From contig CABZAD010000002.1 of assembly GCA_902523665.1 (NCBI GenBank), forward strand, positions 6,263 to 70,262: a stretch of 64,000 nucleotides of DNA, written 5' to 3'. A program made the position numbers and the translations under genes. Positions within the stretch are counted from its first letter, which is position 1. Each line of letters begins with the position of its first letter. The notes beneath the pieces were generated by a model. It ran no database searches. It had not been told where the DNA came from and saw nothing but the letters and a program-made list of their open reading frames with translations. The stretch is from an uncultured Bacteroidota bacterium. GTDB lineage: Bacteria; Bacteroidota; Bacteroidia; Flavobacteriales; Flavobacteriaceae. This document shows, one piece after another, positions 1 through 64,000 of this stretch.

Positions 1-192
1 CTATTTAATGTCTATGCATTAAAAACTTTATCACCAACAACAGTTGGTTCGTTTATTTATCTTCAGCCAATAATTACAATAATTTTTGCTTTAATTATTG
101 GTAGTGATACACTAGATTCAACCAAAATTTTTTCGTGTATCCTGGTATTTGTTGGAGTATACTTAGTCTCACTTAAGAATAAGAATGGCTAA
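1..192 (+). CDS. EamA/DMT-family transporter, C-terminal fragment (5' end outside window)
   Basis: Frame +1 is open from the window edge to TAA at 190-192. The hydrophobic helices (GSFIYLQPIITIIFALIIG, ILVFVGVYLVS) resemble the last EamA repeat. Confidence 0.5.
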   Translation, partial: LFNVYALKTLSPTTVGSFIYLQPIITIIFALIIGSDTLDSTKIFSCILVFVGVYLVSLKNKNG

Positions 193-245
193 TAAACAAT
201 AATAAATAATAATAAAATATTATAGTGATTTTAAATTTTCTGTAA

Positions 246-253
246 TAAATTTG
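246..253 (+). promoter_or_regulatory. Candidate Bacteroidota -7 promoter box (TAAATTTG)
   Basis: Exact TAnnTTTG match 16 nt upstream of the ATG at 270. Confidence 0.35.
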
Positions 254-269
254 AAAAAAATCAATTCCT

Positions 270-767
270 ATGAGAACTATATTTATTTTGTTTTTATCAA
301 TTTTACTCTTTTCATGTAACAACTCTAATGAAACTAAAGAAAAGTTTACATATGAAAGAGTTAAAGAGGATACATCGTCTGTTCAAACGAACATGATATC
401 TAATAACATAGTATTGAATTCAAATGATCAAATGAAATTTGATAAAAAAGTTATTCGAGTAAATTCTAATCAAAAAGTCACTCTCAAGCTAAATCATACA
501 GGAAAATTTCCTGCTATCTCTATGGGTCACAATTTTGTGTTAATTAAAAAAGGTGTTGATATTAATGAATACGCATTAAGAGCAGCCGGAGCAAGAAATA
601 CCGAATACATTCCTGAGGGTGGAAATGAAATTGCCTACACAAAGATGTTGGGCGGAGGTGAGACTGATACAATAACATTTGACGCACCTGATCCAGGTAC
701 TTACGTGTTTGTGTGTACATTTCCTGGTCATTATCAATTGATGATGGGGGAATTTATAGTAATCTAA
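270..767 (+). CDS. Azurin-like type-1 copper protein (cupredoxin), lipoprotein
   Basis: Lipoprotein-type signal (ILLFSC). Azurin ligand pattern MGHNFVL ... CTFPGHYQLM (Cys-x4-His-x3-Met, with the same CTFPGH core as azurin). Confidence 0.8.
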   Translation: MRTIFILFLSILLFSCNNSNETKEKFTYERVKEDTSSVQTNMISNNIVLNSNDQMKFDKKVIRVNSNQKVTLKLNHTGKFPAISMGHNFVLIKKGVDINEYALRAAGARNTEYIPEGGNEIAYTKMLGGGETDTITFDAPDPGTYVFVCTFPGHYQLMMGEFIVI

Positions 768-1333
768 GTTGGGACACTTCCTTGAATACCAAATTCATTT
801 AAATCTGCACATCCATCGTATTTTCCAGGAACAGGTCTATAGTTTAATATATTATACATAACATATTCATTTACCCTATACGAACGTACAGTAAGATTTC
901 TTATATTTTCTAAATAACTCGAAATGAATTTTTCATTTTCATTTTCAAAGTCGCTCTTATCTAGATATTTTGAAAGATATTGACTAAAAATTTCTGTATT
1001 CAAATTATCACTATTTGTTTCTTTTTTTACTAATGAAAGAAATTTGTTTAAATCTTTTAATACAATTTCTTTATCATTTTTATTTAAAATAGCATTTAAA
1101 TAGGAATCTGTAAACCTAACAATTTTTAAAGATATTGCTCCAGGTGTATCCGTTTCAGGTATTATTGATTCCATTATTAATTCTAGGTTTGACAATTGAT
1201 AATCATTAAAAAATTTTGGTGTCCAGGTCGAATCTGAACTCTGACATCCTTGAATTATTGATACAACAGAGCTTGATAGTGTAATTGTACCAAATGATAA
1301 TCCAATATTTTTAATTGCTTTCCTTCTGTCCAT
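764..1333 (-). CDS. Gluconate 2-dehydrogenase subunit-3-like small subunit with Tat signal
   Basis: N-terminus MDRRKAIKNIGLSFG is a twin-arginine motif. The start overlaps the stop of the GMC gene (TAATG), matching the usual partner arrangement of periplasmic GMC flavoproteins. Confidence 0.7.
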   Translation of the reverse strand: MDRRKAIKNIGLSFGTITLSSSVVSIIQGCQSSDSTWTPKFFNDYQLSNLELIMESIIPETDTPGAISLKIVRFTDSYLNAILNKNDKEIVLKDLNKFLSLVKKETNSDNLNTEIFSQYLSKYLDKSDFENENEKFISSYLENIRNLTVRSYRVNEYVMYNILNYRPVPGKYDGCADLNEFGIQGSVPT

Positions 1334-3033
1334 TAAATGTTCATTTTTTTTAACTCACTTACGGCATGGCTTACAGCTCTCGCTGTAAGTGCCATATAGG
1401 TAATAGATGGGTTTTGATTTCCACCAGATGTCATACAAGATCCATCTGTAACGTAAACATTTTTTACTGAATGTAACTGATTATTAGAGTTTAAGACTGA
1501 TGTTTTTGGGTCCCTTCCCATTCTAGCTGTTCCCATCTCATGAATTCCGTGACCAAAATTATAACTATCAATTCCATCATATGCATAAACTCCTTTGAAT
1601 CCTGATCTTTCAAGCATTTCTTGAGCTTGATTCATCATATCTTTTCTCATTTCATATTCATTATTACCTAATTTAGCATCAAATGTAACTGTTGGAAGAT
1701 TCCATTTATCTTTTTTAGAATAATCTAAGTATATCCTGTTATTGTGATTTGGAAGAATTTCACCAAAACCACTCAAACTTGCACCCCATTTTCCAGGTTG
1801 AGATATTAATTTTTTAAATTGTGGCCCAAAGGATGACATCTCTTTTACTGAATCAATTGAATTCAAACCAATGCCACCACCGCCTTGATACCCATAACCC
1901 CTTACAAAATTTTTCATTTTTGTTTTTTTATTTATGTTTCTAAACCTTGGGACAAAAATTCCACCGGGTCTTCGACCATATTCAGTTTTATCAGAAAAGT
2001 CGTCTAAATATCCTCCTGCTCCAATTATAAAATGATGATCCATAAGATTATGACCTAGCTCTCCGGAATCATTTCCCATACCATTTGGAAATCTATTTGA
2101 CTTAGATTGTAATAAAATTGATGAAGAGGGAATAGTAGATGCACAAACAAAAATTACTTTAGAAAAAAATTCATAGGTTAAATTTGTTTCTGCATCAATT
2201 ACCTTAACACCAGTTGCTCTTTTCTCATTTTCATCATAAATTATCTCGTATACTATTGAGTGAGGTCTCAGAGTCATATTACCCGTAGCCTCAGCTGCAG
2301 GTAATGTAGAGGAATTACTACTAAAGTATGCACCGTAAGGACACCCTCTTCTACATAAATTTCTATTCTGACATGTAACACGGCCAAGGCCAGGTTTAGT
2401 GCCTTCTGTGATATGAGCAACTCTGGCAGAGGTTAATATCCTGTCATTGTAATTCTCATATATCTTTTCTTTGAGATATTTTTCTGCACAATTTAGATCC
2501 AGCGGTTTCAAAAATTTACCATCAGGGAAGTGTGATAAACCCAGTTTTTCCCCACTAACTCCAATATATTCCTCAACATAATCATACCATGGAGAAATAT
2601 CTTTATATCTAATTGGCCAGTCAACCCCAAAACCATCATTTATGTTTGCTTCGAAATCAAGGTCACTAAGTCTGTATGTTTGCCTTCCCCACATTAGTGA
2701 TCTTCCTCCAACATGATATCCCCTAATCCAATTAAATGGCTTTTCTTCATTATAAGGATGATCATTATCATTTACCCAAAAATGTTTAGTCGATTCTGTA
2801 CATTGACCTGTCCTAGTTTGTTTTGGATGGTCCTTATATAGTTGTTGAGTCTTTGTATTGCCTGCTTCAAATTCCCAAGGATGCATGTTCATGGTTGGGT
2901 AATCTTCAATGTGCCTTACCATTCTGCCTCTTTCTAATACAAGTGTCTTTAATCCTTTTTCAGTGAGTTCTTTAGCCGCCCAACCACCACTTATACCAGT
3001 TCCAATAACTATAGCATCAAATTTATTTTCCAT
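1333..3033 (-). CDS. GMC-family FAD oxidoreductase (sugar/glycoside dehydrogenase large subunit)
   Basis: N-terminal FAD fold DAIVIGTGISGGWAAKEL. 566 aa. C-terminal GMC motifs (HEMGTARMG, VTDGS). No signal peptide of its own. Confidence 0.85.
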   Translation of the reverse strand: MENKFDAIVIGTGISGGWAAKELTEKGLKTLVLERGRMVRHIEDYPTMNMHPWEFEAGNTKTQQLYKDHPKQTRTGQCTESTKHFWVNDNDHPYNEEKPFNWIRGYHVGGRSLMWGRQTYRLSDLDFEANINDGFGVDWPIRYKDISPWYDYVEEYIGVSGEKLGLSHFPDGKFLKPLDLNCAEKYLKEKIYENYNDRILTSARVAHITEGTKPGLGRVTCQNRNLCRRGCPYGAYFSSNSSTLPAAEATGNMTLRPHSIVYEIIYDENEKRATGVKVIDAETNLTYEFFSKVIFVCASTIPSSSILLQSKSNRFPNGMGNDSGELGHNLMDHHFIIGAGGYLDDFSDKTEYGRRPGGIFVPRFRNINKKTKMKNFVRGYGYQGGGGIGLNSIDSVKEMSSFGPQFKKLISQPGKWGASLSGFGEILPNHNNRIYLDYSKKDKWNLPTVTFDAKLGNNEYEMRKDMMNQAQEMLERSGFKGVYAYDGIDSYNFGHGIHEMGTARMGRDPKTSVLNSNNQLHSVKNVYVTDGSCMTSGGNQNPSITYMALTARAVSHAVSELKKMNI

Positions 3034-3130
3034 TAAACCTAATTAGAAACCAATTCTAATTTAACATTAAATATTTTAAATCATAATTAATTATTTAAAT
3101 TTATATTTATAGTATATAAAACCATTTAAT

Positions 3131-4084
3131 ATGAAACGTAAAGAATTTATCAAATTAGCTTCAACTAGTGCACTTAGTTTATCCTCATTAGGTCACCTAT
3201 CTTTCAATTTATTTAGAGAACCTTTTTTTAAACTTTCTCTTGCTCAATGGTCCTTCAATAAAAGTATTAGATATGGATCAATGTCACCGTATAGTTTTGC
3301 AAAAGTTGCTAAAGATCTAGGTTTTGGTGGCTTAGAATATGTTAATCAATTGTACATGGGTATTATGGATACATCAGGTGGTGATAAAATTACATCAGTA
3401 AAGTTTTGGGCTAAAGAAAATAGTAAGTTAGCAAATGAGAATGGGATTGAAAATGTATTAATTATGATTGATAGTGAAGGAGACTTAGCTGATGAAAATA
3501 GAAATAGAAGAAACCAATCAATTGATAATCACAAATTATGGGTAGATGCAGCTAACGAATCTGGGTGTAAAAGTATTAGAGTAAATCTACATGGTACAAA
3601 TAATAAAAATAAATGGAAAGAGTATTCTATGGAAAGTCTTACTAAGCTTGCAAGTTATGCTCAAAGCTTAAATATTAATGTTATTGTTGAAAACCATGGT
3701 CAACTATCATCCAATATTCCAGTTTTAATGGAGGTTATAAATAGTGTAAACATGAAAAATTGTGGAACACTTCCTGATTTTGGAAATTTTTGTATGGTTT
3801 CAGGTTATGGTAATATTTTTGGTGGTGAATGTCCAGAAATTTATGATTTATACAAAGGTGTTGAGGAAATGATGCCTAAAGCATATGCAGTAAGTGCCAA
3901 GTCGAATGATTTTGACAGTAATGGAAATGAAAAGACAATTGATTATGAAAAAATGCTTAGAATAGTTAAAAATTTTGGTTATAACGGGTTCATAGGTGTT
4001 GAATATGAGGGAAGTAGACTTTCAGAAATTGAAGGAATTAAGGCAACCCGAGATTTATTAATTAAAATTGGTCAATCAATATAA
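3131..4084 (+). CDS. Xylose-isomerase-like TIM-barrel protein (sugar phosphate isomerase/epimerase family), probably exported
   Basis: 317 aa with an N-terminal signal-like segment MKRKEFIKLASTSALSLSS. Family-typical stretches are IRVNLHG and VIVENHG. Confidence 0.75.
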   Translation: MKRKEFIKLASTSALSLSSLGHLSFNLFREPFFKLSLAQWSFNKSIRYGSMSPYSFAKVAKDLGFGGLEYVNQLYMGIMDTSGGDKITSVKFWAKENSKLANENGIENVLIMIDSEGDLADENRNRRNQSIDNHKLWVDAANESGCKSIRVNLHGTNNKNKWKEYSMESLTKLASYAQSLNINVIVENHGQLSSNIPVLMEVINSVNMKNCGTLPDFGNFCMVSGYGNIFGGECPEIYDLYKGVEEMMPKAYAVSAKSNDFDSNGNEKTIDYEKMLRIVKNFGYNGFIGVEYEGSRLSEIEGIKATRDLLIKIGQSI

Positions 4085-4090
4085 CAGAGA

Positions 4091-5302
4091 ATGAATAAGT
4101 CAATAAATATTAGATTAAGTATAATGATGTTTCTGGAATTTTTTATATGGGGATGTTGGTTTGTTACAATGGGGACGTTTCTTTCCCAATCTTTCAATTC
4201 TTCTGGAGCACAGATTGGTCTTGCATATGAGACTCAATCTTGGGGAGCAATAATTGCTCCATTTATTATTGGACTTATAGCTGACAGGTACTTTGATGCA
4301 GAAAAGATTCTTGCATTAATTCATATTATTGGTGGTGGTCTTTTATTCATGTGTTCGATAGCCATTGGGTTTGAAAGTTTTTTCCCTTATATACTCATAT
4401 ATATGATACTTTATATGCCAACTTTAGCGCTGGTAAACTCCATTTCTTTTAGACAAATGTCTGATCCATCAAAAGAGTTCCCTAAAATTAGGGTTTGGGG
4501 TACAATTGGTTGGGTTGTAGCAGGTTTAGTAATAAGTTATGGTGTTGGTTGGGAAGCAAGCCAAACACTTGAATATACTTTCTACTTAGCTGCTATTGTT
4601 TCAGTAATTCTTGGTGTTTTCAGCTTTACATTGCCTAAGACTCCCCCTAAAGGAAAGAATTCTTCTAGCCCAAGTTTAAAAGAAATTCTTGGCCTTGATG
4701 CTTTAAAATTACTTAATGACTCGAAATACTTAATATTTTTTATATCATCAATTTTAATTTCAATTCCTTTGTCATTTTATTATGCAGATGCAAATTTATT
4801 CTTAAATGAACTTGGTATGGCTAATGCTGCGGGTGTTATGACTTTGGGTCAGATTTCTGAGGCTCTATTCATATTGTTACTTCCTGTTTTCTTAAAAAGA
4901 TATGGTATTAAAACTACTCTTGCAGTAGGTATGTTTGCTTGGGCATTAAGATATGTGCTTTTTGCTTTTGGAGATACAGGATCTAATATTTGGATGCTCA
5001 TTTTTGGAATAATCTTACATGGTGTTTGTTATGACTTTTTCTTTGTTTCAGGTCAAATCTATACTGACTTTAAAGCTGGAGAAAAATATAAAAGCGCTGC
5101 GCAGGGTCTAATAACTCTTGCAGTTTATGGAATAGGTATGTTAATTGGATTTAGACTTGCTGGAAGAGTAACAGATATCTATGCAATAGACGGTGGGCAC
5201 AATTGGTCCGAAATATGGACAATACCAGCGATTTTTGCATTTGTAGTATTCGTATTATTCATAGTAATATATAAAAACGAAAAAATAGAAATTGAAAAGT
5301 AA
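4091..5302 (+). CDS. MFS transporter, nucleoside:H+ symporter (NupG/XapB-like) family
   Basis: 403 aa and about 12 hydrophobic segments. The N-terminus IRLSIMMFLEFFIWGCWFVTMG is typical of the NupG-like family. Confidence 0.75.
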   Translation: MNKSINIRLSIMMFLEFFIWGCWFVTMGTFLSQSFNSSGAQIGLAYETQSWGAIIAPFIIGLIADRYFDAEKILALIHIIGGGLLFMCSIAIGFESFFPYILIYMILYMPTLALVNSISFRQMSDPSKEFPKIRVWGTIGWVVAGLVISYGVGWEASQTLEYTFYLAAIVSVILGVFSFTLPKTPPKGKNSSSPSLKEILGLDALKLLNDSKYLIFFISSILISIPLSFYYADANLFLNELGMANAAGVMTLGQISEALFILLLPVFLKRYGIKTTLAVGMFAWALRYVLFAFGDTGSNIWMLIFGIILHGVCYDFFFVSGQIYTDFKAGEKYKSAAQGLITLAVYGIGMLIGFRLAGRVTDIYAIDGGHNWSEIWTIPAIFAFVVFVLFIVIYKNEKIEIEK

Positions 5303-6428
5303 AATTAGATTAGGAATTCTTGGTGGCGGTGGAGATTCTCTAATTGGGATTGTTCACAGAATTGCTTCATCTATGCACGACAAATACTCTATAATTGGTG
5401 GTGTTTTTAATCCAGATTATTCTGAAAATCTAAAATTTGCAAAAGAGATTGGCCTTGATGAATCACGAGTTTATGAAGACTATGACAAAATGATTCAAGA
5501 AGAGTTAAAATTAGACAAAAGTCAAAGAATGCAAGTTGTCTCAATATTGACCCCCAACTTTCTTCACTATCCTATGGCTAAAAAGCTTCTTGAAAATAAT
5601 TTTAATGTAATTTGTGAAAAGCCTATGACAACTACTTATGAAGAGGCTCTCAATTTAGAAAGAATTTATAAATCCAAAAAATTAACTTTTGCTGTCACTT
5701 ATACTTACACTGGGTACCCAATGATTAGACAAATGAAGGAAATGATAAAAAATGGTGTAATTGGAAATATTCAAAGAGTAGATCTTCAATACTATCAGGG
5801 TTGGATTAATCCTATTATTCATGATAGTGTGAGAAGATCTGAAACATGGAGACTTCAACCTGATATGTCGGGAATAAGTTGTTGTATTGGTGATATTGGC
5901 ACTCATGCCTTTGACATGTTAGAATATGTAACCGGAATGGAAGTACAAGAACTCTTGTCTGATTTAAATTATGTTTATGATGATAATACAATGGATGTAG
6001 ATGGGACAATTTTAATTCGATTTTCAGATAAAATAAAAGGAGTCATTAGAGCTAGTCAGATAGCTACAGGTGAAGAGAATTGTTTTACAGTTGCAATATA
6101 TGGAAGAAAAGGTGGGTTAAAATGGCAACAAGAAAATCCAAATTATCTTAATCATTTAAGTGATTCAAAGCCTCTTCAGGTTCTTAAACCTGGTCATAAT
6201 TACAATTCTAATTTTTCAAAAATTTCAGCTAAATTACCGCCAGGACATCCAGAGGGTATGTTTGACTCCATGGCTAATATATATAATGGTGTAGCAAGGG
6301 AAATTCGAGGTGAAAAGGAATTTGATGGAGAGTTTCCTTCACTAAATGATGGTCTGAGGGGAATGTTATTTATAGAAAAAGCTGTTGAGTCTCATCAAAA
6401 AGGCAACAAATGGGTAAAATTAAATTAA
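5292..6428 (+). CDS. Gfo/Idh/MocA-family NAD(P)-dependent oxidoreductase
   Basis: Rossmann N-terminus IRLGILGGGGDSLIG and EKP motif (VICEKPMT). TTG start at 5292 overlaps the end of the transporter gene by 11 nt. Confidence 0.85.
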   Translation: MKSKIRLGILGGGGDSLIGIVHRIASSMHDKYSIIGGVFNPDYSENLKFAKEIGLDESRVYEDYDKMIQEELKLDKSQRMQVVSILTPNFLHYPMAKKLLENNFNVICEKPMTTTYEEALNLERIYKSKKLTFAVTYTYTGYPMIRQMKEMIKNGVIGNIQRVDLQYYQGWINPIIHDSVRRSETWRLQPDMSGISCCIGDIGTHAFDMLEYVTGMEVQELLSDLNYVYDDNTMDVDGTILIRFSDKIKGVIRASQIATGEENCFTVAIYGRKGGLKWQQENPNYLNHLSDSKPLQVLKPGHNYNSNFSKISAKLPPGHPEGMFDSMANIYNGVAREIRGEKEFDGEFPSLNDGLRGMLFIEKAVESHQKGNKWVKLN

Positions 6429-6429
6429 A

Positions 6430-7482
6430 ATGAAGACTATAAAAGGACCTGCAGTATTTCTTGCTCAATTTGTAGATAAATCTGAACCATTTAATTCTCT
6501 CGATGGAATATGTAAATGGGCATCTGAATTAGGATATAAGGGTATTCAAATTCCAACATGGGAGAGTTCATTAATTGATTTAGATAAGGCATCTGAGAGC
6601 CAAGATTATTGTGATGAATTGTCTGAAAAAGTTAGATCATATGGCCTGGAGATAACTGAACTATCTACTCATCTTCAAGGCCAGCTTGTAGCAGTGCATC
6701 CTGCATATGATTTGATGTTTGATAATTTTGCACCTGATAATCTAAAAAAAAATCCAAGAGAAAGAACAAAGTGGGCGGTTGAGACAGTTAAAAAAGCTGC
6801 AATTGCTAGTAGGCGTCTTGGCTTAAAATCTCATGCAACTTTTTCTGGAGCCCTTCTATGGCACACATGGCACCCATGGCCTCAGGCTCCCATGGGATTA
6901 GTTGAAATGGGTTTTAAGGAATTGGCAAAAAGATGGCTCCCAATTTTAAATGTATTTGATGAAAACGGAGTTGATGTTTGTTATGAAATACACCCAGGAG
7001 AAGATCTTCATGATGGTATAACATTTGAACGTTTTCTTAAGGCTACAAATAATCATAAGAGGGTAAATATATTATACGATCCAAGTCATTTTATACTTCA
7101 GCAGCTAGACTACATAACATATATTGATCATTATCATGAATTTATAAAGTCTTTTCATGTAAAAGATGCTGAATTTAATCCTACAGGTAAGAAAGGAGCT
7201 TTTGGAGGTTATTTAGATTGGGCTGATAGAGCTGGAAGGTATAGGTCTCTTGGTGACGGTCAGATTGATTTTAAAACTATTTTCTCAAAATTAACCCAGT
7301 ATGGATGTGATGTTTGGGCAGTTTTGGAATGGGAGTGTTGTATCAAAAGTCCTGAACAGGGAGCAATCGAAGGTGCAAAAATAATTCAAGATTTAATTAT
7401 TAATTGTACCGATAAAAAATTCGATGATTTTGCAGGAGGTAAAACAAATGATGAAGATTTAAAAAACATTTTAAATATTTAA
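6430..7482 (+). CDS. Xylose-isomerase-like TIM-barrel protein (sugar phosphate isomerase/epimerase family), cytoplasmic
   Basis: 350 aa with no signal peptide. Starts 2 nt after the Gfo/Idh/MocA stop. Typical stretches are CYEIHPGEDLHD and FHVKD. Confidence 0.8.
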   Translation: MKTIKGPAVFLAQFVDKSEPFNSLDGICKWASELGYKGIQIPTWESSLIDLDKASESQDYCDELSEKVRSYGLEITELSTHLQGQLVAVHPAYDLMFDNFAPDNLKKNPRERTKWAVETVKKAAIASRRLGLKSHATFSGALLWHTWHPWPQAPMGLVEMGFKELAKRWLPILNVFDENGVDVCYEIHPGEDLHDGITFERFLKATNNHKRVNILYDPSHFILQQLDYITYIDHYHEFIKSFHVKDAEFNPTGKKGAFGGYLDWADRAGRYRSLGDGQIDFKTIFSKLTQYGCDVWAVLEWECCIKSPEQGAIEGAKIIQDLIINCTDKKFDDFAGGKTNDEDLKNILNI

Positions 7483-7484
7483 AT

Positions 7485-8264
7485 ATGATAAGGCTTATTA
7501 TTTTTCTTTTTATTTCAAGTTCGTTAATTTCTCAGGAGTCAGATTGGAAATATCTTTTTGACGGTAGCTCTTTAGAAGGATGGCATCAATACAAAAGTGA
7601 TAAAATGAGTGAAGCTTGGTATATAGAAGATGGTGAGCTCGTTTTAAATTCAAGTAATGATAATATTAGTAGAGGTAATGATATATTATATGAAAAAGAA
7701 TTTTCCAATTTTGAACTATCCTTGGAGTGGAAAATACCAAGAGGTGGGAATAGTGGTGTATTTTTCAATGTAGTTGAAATTGATGAAGTAGATGCACCAT
7801 GGAAAACAGGTCCAGAAATACAAATTTTAGATAATAACTATTTCTTTGATACAAATCAAAAAGATTTATTAGATTATTTAAAAAAATTTAATGGTAAAAA
7901 TGAAAAGCTAAGCAATTACCATAAGGCTCCTGCTCTATATGGTCTTAAGCCTATAGGAGAAATTAAATATAATCCTCACGGAGAGTGGAACCACTTGGTT
8001 TTGAAAGTAGATAACAAGAAGAATGAAGGATCAATTACTTTGAATGGTAAATATGTATATTCTTTTCCACTATATGGTGAAGAATGGGATAAATTGATAT
8101 CTCAATCAAAATTTAATTCTGATGATTATTTTTCTGGATTAAGCCCTGATCATATTTTTTACACTTATGCTCCATATTTTGGTAAATTTCAATCTGGTAA
8201 GATAGGTTTACAAGATCATGGTTGGAGTGTAAGGTTTAAAAATATAAAAATTAAAGAATTATAA
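7485..8264 (+). CDS. DUF1080 (3-keto-disaccharide hydrolase family) protein, secreted
   Basis: Signal peptide, then DWKYLFDGSSLEGWHQY ... GNSGVFF ... GPEIQILDN ... GKIGLQDHG ... FKNIKIKEL, the characteristic DUF1080 layout. Confidence 0.85.
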   Translation: MIRLIIFLFISSSLISQESDWKYLFDGSSLEGWHQYKSDKMSEAWYIEDGELVLNSSNDNISRGNDILYEKEFSNFELSLEWKIPRGGNSGVFFNVVEIDEVDAPWKTGPEIQILDNNYFFDTNQKDLLDYLKKFNGKNEKLSNYHKAPALYGLKPIGEIKYNPHGEWNHLVLKVDNKKNEGSITLNGKYVYSFPLYGEEWDKLISQSKFNSDDYFSGLSPDHIFYTYAPYFGKFQSGKIGLQDHGWSVRFKNIKIKEL

Positions 8265-8981
8265 ATGAGATATTTACTAATATTGTTTATTACATTTTTT
8301 TCTCCAATTTTTTTTGAAAATGTTCAATCTGATTGGAAATACATATTTGATGGAAAAAGTTTTGATGGATGGCATCAATATAATAGTGATGAAATTGGGA
8401 GTCAATGGTCTATAGATAACGGTGAATTAATCTTTACAAATAATAAAGAGAAAAAACAGGATCTTGTAACAGAACAAGAATTTGAAAACTTTGAACTTTC
8501 AATTGAGTGGAATATTTCAAAAGGAGGAAATAGTGGGATTTTTTATGGAGTAAAAGAGTTCGCTGAACTGGATGAGGCATACAAATCAGGGCCAGAGATT
8601 CAAGTATTAGATAATGAAAATTTTTATACTGCTACTAAACTTCATAGAAGCCCATCGTTATATGATCTAGTTGGGCCTGATAAAAATAATGTGATGGTTA
8701 ATCCTCATGGAGAGTGGAATCATTTATTGCTCAAAATTGATCACAAAAAAAATTTAGGTACAGTAGTAATGAATGGGCATTTTGCTTTTTCATATCCACT
8801 ATCTGGGCCAGAATGGGATAAGCTTGTTTCAAAATCTAAATTTAGATTTAAAGATTACTATGTCAATAGAGGTACAAATAATGAATTTCTAGCATTTGGA
8901 TCATTTAAATCTGGTAAAATTGGTCTTCAGGACCATGGAAGCAATGTCAAATTTAGAAATATAAAAATTAGAGAATTATAA
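8265..8981 (+). CDS. DUF1080 (3-keto-disaccharide hydrolase family) protein, secreted; tandem paralogue
   Basis: Same motif series as the preceding gene (DWKYIFDGKSFDGWHQY, GNSGIFY, GPEIQVLDN, GKIGLQDHG, FRNIKIREL). Starts the base after its stop. Confidence 0.85.
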   Translation: MRYLLILFITFFSPIFFENVQSDWKYIFDGKSFDGWHQYNSDEIGSQWSIDNGELIFTNNKEKKQDLVTEQEFENFELSIEWNISKGGNSGIFYGVKEFAELDEAYKSGPEIQVLDNENFYTATKLHRSPSLYDLVGPDKNNVMVNPHGEWNHLLLKIDHKKNLGTVVMNGHFAFSYPLSGPEWDKLVSKSKFRFKDYYVNRGTNNEFLAFGSFKSGKIGLQDHGSNVKFRNIKIREL

Positions 8982-9066
8982 ACAATAGCATGAAATACTT
9001 TATATGTAACAATGAGAAAAAAGAGAGGCTTGTAAAAATAAAGAAGAATATCTTTAATTCTATAAG

Positions 9067-9633
9067 ATGACCAATAAGCTTATTGTCTTTTCAGCCCCTT
9101 CAGGAGCAGGTAAGACTACCTTAGTAAAATATATAATTGAAACTTTTAGTAAAATCCAATTTTCAATCTCCGCAACATCAAGAATAGCTAGAGGTAAAGA
9201 AAAGAATGGTGTAGATTATTATTTTTTAAGTAATGAAGAATTTAAGGCTAAAATTGAAAATGAAGAATTTATTGAATATGAAGAAGTTTATGGAGGGAAA
9301 TACTATGGTACACTTAAATCTGAATTAGATAGGATATGGAAGACTAACAAAATAGCAATTTTTGATATTGATGTTGTTGGAGGTGCGAATATCAAAAATA
9401 TGTTTCCTGATGAAACTCTCTCAATCTTTGTTATGCCTCCAAGTATTGATATATTAAAAAATAGACTTCTTGAAAGGGGTGATGTTTCTTTAGAAGAAAT
9501 AAACTTAAGAGTTAGAAAAGCTGAAAATGAATTAGACTATGCTTCAAAATTTGATAATATTATCATTAATAAAGATCTTGAGGAATCAAAAAAAATCGCC
9601 CATACCTTAATAAAAGAATTCATTGATGAGTAA
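9067..9633 (+). CDS. gmk: Guanylate kinase
   Basis: P-loop SAPSGAGKTTL, 188 aa, guanylate-kinase fold motifs (TSRIARGKEKNGVDYYF). Confidence 0.95.
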   Translation: MTNKLIVFSAPSGAGKTTLVKYIIETFSKIQFSISATSRIARGKEKNGVDYYFLSNEEFKAKIENEEFIEYEEVYGGKYYGTLKSELDRIWKTNKIAIFDIDVVGGANIKNMFPDETLSIFVMPPSIDILKNRLLERGDVSLEEINLRVRKAENELDYASKFDNIIINKDLEESKKIAHTLIKEFIDE

Positions 9634-10198
9634 CGTAGGTCTTTACTTGGGAACTTTTAATCCTATACATAACGGTCATGTTATTTTAGCTGAATATTTT
9701 TCAAAATTATCTGAGTTAGATGAAATCCTGGTTGTTATTAGCCCGCAAAGTCCTTTCAAAAAAGAGAGTAAGTTAATTAATGATAAAGATAGGTTGAAAA
9801 TGGCTGAGACTGTATTCAAAAAGTTTGACAATGTTAAAGTTTCAGATATAGAATTTAAAATGTCTAAACCTAATTTTACAATTGATACTCTTAAGGAATT
9901 CAAAAAAAAACATAGATATAATAAGCTAATTTTATTAATAGGAGAGGATAACCTAGTAGGTTTTAATAAATGGAAAGATTATAAAAAAATTATTGAAATT
10001 GCTGAAGTTTATGTCTATCCAAGAGATACAGAACTAAAAATTCCTGATGAAATCTTATCCAATAGTAATATTAAGCTTGTTGATGCACCAAAAATAAAAA
10101 TTTCAAGTAGTCATATTCGAGAATTAATTAAGTCAAAACAAAATATTGACTCATTAGTTCCAAAAGAGGTTCTGAAATTCTTTGAATTAAACAACTAA
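9623..10198 (+). CDS. nadD: Nicotinate-nucleotide adenylyltransferase
   Basis: GTFNPIHNGH nucleotidyltransferase motif and C-terminal ISSSHIR. Overlaps gmk by 11 nt. Confidence 0.9.
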   Translation: MMSNVGLYLGTFNPIHNGHVILAEYFSKLSELDEILVVISPQSPFKKESKLINDKDRLKMAETVFKKFDNVKVSDIEFKMSKPNFTIDTLKEFKKKHRYNKLILLIGEDNLVGFNKWKDYKKIIEIAEVYVYPRDTELKIPDEILSNSNIKLVDAPKIKISSSHIRELIKSKQNIDSLVPKEVLKFFELNN

Positions 10199-11482
10199 GT
10201 TTTTTATCAAATCAATAAGGTTATCTGTTAATTTTTCTCTTGAGAATGACTCAATATCTTTTGGGATCTCCTTCTTATAATTACCCTCAAACCAATTATC
10301 ATACTCTTTTTTTATAAAATCCACTACTTTAATTACATCGTTACTATCTGCATTAAAAGATTTTTTGGAACTTTGCAGGATAAGATTTGACTCTTTTGCC
10401 AAGTTTGAAAAGTTAATAATTGGAGAACCTGAGGCAAGATATTCGATAAGTTTCCCTGAAACCATATCGGTATCTTCTGTATTCAAATAATTAAAATTTA
10501 TTAATAGGTGTGATGACTTAATAATCTTTATTGCTTTTTCATGCGTTACATAACCATTATCAATGAAGTGAATTTTTTCTGAAAAAAGACTTTTGACTTC
10601 TTTATCAATTTTACCAGCAAAAGTAAAAATCAAATTTAAATCTTGATACTTATTTTTTAATAAGCTTAATGCCTCGAAGAAAAGTTGATAATTATGATTT
10701 TTAGAAAGAATACCTGTAAATACAATATTATAACTATCAGGTTTAATTTCTTCAATTTTATCATAAGCTGTTTTATCATATCCATTGTAAATCTTGTAAA
10801 TTTTCTTTGAGTTTAATAATTTATCTTTTAAAATAGTTTGATATCTATTGCCTACAGTTGTTAGAATAGCATCTGCACTATTTAATACATCTGCCTCAAA
10901 TTTTAAATTTAATTTTTTGACGTATTTAAATTGAAATTTATTTTTTAGATAAAAAATTTCAGCCCACGGATCTCTTAGATCAACTATCCATTTTAATTTA
11001 AACTTTTTATAAATTTTTTTACCTATTAAATGAGATGAATGAGGAGGACCAGTTGTAATAACACAATTAATATTATTGTCTTCAATTATTTTTTTAGCTT
11101 TTTTAAATGCAAAATAGTTCCATCCAATTCTTGAGTCTGGAATAAAGAAATTTAATCTTATAAATAATGCTATTTTATCAAAAAAAGATTGAGTTGGAAT
11201 GTAAGACTGAGGTATTGCTTTATTTTTATTCCCAGACTTAAACATAGAATATAATTTTAAAATTTCAAAGCTAGGTGTCTTATGAACTTCAATACCCTTA
11301 ACTTGATCAGTGAGTGAATTATCAATTAAATTATATGAGGCATATTTAGAATCAACTGTAAGAACAATAGGGTTATACCCAAATTGCTTAAGATATTTTG
11401 TAAAAAACATCCATCTTTGAACTCCTGATCCCCCTGATGGTGGCCAGTAATAAGTTATTATAAGAATATTTAACTTATTCAA
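10187..11482 (-). CDS. Glycosyltransferase (GT-B, GT4-like)
   Basis: 431 aa. The N-terminus ILIITYYWPPSGGSGVQRW is typical of GT4-like enzymes, and the size fits two Rossmann domains. Confidence 0.55.
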   Translation of the reverse strand: MNKLNILIITYYWPPSGGSGVQRWMFFTKYLKQFGYNPIVLTVDSKYASYNLIDNSLTDQVKGIEVHKTPSFEILKLYSMFKSGNKNKAIPQSYIPTQSFFDKIALFIRLNFFIPDSRIGWNYFAFKKAKKIIEDNNINCVITTGPPHSSHLIGKKIYKKFKLKWIVDLRDPWAEIFYLKNKFQFKYVKKLNLKFEADVLNSADAILTTVGNRYQTILKDKLLNSKKIYKIYNGYDKTAYDKIEEIKPDSYNIVFTGILSKNHNYQLFFEALSLLKNKYQDLNLIFTFAGKIDKEVKSLFSEKIHFIDNGYVTHEKAIKIIKSSHLLINFNYLNTEDTDMVSGKLIEYLASGSPIINFSNLAKESNLILQSSKKSFNADSNDVIKVVDFIKKEYDNWFEGNYKKEIPKDIESFSREKLTDNLIDLIKNLVV

Positions 11483-11483
11483 A

Positions 11484-12362
11484 CTAATCTAATTTAAGTT
11501 GAAGCCCAACACCAAAGACTTCTCTTACCTGTAGTCTTGAAATGGCATTATCATCGTAAATTAACTGAAAAATTAGTTGAGTCGAAAGGATAGGATTCAC
11601 ATCTACATCAATTTGAGCAAGATAATCTAAATCTACATTAGAAGCATCTTCAAGATAATTAGAGAACAACTTTAAGTCCTGTTTATACTTTACATTTTCA
11701 AGCAAGTTTCCCTCCGAGTGAAAAGTTAAATTTGCTCCTAATTCATACCTGGACGATTTATTCTGTGAAACTCCAAAATAAGAATCACCACTTTTTAAAT
11801 CCTTAGTAAATTTTTTGCTGACTAAAATTAATCTTGAAGCAACAGGGGAATAGTTTATCCATAATTTTTCATCTTTTTTCCAAAGGAAACCAGAACCCAA
11901 TTGAAAGTATGCGGGGGACAAAATTCTAGTTGTTAAGTCACGTATCTCATTATTGTCTGAATCCTTGCTGTATTTATATCCATTTCCAATTTGGGAAGTG
12001 AAGTTAAAAAATGCTGAAAAAGATAAATTTTTGGTAAATTCTTTACCAATTATAGATTGTAGTAAAATTCTATCATCGATTTTTCTAGCAAACGGAGCAT
12101 TTTTATATTTGGCTAATCCATAGGCAGTCTCAAAGTTGGTTAACCAATTCCATCCTTGATCTTTGAACTCCCACTCATAGTCGAACTTTATTGTACCTGA
12201 AAAGTTGTTTGTTCCACCTCCTACCCAATCACTAAATCCAGTTTGGTTTAACAGAATAGCAACATTTCCTCTGGTTGTCCAAAGTGTATCTTTTTTAACT
12301 TCCTCTTGAGAAAAGGTATTTAGAGAAATTAACAAAAAGAAAAAAAGAAAATTTTGTTTCAT
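11484..12362 (-). CDS. Outer-membrane beta-barrel protein (DUF3078-like)
   Basis: Signal peptide (FLLISLNTFSQ), alternating aromatic/polar beta-strand pattern, C-terminal FGVGLQLKLD. The family name comes from recall only. Confidence 0.5.
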   Translation of the reverse strand: MKQNFLFFFLLISLNTFSQEEVKKDTLWTTRGNVAILLNQTGFSDWVGGGTNNFSGTIKFDYEWEFKDQGWNWLTNFETAYGLAKYKNAPFARKIDDRILLQSIIGKEFTKNLSFSAFFNFTSQIGNGYKYSKDSDNNEIRDLTTRILSPAYFQLGSGFLWKKDEKLWINYSPVASRLILVSKKFTKDLKSGDSYFGVSQNKSSRYELGANLTFHSEGNLLENVKYKQDLKLFSNYLEDASNVDLDYLAQIDVDVNPILSTQLIFQLIYDDNAISRLQVREVFGVGLQLKLD

Positions 12363-12369
12363 GAAATAA

Positions 12370-12690
12370 TTACAAAAATCCTAATTCAAGTTTTGCTTCT
12401 TCACTCATAAGGTCTTTTGTCCAAGGTGGATCAAATGTAATTTCAACCTCTGCCGTTTTGACTTCGTCAATCGATCTAATTTTCTCTTCAACTTCTTGGG
12501 GAAGAGACTCAGCAACTGGGCAATTTGGTGAAGTTAGGGTCATTAGAATCTTAACCTCATTATCCTCATTCACAAATACATCATAAATTAATCCTAATTC
12601 ATATATGTCTACAGGTATTTCAGGATCGAAGATTGATTTTAATTCTTTAACAATTTTTTCGCCTAAATCTTGTGTGTTAATTTTTGTCAT
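12370..12690 (-). CDS. SUF-associated Fe-S assembly protein (DUF59/SufT-like)
   Basis: FDPEIPVDIYELGLIYD ... MTLTSPNCPV is the DUF59 signature. Last gene of the suf string. Confidence 0.85.
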   Translation of the reverse strand: MTKINTQDLGEKIVKELKSIFDPEIPVDIYELGLIYDVFVNEDNEVKILMTLTSPNCPVAESLPQEVEEKIRSIDEVKTAEVEITFDPPWTKDLMSEEAKLELGFL

Positions 12691-12691
12691 T

Positions 12692-13114
12692 TTATTTTCT
12701 TGCTTGATATGCTAAAGCATATATCTTAATTTGTTTTATCATTGACAAGAGTCCATTTGCCCTAGTCTGCGATAGATGACTATTTAAGCCAATTTTATCA
12801 ATAAAATCTATATTAGCTGAAATAATTTCTTCTGGTGTATGACCTGAGAAGACTCTAATTAAAAGAGAAATTATACCTTTAGAAATTATCGCATCACTAT
12901 CTGCCTCAAATATAACTATGTTATTATCAAATGATGAATTAAGCCATACTTTACTCTGACAACCTTTTATAAGATTTGAATCAATTCTGTTACTGTCGTT
13001 AAATTCAGGGAGATTCTTACCAAGATCTATTAAATATTGATATTTTTCTGACCAATCCTGAAAAAAATCGAACTCATCAATAATTTGATCTTGTATTTCT
13101 TTAATACTATGCAC
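12692..13114 (-). CDS. sufE: Cysteine desulfuration protein SufE
   Basis: 140 aa with the SufE motif IKGCQSKVWL. Lies adjacent to sufS. Confidence 0.85.
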   Translation of the reverse strand: MHSIKEIQDQIIDEFDFFQDWSEKYQYLIDLGKNLPEFNDSNRIDSNLIKGCQSKVWLNSSFDNNIVIFEADSDAIISKGIISLLIRVFSGHTPEEIISANIDFIDKIGLNSHLSQTRANGLLSMIKQIKIYALAYQARK

Positions 13115-13130
13115 AGTTAAAATTAAGGAA

Positions 13131-14345
13131 TTATCCCAACATTTTTGATGCCTTTTTTACTGCATCAATAAATAAATCAATTTCACTTTTTGTATTGTAA
13201 AAAGAAAAAGAGGCCCTAACAGTTCCTGGAATATTAAAATGATCCATAATTGGTTGGGTACAATGTTGACCTGTTCTGACAGCAATTCCATATTGGTCAA
13301 GAATAGAACCAATATCTGAAGGATGGTGATTACCAATATTAAAAGAAATAACAGATATTTTATTATCTATATCTCCATATATTTTAATATTATCAATTTT
13401 TTTAAGATTTTCAGTAGCATAATCTAACAATTCTTTTTCGTAAGCTTCTATATTGTCAAAACCAATTGAGTTCATATAGTCTATAGCTGCACCAAAACCA
13501 ATAACTCCAGAGATATTTGGAGTTCCAGCCTCAAATTTATGAGGAAGGTCAGCATACTCAGTTTTCTTGAATGTAACATTGGATATCATCTCACCTCCTC
13601 CTTGATAAGGTGGAAGTGAGTTTAATAACTTTGATTTTCCATACAAAAAACCAACTCCAGTTGGACCACATAATTTGTGAGCAGATGCAACATAATAATC
13701 CACATCTAATTCCTGCAAATTAATTTTAAAATGAGCAGCCCCCTGGGCGCCATCAATTAAAACTTTACTATTATTCTTGTGAGCAAGATTAATAATTTCT
13801 TTTATTGGATTAACAATACCAAGAGTATTTGATACATGATTAATAAAGACAAATTTTACATCAGGTGTAAGTAATGATTTATATTCATCAATATTAAGAG
13901 TGCCATCATCATTAATTGGTATTACTTTTAATTTTGATCCAGTTTTTTCACATAACATTTGCCATGGGACAATATTTGAATGATGCTCCATCTCTGAGAC
14001 AATTAATTCATCTTTTGAAGAAATAATTTCTTCTAGACCTGATGAAATAATGTTAATACCATGAGTAGTTCCTGAGGTAAAAATTATTTCATGTTCATGA
14101 GCAGCACCAAAATGATTTTTTATTATTGTCCTGGAATTTTCATATTTATTTGTAGCGTCTGCACTGAGAGAATGTAACCCTCTGTGAATATTAGAGTTAT
14201 TCTCCTTGTAGTAATTTGAAATTACATCGATAACTTGATTTGGAGTTTGAGATGTAGCAGCATTATCAAAGTAAATTAGGTCAGTATTATTGACCTTTTT
14301 ACTTAGTATTGGAAAGTCATCTCTTATTTTATATACATCTAACAT
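13131..14345 (-). CDS. sufS: Cysteine desulfurase SufS (class V aminotransferase, group II)
   Basis: PLP-lysine region SAHKLCGPTG and active-site loop RTGQHCTQP. 404 aa. Confidence 0.95.
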   Translation of the reverse strand: MLDVYKIRDDFPILSKKVNNTDLIYFDNAATSQTPNQVIDVISNYYKENNSNIHRGLHSLSADATNKYENSRTIIKNHFGAAHEHEIIFTSGTTHGINIISSGLEEIISSKDELIVSEMEHHSNIVPWQMLCEKTGSKLKVIPINDDGTLNIDEYKSLLTPDVKFVFINHVSNTLGIVNPIKEIINLAHKNNSKVLIDGAQGAAHFKINLQELDVDYYVASAHKLCGPTGVGFLYGKSKLLNSLPPYQGGGEMISNVTFKKTEYADLPHKFEAGTPNISGVIGFGAAIDYMNSIGFDNIEAYEKELLDYATENLKKIDNIKIYGDIDNKISVISFNIGNHHPSDIGSILDQYGIAVRTGQHCTQPIMDHFNIPGTVRASFSFYNTKSEIDLFIDAVKKASKMLG

Positions 14346-15662
14346 TTACAAATCAAAGCCTAAGTCAACATCAAGCTTTTTTGAGATTAATGAGTTAATT
14401 CTTTTCTTTAGACTAGGAATATTAACACTTTTTAGAATACTATTTGCAAATCCATAAGTAAGCAAAGCAATTGCTTCTTTTTCTGGAATACCTCTGGATT
14501 TTAAGTAAAAAAGTGCTTCTTTGTCAAGCTGTCCAATTGTACAACCGTGCGAACACTTAACATCATCTGCAAATATTTCTAATTGAGGTTTTGCATTAAC
14601 CTTAGCTTTATTGTCAATTAAAATATTATTGTTTTGCTGAAATGCATTTGTTTTTTGTGCAATTTGGTCAACAAGTATTTTTCCATTAAAAACACCAACA
14701 GATCTTTCAGAAAAAATTCCCTTATAATCTTGATGGCTTTCACAATTTGGTTGAGCATGGTTCACAAGTGTGTTATGATCTACATGCTGATCTGCTTCAA
14801 GTATCGTGAGGCCTTTTAATGTGGATTGAATATTGTCCCCTTTATGATAAAAATTTAAATTGTTTCTGGTTAATTTTCCACCAAAAGAAAAAGTGTGAAC
14901 CCTAACATTACTATCCCTTTGTTGATCGATAAATGTATTATCAATTAAATTAGAAGTTTCTAAGTCATTCTGAATTTTATAATAATCTATAAATGAATTT
15001 TTTTCAGCATATACCTCAGTTAGTGAATTAGTAACACCGTCATGCGCTCTTAAACTTTGGTGTCTTTCTATTATTTCAACTCTGGCATTTTCTTCAACAA
15101 TTATTATGTTTCTTGGTTGAAGCCATAAAGGTTTATACTTTCCTGAAGAAAAGTGTAAAATCTGAACAGGATCCTCAGGTAAAACAGATTTTGGTATATA
15201 AATGTATGCTCCTTCCTGAGTATATGAAGTATTTAATGAAGCTAAACTCTGGTCGTCTGGAACTATTTTATTAAAATATTTATTTATTGTCTTTTTATAC
15301 TTAGTTTTTGACAAAGCAGCAGACAATACGCATATATCCATGCCATCATGCGTAGTGTTTGATAAAAATGGATTGAAAACACCATCAACAAAAACTATTT
15401 TAAATGAATCTATATCATTGATGGAATATTTTTTTATATCCTTTAGTCCAACATTTGGATTGTTTTTTACAGATAAACTATAATCTTTTTGTATGATTGA
15501 TTTTAGAGATGTATACTTCCATAGTTCATCTTTTTTTGAAGGAAATCCTTTACTTTCAAATCTCTTTAAGGCATTTTTTCTATCAGTGTGAATCGGATTA
15601 TCAAGATCTACTACTTGTTCAAAAGCAATAAAAGAATCCAACAATTTATCTTGAAAGCCCAT
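14346..15662 (-). CDS. sufD: Fe-S cluster assembly protein SufD
   Basis: 438 aa. C-terminal SufB/D beta-helix motifs (KPQLEIFADDVKCSHGCTIGQLD). Sits between sufC and sufS. Confidence 0.9.
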   Translation of the reverse strand: MGFQDKLLDSFIAFEQVVDLDNPIHTDRKNALKRFESKGFPSKKDELWKYTSLKSIIQKDYSLSVKNNPNVGLKDIKKYSINDIDSFKIVFVDGVFNPFLSNTTHDGMDICVLSAALSKTKYKKTINKYFNKIVPDDQSLASLNTSYTQEGAYIYIPKSVLPEDPVQILHFSSGKYKPLWLQPRNIIIVEENARVEIIERHQSLRAHDGVTNSLTEVYAEKNSFIDYYKIQNDLETSNLIDNTFIDQQRDSNVRVHTFSFGGKLTRNNLNFYHKGDNIQSTLKGLTILEADQHVDHNTLVNHAQPNCESHQDYKGIFSERSVGVFNGKILVDQIAQKTNAFQQNNNILIDNKAKVNAKPQLEIFADDVKCSHGCTIGQLDKEALFYLKSRGIPEKEAIALLTYGFANSILKSVNIPSLKKRINSLISKKLDVDLGFDL

Positions 15663-15664
15663 AA

Positions 15665-16411
15665 TTAATTACTTTTTTTCAACCAATCATATCCTACTAC
15701 TTCAATTTTTTTTGCAAGATCTTTATTTCCTGTTTTAACTACTTTACCGTCCATTATAACATGTACTTTATCTGGAACTATGTAGTCTAAAAGCCTTTGA
15801 TAATGAGTAATGACAAGTACAGCGTTATCATCATTACTACACTTAACAACACCATTTGCTACTATTTTTAAAGCATCTATATCTAATCCTGAATCAGTTT
15901 CATCAAGGACTGCCAATTGGGGTTCCATCATTGCCATTTGAAAGATTTCATTTCTTTTTTTTTCTCCTCCAGAAAAGCCTTCATTTAATGACCTTGATAA
16001 AAAATTTGAATCCATATCAAGTAGATTTGCTTTCTCTCTAATTTTTTTTAACATCTCACTAGATGACATATCATCAAGCCCTTGAGATTTTCTAGTTTCA
16101 TTAATAGCTGTCTTAATAAAGTTTGTTACTGTTACACCCGGAATTTCAACGGGGTACTGAAATGACATAAAAATACCTTCATGGGCTCTTTCGTCAACAC
16201 CAAGATCATTAATATCTTTATTATCAAAATAAATTGTACCTTTTGTAACCTCATAATCTTCATGTCCTGAAATAATATTTGCAAGAGTACTTTTACCAGA
16301 GCCATTGGGGCCCATAATGGCATGAATTTCACCTTTCTTGATTTTTAAGTTTACTCCTTTTAGAATTGACTTTCCGTCTATCTTACAATGTAAATTATCT
16401 ATTTCTAACAT
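15665..16411 (-). CDS. sufC: Fe-S cluster assembly ATPase SufC
   Basis: Walker A GPNGSGKST, ABC signature FSGGEKKRNE, Walker B AVLDETDSGLD. Confidence 0.95.
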   Translation of the reverse strand: MLEIDNLHCKIDGKSILKGVNLKIKKGEIHAIMGPNGSGKSTLANIISGHEDYEVTKGTIYFDNKDINDLGVDERAHEGIFMSFQYPVEIPGVTVTNFIKTAINETRKSQGLDDMSSSEMLKKIREKANLLDMDSNFLSRSLNEGFSGGEKKRNEIFQMAMMEPQLAVLDETDSGLDIDALKIVANGVVKCSNDDNAVLVITHYQRLLDYIVPDKVHVIMDGKVVKTGNKDLAKKIEVVGYDWLKKSN

Positions 16412-16419
16412 ATAATTTT

Positions 16420-17865
16420 TTAACCAACCGATCCCTCAAGTGATATTTCTAATAATTTTTGAGCCTCTACAGCAAATTCCATAGGAAGCTTGTTCAATAC
16501 TTCTTTACTAAATCCATTGACAATTAGAGCTATAGCTTTCTCTGTATCAATACCCCTTTGATTACAATAAAAAATCTGATCCTCACCAATTTTACTAGTA
16601 GAGGCCTCATGCTCAATCTGCGCCGATTTATTTTGAGCCTCAATGTAAGGGAATGTATGAGCACCACATTCGTTACCCATCAATAGGGAATCACATTGAG
16701 AAAAGTTTCTGGCATTTTCTGCCATAGGTGATATTTTTACTAGTCCTCGGTAGCTATTTTGAGATTTTCCAGCAGAAACCCCTTTTGATATAATTGTACT
16801 TTTAGTATTCTTGCCAATATGTATCATTTTGGTTCCAGTATCAGCCTGTTGAAAATTATTTGTAACAGCAATAGAATAAAATTCACCAATCGAATCATTT
16901 CCTTTAAGAACACATGACGGGTATTTCCATGTTACAGCTGAGCCAGTTTCTACTTGAGTCCAAGAAATTTTTGATCTATTGTGGCAGATACCTCTTTTTG
17001 TTACAAAATTAAACACTCCACCATTTCCATCTTTATCACCTGGAAACCAATTTTGAACAGTTGAGTACTTTATCTCGGCATCATCTAAGGCTATTAGTTC
17101 TACAACTGCAGCATGAAGTTGATTTTCATCTCTTGAAGGGGCTGTACATCCTTCAAGGTAACTTACATAACTTGATTCATCAGCGATTAACAAAGTTCTT
17201 TCGAATTGTCCTGTTCCAGCTTGATTTATTCTAAAATAAGTAGATAATTCCATTGGACACTTAACTCCTTTTGGTATGTAACAAAATGATCCGTCAGAAA
17301 AAACAGCTGAATTAAGTGCTGCAAAATAATTATCTCTTTTTGGAATGACAGTACCTATATACTTTCTGACAAGTTTAGGGTGGTTCTTTATGGCATCTGA
17401 AATTGAGCAAAAAATTATTCCTTTTTCTTCTAAGGTGTCTTTAAAAGAAGTGGCAACTGAGACAGAGTCAACAACAACATCCATTGCAACTCCACTTAAT
17501 CTTTTTTGTTCGTCAATTGAAATACCAAGCTTATTAAATGTCTTTAAAAGCTCTGGGTCTACTTCATCTAAAGATTTAAGATCTGGTTTTTTCTTTGGAG
17601 CGGAATAATAAGAAATTCCTTGATAATCAGGCTCTTTGTATTTGAGGTTCGACCAAGAAGGCTTTTCCATACCTTTCCATATTTTAAATGCATCCAGCCT
17701 CCATTCTGTCATCCATTTTGGTTCATTTTTTTTCTTTGAAATAGCAACAACAATTTCTTCACTAAGTCCAACAGGAAAGGTTTCAGAATCTATGTCTGTG
17801 TAGAAACCATATTCATATTCTTTCGTTTCAAGTTGTTTCTTTAATTCTTCTTCAGTGTAAGCCAT
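16420..17865 (-). CDS. sufB: Fe-S cluster assembly scaffold SufB
   Basis: 481 aa with highly conserved SufB stretches ([26 protein letters not shown]-terminus). Confidence 0.95.
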
Positions 17866-17885
17866 ATGTGTCCATTAAACATTAG

Positions 17886-17893
17886 CAAATATA
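17886..17893 (-). promoter_or_regulatory. Candidate -7 promoter box (TATATTTG) for the suf operon
   Basis: Exact TAnnTTTG on the minus strand, 20 nt upstream of the sufB ATG. Confidence 0.35.
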
Positions 17894-17997
17894 CAATTAA
17901 ATCAAGGTTTTTTAAATATTTTTAAGTGTTAATAAATCTATAATTATCTTAGAAATTATAACCATATTTAACAGATCATTTAGCTTAAATTTGAAAA

Positions 17998-19050
17998 ATG
18001 GATGATACAAATAATCACGGGGAAAATGACCTATCTAAAATTAGCGAAGTTGAACTAATAAAAAAGATTACTAAATCTTTTAAGAATAGTAATAAATCAA
18101 CAATTATTGATATTGGGGATGATGCTGCATTATTAAAGTTTGATAAAACTAATGTAACAATCTCACAAGATATATTAGTGGAAGGTGTACATTTTGACTT
18201 ATCCTACATGCCTCTTAAACATTTAGGTTACAAAAGTGTTATTGTTAATATATCAGATATTATATCAATGAACGTAAAACCTTCTCACATTTTGGTATCA
18301 ATTGCAGTTTCAAATAGATTTAAGATTAACGCTCTTGAAGAATTGTATGAAGGAATTAATTTAGCTTGTAAAAATTATAACATAGATTTAATAGGAGGAG
18401 ATACCACATCATCAAACAAGGGTTTAATGATTTCGGTAACATGTATAGGTAATACAACAACTAGAAAAATTATTAAAAGAGGCGGTGCCAAAGTTGATGA
18501 TTTATTAGTCGTATCGGGTGACTTAGGCGCTGCATACATGGGTCTCCAAGTTTTAGAAAGAGAAAAGAATGTTTTTGAAGTTAACCCAAATTCTCAACCT
18601 GATCTTAGTCAATACACATACTGTATACAAAGACAATTAAAGCCTGAGGCTAGAATAGATGTTATTGATTATCTAGAAGAGTTAAAAATTATTCCAACTT
18701 CAATGATAGATATTAGTGATGGCTTATCTACAGAAATTAATCATTTATCTTCAGCTTCAGGATTGTCATTTCATATTGTTGAGGACCAGATTCCAATATC
18801 TGAAAATACAAAAAGTACATGTGAAGAATTTAAAATTGATAACTCTGTAGCCTCCCTTAGCGGTGGTGAAGATTATGAGCTTTTATTTACTACTACGAAA
18901 AAAAATCTAAAAAAAATTCAACAATCTGATTACCTCTCAGTTATTGGGACTTGTGTAAATAAAAAGAATGATAATTGTATGATTACAAGTTTGGGTCAGA
19001 AAATTAATATTAATAGTTCTGGTTGGGATTCTTTTAGTAGTAATAATTAA
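17998..19050 (+). CDS. thiL: Thiamine-monophosphate kinase
   Basis: AIR-synthase-like fold motifs IGDDAALL, GVHF, GGDT, SGGEDYELLFT. Confidence 0.85.
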   Translation: MDDTNNHGENDLSKISEVELIKKITKSFKNSNKSTIIDIGDDAALLKFDKTNVTISQDILVEGVHFDLSYMPLKHLGYKSVIVNISDIISMNVKPSHILVSIAVSNRFKINALEELYEGINLACKNYNIDLIGGDTTSSNKGLMISVTCIGNTTTRKIIKRGGAKVDDLLVVSGDLGAAYMGLQVLEREKNVFEVNPNSQPDLSQYTYCIQRQLKPEARIDVIDYLEELKIIPTSMIDISDGLSTEINHLSSASGLSFHIVEDQIPISENTKSTCEEFKIDNSVASLSGGEDYELLFTTTKKNLKKIQQSDYLSVIGTCVNKKNDNCMITSLGQKININSSGWDSFSSNN

Positions 19051-19862
19051 CCAAGAGCTACATCAAGTGTCATCATTATTATAAAGCCACCTATGAATCC
19101 AAGAGTTGCAATATCAGTATATTTATCTAATTGAGTCTCTGGGATAACTTCTTCTACTACTACAAATATCATCGCTCCAGCAGCAAAGGCTAAGGCATAT
19201 GGAAGTATAGGCGTGAAGAAGGTAACGGCAAGTGCACCTATAACACCTGCAACTGGTTCAACTATTGCAGATAGCTGTCCATACCAAAAACTTTTTCGCT
19301 TACTCAATCCTGACCTTCTAAGTGGCATTGCAACAGCAATACCTTCTGGAAAATTTTGAAGACCAATACCAAATGCTAATACTACTGCTCCTGCAATTGA
19401 TGATTCAGGGATTCCAGCTGCAGCTCCTCCAAATAAAATTCCCACTGCAAGACCTTCTGGAATATTATGCAGTGTTACAGCAAGTGTAAGAAGAGTTGTA
19501 CGCCTCCATGGTGTCTTTATCCCTTCTGGTTCTTTAAAATTTATATGAATATGGGGAAGAATTTTATCAACTCCAAATATAAATAATGCACCTAATCCAA
19601 AACCAATAGCTGCAGGCATAACTTTAATAAACCCTTGACCAGCACTCATTTCAATTGCAGGAAATAATAGGCTCCAAAAGCTAGCTGCAACCATAACACC
19701 TCCTGTAAATCCAAGCATACCATCCAAAGCCATCCTACTCATTGTATTGAATAGGAAAACAGTTGAAGCTCCTATAGCAGTAACTCCCCAGGTAAAAAGT
19801 GTCGCATATAAAGCTCCAATAACAGGGTTTAAACTTGAAAAGTATTCAATTATTTGGTCCAT
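19047..19862 (-). CDS. ZIP-family divalent metal transporter (ZupT/GufA-like)
   Basis: 271 aa and about 8 TM segments, with ZIP motifs HNIPEGLAVG and QNFPEGIAVA. Confidence 0.85.
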   Translation of the reverse strand: MDQIIEYFSSLNPVIGALYATLFTWGVTAIGASTVFLFNTMSRMALDGMLGFTGGVMVAASFWSLLFPAIEMSAGQGFIKVMPAAIGFGLGALFIFGVDKILPHIHINFKEPEGIKTPWRRTTLLTLAVTLHNIPEGLAVGILFGGAAAGIPESSIAGAVVLAFGIGLQNFPEGIAVAMPLRRSGLSKRKSFWYGQLSAIVEPVAGVIGALAVTFFTPILPYALAFAAGAMIFVVVEEVIPETQLDKYTDIATLGFIGGFIIMMTLDVALG

Positions 19863-19888
19863 CTTTGTATATTAGAAATCAATTCTGC

Positions 19889-19896
19889 AAAACTAT
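19889..19896 (-). promoter_or_regulatory. Candidate -7 promoter box (TAGTTTTG) for the ZIP transporter gene
   Basis: Exact TAnnTTTG on the minus strand, 26 nt upstream of the ATG at 19862. Confidence 0.3.
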
Positions 19897-19910
19897 AAAA
19901 TTTAAACAGC

Positions 19911-21047
19911 TTGGAGAAATATGACTATATAATTTGTGGTGGTGGTGCGTCAGGTTTATTACTTTCAAATGCATTTATTAAAGATAAATTCTTCAATGAT
20001 AAAAAAATACTAATTATTGAAAGAGAGAGTAAAACTCTAAATGACAAAACATTTGGTTTTTGGAATGATAATGAATCTGTACTTGATGATATGGTTTTTA
20101 AAGAGTGGGAGTTTGCAGAGTTTAAAGATTCAAGTTCTTACAATACATTTTTACTTAATCCATATAAGTACAAAATGATAAAATCAGATAAACTTTACTC
20201 GCACATAAGAAACAAAATTTTAAAAGCATCAAATTTTAAATATTTAAATTCTAATATTAATGAAATTGATGAAAAAAATAACATAGTCAAAACAGATTAT
20301 GGTGAATTTAGTTCTTCAATTATTTTTTCAAGTATTTACAATGAAGTTGATTTCAATAAATATCCTTTGTTAAAACAACATTTTATCGGATGGACTATTG
20401 AGACTAAAAGCAAGAGTTTTGATGATAATAAAATAACTTTTATGGATTTTAGTGTTGATCAAAAAGATGAAATTAGATTTATGTACATATTGCCATTTTC
20501 AAAAAACAAAGCCTTGGTTGAATATACTCTATTCTCAAAAGAGTTAATTAGTGATAATGAATATGAAAAAGAAATTAAAAGTTATCTAAAAAAAAATAAT
20601 ATTACAGGTTATTCTGTTTCGGATAAAGAAAAGGGTATGATCCCCATGACATGTTACCCTTTCTTTGAAAATAATACAGATAATTATTTTCAAATTGGAA
20701 CTGCTGGTGGGTGGTCTAAACCAAGCACAGGTTACACCATTAAAAATTCAATAAAAAAAATCGATATTATAGTTAGGTCCTTAAAACAAAACAAACCTTT
20801 ATCAAAAATTAGATTTAAAAATAGATTTTGGTATTATGACCTTTTATTTTTGGATGTTTTAATTGCTTCAAAGGGTAAAGGATCTAAAGTGTTTTCTGAC
20901 TTATTTAAAAATAATGATCCAATAAAAATATTTAAATTTTTAGATGAAAAAACATCAATTGTAGAGGAGCTTTCTATATTTCTCACAGTTGATATTAAAA
21001 CTTTTGTTAGGTCTTTATTAAAAAGAATTTCAAATCTCTCTATTTAA
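19911..21047 (+). CDS. crtY: Lycopene cyclase family protein (CrtY-type)
   Basis: FAD fold YDYIICGGGASGLLL at the N-terminus. This requires the TTG start at 19911, since there is no in-frame ATG upstream of the fold. 378 aa. Confidence 0.65.
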   Translation: MEKYDYIICGGGASGLLLSNAFIKDKFFNDKKILIIERESKTLNDKTFGFWNDNESVLDDMVFKEWEFAEFKDSSSYNTFLLNPYKYKMIKSDKLYSHIRNKILKASNFKYLNSNINEIDEKNNIVKTDYGEFSSSIIFSSIYNEVDFNKYPLLKQHFIGWTIETKSKSFDDNKITFMDFSVDQKDEIRFMYILPFSKNKALVEYTLFSKELISDNEYEKEIKSYLKKNNITGYSVSDKEKGMIPMTCYPFFENNTDNYFQIGTAGGWSKPSTGYTIKNSIKKIDIIVRSLKQNKPLSKIRFKNRFWYYDLLFLDVLIASKGKGSKVFSDLFKNNDPIKIFKFLDEKTSIVEELSIFLTVDIKTFVRSLLKRISNLSI

Positions 21048-22013
21048 TAGAGTTTCAGAAAATTGATTCAACTTTCTCTTAGTATCGTTATCTAATTCTA
21101 GCTTGTTAATTAATTTCTCTGCTTTGTCAAAATAAACTTTAACTTTATTTTTTACATACTTTAAAGCACCCGAAGTTTCATAAAATGATTTGATAGAATT
21201 AATTTTTTCGGATTCGGCTATTTCGCTAGAATTAAAAATATTTTCAAATTCTAATTTCTTTTTTGGTTCTAATTTTGAATTTGTGAAAAGGTATAATAAG
21301 GTTTTCTTCTTTTCTATAATATCCCCCCCTATTTTTTTTCCAAACTTTTCCTGATCCCCAAAGCAATCAAGTAAATCATCTTCTAGTTGAAAAGATATAC
21401 CAAGATTCAATCCTATTTTATATAATAAATTAGTATTTAAATTATTAGCCTCTGCAATAATACCTCCAAACATAAATGAGCCTCCTATTAGAACTGCTGT
21501 TTTATTTTTAATCATCTCAAAATATTCATTTTCAGTAATATTATTTTTTGATGAAAAATCCATGTCAGCTTGTTGGCCCTCACAAACTAATCTTGATATT
21601 TCAGTAAGTTTTTTTGATAAATGTATATACTTTGAATCTTGATATTGGTTTAAAATCTCGTATGAAATTATAAGCATTACGTCTCCAGATAAAATCCCAG
21701 TATTGTTATCCCATTTTGAATTTATAGTCTTTTTTCCTCTTCGGATCATAGAATTATCCATGATGTCATCATGTGCCAAAGTGAAATTGTGAAAAATTTC
21801 TAAAGCTGCTGCAGCCGGAAGTGTGTCAGTTATTTTACCCCCTAAAAATTCAGATACATTTAATGCTATTATTGGTCTTAATCTTTTTCCACCGGATTCT
21901 AAAATATATTTTACAGGCTTGTAAAGGTTTTTCGGTTTATTATACTTAAGTTCTTTTTTTAAGTAATCCTCAAAAATTTTAATGTATTCAGTCATTATCA
22001 TTAATTGATTCAA
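21030..22013 (-). CDS. Polyprenyl diphosphate synthase (trans-isoprenyl diphosphate synthase)
   Basis: First and second Asp-rich motifs LAHDDIMDNSMIRRG and QLEDDLLD. Confidence 0.85.
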   Translation of the reverse strand: MNQLMIMTEYIKIFEDYLKKELKYNKPKNLYKPVKYILESGGKRLRPIIALNVSEFLGGKITDTLPAAAALEIFHNFTLAHDDIMDNSMIRRGKKTINSKWDNNTGILSGDVMLIISYEILNQYQDSKYIHLSKKLTEISRLVCEGQQADMDFSSKNNITENEYFEMIKNKTAVLIGGSFMFGGIIAEANNLNTNLLYKIGLNLGISFQLEDDLLDCFGDQEKFGKKIGGDIIEKKKTLLYLFTNSKLEPKKKLEFENIFNSSEIAESEKINSIKSFYETSGALKYVKNKVKVYFDKAEKLINKLELDNDTKRKLNQFSETLLNREI

Positions 22014-22103
22014 AAATAAATATACTTTTTAATTAATTGTTAATTTTTTATTAATCATTTGTTTAATTCAATTGTTTAAATTTAATTTGCAGTCATTTTA
22101 ATC

Positions 22104-22712
22104 ATGAAGAAAGAATATTCTGAAACTGAAATAAAAATTAAAACTGCTGCTAAATCTCTTTTTTTAAAAAAGGGTTATAGTGCTACAACTACCAGAGAGA
22201 TTGCCAAGGAATCTGACATTAACCTAGCACTATTAAATTATTATTTCACAAGTAAATGGAAATTATTTGAAATAATAATGTTTGAGACCCTTTTTGATTT
22301 CTTAAGTAAAATGGTAGAGGTCTATAATGATGAGAAAACTTCATTAGAAGAAAAAATTAAACTCACCTGTGAAAAATACATAGACATGACTATAGCTGAA
22401 CCCCTACTTCCCACTTTTGTATTAAATGAGCTAAAAAATAATCCTACTTCCTTTTTAAAAATGCCATCAACGAAAATGATAATGAAGTCGAGGCTTGTTG
22501 CACAATATCAAGAAGGAGTAAAAAAGGGGATATACACTAAAGTAGAGCCAATTCATTTTGTAACAAATATTATGAGCTTAATAGTATTCCCATTTATGTG
22601 TAGCCCAATACTAAAGAAAATGGAGAAGCTTAATACAAAGGAGTTCAATACCCTTATGCTTGAGAGAAAAAAATCAATCCCTAAATGGATAATTAAAATG
22701 ATAAAAAAATGA
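22104..22712 (+). CDS. TetR/AcrR-family transcriptional regulator
   Basis: N-terminal HTH (GYSATTTREIAKESDINLALLNYYF). Lies directly upstream of the efflux genes and overlaps the next start by 4 nt. Confidence 0.8.
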   Translation: MKKEYSETEIKIKTAAKSLFLKKGYSATTTREIAKESDINLALLNYYFTSKWKLFEIIMFETLFDFLSKMVEVYNDEKTSLEEKIKLTCEKYIDMTIAEPLLPTFVLNELKNNPTSFLKMPSTKMIMKSRLVAQYQEGVKKGIYTKVEPIHFVTNIMSLIVFPFMCSPILKKMEKLNTKEFNTLMLERKKSIPKWIIKMIKK

Positions 22713-24034
22713 GAAAACTTTTATTAGTGTTATATATATCAAACATATGTTATTCTCAACAAGAGGTGGTTAGCTTAAGCATAGAAGATGCTGTAAAATA
22801 TGGCATTGAAAATAACAGAAATTTAAAAAATGCAGAGAGAGAAATACAAATGGCATATCAGGAAAGGTGGAAAACTATTGCAATTGGACTACCTAATGTC
22901 TCGCTTGATTTAAACTATTTGAATAACCTTGAACTTCCAACTTCATTAATTCCTGCAGAATTTTTCGGTGGAAATAAAGGAGATTTTTCTGAGATTCAGT
23001 TTGGCACAGAACAGACTGCAATTGGATCTGTTAGAATGGAGCAATTATTATTTGATGGTTCATGGTTAGTTGGTTTGGAATACAGTAAAATCTTTCTAGC
23101 AACTTCTGAAAATTTTTATGAAAAAACATTATTGGAAGTTAGAGAAGGTATTATTAAACTTTATAGTCTTGTTGCCACCCTCAATGAAGGAATCTCTCTT
23201 TTAGAGAATAACCTTGAAAACTTCAAAAAAGATCTTAATGAGGTAACTGAACTATACAAAAATGGGTTTCAAGAGAAAGAGAATGTAGAACAAATAAGGA
23301 TAACACTTGCACAAGCAGAGCTTTCTTTACTTCAGGCAATTAAAACTAGAGACAACCAAATAAATCTTTTAAAATTAGTCTTAGGAATAAACATTAATGA
23401 TGAGTTGTTGCTTGTAACATCCCTAGATGATTTTATAGGAAATAATGTAGTTTTTGCAAATTCATTAAAAGATTTTGATACAGGTAAAAATGTTGACATA
23501 AAAATTTCACAAAATATGTTTGATACAAAAAGAATTGAATACAAATTGGAAAAATCAAAACAGCTACCAAAGATTTCTGGTTTTGTCAGTGGAACATATA
23601 CTGGATACAATAATGAATTTAACTTCACTGACAAATCACAAAGTTGGTTTGGCTCTTCAGTTGTAGGAGTTAATTTAGAAATTCCATTATTCAATGCAAA
23701 TAGGATGAATGTATCATCACAAAAGGCTAAGATTGCTATGGAACAAGCTAGGGCAAACCTTGAGGAGCAAGAGGAGAGGACTCAGGTAGAAGTTATAGAA
23801 AAGCTTAATGACTATGAATTAGCTAACAAGTCTCTTGGTGTTAATGAACAAAATATGAATCTAGCTATCTCAATTGAAGATAAGAATTCAATAAAATTTT
23901 TTGAAGGCTTAGTCTCATCATTTGAACTTAGGCAAGCGCAAATTCAATTATTAGATTCACAACAAAAATATTTGAATTCTGTAATAGAATTGATTTCAAT
24001 TAAAACCGAATTAGAAACTTTATACAACAATTAA
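22709..24034 (+). CDS. TolC-family outer-membrane efflux protein
   Basis: Signal peptide, 441 aa, two coiled-coil/beta repeat halves. First structural gene of the efflux operon. Confidence 0.8.
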   Translation: MRKLLLVLYISNICYSQQEVVSLSIEDAVKYGIENNRNLKNAEREIQMAYQERWKTIAIGLPNVSLDLNYLNNLELPTSLIPAEFFGGNKGDFSEIQFGTEQTAIGSVRMEQLLFDGSWLVGLEYSKIFLATSENFYEKTLLEVREGIIKLYSLVATLNEGISLLENNLENFKKDLNEVTELYKNGFQEKENVEQIRITLAQAELSLLQAIKTRDNQINLLKLVLGININDELLLVTSLDDFIGNNVVFANSLKDFDTGKNVDIKISQNMFDTKRIEYKLEKSKQLPKISGFVSGTYTGYNNEFNFTDKSQSWFGSSVVGVNLEIPLFNANRMNVSSQKAKIAMEQARANLEEQEERTQVEVIEKLNDYELANKSLGVNEQNMNLAISIEDKNSIKFFEGLVSSFELRQAQIQLLDSQQKYLNSVIELISIKTELETLYNN

Positions 24035-24036
24035 TC

Positions 24037-25200
24037 ATGAATAAACTCTCCGCATTATTTATAGTTACACTAATAATTGGCTGTGACTCGTCAAGAAATT
24101 TATCTACAGAAAGTCTCATTGAAAACAAAGATTTGGATGAATTAAAAAAAAGGAAAAAAGAATATGTAGATCAAATGAACATAATGAAAGTTGAACTAAA
24201 CGAGATAAATAATGGTATTTCCTTTTTAGATGAAAACGAAAGACTTACTCTTGTATCAAAATATGAGATTAAAGAGCAAGAATTTAACAGTTACATTGAG
24301 ACTCAAGCAAATCTTAAAACCAGAAAAAATATTCTAATTCTTTCTGAGTTTCAAGGTACATTAGAAAGAGTATTTGTAGAGGAAGGTCAAGAAGTAAGGA
24401 AAGGTACTTTACTAGCTCAAATTAATGACTCTGGTCTTCAAGAACAATTAGATCAATTGGTAATTCAGACAAATTTTGCAAAAGAAAATTTTGAAAGGGT
24501 TCAAAGGCTTTGGGATAACAATATTGGTTCTGAAATGCAATACCTAAAAAGTAAAGCAGATTATGAAACAAGTCAAAAGGGAGCTGAACAAATGAGAGAC
24601 ATGCTCTTAAAAACAAAAATTTATGCACCCTTTGATGGAACAATAGATGAGATTATATCAAACCCTGGATCTAATTTAATACCGGGAATAAGTCAAATAC
24701 TTAGATTAGTAAACCTTGAAAAAGTGTATGCGGAAGCTTTTGTGTCTGAGAAATATATATCTAATGTTAATACTGAAACGGAGGCATTAGTAAGAATTCC
24801 TCTATTAGGTAAAGAAATAAAATCAATTATTACTCAAACTGGGAACTTTATAAACCCAAATAACAGGACATTCCGAATTGAGGTGCCTGTTGAAAATCCC
24901 GACAAAAAAATAAAGCAAAACTTAGACGCCAAGATTAGAATAAACATCTACAAAAAAGATAACGCATTGGTAGTACCGTTAAGAATAATTAGAGAAGATG
25001 CTTCTGGAGAGAATTATCTATATGTAATGAATGAAGATGTAAAAGAGGGAGTATATATTACCAAAAAAACATATGTAAAACTTGGTAATAAAAGCAATAA
25101 AAATGCTGAGGTGATTGATGGGCTTAATGTAGGTGAATTAATTGTTCTTGAAGGTGCAAATATTGTAGAGGACTCTCAAAGAGTTAAACTTATTAAATAG
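24037..25200 (+). CDS. RND efflux periplasmic adaptor (membrane fusion protein)
   Basis: Lipoprotein signal (LIIGC), coiled-coil hairpin, lipoyl-like motif (KGTLLAQIND ... IYAPFDGTI). Confidence 0.85.
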   Translation: MNKLSALFIVTLIIGCDSSRNLSTESLIENKDLDELKKRKKEYVDQMNIMKVELNEINNGISFLDENERLTLVSKYEIKEQEFNSYIETQANLKTRKNILILSEFQGTLERVFVEEGQEVRKGTLLAQINDSGLQEQLDQLVIQTNFAKENFERVQRLWDNNIGSEMQYLKSKADYETSQKGAEQMRDMLLKTKIYAPFDGTIDEIISNPGSNLIPGISQILRLVNLEKVYAEAFVSEKYISNVNTETEALVRIPLLGKEIKSIITQTGNFINPNNRTFRIEVPVENPDKKIKQNLDAKIRINIYKKDNALVVPLRIIREDASGENYLYVMNEDVKEGVYITKKTYVKLGNKSNKNAEVIDGLNVGELIVLEGANIVEDSQRVKLIK

Positions 25201-25201
25201 A

Positions 25202-28200
25202 ATGAATAAAAAAAATAGGGAGTTTTTTCTCTCAAGTTGGGCAATAGAAAATAAAACCATCATATATATTTTGATGGTTATTTTTCTTGTCTCAGGAATT
25301 ACTGCATACAATACAATGCCAAGAGAACCATTTCCTGAAATAAATACCACAAATGTTTTTGTTGCAACAGTTTTTCCAGGAAACAGTGCTGAAGAAATAG
25401 AAAAACTAGTCACTAACCCATTAGAAGAAGAGATAAAGGGAGTTAAAGGTCTTGTTGAGCTTGAATCTAGCTCATATGAAGGTATATCAGTAATTAATGT
25501 TGAATTTGATGATGAAGTATTAATTGAAGTCGCAAGGCAGCGAGTAAAAGATTTAGTTGACAATGTTACGGTAAGGGATGACTGGCCTACTTTTAACAAT
25601 TCAAAAATTGATCCAAGTGTTACAGAATTTGACTTTGCCGAAAGATACCCTGTACTCAATATTACTTTATTAGGAGACTATACTGTTGAAGAGTTAAAAA
25701 AATATGCTGAGTATCTTGAACTCAGAATTGAGAGGCTACCTGAAATCAAATCAGTAGAAATCAGAGGGCTTCAAGATTTTGAGGTAGAGATTGCTGTAGA
25801 TCCTTTTATGATGAATTCTACAAAAACAAGTTTTACAGATATAATATCATCAATATCTCAAGAAAATGTTACAATTTCAGCTGGAAATATTGTTTCAGAC
25901 GGTCAAAGAAGAAATGTTAAAATTGTTGGAGAAATTTCGTCTCCTAATGAACTAGAAAATATTATTGTTAATACAAACAAAGGTCCAGTTTACCTTAAAG
26001 ACGTTGCTTCTGTTTCATTTAAGGAAAAAGAGGCAACATCATATGTAAGATACTTTGAGAAAAAAACTGTAGGCCTAGAAGTTATTAAAAGAGGTGGAGA
26101 AAATGCAATTTTTGCATCTAATTCAATTAGAGAAATAATTGATGAGGCAAAAGTAAATTTTCTTCCATCAAATCTTGAAGTCAATGTGATTAACGATCAA
26201 TCTGACTATACTATAAATTCAGTTAATGACTTAATGAATAACCTAATATTTGGGATAATCCTAGTCGTTACTGTTATCACATTCTTTTTGGGAATCAGAA
26301 ATGCTCTGTTTGTTGGTTTTGCTATACCAATGTCAATGTTCCTATCATTATTTTTTCTATCCTTATTTGGATTTACCCTAAACAGAATGGTGCTATTTGG
26401 ATTGGTAATGGGACTTGGACTTTTAGTTGATAATGGAATAGTTGTAGTGGATAATATTTACAGACTTATGAAAGAAGAGGGTCTTTCAAGAATTCAAGCT
26501 GCAAAACTTGGAATTGGTGAAGTAGCGCTTCCTATAATTGTTTCTACAGCAACAACAATTGCTGCTTTTATACCACTCGGAACATGGCCTGGAATTATAG
26601 GAGAGTTTATGATTTATTTTCCAATTACACTTTCTGCGATTCTTGGTTCATCTCTAATTGTAGCAATCTTTTTCAATTCAATGCTTGTGTCGAATTTCAT
26701 GACGGTTGAAGAAAATGAGTTTAATAATAAAAACCTTTACAAGGCTACATATTTTTTAGTAATTATTGGAATTATTTTTCTGATTTTTAGTTCAACTAGA
26801 ATTTTTGGCTCACTATTTCTATTGATAACTATTTTTCTTTGGCTTTATAAAATATTCTTAAAAAAACAGATAGATAAATTCAAAGATAAAATTTTACCGG
26901 TATTAGAAAATAATTATTCAAAATTTTTAGCGTATGCGTTATCTGGTATCAAGCCATATATATTTATTTTGGGTACTCTCGGAATATTTATCTTCTCTAT
27001 TTTTTTAATGGGTATTTTCCCACCTAAAATTGAGTTTTTCCCAGATAATGAGCCCCAACAAATTTTAGTTTCTGTTGAATACCCTGAAGGAACGGATATA
27101 CTAAAAACAAATGAGACCTCAAAACTTGTTGAAAACGAAATATACAGTGTTATAAACAACCAAAAGTATTTAGATAATAACTATAATTTTTTAGTTGAAT
27201 CATCAATTACAAATGTTGGAGATGGAGCATCAGATTCCTCTTTGGGATCAGGGGGAACTCCTCATAAATCTTTAATAACCATGACAATGAGGGAATTCAA
27301 ATATAGAAGAGGGTTATCAAGTGAAGATCTAAGAAAAGAGATACAACTAAATTTGATTGAAAAATTTCCTGGTATTGCAATTTTAGTTGAGAAAGACTCT
27401 CAAGGTCCACCTTCTAGTTATCCTGTAAATATTGAGATATACGGTGACGACTATGAGCAACTTATTGAGACTGCTATTTCGATGAAAAACTTCTTAAATC
27501 AGGAAAATATAGAAGGAATTGAACAATTAAAAATAGATGTAACCAAGAGTAAGCCTGGTTTAGAATTCTTGGTTGATAAAAAGAAGGCTGGAGAATTAGG
27601 TATACCTGCTGGCCTTGTAGGTCAAACTATTAGAAATTCAATAATTGGCACCAAAGCTGGAGTCTTTAAACTCGACGGCGAGGATTATGAGATTAATGTT
27701 AGATTTGAAAATGAGTTTAAAAATGATTTAAGTTCGATACTAAATCAAAATATTATATTTAGAGACCAATCTTCAGGAGTCATTAAAGAAGTTCCAGTAG
27801 CATCTGTTGTTCAAGAAAAAAATACTGCAGCATTTAATGCAATTAAACATATAGATTTACAAAGAGTTGTTACTCTATACTCTTCAATTTTAGCAGGGTC
27901 TAATGCAAATCAAATTGTTAACACAGCAGAAATAGCTTTAAGTGGATTTGAGACACCTGAAAATGTAAGTTTCAAGTTCACTGGAGAAATTAAGGAACAA
28001 GAAGAAAACCAAGAATTTTTATCTTCAGCTCTTTTAACTGCTATCTCTCTTATAATCTTATTATTAGTCTTTCAATTTAATTCTGTTTCAAAACCATTGA
28101 TTGTTCTAATCTCAATCATATTAAGTTTTACAGGGGTATTTCTTGGGATAGTTTTTTTTAATTTAACGTTCAGTATTTTGATGACAATGCTTGGTATCAT

Positions 28201-28618
28201 ATCATTAGCTGGAATTGTAGTTAATAACGCTGTTGTATTGATAGACTACACAGACCTATTATTCAAAAGAAAAAAAATTGATTTGAATCTTTCTAAAAAA
28301 GAATTAATCGATAAAAATTCAGCTCTAGAACTAGTTAAAATAGCAGGAAAGGCTAGACTTAAACCAGTACTTTTAACTGCTATTACAACAATTTTTGGTT
28401 TGGTTCCACTAGCTGTTGGTCTTAATATTGATTTCTTCACTTTACTATCAGATTTTAATCCAAATATCTATTTAGGAGGCGATAATGTAATTTTTTGGGG
28501 ACCTCTTGCTTGGACTGTTATTTTTGGAATTACATTTGCAACTTTTCTAACCTTAATAATTGTTCCGACAATGTACTTTTTAATACATCTTGGTCGAATC
28601 AAACTAAAAAATATCTAG
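25202..28618 (+). CDS. RND efflux permease (AcrB/CzcA superfamily)
   Basis: 1138 aa and 12 TM segments, with two large periplasmic loops and duplicated halves. Confidence 0.9.
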   Translation: MNKKNREFFLSSWAIENKTIIYILMVIFLVSGITAYNTMPREPFPEINTTNVFVATVFPGNSAEEIEKLVTNPLEEEIKGVKGLVELESSSYEGISVINVEFDDEVLIEVARQRVKDLVDNVTVRDDWPTFNNSKIDPSVTEFDFAERYPVLNITLLGDYTVEELKKYAEYLELRIERLPEIKSVEIRGLQDFEVEIAVDPFMMNSTKTSFTDIISSISQENVTISAGNIVSDGQRRNVKIVGEISSPNELENIIVNTNKGPVYLKDVASVSFKEKEATSYVRYFEKKTVGLEVIKRGGENAIFASNSIREIIDEAKVNFLPSNLEVNVINDQSDYTINSVNDLMNNLIFGIILVVTVITFFLGIRNALFVGFAIPMSMFLSLFFLSLFGFTLNRMVLFGLVMGLGLLVDNGIVVVDNIYRLMKEEGLSRIQAAKLGIGEVALPIIVSTATTIAAFIPLGTWPGIIGEFMIYFPITLSAILGSSLIVAIFFNSMLVSNFMTVEENEFNNKNLYKATYFLVIIGIIFLIFSSTRIFGSLFLLITIFLWLYKIFLKKQIDKFKDKILPVLENNYSKFLAYALSGIKPYIFILGTLGIFIFSIFLMGIFPPKIEFFPDNEPQQILVSVEYPEGTDILKTNETSKLVENEIYSVINNQKYLDNNYNFLVESSITNVGDGASDSSLGSGGTPHKSLITMTMREFKYRRGLSSEDLRKEIQLNLIEKFPGIAILVEKDSQGPPSSYPVNIEIYGDDYEQLIETAISMKNFLNQENIEGIEQLKIDVTKSKPGLEFLVDKKKAGELGIPAGLVGQTIRNSIIGTKAGVFKLDGEDYEINVRFENEFKNDLSSILNQNIIFRDQSSGVIKEVPVASVVQEKNTAAFNAIKHIDLQRVVTLYSSILAGSNANQIVNTAEIALSGFETPENVSFKFTGEIKEQEENQEFLSSALLTAISLIILLLVFQFNSVSKPLIVLISIILSFTGVFLGIVFFNLTFSILMTMLGIISLAGIVVNNAVVLIDYTDLLFKRKKIDLNLSKKELIDKNSALELVKIAGKARLKPVLLTAITTIFGLVPLAVGLNIDFFTLLSDFNPNIYLGGDNVIFWGPLAWTVIFGITFATFLTLIIVPTMYFLIHLGRIKLKNI

Positions 28619-28639
28619 CTATATTTACATATAATTTAT

Positions 28640-30376
28640 ATGAATCGAACTAACAATTGTGGGGAATTATCTAAAGCTAACATTAATCAAAATGTAAAAC
28701 TTTCTGGTTGGGTTAACAGGGTTAGAGAAAAAGGCTTTATTATTTGGATTGACTTAAGAGATAGGTATGGGATTACACAATTAGTATTTGATAAAGAGAG
28801 ATCAAGTGAAGAGTTGTTTAATGCAGCTAATAAACTTGGGAGAGAGTTTGTAATTGAAATTGATGGAACTGTAATAGAAAGAAAAAGCATCAATGAGAAA
28901 ATAAATACAGGAGAAATAGAAATTCTTGTATCAAATCTAAAAGTTTTAAACAAGTCTCTAGTTCCACCATTTACTCTTGAGAATGAATCAGATGGCGGTG
29001 AAGAATTAAGGATGAAATACAGGTATCTTGATATAAGAAGACAACCAGTAAAGAAAAATTTAATTTTTAGGCACAAATTATCACTTGAAGTAAGAAATTA
29101 TCTTTCTGAAAATGGTTTCATTGATATTGAGACTCCATGTTTAATAAAGTCTACACCTGAAGGTGCAAGAGATTTTATTGTCCCAAGTAGACTTAACCCT
29201 GAACATTATTATGCATTACCTCAATCACCTCAAATTTTCAAACAGTTATTGATGATTGGTGGACTTGATAAGTATTATCAAATTGTAAAATGTTTTAGAG
29301 ATGAAGATTTAAGAGCTGATAGACAACCCGAGTTTACTCAAATTGACTGTGAAATGTCTTTCGTAAATCAAGAAGATATTTTTAAGCAATTTGAAGGACT
29401 AATGTCCAGATTATTCTCTAAATTTTTAAAACAAGATAATGTTACGTTTGAAAGAATGACCTATAGATATGCTTTAGAAAATTATGGGATTGACAAACCT
29501 GACCTTCGATATGATATGAAAATCAGTGAAATAACAGATGAAGTAAAAGGTAAAGGTTTCCAAGTTTTAGACACTAATGACTTTTCATGTTGTATTAAAG
29601 TTGAAAATAAATCTGAACTTACAAGAAAGGAGATTGATAGTTTAACAGATTGGATTAAAAGGCCACAAATTGGAGCTACTGGACTATTGTGGATTAAACA
29701 TAATATAGATTCTTCAGCAAAATCCTCATTTGATAAGTTTTTTACAGAAGAAGATTTAAAATTAATTTTGGAAAAAGTATCGTCTAAGCCTGGAGATATA
29801 GTATTTATTTTATCTGGCAATAAGAAGAAATCTTTGACTCAAATTGGCTTGTTAAGGATAGAGATTGCAAAAAGATTTGAATTGATTAATTATGAAAAAA
29901 TATGCCCAATATGGATTACCGATTTTCCTCTTTTTGAATGGGATGAGGATGAAAAAAGATTTTTTTCCATGCATCATCCTTTCACATCAGCTAAACCTGA
30001 ACATTTAAAATTGTTAGACACAGAGCCTGAAAAAGTTATTGCAAATGCATATGATCTAGTTCTTAATGGAAAAGAAATAGGCGGTGGATCGATAAGAATT
30101 CATGATTTTGATACCCAAATGAAAATATTTGAATTATTAGGGATGAGTAAAGAAGAATATACAAGTCAATTTGGGTTTTTAATAGATGCATTAAAATACG
30201 GAGCACCACCTCACGGTGGAATTGCATTTGGACTTGATAGACTTGCAGCAGTTCTCAAAGGAAAAGATGCTATCAGAGATTTTATAGCGTTTCCAAAAAA
30301 TAATTCTGGTAAAGATCTCATGATTGATGCTCCATCAATATTAACTAAAGAGCAATTAAAGGATTTATCAAATTAA
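28640..30376 (+). CDS. aspS: Aspartate--tRNA ligase
   Basis: Class II motifs (FRDEDLRADRQPEFTQID, GGGSIRIH, GIAFGLDRL). 578 aa. Confidence 0.95.
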   Translation: MNRTNNCGELSKANINQNVKLSGWVNRVREKGFIIWIDLRDRYGITQLVFDKERSSEELFNAANKLGREFVIEIDGTVIERKSINEKINTGEIEILVSNLKVLNKSLVPPFTLENESDGGEELRMKYRYLDIRRQPVKKNLIFRHKLSLEVRNYLSENGFIDIETPCLIKSTPEGARDFIVPSRLNPEHYYALPQSPQIFKQLLMIGGLDKYYQIVKCFRDEDLRADRQPEFTQIDCEMSFVNQEDIFKQFEGLMSRLFSKFLKQDNVTFERMTYRYALENYGIDKPDLRYDMKISEITDEVKGKGFQVLDTNDFSCCIKVENKSELTRKEIDSLTDWIKRPQIGATGLLWIKHNIDSSAKSSFDKFFTEEDLKLILEKVSSKPGDIVFILSGNKKKSLTQIGLLRIEIAKRFELINYEKICPIWITDFPLFEWDEDEKRFFSMHHPFTSAKPEHLKLLDTEPEKVIANAYDLVLNGKEIGGGSIRIHDFDTQMKIFELLGMSKEEYTSQFGFLIDALKYGAPPHGGIAFGLDRLAAVLKGKDAIRDFIAFPKNNSGKDLMIDAPSILTKEQLKDLSN

Positions 30377-30381
30377 ACTAC

Positions 30382-30624
30382 TTGAAATTTTTTGTTAAAA
30401 TATTATCATATTTAGTCTTTATTGGAATATTTATTGGAATATTCTCTAAAGAAATTATAAGTGAGCAAATTGGAGATATTATAATTGGTGTTTCCGTACT
30501 TACTGGAACTTTTATATTTATGCCCTTATTTCTTGCTCTAAGATGGAAAGGGAAAAAATTAAAAGATTATACTCTAAGTGAAGAAAATATTAGAAAGATG
30601 AGAGAAAAAGCTGATGAATTTTAA
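30382..30624 (+). CDS. Small membrane protein (two TM segments), hypothetical
   Basis: 80 aa ORF with a TTG start and two clear hydrophobic helices. No recognisable family. Confidence 0.35.
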   Translation: MKFFVKILSYLVFIGIFIGIFSKEIISEQIGDIIIGVSVLTGTFIFMPLFLALRWKGKKLKDYTLSEENIRKMREKADEF

Positions 30625-31058
30625 TCTCTAATCTTTTTAAAAAACTTATCCAGTAAATCTTTAGATTCACTCTCCATAATACCAGAAATAGTTTTAATTT
30701 CTCTGTCTATTTCTAGATTATAGCTTGAAAAACCTCTTTTTTTATCTGAAGCTGCATAAACTATAGTGTCAATTTTAGACCAATATATTGCACCATAACA
30801 CATTAAGCATGGTTCTAGGGTGCAATAAAGAATACATTTATTTAAATTCTTAGTGTTTAAAAAGTTTTGTGCAGATGTTATTGCAATTAGTTCAGCATGT
30901 GCAGTTGAATCATTAAGAAGCTCAACCATATTTGATGATTTAGAAATGATTTCATTCTCATATACAATAACACAACCAATAGGAACTTCATCTTTATAAA
31001 AGGCATAGTTGGCTTCTTCAAATGCTTTATTCATAAAATAATTATGATCTTTTTTCAT
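30621..31058 (-). CDS. tadA: tRNA-specific adenosine deaminase
   Basis: CDA zinc motifs HAELIAI and PCLMCYGAI. 145 aa. Confidence 0.85.
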   Translation of the reverse strand: MKKDHNYFMNKAFEEANYAFYKDEVPIGCVIVYENEIISKSSNMVELLNDSTAHAELIAITSAQNFLNTKNLNKCILYCTLEPCLMCYGAIYWSKIDTIVYAASDKKRGFSSYNLEIDREIKTISGIMESESKDLLDKFFKKIRD

Positions 31059-31099
31059 GTTGCTAATTTACAAAATAGGTGTATTGATTTTTCGAATAT

Positions 31100-31107
31100 A
31101 TATCTTT
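31100..31107 (+). promoter_or_regulatory. Candidate -7 promoter box (TATCTTTG) for polA
   Basis: Exact TAnnTTTG 32 nt upstream of the ATG at 31140. Confidence 0.3.
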
Positions 31108-31139
31108 GTATATTGATGTAAATTTTTTTTACAGTTTTA

Positions 31140-33908
31140 ATGGAAAGTTCGAAAAAGCTTTTTTTACTTGATGCTTATGCACTAATATACAGAGGGTATT
31201 ATGCATTTATAAAAAATCCCAGGATCAATTCAAAAGGGACTGATACTTCTGCAATATTAGGATTTATGAACTCTCTTTTGGAAATAATTAGAACCCAAAA
31301 TCCAGATTACATTGCTGTAGCTTTTGATAAAGGTGGGTCAATTACGAGATCTGAAATGTTTACTGAATATAAAAGCAATAGAGATAAAACACCTGAACCA
31401 ATACTAGTTGCCATACCATATATTAAAGAGATACTTAAATCTATGAATATATCTGTTCTTGAAAAAGAAGGATATGAGGCAGATGATATAATAGGAACTG
31501 TTGCTAAAGATGCAGAGAAAAATAATTTTAAGGTATATATGGTAACACCTGATAAAGATTTTGCCCAACTTGTATCGAATAACATTTTCCTTTGTAAGCC
31601 AGCTAGAATGGGTAATAGTATGGAAATATGGGGAGTTGACGAGGTTAAGGATAGGTTTGAAGTAGACTCACCAGAGCAAGTAATTGATTATTTAGGAATG
31701 ATGGGAGATTCAGTTGATAATATTCCTGGACTACCAGGAGTTGGGGATAAAACTGCAAAAAAATTTATAAAAGAATATGGGAATTTAGAGACACTTCTTG
31801 AAAATTCACATGAAATCACTGGTAAACTTGGGGAAAAAATTGCCGATAATAAAGAGCTTGGAATTTTGTCAAAAAAACTTGCAAGAATAATTCTTGATGT
31901 CCCAATAAAATATAAGTTGACTGACTTTGAATTATCTGATCCTAATAATAAAACTGTAATGAAAATTTTTGACGAGCTTGAATTTAGAAGAGTAAAAGAG
32001 TCTTTTATTAAAATTTTTGGATTTGATTCAAAAGGAAATACTGAAGAATTAGTTCAGGGAAATTTATTTGGTGAAAATAATCTAACTCAAGAAAAATCGA
32101 ATCTTAGCAAGAGTGATTCTCACTATCAAAGAATTGATTCAAGTCAAGAGTTAGAATATTTGGTTAATAAACTATTAATGCAAAAAATTGTTGCATTTGA
32201 TACTGAAACAGAAGGGTTAGACTCACTAGAAACTGAAATTGTTGGAATTTCATTTTCATGGTTAGAAAAAAAGGGGTTCTATGTTCCAATTGAAAATAGT
32301 AAGTCTCTTCAAAAAGAATATTTTGAAATTATGAGGCCTTTTTTTGAAAATAAAGAGATAACTAAAGTTGGCCATAATCTTAAGTTTGATATTAAAGTAT
32401 TATTTAAATATAATATTGAGGTCTCAGGACCATTATATGATACTATGGTAGCTCATTACCTAATCAACCCCGACAGGAGACATAATCTTGACACCTTATC
32501 TGAATCTTACTTAAATTATTCTCCAATATCAATTGAGAGCCTTATCGGCAAAAAGGGTAAAAACCAAGGATCTATGAGAGATGTTCCGATTGAAAAACTA
32601 ACTGATTATGCCGCTGAAGATGCTGATCTTACTCTTCAATTAAAGCAAATTTTTGATGAAGAGTTGAAAACAAACGAAGTTGAAGAAATATTTAGGGATA
32701 TTGAGATTCCAATGATCCGTGTTCTTGCAGATATGGAAAAAGAAGGAATAAGCATAGATAGCTCATATTTAAATAATTTAGACAAAGTATTTGAATCTGA
32801 GCTTAATAAATTAAAAAGTGGAATTTTTAAAAAATCTGGTGAAGAATTTAATCTTAATTCTCCAAAGCAGCTTGGGGATATATTATTTGATAAACTAAAA
32901 GTAGTCTCAAAACCAAAAAAAACTAAAACTGGACAATACTCTACTTCAGAAGAGGTTTTATCTAGTTTAGCTAATGAACATGACATTATAAGGAGTATAT
33001 TAGAATGGAGATCCTTAGATAAACTTCAAAATACTTATGTTAGATCTTTACCAAATGAGGTAAGTTCAAGAACAGGTAGGATTCATACAAAGTTTAATCA
33101 GACTGTTACAACTACTGGTCGTTTAAGTAGTAATAATCCTAATCTACAGAATATACCGATTAGAACAGAAAATGGTCAAAAAATTAGAGAAGCATTTATT
33201 CCAAAAAATCAAGATTTTGAACTTCTAGCAGCTGATTATTCTCAGATTGAATTAAGGGTAATAGCATCAATAAGTAAGGATAAGAATATGATTGATGCAT
33301 TTGTTAAGAATCAAGATATTCATACTATAACTGCCTCAAAAATTTATGATGTAAATCCAGAAAATATCACAAGAGAACAAAGAGGAAATGCTAAAACCGT
33401 AAATTTTGGAATAATATATGGTGTCTCTGCATTTGGGTTAAGCCAACAGACAAACTTGTCAAGATCTGAATCAAAGATTATGATAGATAATTATTTTGAA
33501 AATTATCCTGGACTTAAAGATTATATGTCTAGTCAGATTGATTTTGCAAGAAACAAAGGTTATGTAGAGACAATAATGGGAAGAAGAAGATATTTACAAA
33601 ATATTAACTCACAGAACAATATGTTAAGAAGTGGTGCTGAAAGAAATGCTATAAATGCACCTATTCAAGGAAGCGCTGCTGATATTATCAAAATTGCAAT
33701 GATAAGAGTTCATAAAAAGTTCAAAGAACAGTCATTAAAATCAAAAATGTTACTTCAGGTTCATGATGAGCTTGTTTTTGATGTACATAAATCAGAAAAA
33801 GATATGGTTAAGAGTATAGTCAGAGATACTATGGAATCCGCTGTACGGCTTGATGTTCCTCTTAAAATTGACTTAGAATTTGGAAAAAATTGGTTAGAGG
33901 CACATTAA
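31140..33908 (+). CDS. polA: DNA polymerase I (5'-3' exonuclease, 3'-5' exonuclease and polymerase domains)
   Basis: 922 aa with a 5' nuclease N-terminus (LLDAYALIYRGYYA), Exo I (VAFDTETEG), and polymerase motifs A (LLAADYSQIELR), B (RGNAKTVNFGIIYG) and C (QVHDELVF). Confidence 0.95.
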   Translation: MESSKKLFLLDAYALIYRGYYAFIKNPRINSKGTDTSAILGFMNSLLEIIRTQNPDYIAVAFDKGGSITRSEMFTEYKSNRDKTPEPILVAIPYIKEILKSMNISVLEKEGYEADDIIGTVAKDAEKNNFKVYMVTPDKDFAQLVSNNIFLCKPARMGNSMEIWGVDEVKDRFEVDSPEQVIDYLGMMGDSVDNIPGLPGVGDKTAKKFIKEYGNLETLLENSHEITGKLGEKIADNKELGILSKKLARIILDVPIKYKLTDFELSDPNNKTVMKIFDELEFRRVKESFIKIFGFDSKGNTEELVQGNLFGENNLTQEKSNLSKSDSHYQRIDSSQELEYLVNKLLMQKIVAFDTETEGLDSLETEIVGISFSWLEKKGFYVPIENSKSLQKEYFEIMRPFFENKEITKVGHNLKFDIKVLFKYNIEVSGPLYDTMVAHYLINPDRRHNLDTLSESYLNYSPISIESLIGKKGKNQGSMRDVPIEKLTDYAAEDADLTLQLKQIFDEELKTNEVEEIFRDIEIPMIRVLADMEKEGISIDSSYLNNLDKVFESELNKLKSGIFKKSGEEFNLNSPKQLGDILFDKLKVVSKPKKTKTGQYSTSEEVLSSLANEHDIIRSILEWRSLDKLQNTYVRSLPNEVSSRTGRIHTKFNQTVTTTGRLSSNNPNLQNIPIRTENGQKIREAFIPKNQDFELLAADYSQIELRVIASISKDKNMIDAFVKNQDIHTITASKIYDVNPENITREQRGNAKTVNFGIIYGVSAFGLSQQTNLSRSESKIMIDNYFENYPGLKDYMSSQIDFARNKGYVETIMGRRRYLQNINSQNNMLRSGAERNAINAPIQGSAADIIKIAMIRVHKKFKEQSLKSKMLLQVHDELVFDVHKSEKDMVKSIVRDTMESAVRLDVPLKIDLEFGKNWLEAH

Positions 33909-33943
33909 TTAAAAAAAAGTTTTTTTAAAATTTTTTATAATTG

Positions 33944-33951
33944 TACATTTG
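33944..33951 (+). promoter_or_regulatory. Candidate -7 promoter box (TACATTTG) for rplM-rpsI-rpsB-tsf
   Basis: Exact TAnnTTTG 21 nt upstream of the rplM ATG. Confidence 0.4.
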
Positions 33952-33972
33952 CACGCCTAGATTTAATCTATT

Positions 33973-34428
33973 ATGACTAAAACAAGTTATAAAACTTTAT
34001 CTGCAAATAGTAAAACAGTAAACAAAGAGTGGGTGCTTGTTGATGCTGCTAAATTACCATTGGGTAGAACTGCTTCAATAGTTGCAACTCTATTACGAGG
34101 AAAGCATAAGACTAACTTTACACCTCATGTTGATTGCGGTGATAATGTAATTGTTATCAACGCTGAGAAAATTGAGCTATCCGGTGATAAGTGGAGTCAA
34201 AAACAGTATATAAGTCATACAGGTTATCCTGGCGGGCAAAGAATTATTACTGCTGATAAACTTCATCAGAAAAATAATATTAAGCTCGTTGAGAAGGCTG
34301 TCAAAGGTATGCTCCCTAAAAATAAGCTTGGTGCTGTTTTATACAGAAACCTAAAAGTTTTTCCTGGCTCAAAACATAGTCATGAAGCACAAAAACCTAA
34401 ACTAATTGATGTTAATAGCAAAATATAA
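33973..34428 (+). CDS. rplM: 50S ribosomal protein L13
   Basis: Conserved L13 sequence (WVLVDAAKLPLGRTAS, GDNVIVINAEKI). Confidence 0.95.
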   Translation: MTKTSYKTLSANSKTVNKEWVLVDAAKLPLGRTASIVATLLRGKHKTNFTPHVDCGDNVIVINAEKIELSGDKWSQKQYISHTGYPGGQRIITADKLHQKNNIKLVEKAVKGMLPKNKLGAVLYRNLKVFPGSKHSHEAQKPKLIDVNSKI

Positions 34429-34814
34429 TGGAAGTAATTCATAAAATTGGAAGAAGAAAAACCTCTGTTGCTAGAGTATATATGTCAGAGGGCAAGGGTA
34501 ATATTACTGTTAACAAAAAAGCCTACTCGGAATTTTTTAGTACAGCTGCATTACAATATAAAATTCTTCAACCATTCAATTTAACAGAAACTAAAGATAA
34601 ATTTGATTTATCAGTTAGTGTAAAAGGTGGTGGAGTAAATGGACAAGCTGAAGCAATAAGACTTGCTATATCTAGAGCATTAGTTGAATTCAATGAAGAA
34701 TTTAAATCTACACTAAAATCTAAAGGCTTAATGACTAGAGATCCTAGAATGGTTGAGAGAAAGAAATTTGGTCAAAAGAAAGCAAGAAAAAAATTCCAAT
34801 TCTCCAAAAGATAA
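34428..34814 (+). CDS. rpsI: 30S ribosomal protein S9
   Basis: GRRKTSVARV and the C-terminus RKKFGQKKARKKFQFSKR. Start overlaps the rplM stop. Confidence 0.95.
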   Translation: MEVIHKIGRRKTSVARVYMSEGKGNITVNKKAYSEFFSTAALQYKILQPFNLTETKDKFDLSVSVKGGGVNGQAEAIRLAISRALVEFNEEFKSTLKSKGLMTRDPRMVERKKFGQKKARKKFQFSKR

Positions 34815-34817
34815 ATT

Positions 34818-35594
34818 ATGGCTAAGACAGACGTTAAAGAGTTATTGGATGCAGGTGTGCATTTTGGGCACTTAACAAGAAAGTGGAACCCAAATATGGC
34901 TCCTTACATTTATATGGAGAGAAATGGTATTCATATAATCAATTTATACAAAACTGCTGCAAAACTCGAAGAATCAGTAAACGCAATAAAAAAAATAGTT
35001 CTTTCTGGTAGAAAGATACTTTTTGTTGCTACAAAAAAACAAGCAAAAGATATAGTTGCTGAAAAAGCTGATTCAGTAAATATGCCATACATAACAGAAA
35101 GATGGCCTGGTGGAATGCTTACAAATTTTGTTACTATTAGAAAAGCAGTTAAAAAAATGAATGCTATTGACAGAATGAAAGCTGATGGTACATTTGAGAC
35201 CTTATCAAAAAAAGAGAAACTTCAAGTCGACAGACAAAGAGCTAAGCTTGAGAAAAATCTTGGTTCAATCTCTGATATGACAAGATTACCTGGTGCTATA
35301 TTTGTTGTAGACACATTAAATGAGAAAATATCGGTTCAAGAAGCACAGAAATTGAATATTCCAATTTTTGCAATGGTTGATACAAATTCTGATCCTGATG
35401 AAGTTGACTTCATCATTCCTTCAAATGACGACGCCTCAAAATCTATAGAAAAGATTTTAGACATAGTATGTAGTGCAATTAAGGAATCATTGGAAGAAAG
35501 AAAGAAGGAAAAAGAAATTGATGAACAAAAAAAACTAGAAGAAGCTGAAGCTCTTGCAAATTCCGATGATACTGATACTTCTTTAGAAGAATAA
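34818..35594 (+). CDS. rpsB: 30S ribosomal protein S2 (with acidic C-terminal tail)
   Basis: LLDAGVHFGH and RWPGGMLTN motifs. Confidence 0.95.
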   Translation: MAKTDVKELLDAGVHFGHLTRKWNPNMAPYIYMERNGIHIINLYKTAAKLEESVNAIKKIVLSGRKILFVATKKQAKDIVAEKADSVNMPYITERWPGGMLTNFVTIRKAVKKMNAIDRMKADGTFETLSKKEKLQVDRQRAKLEKNLGSISDMTRLPGAIFVVDTLNEKISVQEAQKLNIPIFAMVDTNSDPDEVDFIIPSNDDASKSIEKILDIVCSAIKESLEERKKEKEIDEQKKLEEAEALANSDDTDTSLEE

Positions 35595-35612
35595 ACTCTA
35601 AATATTACCAAA

Positions 35613-36431
35613 TTGAAAATAACTGCATCTGAGGTAAATAAGTTAAGACAAGCTACAGGAGCTGGTATGATGGACTGTAAAAAAGCTCTTGAAGAATCCG
35701 GTGGAAACTTTGATAAAGCAATAGAAGTACTCAGAAAGAAAGGGCAAAAAGTTGCTGCGAACAGGGCTGATAGAGAATCATCGGAAGGTGTAGTATTGGC
35801 TAAAGTTAATTCAGATAATACGTCTGGGATTATAATTTCTCTTAATTGTGAAACTGATTTTGTTGCAAAAAATGATGATTATGTTCAATTGGCTCAAAGA
35901 TTAGCTGATCATGCTCTAGGCTATAATGATAAAGAATCTTTCTTAAATTCTAATTTTGAAGGTATGAAGGTTTCAGAAAAACTGTTAGAACAAACAGGTA
36001 TTATTGGTGAAAAAATTGAAATAGGTTCTTTTGAACATATATCTGCGAGCTTTGTAGGATCTTACATTCATGCTGGGAACAAAATTGCATCAATTGTTGG
36101 TTTTTCAGAAAACTTTGATAATGCTAGTAATGTCGGTAAAGATTTATCAATGCAGATAGCTGCTATGAATCCAGTTGCTATTGATGAGAATGGAGTTAGC
36201 CAGGAAATCATCGCTAAAGAAATTGAAATTGCTAAGGATCAGCTTAGACAAGAGGGTAAGCCTAAGGAAATGTTAGATAATATTGCTAAGGGCAAGCTTA
36301 AAAAGTTTTTCAAAGAAAACACCCTAATTAATCAGCAATTTATAAAGGACAGCAAAATAAACATCTCACAATATATTAAAGGTTACTCTGATTCAGTTGA
36401 AGTAACTGATTTTTCTAGAGTGGGAATATAA
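35613..36431 (+). CDS. tsf: Translation elongation factor Ts
   Basis: The N-terminal UBA region LRQATGAGMMDCKKALEE needs the TTG start at 35613. An in-frame stop lies 21 nt upstream with no ATG in between. Confidence 0.95.
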   Translation: MKITASEVNKLRQATGAGMMDCKKALEESGGNFDKAIEVLRKKGQKVAANRADRESSEGVVLAKVNSDNTSGIIISLNCETDFVAKNDDYVQLAQRLADHALGYNDKESFLNSNFEGMKVSEKLLEQTGIIGEKIEIGSFEHISASFVGSYIHAGNKIASIVGFSENFDNASNVGKDLSMQIAAMNPVAIDENGVSQEIIAKEIEIAKDQLRQEGKPKEMLDNIAKGKLKKFFKENTLINQQFIKDSKINISQYIKGYSDSVEVTDFSRVGI

Positions 36432-36490
36432 TTGTTTGTTACTAAAAGCTTGCATTAATGATGCTACTCTCCTAATTTTATTGAAAAGAA

Positions 36491-38332
36491 ATGAATCAAA
36501 TTAAATCTATTTTTTCTTGGCTTAATAGTTTTCTAGAAAAAGCCAGAATTATAATGCTCAATTTAGCTACAGCCATCGTTTTGATTTTTTTTATAATATT
36601 AATTTTTGGGCCAATAACATCTTTAGAATCAGAAGTTAAAGATCCAAATGGCAGAGTGCTATTTATTGATCCTGTGGGAACTGTAGTTGACCAAGAAGTG
36701 TTTAGTTCAGATTTTCTGCTTGACATTGCTACAGGATCCTCAACTGAACAAATTCAAACAAGAGATCTTATTCAATTAATAAGAGCTGCAGGTCAAGATG
36801 AAGATATCCCTGCTGTGCTTGTTGATTTCTCATCCACAAGCTTTGCTGGACCAACCACAGCAATAAATATTGCAAAAGAGTTGAAGTTACTTCGCGATTC
36901 AGGTAAAAGGGTAATTGCTTTCAATGATCGTTTATCAACAACTTCTTATCTCATGGCTTCTCAAGCATCTGAGATCTGGCTACATCCTGTTGGGAGTATA
37001 AGTATTAGGGGTATTGGGGGAGTTCGTGCTTATCAAAAAGAGCTTTATGAAAATCTAAAAATCAATTTTCACAATTATTCTCAAGGTGATTTCAAATCTG
37101 CAGTTGAGTCAAATACAAGAACTAACATGTCAGAAAATGACAAGATGCAAAGAGAAGATCTGCTCAATCCTATTTGGGATGAAATGAAATCCCTTATGGC
37201 ACAGGGACGTGGTATTGAAATAGATGATATCCAATCTTTTGCAGATGAATACATCGGATTTTTTGGAGAGGCTGAAATTGGAAATATTGCCTATGCTTTA
37301 GAAAAAAAAATTATTGATGGTACAAAATCATTTCCTGGATTTCGTCAGTATATGATTGAAGAATTTGGTTTAGATGAAGAGGCTGAAACAGAAACTTACA
37401 AAACTATTTCTTATAAAGACTATAAAAAACAAATAAATGAAGATTCCTCTAATAGTGATAATCAAATAGCTGTAATAACTGTTGAAGGAGTAATCATGGA
37501 GGGGGAAATTGTACAAGGTGTTGCAGGTGCTAATGGGATAGTAAAACAAATAAGATCAGCTCATGAAGATAAAAATACAAAAGCTATTGTCTACAGAGTA
37601 AACAGTCCTGGTGGGTCTGTAATTGCTAGTGAGATGATGAGAGATGAATTAATCGCTGCTAAAAGAAAAGGAATTAACGTGATTGTATCTATGGGGGACT
37701 ACGCAGCATCTGGGGGAGTATACATCTCAACTCCAGCTGATTATATTTTTGCTGAACCTACAACTATCACTGGCTCTATTGGAGTGGCAATTGCTATTCC
37801 AACATTTGAAAATGCAATGGATTACATTGGAGTAAATTTTGACGGAGTGTATACCTCAAAGTACGCAGGCTGGGATCCTACTCAAGCCATTGATAACAAT
37901 TTAGATAAAATTTTTGCAAGCTGGGGTGCTGATGTATACGATCGATTTGTCAGCTTTGTAGCTGAGTCAAGATCTCAATCATATGAGGAGATTAAAAAGA
38001 TTGCAGGTGGTAGAGTCTGGATTGCAAAAAGTGCTAAAGAAATTGGTCTTGTAGATGAGATTGGTGGAATTAATGATGCAATTAAATATGCAGCCAAAAT
38101 ATCAGAGCTAGAAGATTATAAAGTTCAATATTACAGTGAAGTACCCTCACCAGAGGCATTAATTCTCGAGGAATTAATTGAAAATTTTGATGTGTCTATT
38201 AAAGATACTAAGGTATTATCAGTACTTAACGGTATAGCAAGACTATATGAAACTTTAATAGGAATTCAAGAACCAAAGGCATTATTAACTTGTAATGACT
38301 GTTTAGTGAATCTTAATTTATTAGAAAGGTAA
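36491..38332 (+). CDS. sppA: Signal peptide peptidase SppA, 67K type
   Basis: 613 aa with an N-terminal TM anchor and two ClpP/crotonase-like halves (SMGDYAASGGVYIS active-site region). Confidence 0.85.
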   Translation: MNQIKSIFSWLNSFLEKARIIMLNLATAIVLIFFIILIFGPITSLESEVKDPNGRVLFIDPVGTVVDQEVFSSDFLLDIATGSSTEQIQTRDLIQLIRAAGQDEDIPAVLVDFSSTSFAGPTTAINIAKELKLLRDSGKRVIAFNDRLSTTSYLMASQASEIWLHPVGSISIRGIGGVRAYQKELYENLKINFHNYSQGDFKSAVESNTRTNMSENDKMQREDLLNPIWDEMKSLMAQGRGIEIDDIQSFADEYIGFFGEAEIGNIAYALEKKIIDGTKSFPGFRQYMIEEFGLDEEAETETYKTISYKDYKKQINEDSSNSDNQIAVITVEGVIMEGEIVQGVAGANGIVKQIRSAHEDKNTKAIVYRVNSPGGSVIASEMMRDELIAAKRKGINVIVSMGDYAASGGVYISTPADYIFAEPTTITGSIGVAIAIPTFENAMDYIGVNFDGVYTSKYAGWDPTQAIDNNLDKIFASWGADVYDRFVSFVAESRSQSYEEIKKIAGGRVWIAKSAKEIGLVDEIGGINDAIKYAAKISELEDYKVQYYSEVPSPEALILEELIENFDVSIKDTKVLSVLNGIARLYETLIGIQEPKALLTCNDCLVNLNLLER

Positions 38333-38689
38333 ATCATCTTCTGTCAAATCACTTGGTGAATCTGTATCAGGTTCCATCGGCAAATCAGCAGGAGCTGAAT
38401 CCATAACTTGATCATCTAGTGACTCTATTCTCCATCCTTGAATGGAATTAAAATACTTTATTCCTTGATCAGGGCTTTCCCATTCTCTCCCTCTAATGTT
38501 AATTCCTATTCTTACAGTTTGACCTATATTGAAGTTATCTAAAAGTTCACAATTATTCTGAACAAATTCAATCAATATATGTTGAGGGTATTGATCCTCA
38601 GTTGTTAGGACTAACTCTCTTTTACGAAAACCATTGTCTCCGTATGTTTTTATATCTCCAATAAGTTTAATTTTTCCAAGTAATTCCAT
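38321..38689 (-). CDS. DUF3127-like OB-fold protein with acidic SSB-type C-terminal tip
   Basis: 122 aa. The N-terminal region is GKIKLIGDIKTYGDNGFRKRELVLTT. The tail ends DLTEDDLPF. Confidence 0.65.
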   Translation of the reverse strand: MELLGKIKLIGDIKTYGDNGFRKRELVLTTEDQYPQHILIEFVQNNCELLDNFNIGQTVRIGINIRGREWESPDQGIKYFNSIQGWRIESLDDQVMDSAPADLPMEPDTDSPSDLTEDDLPF

Positions 38690-39078
38690 TATATATAAGA
38701 TTTTATTTTGTTCATTGTTTCAATAAATTGATTCTCTGTCAAATTAATTTTAGAATCAAAAGACATATCATTCATATTATTTATTGGGATAAGATGAACA
38801 TGTACATGAGGAACCTCTAGTCCAATAACACTCATTCCAACTCTTTCGCAAACTACAGCTTTTTTTATTGCGTTAGCAATTTTTTTGGAGAAAATAATAA
38901 GTTCAGATAAAGTTTTATCATCCAAATCAAATATCTGATCTATTTCTTTTTTGGGTATACACAATGTATGACCCATAGTATTTGGATTTATATCCAAAAA
39001 TGCAAGAAAATTATCATCTTCGTAGATTTTAAATGATGGTATCTCACCTGATATTATTTTTGAAAAAATTGATGTCAT
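38689..39078 (-). CDS. HIT-family (histidine triad) nucleotide hydrolase
   Basis: Histidine triad HVHVHLIP. 129 aa. Confidence 0.85.
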   Translation of the reverse strand: MTSIFSKIISGEIPSFKIYEDDNFLAFLDINPNTMGHTLCIPKKEIDQIFDLDDKTLSELIIFSKKIANAIKKAVVCERVGMSVIGLEVPHVHVHLIPINNMNDMSFDSKINLTENQFIETMNKIKSYI

Positions 39079-39551
39079 TATCTTGAAATTTCTAGAATTT
39101 CAAACTTAACTTTCCCACTAGGTGTAGCTATCTCTGCGGTATCACCTGTCTTTTTACCTAAAAGTCCTTTACCAATTGGAGAATCTACAGATATTTTTCC
39201 TTGGGCAAGGTTTGCCTCGCTTTGTGCAACGAGCTTATATTCCATAACAGCTGAATTTGTCATGTTTTTAATTTTTACAATTGAATGAACAAGTACTTTT
39301 GAAGAGTCTAATTTTGATTCATCAATAATTCTAGCATTTGAGAGCGTCTCTTCAAGTTTTGAAATCTCTAATTCAAGCATTCCTTGAGCTTCTTTTGCAG
39401 CATCATATTCTGCATTCTCACTTAAGTCACCCTTGTCTCTTGCCTCAGCAATTGCTTGAGAAGCACGAGGCCTCTCCACATCTTTAAGTTGTGCTAATTT
39501 ATCTCTAAGCTCATTTAAGCCTTTTTCAGTATAATATGAAATATTACCCAT
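39078..39551 (-). CDS. greA: Transcription elongation factor GreA
   Basis: Coiled-coil N-terminus with ARDKGDLSENAEYDAAKE and the C-terminal FKBP-like domain (SPIGKGLLGKKTGD). Confidence 0.95.
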   Translation of the reverse strand: MGNISYYTEKGLNELRDKLAQLKDVERPRASQAIAEARDKGDLSENAEYDAAKEAQGMLELEISKLEETLSNARIIDESKLDSSKVLVHSIVKIKNMTNSAVMEYKLVAQSEANLAQGKISVDSPIGKGLLGKKTGDTAEIATPSGKVKFEILEISR

Positions 39552-39559
39552 ATTTTATG

Positions 39560-39586
39560 CAAAAAAATCCCCAATAAAGTGGGGAT
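39560..39586 (-). terminator. Rho-independent terminator downstream of the TonB-dependent receptor gene
   Basis: Minus strand reads ATCCCCA-CTTTAT-TGGGGAT followed by TTTTTTT: a 7-bp stem (4 G:C), 6-nt loop and U-tract. It lies 30 nt after the receptor stop. Confidence 0.7.
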
Positions 39587-39615
39587 ATTTGTAATAAATT
39601 TACAAAATATTTTGC

Positions 39616-41772
39616 TTAAAATTTAATATCTATTCCTAACAGAAAATTTATACCAGATTGCGGGTAATAATAAGTTCCCTCATAGGTTTTTAAACTATCT
39701 CCTTCAGGAAGTTCATATGTATAATATCCACCATAACTACTATATTTTGCATCGAAAATATTATTAATCAATAATTTAATCTTTAATTCATCTGCATAAT
39801 TTGGCATCAAAACTTCGTGTACAACGTTAATGTCATTAATAAAAAAAGAATCCAACTTTGAAATAGGTGAATTGATTTGGGCAAAAAACTGTTCACTAAC
39901 ATAATTTGATCTTAATGAGACTAAAGTTTTATCACTTGGGGAAATGTTAATTATATTATTAGCAATGAAATTAGGGGAATAAGCAATGTCAGTATTTCCA
40001 TAGTTCCTTAACTCTCCATCAAAACTGAAAAATAAATTTTTGTTTTTGTTCTCGCTTATTGAAAAATTTGACTCTATGTTCAAACTTGAATTTATATATA
40101 ATTTAGAATCAACTTCTAATCCTAATCTATAGGACTCTCCAACATTTGTTCTAATCTCATAACCATTAATGTCTCTTTCACCTGTTAATACCAATTGATC
40201 ATCATATAGCATGTAAAAAGCATTTAAATTTATTGAAAAACTACTGAAGGTTCGACGCCATCCCAACTCAAAATCATCAAGTTTCTCAGGGTTAGGGCTT
40301 CCATTTGCATAATCTGCTCGAGTTGGCTCTCTTTGAGCTCGTGCATAGGATATATACAGCTGATTATCTTCATTCTTGTTATAAAAAAGACCAATTTTAG
40401 GATTAAAAAAATTGAATTTTTTATCTATCTTATCATATCCCTCTTCAACATATCCCAAGATTACAGAATAGGGTGTAATACTAGCGTTATAATTTATATT
40501 TCTATATTGAAGATCTCCATATATTAATAACCTTTGAGATAAATAGTAATCAAGCTTAGCATAAAAATTAAACTCTGACTTATTTCCATAATCGTCATAA
40601 AATTTTTCTTTATAGTTATTCAGTTTATTTGAATCTGCGTACCATAAGTACTCTCCAAAATGTTGACCTTCATACTTGTTGTATGATCCACCAACAATTG
40701 CATTATAATTATCAGACTTATCATTTAAACTAAATATTAGACCATAAAAATTATTATCCAGCCATCTTCTGTCAATATTATCTGATGAATTAGTATCAAA
40801 AGCTAAATTGTAACTTTCATAATATCCTCTTCCGTATGTATAATGAAGTCCAAAATTTGAGATCCATCCATTTTCATATGATTGGTTCCAATGAATTTGA
40901 TAATGATCTTGCTTGTAATCCTCATCCTGATTATTGTAATACTGAATATTTCCATTTTTATCATAATATTCACCAGCGGGATTATATTTTCGATTTGATT
41001 CTAAGGTAGACGCATCTATTCCAAACCATGCCTGATCTGTAAGTTCGTGCCCTGCAAAATTTAATAGTTTTAATAAAGTATTTGAATCTTTATACACTCC
41101 CTGTAAAAAATATGAACGAAGTTTTGATCCAGACCTATCAATATAACCACCAGATTTAATTCTTGATAATCTACCTGATAATTCAAATTTATCATTAATA
41201 AATCCAGTAGAAAAACCAACCGAATTTTTTATAGTACTAAAACTCCCAAGTGTATTATTTATTTCAAATGATGCAATATCAGATGCTGCATTTGTCTGAA
41301 TATTTAAACTACCCCCAAAAGCAGCAGAGCCATTAGTTGATGTTCCAACTCCCCTCTGAATTTGAATACTCTCAATTGAAGAGGCGAAATCTGGCAAATT
41401 AACCCACCAAACACCCATAGATTCTGAATCATTATAGGGAACTCCATTGATGGTTACATTTACTCTTGATGGGTCAGATCCTCGAACCCTTATCGAAGAG
41501 TATCCAATACCTGCACCTGGAAAGGATGTAGTTATCACTGAAGGTGTGTTTTTTAGAAGAGTTGGTATATCCTGTGCCAAATTTGTTTTTTCTAAATCTT
41601 TTTTTGAAATATTTACAAATGGGAGTGGAGAATTATCTCTTGCTCTTACTGAGTTAACTGTAACTTCATCTAGATTAACAATATTTGTAAGTGAATCTGA
41701 TGACTGAGTATATTGAATATTTTGAGAGTAGCTATTTATACTTATTAGTATAAAAAATATTTGTTTTTTCAT
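39616..41772 (-). CDS. TonB-dependent outer-membrane receptor (predicted thiamine or thiamine-precursor uptake, from riboswitch context)
   Basis: Signal peptide, plug domain (NVTINGVPYNDSES), about 22 beta-strands and a C-terminal aromatic residue (IDIKF). Immediately preceded by a THI-box. Confidence 0.85.
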   Translation of the reverse strand: MKKQIFFILISINSYSQNIQYTQSSDSLTNIVNLDEVTVNSVRARDNSPLPFVNISKKDLEKTNLAQDIPTLLKNTPSVITTSFPGAGIGYSSIRVRGSDPSRVNVTINGVPYNDSESMGVWWVNLPDFASSIESIQIQRGVGTSTNGSAAFGGSLNIQTNAASDIASFEINNTLGSFSTIKNSVGFSTGFINDKFELSGRLSRIKSGGYIDRSGSKLRSYFLQGVYKDSNTLLKLLNFAGHELTDQAWFGIDASTLESNRKYNPAGEYYDKNGNIQYYNNQDEDYKQDHYQIHWNQSYENGWISNFGLHYTYGRGYYESYNLAFDTNSSDNIDRRWLDNNFYGLIFSLNDKSDNYNAIVGGSYNKYEGQHFGEYLWYADSNKLNNYKEKFYDDYGNKSEFNFYAKLDYYLSQRLLIYGDLQYRNINYNASITPYSVILGYVEEGYDKIDKKFNFFNPKIGLFYNKNEDNQLYISYARAQREPTRADYANGSPNPEKLDDFELGWRRTFSSFSINLNAFYMLYDDQLVLTGERDINGYEIRTNVGESYRLGLEVDSKLYINSSLNIESNFSISENKNKNLFFSFDGELRNYGNTDIAYSPNFIANNIINISPSDKTLVSLRSNYVSEQFFAQINSPISKLDSFFINDINVVHEVLMPNYADELKIKLLINNIFDAKYSSYGGYYTYELPEGDSLKTYEGTYYYPQSGINFLLGIDIKF

Positions 41773-41775
41773 TAT

Positions 41776-41847
41776 AAATTCCTTTCACAGTATTACCTGT
41801 CTAAGTTCTATGGGTTTAATCTCAGCTTACTATAAGCACCCCAATTT
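41776..41847 (-). promoter_or_regulatory. TPP (THI-box) riboswitch
   Basis: Minus strand: AAATT-GGGGT-GCTTA-TAG-TAAGC-TGAGA-TTAA-ACCC-ATAGAACTTAG-ACAG-GTAATA-CTGU-GAAAGG-AATTT, then 5 nt and the ATG. Contains the conserved GGGGUGC, CUGAGA, ACCC and GGUAAUAC elements. P1 (AAAUU/AAUUU), P3 (GCUUA/UAAGC) and P5 (ACAG/CUGU) can pair. Confidence 0.8.
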
Positions 41848-42416
41848 CATTCAAAGTTAATTTTTTTTTCGATAAAATTAATAGCCTGTTGAAATCTATT
41901 TTCAAAATCTGGCCCTAAAATTATATCAAAATCAACATTGTACGATTCAAGCTCATCTTTATGAGCGGAAAACATTTCTTTACGATCATTTGGGCTGTCT
42001 CTTAGATCATCTTTAATCCATGGAACATCAGTATTTAGAATTAAATAATAGTCATACTTTAATAATTTTGCTTGTCTAAGAAGCCATGGATCACAAAAAC
42101 CATCAAAATGGGTTTTTGACCAAGCAATAGTTGTTAGAATATTTGTATCACAAAATATTATTTTTTTTGAATTATTAATATTTAAATTTTCTTGTTCAAC
42201 ATGTCCCTTTGCTATTTCAATAAGGTCCTCTTTAGAGCATACTTCTTTAATATTATCCCATTTACTCTGAAGATAGACTCTTGCATATTCACTTACATAA
42301 TTAGTCTTAAAATAAGATGATAGTTTTACAGTTAATGTTGATTTACCTGTTGATTCAGGACCACAAATAACTACCTTCTTTATTGATGATTCCTTTTGAG
42401 TAATATTTTTTTCCAT
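41847..42416 (-). CDS. NadR-type AAA ATPase/kinase domain protein (ribosylnicotinamide-kinase-like, stand-alone)
   Basis: Walker A VVICGPESTGKST. 189 aa. Overlaps the pnuC-family gene by 37 nt. Confidence 0.65.
   Translation of the reverse strand: MEKNITQKESSIKKVVICGPESTGKSTLTVKLSSYFKTNYVSEYARVYLQSKWDNIKEVCSKEDLIEIAKGHVEQENLNINNSKKIIFCDTNILTTIAWSKTHFDGFCDPWLLRQAKLLKYDYYLILNTDVPWIKDDLRDSPNDRKEMFSAHKDELESYNVDFDIILGPDFENRFQQAINFIEKKINFE
41852..41859 (-). promoter_or_regulatory. Candidate internal -7 promoter box (TAACTTTG) just upstream of the riboswitch
   Basis: Exact TAnnTTTG on the minus strand, inside the last codons of the kinase gene. It ends 4 nt before the P1 helix, so transcription would start about at P1. 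Confidence 0.4.
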
Positions 42417-43009
42417 GAAATGTAGCCTAATATCGCTAAAATTGTAAAAATAATATACTGAAGTGAGGAAATCGTTAATCCTTTATAAAAATAAAGTGGA
42501 ACAGTAATCAAATCTCCAATAATCCAGAATATCCAACTTTCAACCTTCCTTCTGGCCATTAACCACATAGCCACAAAGAAAATAGCGGTTGTTATATTAT
42601 CAATATATGCTGTCCAAGTACCCCATTTCTCGAACTGTACATACACAAAATATATGAATATAAGACTTCCAAGAGCAAGTAGGATTAATTGTGGATATTC
42701 CTTTTTTTCAAGTCTCGAAACATTATTTATAAATAAATCGTCCTTTTTTCTTGTCCAATAATACCATCCATAAATAGACATGATAAAAAAGTATCCATTA
42801 ATTATCATGTCACCTAGTAAAGAGAAATAAAAAAGTATATAGACAAATATTCCTGTTCCAATAAGCCCTGTTGGATATACCAAAATATTATTTTTTTTTG
42901 CATATACAACGCTAATAATATTCATTCCAACTGCAAAACTTTCAAGAAAAATAAATGATTCAGAATATGATGAGTATTGAGAAAACAGAAAATTAATTAT
43001 TTCATTCAT
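42380..43009 (-). CDS. pnuC: PnuC-family vitamin transporter (nicotinamide riboside or thiamine type)
   Basis: 209 aa and about 7 TM segments, with Trp-rich PnuC-like helices (YGWYYWTRKKD, WIFWIIGD). Confidence 0.8.
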   Translation of the reverse strand: MNEIINFLFSQYSSYSESFIFLESFAVGMNIISVVYAKKNNILVYPTGLIGTGIFVYILFYFSLLGDMIINGYFFIMSIYGWYYWTRKKDDLFINNVSRLEKKEYPQLILLALGSLIFIYFVYVQFEKWGTWTAYIDNITTAIFFVAMWLMARRKVESWIFWIIGDLITVPLYFYKGLTISSLQYIIFTILAILGYISWKKILLKRNHQ

Positions 43010-43011
43010 AA

Positions 43012-43626
43012 TTAATTATTTGATTGAGCATAACAGATAATATAATCATCTATTTTAAAAAATATCAAGTCGAATTTATGTTTTTCCTTTCCATTTACAT
43101 AATACCCTTGACCTTTATTATCATATATGTTTTTAATTATAATGTTATCTGAAAAAGAAACTCCGTTGATACCAATTGCTTTATATATAGATTCTTTTGC
43201 GGTCCATATCATTGTTAAGTAATTAACATCAAATTGATATTCATTTTTGATTTTTTCGGTTTCGTTTAAAAACTTATTCTGAATTTTAATTATTTTACTA
43301 TCCTTTAGCTCAATATCAACACCTGTTTTATTGGAATCTGAAAATACAATTGCTGCCATAAAGTTCGAATGAGAAATAGATATGTTTAAATCTGAATTAA
43401 TCGATGGTTTCCCTAACTTATCATATCTAATTTTATAACTTGGATTCTCTAATTCTAAAGTTTTTCTAACAGCTAAAAATTGTTCTCTGGCTAGTTCATT
43501 TTTTCTTGACTCTAAAAGTTTACTATCATAATCATCTAATTCAAAATAATTAAGTTCGCCTAAATTAAGTTTCCATAACTTAATTTTTGTGCTATTATTT
43601 AATACTAATTCTTTTAAAAATGGCAT
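43012..43626 (-). CDS. 4'-phosphopantetheinyl transferase (Sfp type)
   Basis: Motifs GKPSI, ISISHS, GVDIE, WTAKESIYKAIG. Confidence 0.8.
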   Translation of the reverse strand: MPFLKELVLNNSTKIKLWKLNLGELNYFELDDYDSKLLESRKNELAREQFLAVRKTLELENPSYKIRYDKLGKPSINSDLNISISHSNFMAAIVFSDSNKTGVDIELKDSKIIKIQNKFLNETEKIKNEYQFDVNYLTMIWTAKESIYKAIGINGVSFSDNIIIKNIYDNKGQGYYVNGKEKHKFDLIFFKIDDYIICYAQSNN

Positions 43627-43648
43627 TTGATTTATTGTTTAATAAGCT

Positions 43649-43656
43649 TACTTTTG
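43649..43656 (+). promoter_or_regulatory. Candidate -7 promoter box (TACTTTTG) for ahcY
   Basis: Exact TAnnTTTG 16 nt upstream of the ATG at 43673. Confidence 0.35.
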
Positions 43657-43672
43657 CATCATAAATATACAT

Positions 43673-44995
43673 ATGAAAAACAAGACTGATAATAAATATA
43701 CCGCTTATAAAATTAAAGATATTTCACTTGCAGAATGGGGAAGAAAAGAGATCAAGCTTGCTGAAGCTGAAATGCCAGGTCTAATGGCTTTGAGAGAAAA
43801 ATTCAAAAAAGATAAACCTCTCAAAGATGCAAGAATCGCGGGATGTCTTCACATGACAATTCAAACAGCTGTTCTAATTGAGACACTTGGTGACCTAGGA
43901 GCTCAAGTAACATGGAGTTCCTGTAATATTTTCTCAACTCAAGACCGTGCTGCTGCTGCAGTTGCAGCTAATGGAATTCCAGTTTATGCTTGGAAAGGAA
44001 TGAATGAAGAAGAATTTAATTGGTGTATAGAACAAACATTATTCTTCGGAAAAGAAAAAAAGCCACTAAACATGATATTAGATGATGGAGGTGATTTAAC
44101 CAATATGGTTTTAGATGATTATCCTGAACTCGTCTCAGGTATTAAAGGTCTTTCAGAAGAAACTACTACTGGTGTCCATAGATTATATGATAGGATGAAA
44201 AATGGTACGCTTCCTATGCCTGCTATAAATGTAAATGATTCTGTAACTAAGTCGAAATTTGATAATAAATATGGCTGTAAAGAAAGTGCTGTTGATGCTG
44301 TTAGACGAGCGACTGATATTATGCTCGCAGGTAAAAGAGTTGTTGTTTGTGGATATGGAGATGTAGGAAAAGGAACAGCGGCATCTTTCAGAGGAGCTGG
44401 CTCTATTGTCACTGTTACTGAAATAGATCCAATTTGTGCACTTCAGGCATCAATGGACGGGTATGAGGTTAAAAAACTAGAAAATGTAGTTTCAAAAGCA
44501 GATATTGTTGTTACAGCTACTGGAAATAAAGATATTGTCAATCAAAGTTCATTTATGATGATGAAGGATAAAACTATAGTATGTAATATAGGGCATTTTG
44601 ATAATGAGATAGATATGGATTGGCTTGAGTCTAACTTTGGAAGCCAGAAAACAACAATTAAACCTCAAGTTGATTCTTACAGAATTAACAAAGAAAAAGA
44701 AATAATAATATTAGCAGAGGGAAGGCTGGTAAATTTAGGATGTGCAACAGGCCATCCAAGCTTTGTAATGAGTAATTCATTTACAAACCAAGTTCTTGCT
44801 CAAATTGAGTTATGGAATAACTCTAAAAACTATGAGAACAAAGTATATATGCTTCCAAAGAACTTAGATGAAATGGTTGCAAAACTTCATTTAGATAAAC
44901 TTGGAGTCGAACTTGAAGAATTATCAGATGATCAAGCTAAATATATCGGAGTTCAAGTAAACGGACCATATAAACCAGAATATTACAGATATTAA
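43673..44995 (+). CDS. ahcY: Adenosylhomocysteinase
   Basis: Highly conserved ([20 protein letters not shown] site, C-terminal YKPEYYRY). Confidence 0.95.
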
Positions 44996-45252
44996 GCCTT
45001 AATTGGCTCTATTGAAACAAAAGATTTGTTGTTAGACTTCTTTTTGAACGTGACAATACCATCAATTTTAGCATGAAGTGTGTGATCTTTTCCAAGGTAT
45101 ACATTTTCGCCAGGGTTATGAACTGTACCTCTTTGCCTTACGATTATATTGCCAGCTTGAGCAAATTGTCCACCAAATATTTTAACTCCAAGTCGTTTTG
45201 ATTCAGATTCTCTTCCATTTTTTGAACTACCTACTCCTTTTTTGTGTGCCAT
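44992..45252 (-). CDS. rpmA: 50S ribosomal protein L27
   Basis: [24 protein letters not shown] ... IIVRQRGT. Confidence 0.95.
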
Positions 45253-45258
45253 AACTAA

Positions 45259-45660
45259 TTATTTTTTAGCAGTTGTCTTATTTGTAGCTGTATTCTTCTT
45301 TGTAGCTATATTCCTTTTTGTAGCTGTATTCTTCTTTATAGAAGCTTTATTCTCACTAATACCTTGAATAATAATTTCAGTTATTGCTTGTCTGTGACCA
45401 TTTTTAACTTTATAACCTTTACGCCTTTTCTTTTTAAAAACAATAACTTTGTCATCTTTTTTATGAGCAACAACTTTAGCCTCAATAGACGTACCTGTAA
45501 CATTTGGTTTACCAACCTGAACTTTTTTCCCATCATCAACAAGCAAGACGTTATCAAAAGAAACTTTTGAACCTTCTTTTGCATTAATTCTATTTACAAA
45601 AAGTTTCTGATTTTTTTCAACTTTGAACTGGCTTCCTTGTATTTCAACTACAGCGTACAT
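45259..45660 (-). CDS. rplU: 50S ribosomal protein L21 with basic repeat C-terminal extension
   Basis: MYAVVEIQGSQFKVEKNQKLFVNR is the L21 core. The C-terminal 30 aa are KKNTAT-type repeats. Confidence 0.9.
   Translation of the reverse strand: MYAVVEIQGSQFKVEKNQKLFVNRINAKEGSKVSFDNVLLVDDGKKVQVGKPNVTGTSIEAKVVAHKKDDKVIVFKKKRRKGYKVKNGHRQAITEIIIQGISENKASIKKNTATKRNIATKKNTATNKTTAKK
45265..45340 (-). repeat. In-frame 18-nt tandem repeat (about 3.5-4 copies) encoding a K-K-N-T-A-T hexapeptide in the L21 tail
   Basis: Plus strand: tttgtagctgtattcttc / tttgtagctatattcctt / tttgtagctgtattcttc at 45281-45334, with degenerate copies on both sides. Confidence 0.8.
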
Positions 45661-45677
45661 TATTAATTTTTGAATTG

Positions 45678-45685
45678 CAAAATTA
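45678..45685 (-). promoter_or_regulatory. Candidate -7 promoter box (TAATTTTG) for rplU-rpmA
   Basis: Exact TAnnTTTG on the minus strand, 17 nt upstream of the rplU ATG. Confidence 0.4.
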
Positions 45686-45720
45686 AGCTAATTATTATAA
45701 AAAACAAGCCTAATTGAGTA

Positions 45721-46752
45721 TTATAGCTCAATCCAATTATCATTTTTTAATGACCATTCAACAACTTGTTTTATTCGTTCTGTCAGCTTAATTGAGGGGA
45801 TCCAGCCTAATTTTTTCATTTTTTCTCCTGAAAGTGAGTATCTAAGATCATGACCAGGTCTGGAAGAGTGAAAGTCAACCATTTCATACTTTAATTCTTT
45901 TCCCTGAGAAGTTGCAATTATTTTTGCAAGCTCAAGATTATTAAGCTCTTCAGAACCTACGATGTTAAACTTTGGGCATTTAGCACCACCAAAGTCTAGA
46001 TTATAATCAATATTGTTAATTAAAAGAAAATATACAGCTTCAGCAACATCCTCAGCATGAATGTAGTGACGTGAACCTGGAATTTTTCTGGTTTTGTCTG
46101 AGTGAATTGTTACAGTTTCACCATCTCTTATTTTTTTAATACACATTGGTATAAATTTTTCTGGATGCTGTCTTTCTCCAAAAACGTTCATGGTATGGGT
46201 AACATAAACAGGAAGTCTATAAGTATTCTCATAAGCTACTGCTAATTCCTCACCCCCAGCTTTTGTTGCACTATATGGATTTGTTGAGTTATATCTATCA
46301 TTTTCTTTGTAATCAACTCCTTTAGGTGCAGGACCAAATACTTCATCAGTACTAAAATATATAAACCTCTCAAGTCCTTTTTTATCATTAATATATCTTG
46401 CATAATCCAATATGTTAGCTGTTCCTACAACATTATCTAAAACAAATTCCATTGGATAATCAATACTTCTGTCTACATGAGATCCTGCAGCCAAATGAAG
46501 TATAATGTCTATATCTCCTATTTCTTTTTTCATCCATGGATTTATTTCAGATTTTAAATCATGAAATACAACTTTAACCCTTTGTTTTTCTTTAGTTGAA
46601 AGTAGAGAAAGAATACTATCAAGCCTATTGAGATTGCCACTATAGTCAAGCCTATCTAAAGAAACGATACTCCAGTCAGTATTTTTAATTAAAAAATAAA
46701 TTAAATGATGTGAAATAAACCCTGCTCCTCCTGTTATTAAAACTTTTTTCAA
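45721..46752 (-). CDS. NDP-sugar 4,6-dehydratase-like extended SDR (dTDP-glucose 4,6-dehydratase family)
   Basis: TGGAGFISHH Rossmann motif and catalytic YSATK. 343 aa. Confidence 0.7.
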   Translation of the reverse strand: MKKVLITGGAGFISHHLIYFLIKNTDWSIVSLDRLDYSGNLNRLDSILSLLSTKEKQRVKVVFHDLKSEINPWMKKEIGDIDIILHLAAGSHVDRSIDYPMEFVLDNVVGTANILDYARYINDKKGLERFIYFSTDEVFGPAPKGVDYKENDRYNSTNPYSATKAGGEELAVAYENTYRLPVYVTHTMNVFGERQHPEKFIPMCIKKIRDGETVTIHSDKTRKIPGSRHYIHAEDVAEAVYFLLINNIDYNLDFGGAKCPKFNIVGSEELNNLELAKIIATSQGKELKYEMVDFHSSRPGHDLRYSLSGEKMKKLGWIPSIKLTERIKQVVEWSLKNDNWIEL

Positions 46753-46755
46753 ATT

Positions 46756-47607
46756 TTATAAATTTTTAATATAATCCTTTAATCTATCTTTAGGAGTCCA
46801 ATTTAATAATTTTATTGAATCATCATTCTCCCTTAATGTAATTCTATAATTTCCGGGTTGATCAGGAATATAATTGGATTTAACATCAAACCTTTCTTTA
46901 AAGTAATCAAAAAGTGTATTTATACTATAATTAATACCTGTCCCTAATTCCCATGCATCTTTATGATTCAAATCTGAAAAAGCAATTTTTCTGAGGCCAT
47001 CGACTAAATCTAAAACATGGATAAAATCTCTTCTTTGCTCTCCATCTCCAACTATTGGGAGAGGTTCACCCTTAATAATTTTTGCTTTCCAGATACCAAT
47101 TACATTTCCAAATTGTTCATCAGCATTTTCCCCAGGTCCGTAAACATTGTAGAATCTTGCAATTTCAACGTTGATGTTATAAGAGGTTTTATATAATTTA
47201 CAAATTTCTTCTCCTAAATACTTATACATTGCATAGGGAGAATCAGATGGGTTATGATGTTTTGATGATGATCCGGCGTAAATAATTTTTGTATTATTTT
47301 TTTTTGACCATTCAAGAACTTTTGATGTACCGATTACATTTACTCTTAATGACTCTTCAGGATCATGAAAAGAAGGTTGAACTCTAGATTGAGCAGCCAA
47401 ATGAAAACAAAAATCAAAATCATTATCTATTTTATGGATATTGATAATATCATCATCAATATATTTTACATTTTCAATTTGATTATTGACTGAACCTGTA
47501 GAATAATTGTCTATAGAAACAATTTCAAAGTCATCATTTTTTTTTAATTCTTTAATTAAATTAGAACCGATGAAACCTACACCTCCGGTAACTAAAACTT
47601 TTTTCAC
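46756..47607 (-). CDS. NAD-dependent epimerase/dehydratase (extended SDR)
   Basis: TGGVGFIGSN Rossmann motif and YAMYK catalytic pair. 283 aa. Confidence 0.7.
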   Translation of the reverse strand: MKKVLVTGGVGFIGSNLIKELKKNDDFEIVSIDNYSTGSVNNQIENVKYIDDDIINIHKIDNDFDFCFHLAAQSRVQPSFHDPEESLRVNVIGTSKVLEWSKKNNTKIIYAGSSSKHHNPSDSPYAMYKYLGEEICKLYKTSYNINVEIARFYNVYGPGENADEQFGNVIGIWKAKIIKGEPLPIVGDGEQRRDFIHVLDLVDGLRKIAFSDLNHKDAWELGTGINYSINTLFDYFKERFDVKSNYIPDQPGNYRITLRENDDSIKLLNWTPKDRLKDYIKNL

Positions 47608-47613
47608 AACAAG

Positions 47614-49038
47614 CTAGTTTGATTTAAGGTTAATATAACCAAGAACACCTGTGGATTCTCCAACATAATAGATTCTGTTTAAATTACTGTTGAATGAAAT
47701 ATCTCTAATTCTTTCACCAACATTATACTTTCTAATCATCTCTAAGGAATCTTCAATAAGATCATATCTATAATGTATTAAATGTTTTGCCAGAGGTCTC
47801 TCAGATTGATCATTACCAAGAGTTGAGAGAAAAAATTCAAAACTCTCCTTTTTCTCTTTAATTAATTTTACCTCTGATACAGCTGGGTTTTTTTCAAAGT
47901 ATTTAATTGGTTCTACAAAACCATAATCATTATGAGATTTATATATAGGTGCACCTTTTATTATTCTTGACTCATCTCCACCATGAGCATCAGTTTTTGC
48001 ATTTTCAATTGAATAATGAATCCCATATGAAGCTATTGGCCAACCAAAGTTTTGAGTTTCATCAGTTTTATTATTAAAATTAATTTCGTCCCCTCCAGCA
48101 GGTCCATGCTCAGATGATAAAATATAGTTGTATTTTTTGGAGTAGTCAAGTCCTTGGGGATTTCTATGACCATATGATACTATTCTTGATTTTCCATCCT
48201 TTTTATTGATAGCAATTATTTTACCATTATCTAAATTTAAATTTTGAGCACTTGATCTCTCTCTAAAATCTCCCATTGAGAATAGAAGTGAATCTTTCTT
48301 ATAACTTGTAATCCTTCCACCAGATTGAACAGGAGAAAATTCCTTTATTTTAGAGGATATAAAATTTTTTGGAGAGAAAAAATTTTCAAAAGTTAAGCTA
48401 TCAGAAATTTGTGATTTTACTATTGATGTGTTATAGCTATTATCTTCTCCTCTTGAAAGATAAGAAACATAAATTTGGTCGTTATCAATAAAAATATCTT
48501 TAATACCAAACTTTGATATAGTATAAGAATTAAAATAATTGACAGATGCATTTTTTTCAATAAATTCCTCGTTTAAAAAGCTTGAAATATTACTTTTTAC
48601 CGGGTTAAAATTTAGTTCATTATCATTTAAATCAATTAAAAAGAACATACCATTTTTTGTTACATAGAATAGATTTTGCTTATAAAAATCAATATATGCA
48701 GTATTTACTTCATCAAATCCAATGCCAGGAAAAAATGGGGGTAACTTAAAATGATTTAGATTATTTTTTTTTGATAAATTAACGGAAAATACATAATCAT
48801 TATTGTTAATGAAACTAGCAATATCTTTATATTGATCTTTAAGTTTAATCTCATATTTATAAAACCCAAAATCTTTCCCAGTTAAAATATTCTTTAACCA
48901 GCTTAACCTTAGATATACTTTCTCAGGGATATTATCTCTAACTATAACTTTAAGGGGTGATTGAAATACAAAAATTAAAATTATTAGAGATATTAAAGCT
49001 GAAAATAAAACTCTTATAATCCTTCTATTTTTAAACAT
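47614..49038 (-). CDS. Membrane-anchored GSDH-type (soluble glucose/sorbosone dehydrogenase-like) beta-propeller protein
   Basis: N-terminal TM anchor (VLFSALISLIILIFVF). Family motifs YGHRNPQGL, SEHGPAGGDEINF, NFGWP. Confidence 0.65.
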   Translation of the reverse strand: MFKNRRIIRVLFSALISLIILIFVFQSPLKVIVRDNIPEKVYLRLSWLKNILTGKDFGFYKYEIKLKDQYKDIASFINNNDYVFSVNLSKKNNLNHFKLPPFFPGIGFDEVNTAYIDFYKQNLFYVTKNGMFFLIDLNDNELNFNPVKSNISSFLNEEFIEKNASVNYFNSYTISKFGIKDIFIDNDQIYVSYLSRGEDNSYNTSIVKSQISDSLTFENFFSPKNFISSKIKEFSPVQSGGRITSYKKDSLLFSMGDFRERSSAQNLNLDNGKIIAINKKDGKSRIVSYGHRNPQGLDYSKKYNYILSSEHGPAGGDEINFNNKTDETQNFGWPIASYGIHYSIENAKTDAHGGDESRIIKGAPIYKSHNDYGFVEPIKYFEKNPAVSEVKLIKEKKESFEFFLSTLGNDQSERPLAKHLIHYRYDLIEDSLEMIRKYNVGERIRDISFNSNLNRIYYVGESTGVLGYINLKSN

Positions 49039-49963
49039 ATTTCTTGTAATTAATGAATAGCAAATATACCAATATAATCGTCAGCAAAATTGAAAAAAAT
49101 AGTTTAGAATTAATTTTTAAAAAACTAAGAAATAGTTTAGGGAACTGATATAGTTGAACAGCCATTTTAGAGTATTTGTCTGTGTCATTTAATTCTCCAG
49201 ATTTTAAATTAATAAAATCAATGTTAATGTCAGGGCCAATATCAATCTTAATACCAATACTATGCTGATTATTTCCTAATCCAGATGCTAATAGATTAAA
49301 ATTGTTTTCTTTATGGTAAAATGCATAAGGTGTATAATCAAATGCACCAATATCACCTGCTATAAAATAAAAAGGAATTTGTTGATGATTATATTTATTA
49401 TAAAGTCTTCTATAAAGATTATTACCAAAATCATAAAACTTTCTTGAATTAACTCTTACAAACCAATCTGTTTCAGAAAAAATTAATTGGTGGGTAAATA
49501 TTATAATTGACTTAGGGTTTTGATTAATTATTACCTCATCTATGAAATTCATATACTGATCAATTTCTAAATTATTTTCTTTAGAAGTGTTTAAATAAAA
49601 TAAAAGTGACTCATTGACTAATTCATAATAAAAGTTTATTGGATTTCTTGACAATTTAAAAATAGAATTACAGTTATCATGATTTCCAATTACAAATTCT
49701 ACATTATTATTGACATAAAAACTTTCTAAGTTATTGAGTTCAACCATATTATTACAATCATAAATAAAGTCTCCTCCAAGAACTATTTTAGAGTAATTAT
49801 TTTTTTGTAAATGACTCAAAAAAATTGGGTCTAGATTATTATCTAGTTTACTATGTGAGCCATATGCATGCCCAACAAATAAAAATTCCTTGGAACTTAC
49901 CTGAGCATTAGCGTTACTAATAAATACTATTAGAAAAAGTAGTTTGAGATATACCCTTAACAT
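49031..49963 (-). CDS. Calcineurin-like metallophosphoesterase with signal peptide and C-terminal TM anchor
   Basis: Signal LLFLIVFISNANA. Metal motifs FVGHAYG, GGDFIYD, GNHD. C-terminal helix FFSILLTIILVYLLF. Confidence 0.7.
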   Translation of the reverse strand: MLRVYLKLLFLIVFISNANAQVSSKEFLFVGHAYGSHSKLDNNLDPIFLSHLQKNNYSKIVLGGDFIYDCNNMVELNNLESFYVNNNVEFVIGNHDNCNSIFKLSRNPINFYYELVNESLLFYLNTSKENNLEIDQYMNFIDEVIINQNPKSIIIFTHQLIFSETDWFVRVNSRKFYDFGNNLYRRLYNKYNHQQIPFYFIAGDIGAFDYTPYAFYHKENNFNLLASGLGNNQHSIGIKIDIGPDINIDFINLKSGELNDTDKYSKMAVQLYQFPKLFLSFLKINSKLFFSILLTIILVYLLFINYKKYV

Positions 49964-50591
49964 ATTTTGAATATCTGGTGAAAGATAGTTTTTTTAATTT
50001 ATTGAAGAAATTTACTTCCTTGTTATATTTAACCTCAATAATTATAATTTTTTCTTTAAAATTTATTTTTGTAATAGGTGAATAAAAAAATAAACCTGAA
50101 TCAATTGTTAACCTTAATCCCATTAATTTGTTTTCAAAATACATTCTCTGATATGAATTTAATAAAGTAGGCCTTCTATTAGAAATTTTTCTATATAATT
50201 CAAAATTTTTGAGATTTTTGAGCTCTAAAAGAACATTTGAGTGAAAATCATAAATATTATCTAAACTTTTTAATTTCATTAAATTAAGGTTACAATATTT
50301 TTTAGAGTTCAAAAATTCATCTTTAATTTTTATTTCAAGAACTTTATTGGAGTTATCAAATAATTTTGAATACCATCTAACCCTATATTTATTTCTTTTG
50401 GAAAGACCATCAAAATTATGATTTACTGAAGAAAAGTTATAATCATCAAAATAAATATTATTTACCCTTCTATCGGAAAAGGATTTTATATATCCCAATG
50501 AATATAATTGGGATATAAATTTTGGTAGATAATTTTTTTCTACAATATATTTTCTTTCATACCTAAATTTTTTATTCTGATGCTCTACCAT
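49917..50591 (-). CDS. VTC-domain / triphosphate-tunnel (polyphosphate-polymerase-like) protein
   Basis: FRYERKYIV near the N-terminus. Alternating charged beta-strand motifs YRVRWY, LEIKIKD, LRLTIDS, IIIEVKY. C-terminal RYSKYVKG. Start placed at the internal ATG 50591; the ORF is open to 50651, but that start would overlap the CotH gene by 80 nt. Confidence 0.6.
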   Translation of the reverse strand: MVEHQNKKFRYERKYIVEKNYLPKFISQLYSLGYIKSFSDRRVNNIYFDDYNFSSVNHNFDGLSKRNKYRVRWYSKLFDNSNKVLEIKIKDEFLNSKKYCNLNLMKLKSLDNIYDFHSNVLLELKNLKNFELYRKISNRRPTLLNSYQRMYFENKLMGLRLTIDSGLFFYSPITKINFKEKIIIIEVKYNKEVNFFNKLKKLSFTRYSKYVKGISQTTFSNSIY

Positions 50592-52653
50592 ATAAATTTC
50601 CATATAATTTTGATTCAACATTCGACGTAAAAAAAATAGAATCTTTCCCAATTATTTTTGAATTTTTTTCTATTAAATAATTATCAATTTTAGTGTTCAC
50701 AAAGGTTGTTTGACTTGGTCCAAAGTACTGTTTTTTTATAAATGATGAGAAATCAATCTTATTATTTTTAATAATGCTTGAAGTTATACTAACATTTGAG
50801 GCATCTTTAGATACAATAGCAATTTCATTTGCGATAAATGAACTATTAGAAATTAAAAACGTACTTCTTTCACCAGCACTAACAGCTTTATCATATACCT
50901 CAGAAAATTCTGAATTGTTTATTATTACATTACTTCCTGATCCATCCACTCCATCATTACCAATATTTTTGAACTCTGAGTTAGTTATAGTAAGGCTTGA
51001 AAAATCTGAATCAATTGCATCATTAATTATATTATTAAATAAAGAGTTTTTAATAACAATATTTTTGGATCTAAAGAAATTTAAAAAATCATCACCATTT
51101 AAATTCTGACTGAAAACAGAATTTAAAATATTTATTGATGCACATTCATAAAAAGTAATAGCAGCAGGTTGATCGAAAACTGATAGATTATTACTTAAAG
51201 ATTTAAAGATTACGTGATTTATATTAATTTGCTCTTGTGAATTAAAAAAGATAGTCCCAAGTCTATTTGTACCATAAATTTTAATAGGGCTTGAAGAAGA
51301 TCCGATAGCTTGAAACCCTCCATAGATTTTCATGTAAGCATTATCCAACTTCACAGTTACTCCTTCCTCTATAATTAATTTTTGATTTGAAGAAACAATA
51401 AATTTACCAGTAATTAATGTGTCCTTGGTGATTTTTAATATTTCACGATCCTTTTGTTGATAATCATAAGTTTTATCTAGAATTTCCTTTTTTACAAACT
51501 CAATATTTTCAAGAAATATTTTTTCTCTTTTTTGAATTTGATTTGAAAATCCAAGCATTTTATTTTTTAAATCAATATATGATTTATCAGATTTAATGGA
51601 CTTCTGTATTTCATCAAGCTCTTCTTTTAATTCATGTAATATTTGGTTTTCTAGTTTCTGATCGTATATTTTTTTTATTAACTTATTATTATTTGCTATC
51701 GCATCTAAATTAAATTTTTCAAATTTTTTGATAAACCCTTCTCTAAAGGTTGGTTCAATTAAATTATTAACTGGATTGTAATACCAATGGAGATTAATAT
51801 CACTAAAGGCATGCTCATCATTAATTAGTAATCCAAGCTTAATTATGTTTTTTATTTTAGTCCTATCAATTTTATTAGCAAATGAATCAATATCATAATA
51901 AAAAAGCTGCTCAAGCCGAAAAGCAGTTGATTCTAAAGAATTATCATCTCCCGTATAGTTGAATTTTATAGAATCGTTTATAATTTCAAATAATACAGAT
52001 TCTCTTCTTTTATTTTTTTCTATTAAATATTTATCAAAAAAATCTTCCTGATATAAAATCCCATAATTTGCTTTATTTAAAATAATTCTGTAAGGTCTAT
52101 AATTTATACCTATCCCATTATATAAGTTAGAATATATTATATTTACTAGAGGATCTGTTATAAAGTCTCTCGATCTAGGGTTCAAAAAATTAACCTTTTT
52201 ATTTCCAAAACCTAATTCACCATCAAATTTTACTCTAAAGCTATGTCCATTAACATCTCTAAAATGATCAGGGTTTAGACCAAAGAGTCTAATTTCAGCC
52301 TCAGTTTCATTTTTACCATCAGTTAGAATGGATTTATAATAGAGATTATCACCAGACCACTGATTTCCTGTAAAGACATAATTATTTACCATTTTTGATC
52401 TTTCCTTTTGTAGCTTAACATAATTATTAGGTGATAAAGAAAATGACAAGGTTTTAATGCTATTATTATCTAGAAAATTTATAAACTCTGCCTTATCATT
52501 TAAGTATTTGACATAAAGTGAGCCAAGATTAACAGTTATCATAGATCTGTAGAGTATTTCCCTTTGAAAATATCCAATGGTAATCAAAAAAATAGAAAAA
52601 ATAAGAATTAAAGAGATTGAAATAAATCGCTTTGGTTTTTTTGAATATTTCAT
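50572..52653 (-). CDS. CotH kinase-family protein with N-terminal TM anchor and C-terminal right-handed beta-helix repeats
   Basis: Anchor FISISLILIFSIFLITIGYF. CotH-like core (IRLFGLNPDHFRDVNGHSFRVKFD, YRPYRIILNKANYGILYQEDFFDKYLIEKN). Six beta-helix coils of about 22 aa (NSVFSQN, NSLFNNI, NSEFKNI, NSEFSEV, NSSFIAN, SSIIKNN). Confidence 0.7.
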   Translation of the reverse strand: MKYSKKPKRFISISLILIFSIFLITIGYFQREILYRSMITVNLGSLYVKYLNDKAEFINFLDNNSIKTLSFSLSPNNYVKLQKERSKMVNNYVFTGNQWSGDNLYYKSILTDGKNETEAEIRLFGLNPDHFRDVNGHSFRVKFDGELGFGNKKVNFLNPRSRDFITDPLVNIIYSNLYNGIGINYRPYRIILNKANYGILYQEDFFDKYLIEKNKRRESVLFEIINDSIKFNYTGDDNSLESTAFRLEQLFYYDIDSFANKIDRTKIKNIIKLGLLINDEHAFSDINLHWYYNPVNNLIEPTFREGFIKKFEKFNLDAIANNNKLIKKIYDQKLENQILHELKEELDEIQKSIKSDKSYIDLKNKMLGFSNQIQKREKIFLENIEFVKKEILDKTYDYQQKDREILKITKDTLITGKFIVSSNQKLIIEEGVTVKLDNAYMKIYGGFQAIGSSSSPIKIYGTNRLGTIFFNSQEQININHVIFKSLSNNLSVFDQPAAITFYECASINILNSVFSQNLNGDDFLNFFRSKNIVIKNSLFNNIINDAIDSDFSSLTITNSEFKNIGNDGVDGSGSNVIINNSEFSEVYDKAVSAGERSTFLISNSSFIANEIAIVSKDASNVSITSSIIKNNKIDFSSFIKKQYFGPSQTTFVNTKIDNYLIEKNSKIIGKDSIFFTSNVESKLYGNLYGRASE

Positions 52654-53324
52654 TCTGAAGAAGAAAAAAATTGAATTTCTCTTTTATTAATTTTTTTACT
52701 ATCTAAGAAAGCTTCAACAATATTTAGTTTATCAAGATTAAAATCTGACAGTTTAAATACTACAACGATATTTTTTTCTTGCTTACTTATACTTTGAATC
52801 TCAACATTAACTCCCTCATCTGTTAAATTTTTTGCTAAACTATGTATATCATTATTAGATATCTTTTCAACTGAAATAACCAATTGATCATTTATTGAGT
52901 GAATAGATTCTAAATTTTTTGCTTTTTGATAATAGTTATATACAAAAACAAATAAAACTAGTATTAGAGGAAAGAAATATGAACCAGCTGCAGTTGCAAT
53001 AGCAACTCCAGTTAAGATTAAAAAATAAACGATCTGCTCAGCCTCTTTGATAGCAGTCCTGAATCTTATAATAGAGAGAGCACCTACTAGGCCAAGAGAC
53101 AACACAATACTTGATTTTATAGTAATTACAATTAGAAATATAGATACACCGAAAAGGGGAAAAATATTAGCAATTAAAGATTTGTTAGATACAGAATCAG
53201 AATATTTAATGTAAATTAATCTTAATAATAATGATAAAAATACAGTAACTATAAATCCAATTAAAAATTGAGAAAGGCTTGTTGAAGAAAGCTCTAGATT
53301 ACTAAAATCCATTAAATCATTCAT
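52650..53324 (-). CDS. DUF4956-like integral membrane protein with a C-terminal soluble domain
   Basis: About 4 TM segments, a conserved-looking SIIRFRTAIKEAEQIVYF motif, and a C-terminal hydrophilic domain of about 90 aa. Overlaps the CotH start by 4 nt. Confidence 0.55.
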   Translation of the reverse strand: MNDLMDFSNLELSSTSLSQFLIGFIVTVFLSLLLRLIYIKYSDSVSNKSLIANIFPLFGVSIFLIVITIKSSIVLSLGLVGALSIIRFRTAIKEAEQIVYFLILTGVAIATAAGSYFFPLILVLFVFVYNYYQKAKNLESIHSINDQLVISVEKISNNDIHSLAKNLTDEGVNVEIQSISKQEKNIVVVFKLSDFNLDKLNIVEAFLDSKKINKREIQFFSSSE

Positions 53325-53338
53325 ACTACTTTTACTAA

Positions 53339-53346
53339 CAAATCTA
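53339..53346 (-). promoter_or_regulatory. Candidate -7 promoter box (TAGATTTG) for the DUF4956-CotH-VTC operon
   Basis: Exact TAnnTTTG on the minus strand, 14 nt upstream of the ATG at 53324. This implies a very short leader. Confidence 0.25.
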
Positions 53347-53548
53347 TTATATTATATACTAAAATGCAATTTATGTCAATTCTATGCTTAGAATTAAATT
53401 ACTCATGCATAATTAAAAAATGTAACACTATAATCTTTGAGATGTTGAACCAATGCAAAGTGGTTTAAGCCATAGATATCCCAATAGTTTATTAATTAAT
53501 GAAATTATAGTTGAAGCAAATAATTTAAGTTTAGGAACCTTTGACCTT

Positions 53549-54760
53549 TTATTTCTTAAAAAGATTAAATAATTGAGTTTTTCTAATATTTGAAGAGAAG
53601 TTCAATTTATAAAAATTATGTCCGTTTTTTCCCATATCATTTAATTCAGAATTATTTAAACTAATGAATTTTACTATTTTGTTAACAAACATGCTAATAT
53701 CATTATTTTCATCAGTAATACCACAATTTGACTTCTTAATAATATCTGCACCTTCTCCACCTAAAAGACCAATTATTGGCTTACCTATTGCAAGATATGA
53801 TTGCAATTTAGCAGGCACAGTTTTAGAAAATAAGGGGGTATTTTTGATTGATAAAAACATTGCATCAGCAATGCTACAATAATTAGGAATTTCAGAAACC
53901 GGCACTTGATTTACAAATGAACATAAACTACCAAGTCCAAGTTTATTGATTTCTTTTATAAAAGTTTGCTTTGAGGTACCCTCACCTATAAATATCCAGT
54001 GAATTTTTTGATTTTTTAAACCATTAATAAGTTTTAATACGTTTTTAAAGCCTTGAGCTAGTCCAATGTTTCCAGTATATAAAATTGTAAAGTGTCCTTT
54101 GGGAATATTTAAATTTATTTGTTCTGTAATTAAATTTTTTTCTATTTGAATTTCTGCCCAATTGGGAAAGTAAATTATCTCTTTATTAAATCTTTCCTTA
54201 ACAATTTCTTTAAATCCATGAGAACCTATTAAAATTTTATCATAAAAACTGTAAATACATTTTACAAAATACTCTAAAATGTTAATTAATATTCCTGATT
54301 TTATTATCTCTAAATTTTTAAGAGTATCTGGCCACAAATCAAGATCCCACAAAAACATTTTAGTTTTAAAAAATATTTTATAGATAATTGGACTAATTGC
54401 AATTAGAATGGGACTAGTGTGATGTACAAAAATAAAATCATATTTTCTCTTGAATAACATTAAATATATTGTAAAGAAGAATGTTGATATAAAAAATGAG
54501 GTATAATTAAAAATTCTTCTAAAATAATTACCATTACCTCTGGGAATTAATGGCAACCTATTAATAACTACATTTTTTTTTTCGTGTGACTCAAAAGATT
54601 TTAATCCATAACCTTTATAAAATTTTCCACCTGAATAATTTGGTATACATGTGATAACCCTAATATGGAATTCAGAAGATGATAGCCAATCAACAATTTC
54701 ATTAATTTTGAATTGTTCAGGAAAATAATGGTTAGTGTAAATTAAGATTCTTTTTGCCAA
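53549..54760 (-). CDS. wbuB: GT4 glycosyltransferase, WbuB-like (L-FucNAc transferase type)
   Basis: N-terminus ILIYTNHYFPEQFKINE. 403 aa. Lies directly after the fnlABC-type genes and overlaps fnlC by 19 nt. Confidence 0.7.
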   Translation of the reverse strand: MAKRILIYTNHYFPEQFKINEIVDWLSSSEFHIRVITCIPNYSGGKFYKGYGLKSFESHEKKNVVINRLPLIPRGNGNYFRRIFNYTSFFISTFFFTIYLMLFKRKYDFIFVHHTSPILIAISPIIYKIFFKTKMFLWDLDLWPDTLKNLEIIKSGILINILEYFVKCIYSFYDKILIGSHGFKEIVKERFNKEIIYFPNWAEIQIEKNLITEQINLNIPKGHFTILYTGNIGLAQGFKNVLKLINGLKNQKIHWIFIGEGTSKQTFIKEINKLGLGSLCSFVNQVPVSEIPNYCSIADAMFLSIKNTPLFSKTVPAKLQSYLAIGKPIIGLLGGEGADIIKKSNCGITDENNDISMFVNKIVKFISLNNSELNDMGKNGHNFYKLNFSSNIRKTQLFNLFKK

Positions 54761-55887
54761 ACTACTCGATTTACATAGTCAATATATGATAGGATTATTC
54801 TTTCGACCTTTAATGAAACGTTTGGAACATTATATTCATTTACTATATTGAAATTTCTATTCTTTCCAGTAATCTGATTTTGAATTAAATCAATACCATT
54901 TCTAATTCTTTTCATACCTAGACCAGTAATTACTGTAGTAGCCTGTTCAATAGCCTCAGGTCTTTCATGTGATTCTCTGAGATTTAGTGATTTGAAGTTT
55001 AATATTGATGACTCCTCAAAAATTGTCCCACTGTCTGATAAAACAACAAAAGATTCGATCTGTAATTTACAATAATCCGAAAAGCTTAATGGTTTAATCA
55101 CTTTTACTAACTTATTCAATTTATGATTAATATTATCAATTTTTTTTCTAGTTCTTGGATGCATTGGAAATATGACAGGAATTTTATGTTCTGTGCACAA
55201 TTCATTTAATGAATTAATTAATAATTTCAAATTTGAAATATTATCTACATTTTCTTCACGGTGACAGGAAACTAAAAAGTATTTTCTTGACTTTAAGGAT
55301 AAAGTATCAAGTATTTTTGAATTATCAATTTTGTTCTTGTTTTCAGATATGACCTCATACATTGGTGAACCTATATTAATAACTCTATCTGGCATAATCC
55401 CCTCAAGTATAAGATAGTCTCTAGCAATTTTGCTATATGTTAGATTTATATCAGAAATGTGATCTACTATTTTTCTGTTTGACTCTTCTGGGACTCTTTG
55501 ATCAAAACATCTATTACCAGCCTCAAAATGAAAAATTGGTATTTGCTTTTTCTTAGCAACTATGCTTGATAGACAACTATTTGTATCACCAAGAATAAAA
55601 AATGCATCAGGTTTAAGTTCATCTAATAAATCGTCTATTTTGATTAAAATATTACCTATAGTTTTCGAAGGAGAATTATCTGCAGATTCTAAAAATATTT
55701 TTGGTTTAGGTAAGTCTAGGTCTTTAAAAAAAATCTCATTTAGTTCATAGTCAAAATTTTGACCAGTATGAATAAGATAATGATCAAATACCTCAGATTT
55801 TTCAAAGCGTTTTATAATTGATGAAAGCCTTATTATTTCAGGTCTAGTTCCAACTACAGTTACTAATTTAATTTTTTTGTTACTCAT
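54742..55887 (-). CDS. fnlC: UDP-N-acetylglucosamine 2-epimerase (non-hydrolysing), FnlC/CapG type
   Basis: VVGTRPEIIRLS N-terminal motif, 381 aa, third gene of the trio. Confidence 0.85.
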   Translation of the reverse strand: MSNKKIKLVTVVGTRPEIIRLSSIIKRFEKSEVFDHYLIHTGQNFDYELNEIFFKDLDLPKPKIFLESADNSPSKTIGNILIKIDDLLDELKPDAFFILGDTNSCLSSIVAKKKQIPIFHFEAGNRCFDQRVPEESNRKIVDHISDINLTYSKIARDYLILEGIMPDRVINIGSPMYEVISENKNKIDNSKILDTLSLKSRKYFLVSCHREENVDNISNLKLLINSLNELCTEHKIPVIFPMHPRTRKKIDNINHKLNKLVKVIKPLSFSDYCKLQIESFVVLSDSGTIFEESSILNFKSLNLRESHERPEAIEQATTVITGLGMKRIRNGIDLIQNQITGKNRNFNIVNEYNVPNVSLKVERIILSYIDYVNRVVWQKES

Positions 55888-55901
55888 TTAGCATATCTAA
55901 T

Positions 55902-57008
55902 TTAAACATTTTCAATATAGGTATCAGAAGTTTTATCTTCATAATGTTCATTTATCCAAAACGTTGTTATTAATTCATCATTACCAATATTTTGAATATT
56001 GTGAGTATTCCATATTGGAATGTCTATATACGATGGGGATTCCTCACTAAGCTCAAACTCAGCAACTTCCTCAGAAAGCACCTCTCTTAATTTAATTAAT
56101 GCTTTTCCTTTTATTACAGAGAATCTTTCTACTTTTCTAGTGTGAAAATGATTACCTCTTATTTCATTTCTTCCTGTAATAGACACTGATGATTGTCCAC
56201 TGGAATTAGATCTGATTAGTTCAGTAAAACTACCTCTATTATCTTCATGAACTTTATATTTTTTTGGAAAAAATTCTTTAATATCTATGTAAGACATAAA
56301 GGTGTTAAATAAACTAAGCTTAAAATATGAATCTAAATTAGGATAAGTACCATTCTTAATGTAAGTCTCATTAAACATATCTAGTAGCCTTAACACTTCA
56401 CTTACTTTCTTTTGATTGATTAGGTCTGTCAATATAATTTTATCACTAGATTCAATAGATTCAATTAGCTTAGATATAAGATCATTAACATATAATAGCG
56501 GAATATTTTTATCTTCTTTTATTTCATTCTTTTTTGAATGAATAATATTATAACAAAATGAAGCAATAAATGAATTATAATTTGGTTTACAGAAGGGACC
56601 ATATAAGTTTGGTAAAATTAAACCATGGAATACATAACCAAGTTTTTTTGACTGATCTAAAAATTTTACCCTTGCATTTTTTTTAGCGATTCCATATTTT
56701 GTATTAAAATTCTCTTGAATTGATGATGAAAAAAATAATTTACCAGAAAATTTTGTTTTTTCAAGAGCCTTAAACAATATATTATTAATATGCTCGTTTT
56801 TTTCTAAAACAGCTTCATCACTTATATCTCTATTAACACCTGCAAAATGAAAAATTATATCATCACTTTTTATTTTATTATTAAGGTTTGCAGATTTAAA
56901 GTCAGATTTTGTTAGAAAAATTATTGAATAACTATGATTAACTGTGAGTAGGCCTCTTTGTAGGTGACTTCCCAAAAAACCTTTATGACCTGATATTAAA
57001 ACTCTCAA
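55902..57008 (-). CDS. fnlB: FnlB/CapF-type bifunctional reductase/epimerase (SDR domain plus C-terminal cupin)
   Basis: 368 aa with an N-terminal SDR-like half and a C-terminal cupin (RGNHFHTRKVERFSVIKG). Sits between the fnlA-like and fnlC-like genes. Confidence 0.75.
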   Translation of the reverse strand: MRVLISGHKGFLGSHLQRGLLTVNHSYSIIFLTKSDFKSANLNNKIKSDDIIFHFAGVNRDISDEAVLEKNEHINNILFKALEKTKFSGKLFFSSSIQENFNTKYGIAKKNARVKFLDQSKKLGYVFHGLILPNLYGPFCKPNYNSFIASFCYNIIHSKKNEIKEDKNIPLLYVNDLISKLIESIESSDKIILTDLINQKKVSEVLRLLDMFNETYIKNGTYPNLDSYFKLSLFNTFMSYIDIKEFFPKKYKVHEDNRGSFTELIRSNSSGQSSVSITGRNEIRGNHFHTRKVERFSVIKGKALIKLREVLSEEVAEFELSEESPSYIDIPIWNTHNIQNIGNDELITTFWINEHYEDKTSDTYIENV

Positions 57009-57018
57009 ATGAATAATT

Positions 57019-58020
57019 TTATGATTTTAAATCACTTTTAATTTCTTCAAGATTCAATAATAATTTTTTCATTTCTTCGACATTTAACATATTTGTATTA
57101 TTTGAATTATACTCATTAATTTGTATTTCTGTTTTACCCTTTGAAAAATATTTGTCATAATTTAAATCTCGACCATCAGGAACTATTTTATAATAATTAC
57201 CAAGATCTTCTGAAGAACTCATCTCTTCCTTTGTTACTAGAGTCTCATACATTTTTTCACCATGTCTAACTCCAATATATTTAATTTTAGAAGAAGAATT
57301 ATAGATGCTTATTAATGCTTTAGCAACGGTTTCAATAGTTGCTGACGGGGATTTTTGAACAAAAATATCTCCATTATTTGCATTTTCAAAAGCATGATTT
57401 ACTAGATTAACAGCATCATCTAAACTCATCATAAATCTAGTCATTTCAGGACTTGTTAGCGTTAAGTCTTGTTTGTTTTTTATTTGTTTTATAAATAAAG
57501 GGATAACTGAACCTCGAGATGCCATAACATTTCCATACCTTGTTCCACAAAAGATTGTATTTTTAATATCAAGATTTCTGGAATTAGAAATCATTACTTT
57601 TTCCATTAAAGCTTTTGACATTCCCATGGCATTAATTGGATATGCTGCCTTATCAGTACTTAAAACAACAAGCTTTTTAATGTTGTTTCTTTTTGCTAGA
57701 GTTAATACATTATTGGCTCCAATTATATTAGTTTTTACTGCTTCAATAGGAAAAAATTCACAAGATGGTACCTGCTTTAATGCAGCTGCGTGAAACACAT
57801 AGTCAACATTATAAATTGCCGGCTCAATTGAGTTGATATCCCTTACGTCACCTAAATAAAATTTAACTTTAGGAGAGTCAATAAGTTTCCTTAGATCATC
57901 CTGTTTCTTTTCATCCCTTGAAAAAATTCTAATTTCACTAAAATTATTGTTTTTGAACTGTTTATTAAGGAACGCTTTACCAAAAGAACCTGTCCCACCT
58001 GTTATTAATAGCTTGCTCAT
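57019..58020 (-). CDS. fnlA: UDP-GlcNAc 4,6-dehydratase/5-epimerase, FnlA/CapE type
   Basis: MSKLLITGGTGSFG ... EIRIFSRDEKKQDDLRK ... FYLGDVRD is near-canonical CapE/FnlA. Start placed at ATG 58020; the ORF is open to 58041. Confidence 0.9.
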   Translation of the reverse strand: MSKLLITGGTGSFGKAFLNKQFKNNNFSEIRIFSRDEKKQDDLRKLIDSPKVKFYLGDVRDINSIEPAIYNVDYVFHAAALKQVPSCEFFPIEAVKTNIIGANNVLTLAKRNNIKKLVVLSTDKAAYPINAMGMSKALMEKVMISNSRNLDIKNTIFCGTRYGNVMASRGSVIPLFIKQIKNKQDLTLTSPEMTRFMMSLDDAVNLVNHAFENANNGDIFVQKSPSATIETVAKALISIYNSSSKIKYIGVRHGEKMYETLVTKEEMSSSEDLGNYYKIVPDGRDLNYDKYFSKGKTEIQINEYNSNNTNMLNVEEMKKLLLNLEEIKSDLKS

Positions 58021-58061
58021 GAAAATAATGTGTATTAACAAATATATCGATAATATTTATA

Positions 58062-58069
58062 TATTTTTG
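58062..58069 (+). promoter_or_regulatory. Candidate -7 promoter box (TATTTTTG) for the formyltransferase-deacetylase pair
   Basis: Exact TAnnTTTG 36 nt upstream of the ATG at 58106. Confidence 0.3.
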
Positions 58070-58105
58070 ATAACTGCAAATGATTGAAATCTTGATGATA
58101 ATTTT

Positions 58106-58906
58106 ATGAAAAAGATAGTATTGCTTACTGGTAACGAACTAAGACATATTTTCTTTAAAAAATATATGTCGAATCATAGCGAAATTTCTGTAATTGCGTC
58201 ATTTTGTGAATCTGTTAATGGAAACATCATAAAAAAGGTTAGTCAACAAGAAAATAATGAATTAAGAACAAAACATCTGGAAGAAAGAGTAAAATCTGAA
58301 ATAATTTTTTTTAAAAAATTTTGTGATGAAACTAAAGATATGTCCAACTCTATTTTTATAAATAGAGGCGATATTAATCTAATTGAAAATGTTAATAAAA
58401 TAAAAGTATTAAACCCCGACTTAATTATTTCATACGGCTGCTCAATAATTAAATCAGAACTTTTAAAAATCTTTAAAGGTAAGTTTATTAATATCCATCT
58501 AGGAATTTCTCCTTATTACAGAGGATCTGGAACTAATTTTTGGCCATTTGTTGAAAATGAGTTGTCTGCTGTAGGAACAACTTTTATGCATATAGATGAG
58601 GGAATAGATACTGGAGCTATAATTCACCAGATTAGAGCAGAAATTAAAATAAACGATTCTATACACTCAATAGGAAACAGGCTCATCCAAGATTCTACAA
58701 ATGAGTGTATTAAAATAATTAAATCTTTTCGTAAGCTAAAAAAACAGGAAAAAAATAAACGTAAAGGCAAATTATATAGAAATATAGATTTTAACGAAGA
58801 GTGTGTTAGAGAAGCCTATAAAAATCTAGATAAAAAAATTAATAATTATATTAATAAAAAATCATTGCTTGACAAAGAGTTTCCAATAATAAATGCATTT
58901 GAATAG
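58106..58906 (+). CDS. Formyltransferase-family protein (sugar N-formyltransferase candidate)
   Basis: Formyl-transferase core INIHLGISPYYRGSGTNFWP (Asn/His) with a downstream Asp (HIDEGIDTGAII). 266 aa. Confidence 0.7.
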   Translation: MKKIVLLTGNELRHIFFKKYMSNHSEISVIASFCESVNGNIIKKVSQQENNELRTKHLEERVKSEIIFFKKFCDETKDMSNSIFINRGDINLIENVNKIKVLNPDLIISYGCSIIKSELLKIFKGKFINIHLGISPYYRGSGTNFWPFVENELSAVGTTFMHIDEGIDTGAIIHQIRAEIKINDSIHSIGNRLIQDSTNECIKIIKSFRKLKKQEKNKRKGKLYRNIDFNEECVREAYKNLDKKINNYINKKSLLDKEFPIINAFE

Positions 58907-59835
58907 TGAAAGCCATAATGTATCATTATGTTAGACCAAAGGATGAAAAATTTCCAAATCTTTTTAGACTTGATATTAATTCTTTCAAAAAACAATTAGA
59001 TTATTTTGAAGCTAATTATGGATTTATTAGTAAAGATTCATTCATAGATTCAATCAGAAATAAAGAAAAAAAAAATGGGGTATTACTAACTTTTGATGAT
59101 GGACTTATTTGCCATTATAAAAATGTTTTTCCAGAATTAAAAAAAAGAGGTCTTTGGGGAATTTTCTATATACCTACTTTTCCTTTAAAACACAATAAAA
59201 TTTTGGATGTCCACAGAATTCATATTCTACTTTCAAATTGTAATGTACAAGAAATCTATTCATATTTATTAGATATGGATATTGAAAAAATATTTGATAA
59301 AAATAAAATTGATGAATTTAAAAAACTGACTTATATAAATCAGAAAAATGATCAATACTCGTTAATTATTAAAAGAATTTTAAATTATTATGTTAAATAC
59401 AATGAACGTAAAAAAGTAATTGATGAGTTATTTAATGAATTTTTAAAAGAGGACTTTTCTGTGAAGGATGTATATTTAAGTATTGACAATCTAAAGGAAA
59501 TGCAGTCTGAGGGAATGATAATTGGTAGTCATACTGAAAATCACCAAGTGTTATCGAAGCTACCTACAAAGATTCAAAAGTATGAAGTTGAAAATTCTTT
59601 TCAATTTATTGAAAGTAAAATTGGATTTTTAGATGTAAAGACATTTTGCTATCCATACGGTGGGTTTCATACTTTCAATAATCAAACTGAGAAAATCCTA
59701 TATAATTATGGATGTGATTTCTCATTCAATGTCGAGCAAAGAGATATTAGCCAAAATGATTTAGTCAACAGAGTTCATGCTTTACCAAGATTTGACTGCA
59801 ATCAATTTAAGTATGGTAAATCATCTAATAATTAA
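58906..59835 (+). CDS. Polysaccharide deacetylase (NodB-homology) family protein
   Basis: IMYHYVR ... LLTFDDG ... GSHTENH motifs. GTG start at 58906 overlaps the preceding stop; the ATG at 58918 is an alternative. Confidence 0.7.
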   Translation: MKAIMYHYVRPKDEKFPNLFRLDINSFKKQLDYFEANYGFISKDSFIDSIRNKEKKNGVLLTFDDGLICHYKNVFPELKKRGLWGIFYIPTFPLKHNKILDVHRIHILLSNCNVQEIYSYLLDMDIEKIFDKNKIDEFKKLTYINQKNDQYSLIIKRILNYYVKYNERKKVIDELFNEFLKEDFSVKDVYLSIDNLKEMQSEGMIIGSHTENHQVLSKLPTKIQKYEVENSFQFIESKIGFLDVKTFCYPYGGFHTFNNQTEKILYNYGCDFSFNVEQRDISQNDLVNRVHALPRFDCNQFKYGKSSNN

Positions 59836-60968
59836 ATATTTGATTTGAAAAAGCTAAGTGTATTAATTACATTATTTTTCCATAAGTAATTTCTTGATTC
59901 AAGAAAATTACTATTTGACATTTCAATTAGCTTATCATCTTTCATGTTCAGTAGAATAGTTTTCTTAATATCATTTATATCATTACTATCAAAAAAAATA
60001 TCTTGGCTCATGACTAAATCTTTCATTGGACTTTTTCTTGTTGTTATTATTGGTAAGCCAAAACTCATCGCTTCTAACATTATAAATGGCAAATTTTCAC
60101 ATGATGAAGCAAATAAAAATAATGAAGTGTTTTTATAATATTTTGAAATGTCTTGACTTGGTATTTTTCCTAAAACTTTAATTTTATTTCTCAAATGCTT
60201 GTTACTTTTTAAAACTTTTTTCATTCTATTAAATTGGACTCTATCTTTTTGTCCAATTAACGTTAAATTAATATCATATCCTTCAACTATTAATTCCTTG
60301 ACAGCTAAAAAGACATTCAGATTATTTTTATATGGCAAAAAATCTGATATATATAAAATATTAAAATGATTATTTCTAATTTTATAAATATTATTAGACT
60401 GTTGATGGATACCATGAGGAACTATTATTGATTTTACTTTATTAGACATTTTATTGTTTATGATTTTATAGGCATATTCAGTTAAAAATATTACACCATT
60501 AGATTTATTAAATGAATACAACTGCAAAACTCTAATCAGATAAAACTTAATTCTTTTAAAAAATGAAAAATTTATAATTGATTCTGAGTCAAATGGCAAC
60601 ATATTCTGACTCATTGTAAAAAAAGGTTTAAATCTAGATAGAAAAATACCTCCAGGTGCGAAAACAAGATCACATTTATTATTTTTAAAATAATATGATG
60701 AAATAAATAATTGTGATATCAGAGATAGTAAACTACCACAATTTAAAAATTTGTTAGAAATACACTTAACATTTGATAGCTCACTAAAATCATTATTTAC
60801 ATAATGATTAGAAACAACTACAAAATGAATATTCTTGTCCTCATAAATACAATTTATTATAAATTTTTCTAAATGTTTTTTGCCTCCTCCTGTTCTTATA
60901 TTTGATGCATCAATTCCAATTATCATATCAAAGCTTAATTTATCATTGAGATTAATGTTTTGTTCCAA
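59832..60968 (-). CDS. Glycosyltransferase (GT-B, GT4-like)
   Basis: 378 aa. C-terminal half with ASSCENLPFIMLEAMSFGLPIITT (E-x7-E-type region). Confidence 0.7.
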   Translation of the reverse strand: MEQNINLNDKLSFDMIIGIDASNIRTGGGKKHLEKFIINCIYEDKNIHFVVVSNHYVNNDFSELSNVKCISNKFLNCGSLLSLISQLFISSYYFKNNKCDLVFAPGGIFLSRFKPFFTMSQNMLPFDSESIINFSFFKRIKFYLIRVLQLYSFNKSNGVIFLTEYAYKIINNKMSNKVKSIIVPHGIHQQSNNIYKIRNNHFNILYISDFLPYKNNLNVFLAVKELIVEGYDINLTLIGQKDRVQFNRMKKVLKSNKHLRNKIKVLGKIPSQDISKYYKNTSLFLFASSCENLPFIMLEAMSFGLPIITTRKSPMKDLVMSQDIFFDSNDINDIKKTILLNMKDDKLIEMSNSNFLESRNYLWKNNVINTLSFFKSNI

Positions 60969-61996
60969 TTTTTATGGTTGATTTTTTTAGCAATTAAATT
61001 AGAGTTTGAGCTAAAATTATCTAATTGTGTAGATGAAAGAGTAACAATTTTAATAATTGAATCTTTTATGGAATTAATATCATAAGGATCAAATTTATAT
61101 CCATTAGTACCTTCTTCAACTAAATCAAATGAGGAACCACAATTTTTTGAACAAATTATTGGAAATCCAAGTGCCATCATTTCATGGACAACTACACCCC
61201 ATGGTTCATATACACTAGGTAAGCAAAATATATCACAGTTATAGGCTATCTTGATAATTTCTTTTTGATTTTTAATGCCTAATAATTTGACACAATTAAA
61301 CTTTTCTAATTTATTAAGAAGATATCCTTCACCTATAATAATAAGTTTATGCTTTTTATTAAATTTTTTATTAATTAACTCAATTGCTTTAGTTAGTCTT
61401 AAAATATTTTTTTCTTTTACAAGTCTTCCAATAAAAAGAAAATTAAAACTATCTTTTTTTAAAAATTTTTTTTTCTTGTAACTTTTGAAAAAAATTTCAG
61501 CTGCTACGTAGAATCCACTGTAAATTTTATTTTCCTTAAAACCTATAAATTTTGCATATTTTGTTTGTTGTGATCCAACACCCCAAAATTTATCAAAATA
61601 TTGAGTGTAAAGATAGTTTTTGAACAACCTCTGTAAAAGTTGACGATATGATCCTCTATACATAGTATCCTGGATTGTAACTCTTATTGTTTTATCACAA
61701 AATATTTTTGCAATTTTTAAATAATCAGAATTCATTCTACCAGATAATAAAATTATTGAAGGTTTAAGATCGTTAACAAAACTGACTAAATTATTAAAAG
61801 ATCTAAATTGACTCTTTGGAGTAAATTTAGATTGTAATTTCTCATTAATCGATATTCCTTTAAACATATTAAGATAGACTACATGAATAAAAAAATTATT
61901 ATGTTTAGAAGAGAAGTTTTCTATAGATCCAAGAAAATATGGTGTTAACTCAGCATACAAAAATAGAATTCTACTACTTGGTTTTTTTACATTCAT
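60935..61996 (-). CDS. Glycosyltransferase (GT-B, GT4-like)
   Basis: 353 aa, with LPSVYEPWGVVVHEMMALGFPIICS (E-x7-E-type region). Overlaps the next gene by 34 nt. Confidence 0.7.
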   Translation of the reverse strand: MNVKKPSSRILFLYAELTPYFLGSIENFSSKHNNFFIHVVYLNMFKGISINEKLQSKFTPKSQFRSFNNLVSFVNDLKPSIILLSGRMNSDYLKIAKIFCDKTIRVTIQDTMYRGSYRQLLQRLFKNYLYTQYFDKFWGVGSQQTKYAKFIGFKENKIYSGFYVAAEIFFKSYKKKKFLKKDSFNFLFIGRLVKEKNILRLTKAIELINKKFNKKHKLIIIGEGYLLNKLEKFNCVKLLGIKNQKEIIKIAYNCDIFCLPSVYEPWGVVVHEMMALGFPIICSKNCGSSFDLVEEGTNGYKFDPYDINSIKDSIIKIVTLSSTQLDNFSSNSNLIAKKINHKNWNKTLISMIN

Positions 61997-62865
61997 TAAT
62001 TCTTAAACTTCAATTTATTTCTTTGAGGTTTTTCAATATCTAAAATTTCTTGGCTTTTAAATTTTAGTGCATCATAAACTGTATTTAAATTTCTAGATAA
62101 CTTTGACATACCGGGAGCTTCTAGAGAGGCTGCATGATCTGTTCCTTTCCAAGTTCTATCTTTAGTAAAATGTCTCTCAATCCATGTTGCCCCAAGAGTA
62201 TATGCAGATATATCAATTGCAATACCTTTATGGTGGCCTGAAAAAGCATAGTCAAATATCTCATCCTTAAATATTTTTTGGAGATTTAAAAGTTCCATTA
62301 AACAAACTTCATTTGCCTCTACAGGATAACCCGAGGTACAAGAATATATTACAAGACTTTTTAATTTATTTTTTGATTTAAATAATGTCTTTAGACTTTC
62401 AAGTTCATTTTTATAAGTCATTCCAGTTGATATATGGATTTGACCATCATAATTATTAATCAAATACTCAAGCAGTTTATGATGATTATTCATTGCTGAG
62501 GGTATCTTAATATATTCTGGGTTCAATTTTACCACTTCTTCTGCACTTTTTAAGTCCCATACTGATACAGAATAGCCTATACCTTTTTCTTCACAGTACT
62601 TTTTTAACTTGTAATGAGTATCTATACTAAATTCTAATTTTTCTCTATGTTCACCATAGGTTGAACCGTATGAGTTTATTGGATTAGGATGTGGTGATTT
62701 ATACTCTTTTTTTGAGAGTAATTCCTTATTGTTTCTTTTTTGAAATTTTACAAAATCTGCACCCGAGTTTTTTGCTAAATCAATTAATTCATAGGCAATA
62801 TCTAATTGGCCCATATGGTTACACCCTATTTCTGCCACTATAATTGGCTTTTTATATTTTTTCAT
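61996..62865 (-). CDS. NeuB-family (N-acylneuraminate / nonulosonic acid synthase-like) TIM-barrel enzyme, short form
   Basis: PIIVAEIGCNHMGQLDIAYELIDLAKNSGADFVKFQKR is the NeuB N-terminal signature. At 289 aa there is no room for the C-terminal SAF domain. Confidence 0.8.
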   Translation of the reverse strand: MKKYKKPIIVAEIGCNHMGQLDIAYELIDLAKNSGADFVKFQKRNNKELLSKKEYKSPHPNPINSYGSTYGEHREKLEFSIDTHYKLKKYCEEKGIGYSVSVWDLKSAEEVVKLNPEYIKIPSAMNNHHKLLEYLINNYDGQIHISTGMTYKNELESLKTLFKSKNKLKSLVIYSCTSGYPVEANEVCLMELLNLQKIFKDEIFDYAFSGHHKGIAIDISAYTLGATWIERHFTKDRTWKGTDHAASLEAPGMSKLSRNLNTVYDALKFKSQEILDIEKPQRNKLKFKN

Positions 62866-62874
62866 TTTTTATAT

Positions 62875-63165
62875 TTATAATTCTTCGATTCGTTTAGTTT
62901 TATCACAGATTAGTAAATCATAGTCTGGTTTTTCTCCAACAGATAAAGAATGAAACTTACAATTCCATTTTTTTAATTGATTTAAAGTTAACTCGTAATG
63001 ATTTACTCTTGTTACATATCCTCTTGCGGTCCAATAAATAATTTCATTGCCTTTTTCAAACAGATTATTAATTTTTATTATGTTTTCCTTAATAGGTATA
63101 GCACCAGAATAATCTGTACCAACTGTTTTGCAAATAGTATTATCTATATCAACATATATTTTCAT
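62875..63165 (-). CDS. Minimal HAD-superfamily phosphatase-like protein
   Basis: 96 aa with motif I DIDNT, motif II WTAR, and a motif III/IV-like GEKPDYDLLICD. Confidence 0.5.
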   Translation of the reverse strand: MKIYVDIDNTICKTVGTDYSGAIPIKENIIKINNLFEKGNEIIYWTARGYVTRVNHYELTLNQLKKWNCKFHSLSVGEKPDYDLLICDKTKRIEEL

Positions 63166-63170
63166 AGTTT

Positions 63171-64000
63171 TTATTTTACTTTTGTTATTCCAAAGATTAA
63201 GTTTTTAAAATATAAACTAAAATTGATTAAAATTTCTCTATCTCCTTTAACAATATGAACAAATAGCTTTGCTGGAACAGCAATTAGTCTCATGTAAAGA
63301 GGGGTTTTTAAAAATACACCCCCATAGCTGTAAACTCCATCTTCAATAAATTTGTATGCAGGAAGGGCAAAAGAAGATTTCATATAATAAGTAAATGATA
63401 TAATAGATCCTCTTACAGGCATGACTTTATATTTGTTATTAAAAATTAACTCAATTGCATCTTGAGTGGTTTCTTCAAAATTTGCAATAGAGAATTTAAC
63501 AAACTTACTGGGCCCTATCTGAACTACAGGCTTTCTTAAGTAATTAGCCTCAACTGCAATACTTGAGCAAAAATTAATTACAAGTTTACTATATTCGATG
63601 AGAGCATAACTATCTGTAAAATTTTCTGGAAATAAAACTGTTACATCATTACTTAGTAATTTATATTTATTCATTGTTGATTTATGAATAGATTTTTGAT
63701 TGGGATGCATTTTTATTACAAAGTCATACTTATCTGAAAGTTTTGAGGAAATTAGCTCCTTTATACTTTCAATTTGATCAAGTATTGTATATTTTGACCA
63801 GTCTGAGCCTATGAATCTATATTCATCATCACTTGAAACAAAAACTGAAATTATAGGTTTTGATAAATTTTTTACACTTTGATCTATATGATTATCTATT
63901 TGATTTTTTGTGTACGCTACATCATTGATTGGAATTTTTTTTCTCTTATAAGAAAAATATTTTGCTGCAAGATTTCTAGATTCTCTAAAGTATTTTAGAT
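63171..64000 (-). CDS. Capsule-biosynthesis-type protein (possible KpsS/KpsC-like or related glycosyl/phosphotransferase), 5' end outside window
   Basis: The minus-strand frame stays open from the listed Met (63710) to the window edge, so the N-terminus is missing. Family assignment rests only on weak resemblance (VIKMHPNQ, VINFCSSIAVEANYLRKPVV). Confidence 0.35.
   Translation of the reverse strand, partial: LKYFRESRNLAAKYFSYKRKKIPINDVAYTKNQIDNHIDQSVKNLSKPIISVFVSSDDEYRFIGSDWSKYTILDQIESIKELISSKLSDKYDFVIKMHPNQKSIHKSTMNKYKLLSNDVTVLFPENFTDSYALIEYSKLVINFCSSIAVEANYLRKPVVQIGPSKFVKFSIANFEETTQDAIELIFNNKYKVMPVRGSIISFTYYMKSSFALPAYKFIEDGVYSYGGVFLKTPLYMRLIAVPAKLFVHIVKGDREILINFSLYFKNLIFGITKVK

Follow-up and report, generated by a model that had tools for sequence, protein, structure and literature searches.

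An azurin-like lipoprotein as a possible electron carrier beside an oxidative glycoside-cleavage cluster in an open-ocean flavobacterium

Organization of the locus

The window, a 64,000-nucleotide stretch of DNA, contains nine adjacent genes near its left end, and searches with Pfam and NCBIfam profiles find all nine open reading frames, with their domains, where a first-pass annotation had placed them (Table 1). The EamA gene that precedes them is the left edge of a conserved frame and lies outside the pathway; the order EamA, carrier, small subunit recurs across the window's genus. The coordinates also agree with the earlier description of the cupredoxin gene as convergent with the small-subunit gene and overlapping it by 4 nt, and because the two are convergent they are not co-transcribed. 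Upstream of the cupredoxin, TAAATTTG was called a possible promoter element on the basis of the Bacteroidota -7 consensus, TAnnTTTG; the call is of low weight.

Table 1 Features at the left end of the window
Feature	Position	Strand	Details
EamA/DMT transporter gene, 3' end	1..190	+	PF00892 EamA, E 2e-37 for the full gene (L008 5564-6454)
Possible Bacteroidota -7 promoter element TAAATTTG	246..253	+	16 nt 5' of the cupredoxin start codon
Azurin-like cupredoxin lipoprotein, 165 aa	270..767	+	PF00127 Copper-bind, E 1.6e-14
Tat 'hitch-hiker' small subunit, 189 aa	764..1333	-	Gluconate_2-dh3 PF13618, E 5e-13
GMC flavoprotein catalytic subunit, 566 aa	1333..3033	-	GMC_oxred_N/C; no signal peptide
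TIM1, exported xylose-isomerase-like TIM barrel, 317 aa	3131..4084	+	AP_endonuc_2 PF01261, E 1e-21
NupG-type MFS permease, 403 aa	4091..5302	+	Nuc_H_symport PF03825, E 1e-122
Gfo/Idh/MocA oxidoreductase, cytoplasmic, 378 aa	5292..6428	+	PF01408 and PF22725
TIM2, cytoplasmic 2-hydroxy-3-keto-glucal hydratase homologue, 350 aa	6430..7482	+	AP_endonuc_2 TIM barrel
Secreted DUF1080 / 3-keto-disaccharide-hydrolase family protein, 259 aa	7485..8264	+	3keto-disac_hyd PF06439, E 2e-39; N-terminal signal peptide
Second secreted DUF1080 protein, 238 aa	8265..8981	+	PF06439, E 6e-41; signal peptide

A predicted two-compartment route for glycoside cleavage

The GMC flavoprotein is probably a glycoside 3-dehydrogenase that carries FAD and a surface 3Fe-4S cluster. 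It matches the catalytic subunits of the Gluconobacter fructose dehydrogenase (7w2j) and the Burkholderia cepacia glucose dehydrogenase gamma-alpha-beta complex (6a2u) at E ~1e-31, and its segment CQNRNLCRRGCPYGA aligns with CCGNNNCMPICPIGA so that the three ligand cysteines of the cluster, C-x5-C-x3-C, are kept; Cys212, Cys218 and Cys222 are the reported 3Fe-4S ligands (PMC6719666). As in those complexes, the catalytic subunit is accompanied by a Tat hitch-hiker small subunit, whose twin-arginine motif (MDRRKAIK) is conserved in orthologues and whose gene adjoined that of the GMC protein at almost every locus inspected throughout the phylum. Unlike the two complexes, however, the system has no membrane-bound three-haem subunit that we could find in the cluster or the host genome, the cysteine of the Cys213-type inter-subunit disulfide is Gln, the His105 site of FAD attachment is probably not kept, and the proposed acceptor is a separate small lipoprotein.

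Of the cluster genes, TIM2 is the most strongly conserved (61-85% identity across the family and class), and residues 1-348 of its product match the solved 2-hydroxy-3-keto-glucal hydratase 8ro4 at E 3.3e-156. This match, together with the alignment of the GMC protein to FAD-dehydrogenase catalytic subunits, bears out the first-pass reading of the locus as an oxidative glycoside-processing cluster; judged by homology, it is a flavobacterial version of an oxidative glycoside-cleavage route already known. The GlycDH, AtOGE, AtHYD and Gfo operon of Agrobacterium tumefaciens and Rhizobium (PMC10628242; 8ro4, 8bvk) likewise encodes a small Tat protein along with a GMC-type dehydrogenase, contains two 'sugar phosphate isomerase' TIM barrels, to whose hydratase TIM2 is a near full-length homologue, as well as a Gfo oxidoreductase, and would share the same logic of oxidation, elimination, hydration and reduction. 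The terms 'cytochrome c', 'electron acceptor' and 'azurin' are not found in the text of that paper, which thus does not deal with the physiological acceptor. The host locus differs from the operon in adding the two DUF1080 proteins and the permease, and in that TIM1 does not match the eliminase 8bvk in sequence.

TIM1, which matches 4ovx at E 7e-68 and C-glycoside lyases weakly, begins with MKRKEF in the host and MKRRDF in many orthologues, and we regard it as a candidate periplasmic 3-keto-glycoside eliminase. The Gfo/Idh/MocA protein (3v5n, E 7e-88; no signal peptide) is proposed to be a 3-keto-sugar reductase, and the NupG-type permease, which scores 396 bits against TIGR00889, under the cut-off of 446, is proposed to import the keto-sugar product. 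The two DUF1080 proteins are paralogues (45% identical), and the signal peptides of the cluster proteins are consistent with an assignment to two compartments. From these genes we infer both the substrate and the direction of electron flow. The signal-less GMC protein would be exported by Tat along with its small subunit and would oxidize a glycoside at C3 in the periplasm, with the FAD electrons leaving via the surface 3Fe-4S cluster. The 3-keto-glycoside would be split by exported TIM1, by the two DUF1080 proteins or by both, and the sugar product would be imported by the permease, hydrated by TIM2 and reduced by the Gfo enzyme in the cytoplasm.

A copper carrier and its haem counterpart

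The cupredoxin is a Laz-like, lipid-anchored azurin. It contains a lipoprotein signal (LLFSC) and a set of copper ligands (GHN...CTFPGHYQLM); all 41 orthologues retain the GHN and C-x4-H-x3-M ligands, and 38 of them retain a lipoprotein signal. Its nearest solved relatives are structures of the Neisseria lipid-modified azurin Laz (2n0m/3ay2, E 2e-22), with which it has in common the azurin fold, the copper ligands, the N-terminal lipoprotein signal and a flexible tether. PMC6277709 describes Laz as a periplasmic shuttle, a role to which we liken that of the cupredoxin. It differs from Laz in its short, K/E-rich tether, which is common to a cytochrome c in the wider family, in having a single Cys in the mature protein and none of the azurin disulfide cysteines, and in scoring 95.7 bits against TIGR02695, under the azurin equivalog cut-off of 105.1.

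The host is a tiny flavobacterium of the open ocean. Its assembly, of 1.13 Mb, is 81% complete, which bounds every genome-wide absence given here. Throughout the assembly, c-type cytochrome domains occur only in ActA and ActE of alternative complex III (ACIII), on contig C8; the respiratory chain consists of ACIII and one aa3 oxidase, whose CoxB is without a cytochrome domain. The earlier claim that the cluster is without a cytochrome c gene stands: neither the cluster nor the 6.2 kb 5' of the window contains one, the latter stretch encoding EamA, a Cys/Met PLP enzyme, a metallophosphoesterase, HflX, MoxR and DUF58, and no small carrier other than the cupredoxin was found in the 81%-complete genome.

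In related genera, a lipoprotein cytochrome c has the same N-terminal tether, CGGKEEKKKEGFSYEK, which is specific to these two proteins. The two look like equivalent carriers, and the cupredoxin would be the copper counterpart of this cytochrome. Missing from all four genomes of the host's subclade, the cytochrome has 3cp5/6cuk and ACIII subunit A as its nearest solved relatives, and its gene stands at the head of Sec-type nosZ clusters in seven genera. The slot beside the small-subunit gene in the window's genus is held by the cupredoxin in 8 species, by the cupredoxin and the lipoprotein cytochrome c in 7 and by a cytochrome at a contig end in 2; it is empty in 2, whose cupredoxin is located elsewhere. 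Where both are present, their genes follow one another in tandem and seem to form a single transcription unit. In genome G118 the lipoprotein cytochrome c gene occupies this slot within the same gene frame and overlaps the small-subunit gene.

Interchangeable cupredoxin/cytochrome pairs include azurin and c551 in Pseudomonas, pseudoazurin and c550 in Paracoccus, and plastocyanin and c6 in cyanobacteria and algae. In Roseiflexus, according to PMC10873879, auracyanin and c551 occur with ACIII, which is present in our host as well. The flavobacterial family resembles these in that its copper and haem carriers share a genomic slot and a tether. It differs in the proposed donor, a flavin/3Fe-4S sugar dehydrogenase, and in the tandem arrangement of the two carrier genes in seven species. 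A cytochrome of the c551 family, as in these pairings, is also what the host cluster is missing: a gene for a small c551-like lipoprotein lies directly after TIM2 in 16-17 of 29 homologous loci across the class, in five families, and is missing from the host genome, the host genus and 60 marine-family loci. The cytochrome c subunit that the first-pass annotation expected is thus usually found in other Bacteroidia as this small lipoprotein, not as a multihaem membrane subunit.

Candidate acceptors of the flavoprotein electrons

Among 121 genera tallied, the cupredoxin and the GMC protein occur together in 34, the cupredoxin only in 15, the GMC protein only in 28 and neither in 44. Either carrier is present in 61 of 62 GMC-bearing genera versus 42 of 59 GMC-less ones (Fisher p 1.5e-5, relatedness ignored). 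Within the family, the cupredoxin lies no more than 10 kb from the GMC pair in 23 of the 34 genera with both, separated from it by cluster members, and at least five distinct upstream contexts accompany this adjacency. Outside the family, it was seen at none of 20 cupredoxin loci and in none of ~45 genomes with both genes, and sister families have the GMC protein in 38 of 48 genomes but the cupredoxin in just 8 of these. Of the 49 genera that bear the cupredoxin, 15 have no GMC protein, and four cupredoxin-bearing genomes are devoid of any GMC domain, so the cupredoxin must have other clients. Its gene is equally syntenic with an ilv/aldH array that has no relation to the pathway (at 18 of 40 loci, of which six lack GMC), so neighbourhood alone is weak evidence, and the linkage within the family could be due simply to inherited gene order. 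The proposal that the cupredoxin is the acceptor of the flavoprotein therefore survives in part: the cupredoxin, the lipoprotein cytochrome c or both fill the slot in the genus, but co-conservation is partial, adjacency is confined to one family and, with the ilv synteny, a dedicated partnership is not upheld.

We lean towards the view that the cupredoxin is a general tethered periplasmic shuttle that probably also accepts electrons from the GMC protein in the host. A less likely account would have it serve only as a respiratory shuttle from ACIII to the aa3 oxidase (or to NosZ in other genera), much like Chloroflexi auracyanin or the membrane-anchored cytochrome c of Rhodothermus, with its position beside the GMC gene inherited and the GMC electrons going elsewhere, for instance directly to the haems of ActA or ActE. 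The two roles are compatible, so this account differs only in denying the GMC step. It gains from the ACIII-related, nosZ-associated cytochrome that shares tether and locus with the cupredoxin, from the ilv synteny, from the 15 genera without GMC, from the retention of the cupredoxin in the window's genus (30 of 34 genomes, ~1.2 Mb each), and from its wide occurrence, away from any GMC gene, in a further class of the phylum. It leaves unexplained, however, why homologous clusters often encode their own small cytochrome, where the host GMC electrons go without one, and why a cytochrome takes the same slot in G118 and tandem carriers abut the small-subunit gene in streamlined genomes.

That the GMC protein is instead an oxidase passing electrons to O2, like pyranose oxidase and C-glycoside 3-oxidases, and so needs no protein acceptor, appears improbable. 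Its C-terminal part is weakly similar to pyranose oxidase (TIGR02462, 53 bits; 3bg7), and most marine-family clusters have no carrier gene inside, both of which point this way; the dehydrogenase complexes that are its nearest solved relatives, the conserved 3Fe-4S cysteines, the Tat subunit beside it and the c551-like cytochromes commonly encoded in clusters of other Bacteroidia all speak against it. Nothing specific favours a role in copper buffering or stress defence, unrelated to cluster and respiration, although Neisseria Laz has been linked to copper and oxidative-stress tolerance; we consider such a role very improbable given the full type-1 copper site in all 41 orthologues, the tether and tandem unit that the cupredoxin has in common with the cytochrome c, and its retention in such small genomes.

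As the sole small carrier found in the genome, the cupredoxin is the likeliest taker of the GMC electrons, and we infer a step from flavoprotein to cupredoxin on these grounds. Electrons from the GMC protein would most likely, and those from ACIII probably, pass through the cupredoxin to the aa3 oxidase. If this is true, the cupredoxin of the host would do the job of the cluster-encoded c551-like cytochrome of other Bacteroidia.

The oxidative glycoside cluster and its dehydrogenase

A check of the open reading frames, together with profile searches against Pfam and NCBIfam, recovered all nine genes of the cluster with the positions and domains that the first-pass annotation had assigned to them: a cupredoxin, a small Tat subunit, a GMC flavoprotein, two TIM-barrel proteins (TIM1 and TIM2), an MFS permease, a Gfo/Idh/MocA oxidoreductase (Gfo) and two DUF1080 proteins. 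The proposed oxidative glycoside pathway also stands, as the homologies of TIM2 and GMC to solved structures agree with it. The hydratase of a GlycDH/OGE/HYD/Gfo operon is represented by TIM2, which aligns over residues 1–348 of 350 in a PDB search with 8ro4 (E 3.3e-156), a structure deposited under the name 2-hydroxy-3-keto-glucal hydratase. Gfo has 3v5n as its best structure match (E 7e-88) and does not reach the equivalogs of the Bacteroides BT2157–2160 glycoside 3-dehydrogenases (NF058561/NF058563; 34 bits against 750 and 19 against 650); neither TIM2 nor Gfo carries a signal peptide. TIM1, whose N-terminus reads MKRKEF in the window and MKRRDF in many orthologues, matches 4ovx (E 7e-68) and, weakly, C-glycoside lyases, while the AtOGE-type O-glycoside beta-eliminase 8bvk gave no match to it (PDB search, E up to 1e-3). 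The cleavage step may be carried out by TIM1, as a representative of a different subfamily, or by DUF1080. Signal peptides are present in both DUF1080 proteins, which score 136 and 141 bits against PF06439 (gathering cut-off 26.8); the name of that family, 3-keto-disaccharide hydrolase, is for them a label and a predicted activity. The order of oxidation, elimination, hydration and reduction is common to the cluster and the Agrobacterium route (PMC10628242), whereas the permease and the two DUF1080 proteins are extra in the window; by homology, the cluster is a predicted flavobacterial version of this route. The physiological acceptor of two-subunit periplasmic glycoside 3-dehydrogenases is a topic that PMC10628242 does not take up.

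The nearest solved relatives of the GMC protein are the catalytic subunits of Gluconobacter fructose dehydrogenase (7w2j) and Burkholderia FAD-glucose dehydrogenase (6a2u), at E of about 1e-31. A surface 3Fe-4S cluster of the Burkholderia enzyme, bound by Cys212, Cys218 and Cys222, passes electrons to a separate haem subunit, while Cys213 forms only a dispensable disulfide (PMC6719666). When the window segment CQNRNLCRRGCPYGA is aligned to CCGNNNCMPICPIGA of 7w2j / 6a2u, the three ligand cysteines (C-x5-C-x3-C) lie opposite Cys212, Cys218 and Cys222, and the Cys213 position is Gln. The strict motif C-x5-C-x3-C-P-x-G-A occurs in 14 of 23 GMC ORFs from the family. The protein thus combines the GMC fold and 3Fe-4S cysteines of a BcGDH/FDH-type catalytic subunit, and it lacks a signal peptide; its small subunit (PF13618) starts MDRRKAIK and has the twin-arginine signal of a hitch-hiker partner. 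The membrane-bound multihaem cytochrome c subunit of BcGDH/FDH was not found in the cluster, in the 6.2 kb upstream or, ActA and ActE aside, in the 81%-complete assembly.

The window genome holds a large share of related genes for its size, with two more GMC paralogues (31% and 46–49% identical), one of them divided between contig ends, an extra TIM1-like gene (contig C15) and extra DUF1080 genes (C14, C18). Many large-genome relatives (loci L040, L041, L044, L094 and others) carry two tandem pairs of GMC and small subunit per cluster, and an AraC-type regulator frequently separates the GMC pair from TIM1; the window cluster contains just one pair and lacks a regulator.

Coordinates of the cluster genes and of the compared features (L, compared loci; G and C, genomes and contigs)
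Feature	Location	Strand	Remarks
Cupredoxin	window 270-767	+	
Small subunit	window 764-1333	-	
GMC flavoprotein	window 1333-3033	-	
TIM1	window 3131-4084	+	
Gfo	window 5292-6428	+	
TIM2	window 6430-7482	+	
GMC paralogues of the window genome	G000:C1:84510-86210	-	
	G000:C17:10-1188	+	
	G000:C23:2-298	-	
ilvDBNCA and aldehyde dehydrogenase array	G000:C11:2812-11024		window genome
Split cupredoxin	L134:216-723 (G529:C7)		
Cytochrome after TIM2	L184:872-1297	-	
	L181:3689-4087	+	
	L196-L223		
DUF1080/cupredoxin-cytochrome pairs	L062:42-9536		three pairs
	L052:10316-14157		
Cytochrome-headed NosZ cluster	L121:6052-12501		also L124, L126, L127, L128
Shared tether, cupredoxin	L038:9631-10137		
	window 270-400		
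Shared tether, cytochrome c	L128:6061-6564		
DUF1080 gene and cupredoxin orthologue	L077:8993-10253		family f4

Small electron carriers of the window genome

The cupredoxin begins with a lipoprotein signal (…LLFSC) and a linker of about 30 residues, followed by the ligands G-H-N … C-T-F-P-G-H-Y-Q-L-M. This arrangement of lipobox Cys (MRTIFILFLSILLFSC), linker and azurin domain is that of Laz, with whose copper ligands those of the cupredoxin align. The type-1 ligands (His of G-H-N; Cys, His and Met of C-x4-H-x3-M) are kept in 41 of 41 orthologues and the lipoprotein signal in 38. Against the azurin equivalog TIGR02695 the protein scores 95.7 bits (E 2.4e-27), under the curated cut-off of 105.1, and it is classed from its sequence as azurin-like, below the equivalog threshold. 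The N-terminal disulfide of Pseudomonas azurin is Cys3-Cys26; this disulfide is absent here, where the ligand Cys is the only Cys of the mature sequence and the Laz Cys in 'KACKEF' faces a non-Cys position. As read in the first-pass annotation, the gene converges on that of the small subunit with a 4-nt overlap.

Export to the cell surface was considered because the tether begins C-G-G-K-E-E. The Bacteroidota export signal, C-X-K-(D/E)2, requires Lys at +3, and surface lipoproteins are without Lys at +4 (PMC5080379). The tether is off-register with this signal, Lys being at +4 or absent in the cupredoxins, and the window protein itself does not have the motif; surface exposure by this route is therefore unlikely.

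The absence of a cytochrome c from the cluster, reported earlier, holds and extends to the 6.2 kb left of the window, where genes for EamA, a Cys/Met PLP enzyme, a phosphoesterase, HflX, MoxR and DUF58 rule out a cytochrome c just upstream. In the assembly (1.13 Mb, 52 contigs, 81% complete), where the window occupies G000:C2:6263-70262, the sole c-type cytochrome domains are those of ActA and ActE, encoded on contig C8 in an alternative complex III (ACIII) operon that runs directly into coxB-coxA. CoxB has no cytochrome domain, and coxB-coxA is the only haem-copper oxidase found; no cbb3 oxidase, which might have been an alternative client, was found in this genome. At the same completeness, the cupredoxin is the only small carrier found. 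A NosZ search of the genome gave zero matches, and its controls were silent as well. The named relatives of the organism are uncultured open-ocean flavobacteria, namely Candidatus Marisimplicoccus, MED-G11 and surface-ocean single-cell genomes.

Carrier genes in the genus, the family and the class

We surveyed the slot between the EamA gene and the small-subunit gene in the 18 species of the window's genus that have the small subunit. It holds the cupredoxin alone in 8 species, and in 7 an intact lipoprotein cytochrome c with a GTG start comes ~15–30 nt after the cupredoxin and overlaps the small-subunit gene. The cytochrome stands at a contig end in 2 species, and in 2 the slot is empty, the cupredoxin being encoded at another site in the genome. 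Genus-wide, 30 of 34 genomes have the cupredoxin and 16 the lipoprotein cytochrome; the window's subclade (four genomes, cupredoxins 90–96% identical) has the former and lacks the latter. In one species of the genus (locus L134) the cupredoxin frame is in two pieces, through either a pseudogene or an assembly error, and the adjoining cytochrome is intact.

In a 1.9-Mb relative (G118) with the same EamA and Cys/Met-PLP frame, the gene in the slot encodes a monohaem lipoprotein cytochrome c of 160 aa; it converges on the small-subunit gene with a 6-nt overlap. Orthologues of this tethered cytochrome, whose closest solved structures are 3cp5/6cuk and ACIII subunit A, were found in ~88 of 121 genera, and in at least 10 genera it occupies the conserved frame that holds the cupredoxin and cluster in others. 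The two carrier genes are neighbours in G034 and G002. In seven genera the cytochrome heads a cluster of cytochrome, fasciclin, NosZ, an unassigned gene and NosD, in which NosZ is of the Sec-dependent type (TIGR04246, 933 bits) and, at the loci in the table, the fourth product is a 196-aa protein. The two carriers have an N-terminal module in common, ISCGGKEEKKKEGFSYQKK in the cytochrome against FSCGGKEEKKKEGFSYEKK in the cupredoxin, and at the loci in the table the signal, lipobox and tether (C-G-G-K-E-E-K-K-K-E-G-F-S-Y-E-K) are nearly identical on non-homologous proteins. Of 705 neighbourhood ORFs, those with the tether motif belong to the cupredoxin cluster, save for one singleton; the window genome has it in the cupredoxin alone. 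The module could serve in docking or sorting, or it could be left over from a domain swap.

A third carrier, a small lipoprotein cytochrome of the c-551/c-552 family, lies directly 3' of TIM2 on the same strand at 16 of 29 class loci, with one more ambiguous, so that a cluster-encoded small carrier is common for the pathway. These loci span five Bacteroidia families, and one genus from the family of the window, the large-genome g122, is represented. The gene is absent from the window genome, its genus and 60 marine-family loci; the cytochrome that the first-pass annotation expected of such clusters does exist elsewhere in the class, as this c551-like gene, yet the window lineage lacks it. At loci L062 and L052, tandem gene pairs encode a DUF1080+PA14 protein of 630 aa and one of 650 aa that has a region resembling a cupredoxin and, at its C-terminus, a c551-like cytochrome domain; the pairs adjoin a standalone cupredoxin, and no curated family names either protein.

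Across the window's family (121 genera, one genome each), clear cupredoxin orthologues occur in 49 genera and GMC orthologues in 62. Their predicted co-occurrence proved enriched yet partial, with both in 34 genera, cupredoxin only in 15, GMC only in 28 and neither in 44 (odds ratio 3.6, p 0.0015, uncorrected for relatedness). In 23 of the 34 genera with both, the genes lie at most 10 kb apart, convergent every time and in at least five different upstream contexts, and the genes between them are cluster members (DUF1080, TIM barrel, Tat-exported Gfo). Four cupredoxin-bearing genomes of the family have no GMC domain. Directly before the cupredoxin, on the same strand, stand ilvD-B-N-C-A and an aldehyde dehydrogenase gene at 18 of 40 loci, 6 of which have no GMC nearby. 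As gene order in the family keeps unrelated genes together, linkage within it is not decisive, and we rejected such neighbourhood as decisive proof of function, this unrelated array preceding the cupredoxin equally often. In the window genome the array is on another contig, and the cupredoxin and cluster sit in another conserved frame. One or both family-level carriers, the cupredoxin and the tethered cytochrome, are present in 61 of 62 GMC-bearing genera versus 42 of 59 without GMC (p 1.5e-5, uncorrected). Strict complementarity of the two was not found across the family, many genera having both (odds ratio 0.76, p 0.54).

A conserved cupredoxin-GMC adjacency was not found beyond the family: none of 20 cupredoxin loci of other families and classes has a GMC pair within 10 kb, and the two are not adjacent in any of ~45 out-of-family genomes with both (401-genome phylum sample). 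Of 48 genomes from the sister families f4, f5, f7 and f12, 38 have GMC and 8 the cupredoxin. A DUF1080 gene is directly upstream at one of the 20 loci; at L077, 35 nt separate such a gene from a cupredoxin orthologue on the same strand, the nearest GMC being 81 kb off. The lack of adjacency outside the family, together with cupredoxin-bearing genomes that have no GMC, indicates that the cupredoxin is not a universal partner of GMC and has other clients.

The cupredoxin as a candidate acceptor

Our preferred reading makes the cupredoxin the copper equivalent of the tethered cytochrome c: a high-potential shuttle of the periplasm, anchored to the membrane and general in function. In the window organism, electrons would pass from the 3Fe-4S cluster of GMC to the cupredoxin and from there to the aa3 oxidase. 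We lean slightly towards this path, judged from gene content and gene order, because the cupredoxin is the sole small carrier found here, a carrier is evidently used in other lineages, and carrier genes abut the dehydrogenase genes in the genus. The main rival keeps the shuttle role and denies the GMC electron step; the other clients indicated by the out-of-family loci are compatible with it, the abutting genes of the genus speak for the step that it denies, and we regard it as rather unlikely. That GMC works by an oxidase mechanism is improbable, as such a mechanism fits poorly with both the Fe-S triad and the hitch-hiker subunit.

A broader proposal that builds on the path from GMC through the cupredoxin, and which we put forward only tentatively, is that in streamlined open-ocean flavobacteria the azurin-like lipoprotein replaced both the c551-like and the tethered cytochromes, and became the sole shuttle from the glycoside 3-dehydrogenase (and ACIII) to aa3. 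The shared signal and tether module may have eased this swap of copper and haem. If true, heterotrophic sugar oxidation would offer a case of copper taking the place of haem and so sparing iron, comparable to the replacement of cytochrome c6 by plastocyanin in phytoplankton.

The pathway, Laz-type azurin and the interchange of copper and haem carriers are already known, and no paper on a cupredoxin-dehydrogenase link came up in literature searches that paired azurin with either glucoside 3-dehydrogenase or flavobacteria. The new elements are a comparative pattern in which a sugar-oxidation cluster has one of three alternative carriers, and a flavin/3Fe-4S dehydrogenase for which a cupredoxin is the candidate acceptor. 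A small lipoprotein carrier usually accompanies the pathway genes across Bacteroidia, and the comparison shows that its place is filled by an azurin-like cupredoxin, a tethered class I cytochrome or a c551-like cytochrome, which opens the acceptor question to direct test with defined protein pairs. Should the cupredoxin not be the acceptor, the locus would be an ordinary one of a known pathway beside a general respiratory shuttle. If it is, this would document a cupredoxin accepting electrons from a 3Fe-4S FAD dehydrogenase, of interest for bioelectrocatalysis, and a share of the oxidation of marine glycans, that carried out by abundant and iron-starved flavobacteria of the ocean, would depend on copper instead of haem iron.

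What the first reader, a model, noticed from the sequence alone, without database searches (positions are those of the whole stretch)
47614..53324. Uncharacterised five-gene module: DUF4956 membrane protein, anchored CotH kinase/beta-helix, VTC polyphosphate-polymerase-like tunnel protein, anchored metallophosphoesterase, anchored GSDH beta-propeller
Seen: five genes on the minus strand are chained by overlaps: DUF4956/CotH 4 nt, CotH/VTC at least 20 nt, VTC/phosphoesterase 47 nt, phosphoesterase/propeller 8 nt. Two SDR genes follow after gaps of 6 and 3 nt. The string is separated from the rest of the polysaccharide locus by the largest non-coding gap in the window (224 bp). Established: the VTC domain is the catalytic triphosphate-tunnel domain of the eukaryotic vacuolar polyphosphate polymerase Vtc4, which couples polyP synthesis to translocation through a membrane channel. 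CotH proteins are atypical protein kinases, first shown for Bacillus spore coat assembly. Calcineurin-like phosphoesterases hydrolyse phosphoester and phosphoanhydride bonds. From recall only, VTC-domain, DUF4956 and CotH genes tend to be neighbours in diverse bacteria, and I know of no experimentally assigned function for them. Inference: the module looks like a trans-envelope phosphate-polymer or phosphoryl-transfer machine. A cytoplasmic tunnel enzyme would sit on a DUF4956 membrane partner, by analogy with the VTC synthase-channel logic. The periplasm-facing kinase, glycan-binding beta-helix, phosphoesterase and propeller would then use, transfer or trim the product on a cell-surface glycan or protein. 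Its position inside a capsule/O-antigen-type locus suggests phosphorylation or polyphosphorylation of a surface polymer.
Basis: partly seen in the sequence, partly recalled or inferred. Interest (0 to 1): 0.85.

Follow-up and report, generated by a model that had tools for sequence, protein, structure and literature searches.

The report
Bacterial VTC–DUF4956–CotH envelope phosphate module
A marine Flavobacteriales genome carries a tightly packed gene cassette pairing a yeast-like polyphosphate-polymerase enzyme and a membrane protein with an outward-facing kinase-like, sugar-binding protein. This trio recurs across bacteria, has been noticed before, and has never been explained biochemically.

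Summary
In detail: all ORFs, overlaps and the 224-bp gap are exact. DUF4956, VTC and GSDH pass Pfam cut-offs. Metallophos misses by 0.4 bits but keeps three of five motifs. CotH is invisible to Pfam, yet fold search, a transitive profile search and HHalign (97.7%) all support it. The conserved unit is three genes, not five: DUF4956 → CotH-like/β-helix → VTC. Both partners lie upstream of VTC in 30 of 64 Bacteroidota loci and in unrelated metagenomic lineages. The phosphoesterase recurs in 6 of 64 loci. The GSDH propeller occurs only in the two nearest relatives, and the SDR genes belong to the sugar locus. The VTC protein keeps every aligned Vtc4 triphosphate-binding residue, including the Lys that separates active Vtc4 from inactive Vtc2/3. 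The CotH-like domain faces outward, where no ATP is expected. It keeps the Asn and metal-binding acidic residue but has an invariant His where CotH has its catalytic Asp. The best-supported model is a cytoplasmic tunnel enzyme and DUF4956 membrane partner supplying polyphosphate to an extracytoplasmic phosphotransferase acting on a surface glycan. That model is inference only. The trio was already described beside Gram-positive Pel loci, with mild mutant phenotypes and no biochemistry, so this is a new variant of a known, unexplained kind.

The parts
53351..53379 (-). Promoter-like site in the 224-bp gap: TTGACA-17 nt-TATAAT. A TAGATTTG element (resembling the Bacteroidota -7 motif TAnnTTTG) lies just upstream of the DUF4956 ATG.
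   Evidence: This is the only 12/12 consensus match in 45.5-54 kb, and the sequence was read directly. Function is inferred. The Bacteroidota -7 consensus comes from my own knowledge.
52650..53324 (-). DUF4956 membrane protein (224 aa). It has five predicted TM helices (17-41, 48-69, 73-90, 95-112, 117-137) and a C-terminal ferredoxin/ACT-like domain (146-220). The universally conserved motif is K70-SS-xx-LSLGLVGALSIIRFRTAIKE.
   Evidence: Pfam PF16316 scores 47.1 bits. Residues 55-106 are invariant across 25 homologues of 61-83% identity. The motif is conserved in 39 sequences down to 34% identity. AF2 pLDDT is 76. Foldseek finds only weak ACT/S6-like hits to the soluble domain. The Pfam MgtC match is E 0.97, not significant.
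50572..52653 (-). Signal-anchored CotH-like/beta-helix protein (693 aa). It has an N-terminal TM helix (residues 10-28) with an N-in/C-out orientation.
   Evidence: ORF. No Pfam hit. AF2 pLDDT 87, pTM 0.84. Hydropathy shows +5 net charge before the TM helix.
51664..52452 (-). CotH-like alpha/beta domain (residues ~68-330), followed by a long helical linker (332-394). H281 aligns with B. subtilis CotH D228, N287 with N233, and E305 with D251.
   Evidence: Foldseek 5jda/5jd9 E 9e-11, probability 1.00. 41 of 52 distant relatives match PF08757. HHalign 97.7%. The roles of D228 and D251 come from PMC7821199.
50650..51444 (-). Right-handed parallel beta-helix (CASH-type) domain, residues ~404-668.
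   Evidence: AF2 secondary structure. Foldseek hits to alginate lyase 6kfn, AlgG 4ozy/4nk6, polygalacturonases and tailspikes. 32% identity to the Lutimonas 572-aa protein. 9 of 52 relatives match PF13229.
49917..50621 (-). VTC-domain triphosphate-tunnel protein (234 aa from ATG 50621; alternative starts at 50651, 50603 and 50591). It has no TM segment and is predicted to be cytoplasmic. K24, R80, R82, K98, Y157, R159, S218 and K219 correspond to Vtc4 K200, R264, R266, K281, Y359, R361, S457 and K458.
   Evidence: Pfam PF09359 scores 73.2 bits over 1-233/235 of the model. These residues are invariant in 21 homologues. A profile search of the PDB hits Vtc2/3/4. Numbering was verified. Residue roles come from bioRxiv 10.1101/2023.01.27.525886.
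49031..49963 (-). Divergent metallophosphoesterase (310 aa) with an N-terminal signal peptide and a C-terminal TM anchor (286-304). It is a recurrent accessory of the module.
   Evidence: Pfam Metallophos scores 21.1 bits against a cut-off of 21.5. Family motifs are GH / GGD / GNHD / H / GDxG, and distant homologues are lipoproteins. Hydropathy. It is present near VTC in 6 of 64 loci.
47614..49038 (-). Signal-anchored GSDH-type beta-propeller (474 aa). This is a lineage-specific addition, not part of the conserved core.
   Evidence: Pfam PF07995 scores 116.7 bits. Nearest solved relative is E. coli YliI 2g8s, E 1e-17. It follows the module only in L004 and L005 and is absent in L003.
45721..47607 (-). 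Two SDR sugar-nucleotide epimerase/dehydratase genes that are probably co-transcribed. They are context from the polysaccharide locus, not part of the module.
   Evidence: Pfam and NCBIfam hits. In L003 the orthologous SDR pair sits with GT1 and L21/L27, separated from the module by four opposite-strand genes.

Best explanation
The core is a three-protein, trans-inner-membrane phosphate-polymer and phosphoryl-transfer system, transcribed from its own promoter as one tightly packed operon.

Step 1 (residues shown, activity inferred): the cytoplasmic VTC-domain protein is an active Vtc4-type triphosphate-tunnel enzyme that makes polyphosphate from ATP.

Step 2 (inferred by analogy only): DUF4956 has five TM helices, a cytoplasmic ACT-like domain and an invariant basic RFRTAIK motif at the predicted cytoplasmic end of TM3. 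It docks the tunnel enzyme and passes the polymer, or its phosphoryl groups, across the inner membrane. This would play the role of the Vtc transmembrane channel without being homologous to it.

Step 3 (location predicted, chemistry inferred): the signal-anchored CotH-like domain sits outside the cytoplasm, where no ATP is expected. It uses the exported phosphoanhydride donor to phosphorylate or polyphosphorylate a glycan held by its fused beta-helix domain. An invariant His replaces the canonical catalytic Asp, so the chemistry may differ from that of Bacillus CotH.

Step 4 (inferred): the periplasmic metallophosphoesterase trims or removes phosphate. The GSDH propeller and SDR genes are local additions tied to this genome's L-FucNAc-type surface-polysaccharide locus.
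For: The Vtc4 catalytic residues K200, R264, R266, K281, Y359, R361, S457 and K458 all have invariant counterparts. These include K458, which is Ile/Leu in the inactive Vtc2/3. The order DUF4956 -> CotH-like/beta-helix -> VTC is conserved. Both partners lie upstream of VTC in 30 of 64 Bacteroidota loci. The trio also occurs in 41-46% GC lineages (L085, L087, L088) and in Gram-positive Pel loci and C. perfringens NELoc-2. Topology: VTC has no TM segment; CotH and GSDH are N-in/C-out signal anchors; MPE has a signal peptide, and its distant homologues are lipoproteins. The S. intermedius CotH homologue is predicted to be secreted. The CotH fold and homology are supported, with the N233 and D251 equivalents conserved. 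The beta-helix resembles glycan-processing enzymes. Eight loci insert a second tunnel enzyme (CYTH) between DUF4956 and CotH, which points to tri- or polyphosphate chemistry. The module recurs independently in polysaccharide loci: the window (FnlA/B/C-type genes and glycosyltransferases), Lutimonas (Wzx/Wzy), L087 (Wza-Wzc-Wzy-Wzx with five CotH paralogues) and Pel loci. Deleting the DUF4956-type or CotH gene in S. intermedius changes Pel levels and halves aggregation. The DUF4956 membrane core is under extreme constraint.
Against: No activity has been measured for any bacterial member. Basic tunnel residues are shared among tunnel enzymes generally, so their conservation does not prove polymerase rather than triphosphatase activity. 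The Mn2+ ligand E426 is mapped only at motif level. DUF4956 shows no similarity to the Vtc channel, and its membrane part has no solved analogue. About 25 loci have 'solo' VTC genes with no DUF4956 or CotH nearby. The canonical CotH catalytic Asp is absent, being His here and Thr/Ala in other VTC-linked CotH paralogues, so the domain could be inactive. Most Bacteroidota modules are not in polysaccharide loci. The S. intermedius VTC deletion had no reported phenotype. The tight VTC juxtaposition is not specific to CotH. The loci set was found with a narrow peptide pattern and is biased towards Bacteroidota.
Confidence: 0.36

Rival explanations
1. Polyphosphate export is the end in itself. VTC plus DUF4956 deposit polyP in the periplasm or on the cell surface, for phosphorus storage, cation binding or a pseudo-capsule. 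The CotH-like/beta-helix protein only tethers or caps the polymer, and the phosphoesterase mobilises it.
For: The VTC catalytic set is intact. Many modules sit outside polysaccharide loci, which fits a self-sufficient function. The canonical CotH catalytic Asp is missing. A periplasmic phosphoesterase recurs. The host is a streamlined marine Flavobacteriales genome, a lifestyle where phosphorus economy matters (own knowledge).
Against: The CotH-like domain keeps the N233 and D251 equivalents and many invariant polar residues, which argues for catalysis. The beta-helix resembles glycan-binding enzymes and carries conserved acidic residues that are poorly suited to binding a polyanion. The CotH gene expansions inside the Wzx/Wzy locus L087 and the Pel link point to glycan substrates.
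Confidence: 0.2
2. The beta-helix is the real catalyst, acting as a polysaccharide lyase, epimerase or hydrolase. The CotH-like domain is a pseudokinase scaffold. VTC and DUF4956 handle cytoplasmic phosphate or energy homeostasis in an MgtC-like manner and are only loosely coupled to it.
For: Foldseek matches AlgG epimerase, alginate lyases, polygalacturonases and tailspikes. The beta-helix has strongly conserved D/E/K/S motifs across roughly 1,800 cluster representatives. The catalytic Asp of CotH is absent. DUF4956 shares the MgtC-like layout of TM helices plus an ACT-like domain.
Against: The fixed gene order DUF4956-CotH-VTC is maintained across distant lineages. In Gram-positive bacteria CotH is fused to FN3 instead of a beta-helix, yet the trio persists, so CotH is the constant partner and the beta-helix is not. 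The Pfam MgtC match is not significant. I did not see the AlgG DPHD motif when reading the sequence by eye (own reading, not a formal test).
Confidence: 0.15
3. This is a regulatory module. The CotH-like protein is a Ser/Thr protein kinase that controls envelope or polysaccharide machinery, as proposed for Pel loci. The VTC protein makes or degrades a small polyphosphate or nucleotide signal.
For: Bacillus CotH is a protein kinase. Whitfield et al. proposed that it regulates Pel by phosphorylation. The S. intermedius mutants change Pel amounts in opposite directions, which resembles regulation. The DUF4956 ACT-like domain could bind a small ligand.
Against: The predicted extracytoplasmic location leaves no ATP donor (absence of periplasmic ATP is own knowledge). 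The catalytic Asp is missing. The fusion to a glycan-type beta-helix and the multiplication to five paralogues within one export locus are unusual for a regulator.
Confidence: 0.12
4. The five-gene chain is an accident of genome streamlining. The genes are adjacent and overlapping only because the whole genome is compact, and they have no shared function.
For: The window is compact throughout, with 64 ORFs in 64 kb and short gaps. GSDH and the SDR genes are not conserved with the module. The small stop-to-motif distance also occurs with unrelated upstream genes.
Against: The three-gene core keeps its order in 30 of 64 loci and in other lineages and phyla. The cassette DUF4956-CotH-VTC-MPE moves as a block relative to its neighbours, as seen by comparing L003 with the window.
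Confidence: 0.05

Closest known systems
cotH / polyphosphate-polymerase (VTC) / DUF4956 accessory gene set of Gram-positive Pel loci (Whitfield et al. 2020, PMC7112168; S. intermedius SIR_1592-1594, PMC12345266)
   Same: It has the same three families as neighbours: a TM + ACT-like DUF4956 protein, a cytoplasmic VTC-domain protein and an exported CotH-like protein. It is associated with an exopolysaccharide locus, and its function is unknown.
   Different: The window's version is in Bacteroidota and is not next to pel genes. CotH is fused to a beta-helix rather than FN3, and is membrane-anchored rather than secreted. The gene order is DUF4956-CotH-VTC. DUF4832 was not seen among the genes scanned. 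A periplasmic metallophosphoesterase and a GSDH propeller are added. The 2025 paper states that the trio was not found outside Pel loci. The window, the 29 Bacteroidota modules whose flanks were scanned, and L087/L088 contradict that.
Eukaryotic VTC complex (Vtc4 catalytic tunnel domain with the Vtc1/2/3/4 transmembrane channel)
   Same: It matches the same Pfam family (PF09359). All aligned triphosphate-binding residues are conserved, including K458. A cytoplasmic synthase is encoded next to a membrane protein.
   Different: There is no SPX domain and no fused transmembrane domain, as Pfam finds only VTC. The partner is DUF4956, which has five TM helices plus an ACT-like domain and is unrelated to the Vtc channel. 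The target compartment is the periplasm rather than a vacuole. Polymerase activity is untested.
Bacillus CotH spore-coat protein kinase (PDB 5JD9/5JDA)
   Same: It shares the atypical kinase fold (Foldseek E 9e-11; HHalign 97.7% over 297 columns). The Asn233 and metal-binding Asp251 equivalents are conserved as N287 and E305.
   Different: Identity is 14-17%, and the Pfam model does not detect it. Catalytic Asp228 aligns with an invariant His (H281). The protein is extracytoplasmic and membrane-anchored, is fused to a beta-helix, and has no spore context.
C. perfringens NELoc-2 (VTC - 22x-aa membrane protein - VTC - membrane protein - CotH, near a chitin-synthase-like glycosyltransferase; PMC2879425)
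   Same: VTC-domain genes alternate with ~225-aa cytoplasmic-membrane proteins, followed by CotH, beside a polysaccharide synthase.
   Different: The membrane proteins there are annotated 'tubulin/FtsZ GTPase'. I infer that they are DUF4956-like, but I did not test this. The pair is duplicated around a resolvase, in a Gram-positive pathogen locus.
MgtC family (TM domain + ACT-like C-terminal domain)
   Same: The overall layout is similar, with several TM helices followed by a small ferredoxin/ACT-like soluble domain. The S. intermedius authors call their homologue MgtC-like.
   Different: The Pfam MgtC match is E 0.97, far below threshold. There is no evidence of ATP-synthase or PhoR interaction.

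Membership tests
VTC domain / Vtc4-type polyphosphate polymerase tunnel (PF09359) | Matches the family profile above the curated threshold over its full length | tested here: met
   73.2 bits against a cut-off of 23, covering profile positions 1-233 of 235. A profile of 21 homologues hits Vtc2/3/4 in the PDB.
VTC domain / Vtc4-type polyphosphate polymerase tunnel (PF09359) | Triphosphate-binding residues K200, R264, R266, K281, Y359, R361, S457 and K458, with K458 distinguishing active Vtc4 from Vtc2/3 | tested here: met
   K24, R80, R82, K98, Y157, R159, S218 and K219 are invariant in 21 homologues and align to these positions.
VTC domain / Vtc4-type polyphosphate polymerase tunnel (PF09359) | Mn2+-binding Glu (E426) | tested here: inconclusive
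   The invariant E196 in 'IIIEVKY' pairs with Vtc3 'SVMEIKV' only in a non-significant alignment.
VTC domain / Vtc4-type polyphosphate polymerase tunnel (PF09359) | SPX domain and fused Vtc-type transmembrane channel (the VTC complex architecture) | tested here: not met
   The protein is 234 aa, Pfam finds only the VTC domain, and there is no TM segment.
VTC domain / Vtc4-type polyphosphate polymerase tunnel (PF09359) | Synthesises polyphosphate from ATP | not testable with these tools
   This needs an enzyme assay.
CotH kinase (PF08757) | Matches the family profile | tested here: not met
   There is no Pfam hit at E<=10 and no sequence or profile hit to PDB CotH.
CotH kinase (PF08757) | CotH atypical-kinase fold and remote homology | tested here: met
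   Foldseek 5jda E 9e-11, probability 1.00, TM-score (target) 0.58. 41 of 52 distant relatives match PF08757. HHalign 97.7%, E 2e-12.
CotH kinase (PF08757) | Catalytic Asp (B. subtilis D228; the D228Q mutant is inactive) | tested here: not met
   It aligns with the invariant H281 (the alignment is uncertain by 1-2 residues). Other VTC-linked CotH paralogues have Thr or Ala there.
CotH kinase (PF08757) | Asn233 and the metal-binding Asp251 | tested here: met
   N287 is invariant. E305 is invariant, and the wider family has Asp in 'EPIxxD'.
CotH kinase (PF08757) | Protein kinase activity with ATP | not testable with these tools
   This needs an enzyme assay.
DUF4956 (PF16316) | Matches the family profile above threshold | tested here: met
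   47.1 bits against a cut-off of 30.6. All 120 listed homologues carry PF16316.
MgtC (PF02308) | Matches the family profile | tested here: not met
   E 0.97, 10.2 bits against a cut-off of 31.4. Only the general TM + ACT-like layout is shared.
Calcineurin-like metallophosphoesterase (PF00149) | Matches the family profile above threshold | tested here: inconclusive
   21.1 bits against a cut-off of 21.5. The orthologue in L003 scores 17.2 bits.
Calcineurin-like metallophosphoesterase (PF00149) | Five metal-binding motifs: DxH / GDxxD / GNH[DE] / H / GHxH | tested here: inconclusive
   GGD, GNHD and H are conserved. Motif I is GH, with no Asp, and motif V is GDxG.
GSDH / soluble PQQ sugar dehydrogenase propeller (PF07995) | Matches the family profile above threshold | tested here: met
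   116.7 bits against a cut-off of 25. E. coli YliI 2g8s matches at E 1e-17. PQQ binding was not tested.
Pel-associated cotH/VTC/DUF4956 accessory set | The three families are encoded as immediate neighbours | tested here: met
Pel-associated cotH/VTC/DUF4956 accessory set | Contiguous with pelDEADAFG | tested here: not met
   The neighbouring genes are FnlA/B/C-type, WcaI-like and GT4 glycosyltransferases, a formyltransferase, a deacetylase and a NeuB-like synthase. No pel-type naming was returned for the genes scanned.

The most novel reading that the evidence does not exclude
Bacteria have their own counterpart of the eukaryotic VTC machine. A Vtc4-type tunnel polymerase docks on a DUF4956 membrane conduit that is not homologous to the Vtc channel. 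The exported polyphosphate is the phosphoryl donor for a large family of extracytoplasmic CotH-like phosphotransferases, which carry His in place of the catalytic Asp and decorate surface glycans. This would solve the problem of how phosphorylation can occur outside the cytoplasm, where there is no ATP.
Probability: 0.28. Interest if true: 0.88.

Novelty: new variant of a known kind. Interest (0 to 1): 0.64.

Why it matters
If the model holds, there would be three consequences. First, bacteria would have a third route to polyphosphate besides PPK1 and PPK2. It would use the eukaryotic Vtc4 chemistry, and would be coupled to export across the membrane. Second, it would explain how an outward-facing kinase-like enzyme is supplied with phosphoryl groups where there is no ATP. 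Third, it would assign a role to three large 'dark' families. DUF4956 gave 3,191 hits in one search. The CotH-like/beta-helix family has 1,808 cluster representatives. The module recurs beside capsule, O-antigen and Pel loci, including those of pathogens, so it could reveal an unrecognised phosphate modification of bacterial surface polymers. Even without the mechanism, this window shows that the trio is not restricted to Gram-positive Pel loci, contrary to a statement in the 2025 S. intermedius paper. It also defines a compact four-gene cassette with its own promoter, which would suit heterologous expression.

Tried and rejected
1. Direct detection of CotH and Beta_helix by Pfam at E<=10, NCBIfam, phmmer against the PDB and a family profile against the PDB all gave nothing.

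2. The first HHalign runs, with low-diversity profiles, failed or gave 0.2% probability. They succeeded only after I added distant relatives.

3. A Foldseek search of the DUF4956 model found no analogue for the membrane part, only weak ACT/S6-like hits. MgtC membership is rejected at the sequence level.

4. I considered the CotH/VTC gene overlap as evidence of specific translational coupling. I rejected it because solo VTC genes are equally tight against unrelated upstream genes.

5. I tested whether the module is systematically embedded in polysaccharide loci. It is not, because the flanks are heterogeneous.

6. I looked for a riboswitch or RNA element in the 224-bp gap and the module. There was no Rfam match at E<=1, and no convincing internal terminators.

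7. An attempt to map E426 with a C-terminal sub-profile gave only a non-significant alignment.

8. Literature searches for any biochemical characterisation of bacterial VTC, DUF4956 or CotH-with-polyP found none. The library holds only open-access papers and preprints, so absence is not proof.

9. The 515-aa protein that precedes the beta-helix protein in Lutimonas and Psychroserpens has no Pfam or BLAST similarity to the window protein. Its identity was left unresolved.

Full report
**1. The observation**

The five minus-strand ORFs are at the stated coordinates.
- The overlaps are DUF4956/CotH-like 4 nt, VTC/phosphoesterase 47 nt and phosphoesterase/propeller 8 nt.
- The CotH-like/VTC overlap is 20, 32, 50 or 80 nt, depending on which of four in-frame starts is used (50591, 50603, 50621, 50651). 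Homologues are 220-234 aa, which favours 50621 or 50591.
- The two SDR genes follow after gaps of 6 and 3 nt.
- The 224-bp interval 53325-53548 is the largest ORF-free gap in the window. The next largest is 132 bp.
- The window is compact everywhere, so packing alone is not remarkable. The conserved synteny described in section 3 is what exceeds chance.

**2. What each gene is**

Three domain calls pass Pfam's curated thresholds:
- DUF4956: 47.1 bits against a cut-off of 30.6
- VTC: 73.2 bits against 23
- GSDH: 116.7 bits against 25

*Metallophosphoesterase.* It misses the threshold by 0.4 bits (21.1 against 21.5).
- An alignment of 12 homologues from related loci shows conserved GGD, GNHD and His motifs.
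- Motif I is GH rather than DxH, and motif V is GDxG rather than GHxH.
- I treat it as a divergent metallophosphoesterase.
- It has a signal peptide and a C-terminal anchor. Its distant homologues are lipoproteins, so it is consistently extracytoplasmic.

*The 693-aa 'CotH/beta-helix' protein.* It gave no Pfam hit at E<=10 and no sequence or profile hit in the PDB. Three independent approaches rescued the assignment.
1. An AlphaFold2 model (pLDDT 87, pTM 0.84) matches B. cereus CotH kinase best (5jda, E 9e-11, probability 1.00). It next matches right-handed beta-helix carbohydrate enzymes: alginate lyase, AlgG epimerase, polygalacturonases and tailspikes.
2. A profile of residues 60-400 found 1,808 cluster representatives among 1.84 billion proteins. 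Of 52 distant ones, 41 match Pfam CotH and 9 match Beta_helix.
3. HHalign of the diversified family against B. cereus and B. subtilis CotH gives 97.7% probability over 297 columns.

In that alignment the equivalents of B. subtilis N233 and the metal-binding D251 are conserved, as N287 and E305.
- The wider family has Asp at the E305 position.
- The catalytic D228 aligns with an invariant His, H281.
- D228Q and D251A are the published inactive CotH mutants.
- Canonical-looking CotH paralogues that sit next to VTC genes in Saprospiraceae also lack this Asp, with Thr or Ala instead, while keeping the other two residues.

*The VTC protein.* It aligns to the Vtc2/3/4 tunnel domains. After I verified the numbering, eight residues invariant in 21 homologues correspond to Vtc4 residues:

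| Window protein | Yeast Vtc4 |
|---|---|
| K24 | K200 |
| R80 | R264 |
| R82 | R266 |
| K98 | K281 |
| Y157 | Y359 |
| R159 | R361 |
| S218 | S457 |
| K219 | K458 |

- These are the triphosphate-binding residues whose mutation lowers polyP in yeast.
- K458 is the one residue that differs in the inactive Vtc2/3.
- The Mn2+ ligand E426 probably corresponds to E196, but only at motif level.
- The protein has no TM segment, SPX domain or other domain.

*DUF4956.* The model shows five TM helices and a C-terminal beta-alpha-beta-beta-alpha-beta domain.
- Foldseek finds only weak ACT/ribosomal-S6-like matches to the soluble domain, and nothing for the membrane part.
- The Pfam MgtC match is not significant.
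- Residues 55-106 are identical in 25 homologues that otherwise diverge to 61% identity.
- Across 39 sequences down to 34% identity, the motif K70-SS-xx-LSLGLVGALSIIRFRTAIKE persists.
- By the positive-inside rule, the N-terminus faces out. The RFRTAIK motif and the ACT-like domain face the cytoplasm (inference).

*GSDH protein.* Its nearest solved relative is E. coli YliI, and it has an N-terminal signal anchor.

**3. What is conserved elsewhere**

Neighbourhoods of VTC homologues show DUF4956 -> one or two large unannotated proteins -> VTC in Lutimonas halocynthiae, a Psychroserpens MAG and a marine single-cell genome.

A scan of one genome per species found 241 relatives of this VTC subfamily, and 80 loci were retrieved. 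I called and labelled ORFs with iterated HMMs. Of the 64 loci with enough upstream sequence:

| Feature near VTC | Loci (of 64) |
|---|---|
| CotH-like gene upstream, same strand | 36 |
| Beta-helix upstream | 32 |
| DUF4956 upstream | 31 |
| Both CotH-like and DUF4956 upstream | 30 |
| Phosphoesterase within two genes | 6 |
| GSDH propeller downstream | 2 |

- The two loci with GSDH are the nearest relatives: L004 (a marine Bacteroidetes single-cell genome) and L005 (a Cryomorphaceae MAG).
- Eight loci insert a CYTH-domain protein, a second triphosphate-tunnel enzyme, between DUF4956 and CotH.
- About 25 Saprospiraceae loci have 'solo' VTC genes next to ribBA and glycosyltransferases. Four loci have two canonical-type CotH genes plus an OmpA/TSP3 protein.
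- In L003 the cassette DUF4956-CotH-VTC-MPE lies beside the AdoHcy hydrolase gene. It is separated from the GT1-SDR-SDR-L21-L27 block by four opposite-strand genes. In the window it lies between GT1 and the SDR genes. The cassette therefore moves as a block.

Distant CotH-like family members confirm the trio in other lineages.
- L087 (42% GC) reads Wza-Wzc-CotH-CotH-Wzy-Wzx-CotH-DUF4956-CotH/beta-helix-VTC-CotH.
- L088 (46% GC) reads DUF4956 -> 1006-aa protein -> VTC.
- L085 and L086 read DUF4956 -> CotH.

**4. Context in the window**

The module lies in a low-GC (24-26%) surface-polysaccharide locus. The locus contains:
- FnlA, an FnlB-like reductase and a WecB/FnlC-type 2-epimerase. This set resembles the UDP-L-FucNAc pathway by family assignment.
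- A WcaI-like glycosyltransferase and two GT4 enzymes.
- A formyltransferase, a deacetylase and a NeuB-like synthase.

The 224-bp gap holds the only perfect TTGACA-17-TATAAT match in 8.5 kb. It also holds a TAGATTTG element just upstream of the DUF4956 start. There is no Rfam element.

The flanks of 29 other modules are heterogeneous, with 144 Pfam families among 139 proteins. Sugar genes are a minority. Placement in a polysaccharide locus therefore recurs (the window, Lutimonas, L087, and Pel loci in the literature) but is not universal.

**5. Most likely mechanism**

*Shown:*
- The intact Vtc4-type residue set.
- The conserved three-gene order.
- The CotH fold, with two of its three catalytic-site residues conserved.
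- The glycan-enzyme-like beta-helix.

*Predicted from sequence:*
- A cytoplasmic VTC protein.
- A polytopic DUF4956.
- Outward-facing CotH-like, phosphoesterase and propeller proteins.

*Inferred:*
- The tunnel enzyme polymerises phosphate from ATP.
- DUF4956 docks it through its cytoplasmic basic face and passes the polymer outward.
- The CotH-like domain has no ATP available outside the cytoplasm (own knowledge). It would use the phosphoanhydride donor to phosphorylate a glycan held by the beta-helix.
- The phosphoesterase trims the product.
- The His at the catalytic-Asp position suggests altered chemistry, possibly a phospho-His intermediate. This last point is speculation.

I put about 0.36 on this full model. 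The main rivals are:
- polyP export as the end product (0.20);
- a beta-helix glycan enzyme with a pseudokinase scaffold (0.15);
- a regulatory protein kinase (0.12);
- chance adjacency, which remains viable only for GSDH and the SDR genes (0.05).

**6. Comparison with what is known**

The trio is not new as an observation.
- Whitfield et al. (2020) list cotH, a polyphosphate polymerase, DUF4956 and DUF4832 as accessory genes of Pel loci in streptococci and clostridia. In bifidobacterial loci a diguanylate cyclase/phosphodiesterase gene replaces DUF4832.
- The 2025 S. intermedius study found that deleting SIR_1592 (TM + ACT) or SIR_1594 (a secreted protein with CotH and FN3 domains) more than halved aggregation in sputum medium. 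The two deletions changed Pel levels in opposite directions.
- No phenotype was reported for the VTC gene, and no mechanism was established.
- That paper also states that the arrangement was not found outside Pel loci.
- C. perfringens NELoc-2 has VTC-membrane protein-VTC-membrane protein-CotH.

The window's version differs in several ways:
- it comes from a different phylum;
- it lies outside Pel loci;
- CotH is fused to a beta-helix and is membrane-anchored;
- it has the added phosphoesterase and propeller.

Relative to the eukaryotic VTC complex, only the catalytic domain is shared.

**7. Verdict**

- The five-gene boundary is too generous.
- The novelty claim needs tempering, because the trio has been noted before.
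- I rate it a new variant of a known but functionally unexplained kind, with interest 0.64.

**Caveats**
- The loci set derives from one peptide pattern and is biased towards Bacteroidota.
- ORF calls in the loci are mechanical.
- Catalytic-residue mapping onto CotH rests on a remote alignment that is uncertain by 1-2 residues.
- The literature library holds open-access papers and preprints only.

Noticed in passing
L065:1690-2589 and the equivalent genes in L035, L050, L053, L061, L066, L067 and L081: A ~300-aa CYTH-domain protein (PF01928, E 1e-6) is inserted between DUF4956 and the CotH-like gene in eight Saprospiraceae-type modules. These operons therefore encode two triphosphate-tunnel enzymes, CYTH and VTC.
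   Followed up: partly
L087:303-19029: A metagenomic contig (42% GC) reads Wza-Wzc-CotH-CotH-Wzy-Wzx-CotH-DUF4956-CotH/beta-helix-VTC-CotH. It has five CotH-like paralogues and no obvious glycosyltransferase in the 19 kb seen. This raises the question of whether CotH-like enzymes themselves build or modify the exported polymer.
   Followed up: partly
window 53339-53379 (minus strand): A perfect sigma-70 consensus (TTGACA-17-TATAAT) overlaps a Bacteroidota-style TAGATTTG -7 element about 15 nt upstream of the DUF4956 start codon. A perfect match to the E. coli-type consensus is unexpected in a Flavobacteriales genome.
   Followed up: partly
window 50489-50517: An 11-bp-stem palindrome (TATATCCCAAT...ATTGGGATATA) lies inside the 5' part of the VTC gene, about 55 nt downstream of the CotH-like stop codon. 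The scan flagged it as terminator-like on the + strand. On the mRNA strand it could form a hairpin that affects VTC translation.
   Followed up: no
window 48000-64000: The whole polysaccharide locus, including the module, has 24-28% GC, against 28-34% in most of the rest of the window. This is typical of horizontally exchanged, hypervariable surface-polysaccharide regions.
   Followed up: no
window 54742-58041: FnlA, an FnlB-like reductase and a WecB/FnlC-type 2-epimerase sit next to a WcaI/WbuB-like glycosyltransferase. This looks like a complete UDP-L-FucNAc-type pathway. It is followed by a formyltransferase, a polysaccharide deacetylase, two GT4 enzymes and a NeuB-like synthase.
   Followed up: partly
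L001:6755-8302 and L002:6740-8293: In Lutimonas and Psychroserpens, a 515-517-aa protein with no Pfam match and no BLAST similarity to the window protein sits between DUF4956 and the beta-helix protein. It occupies the position of the CotH-like N-terminal half. It may be an even more divergent CotH-like domain or a replacement.
   Followed up: partly
L031, L047, L052 and L070 (upstream of DUF4956): In the Dokdonia-type loci the module is divergently adjacent to the ATP synthase beta and epsilon genes. This is intriguing because MgtC is reported to bind the F1Fo ATP synthase. However, the four loci are closely related to each other, so this may simply be inherited synteny.
   Followed up: no
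L004:5271-6215: The nearest sequenced relative has a 314-aa opposite-strand gene between GT1 and DUF4956, exactly where the window has its 224-bp gap. The gap may be the scar of a lost gene.
   Followed up: no
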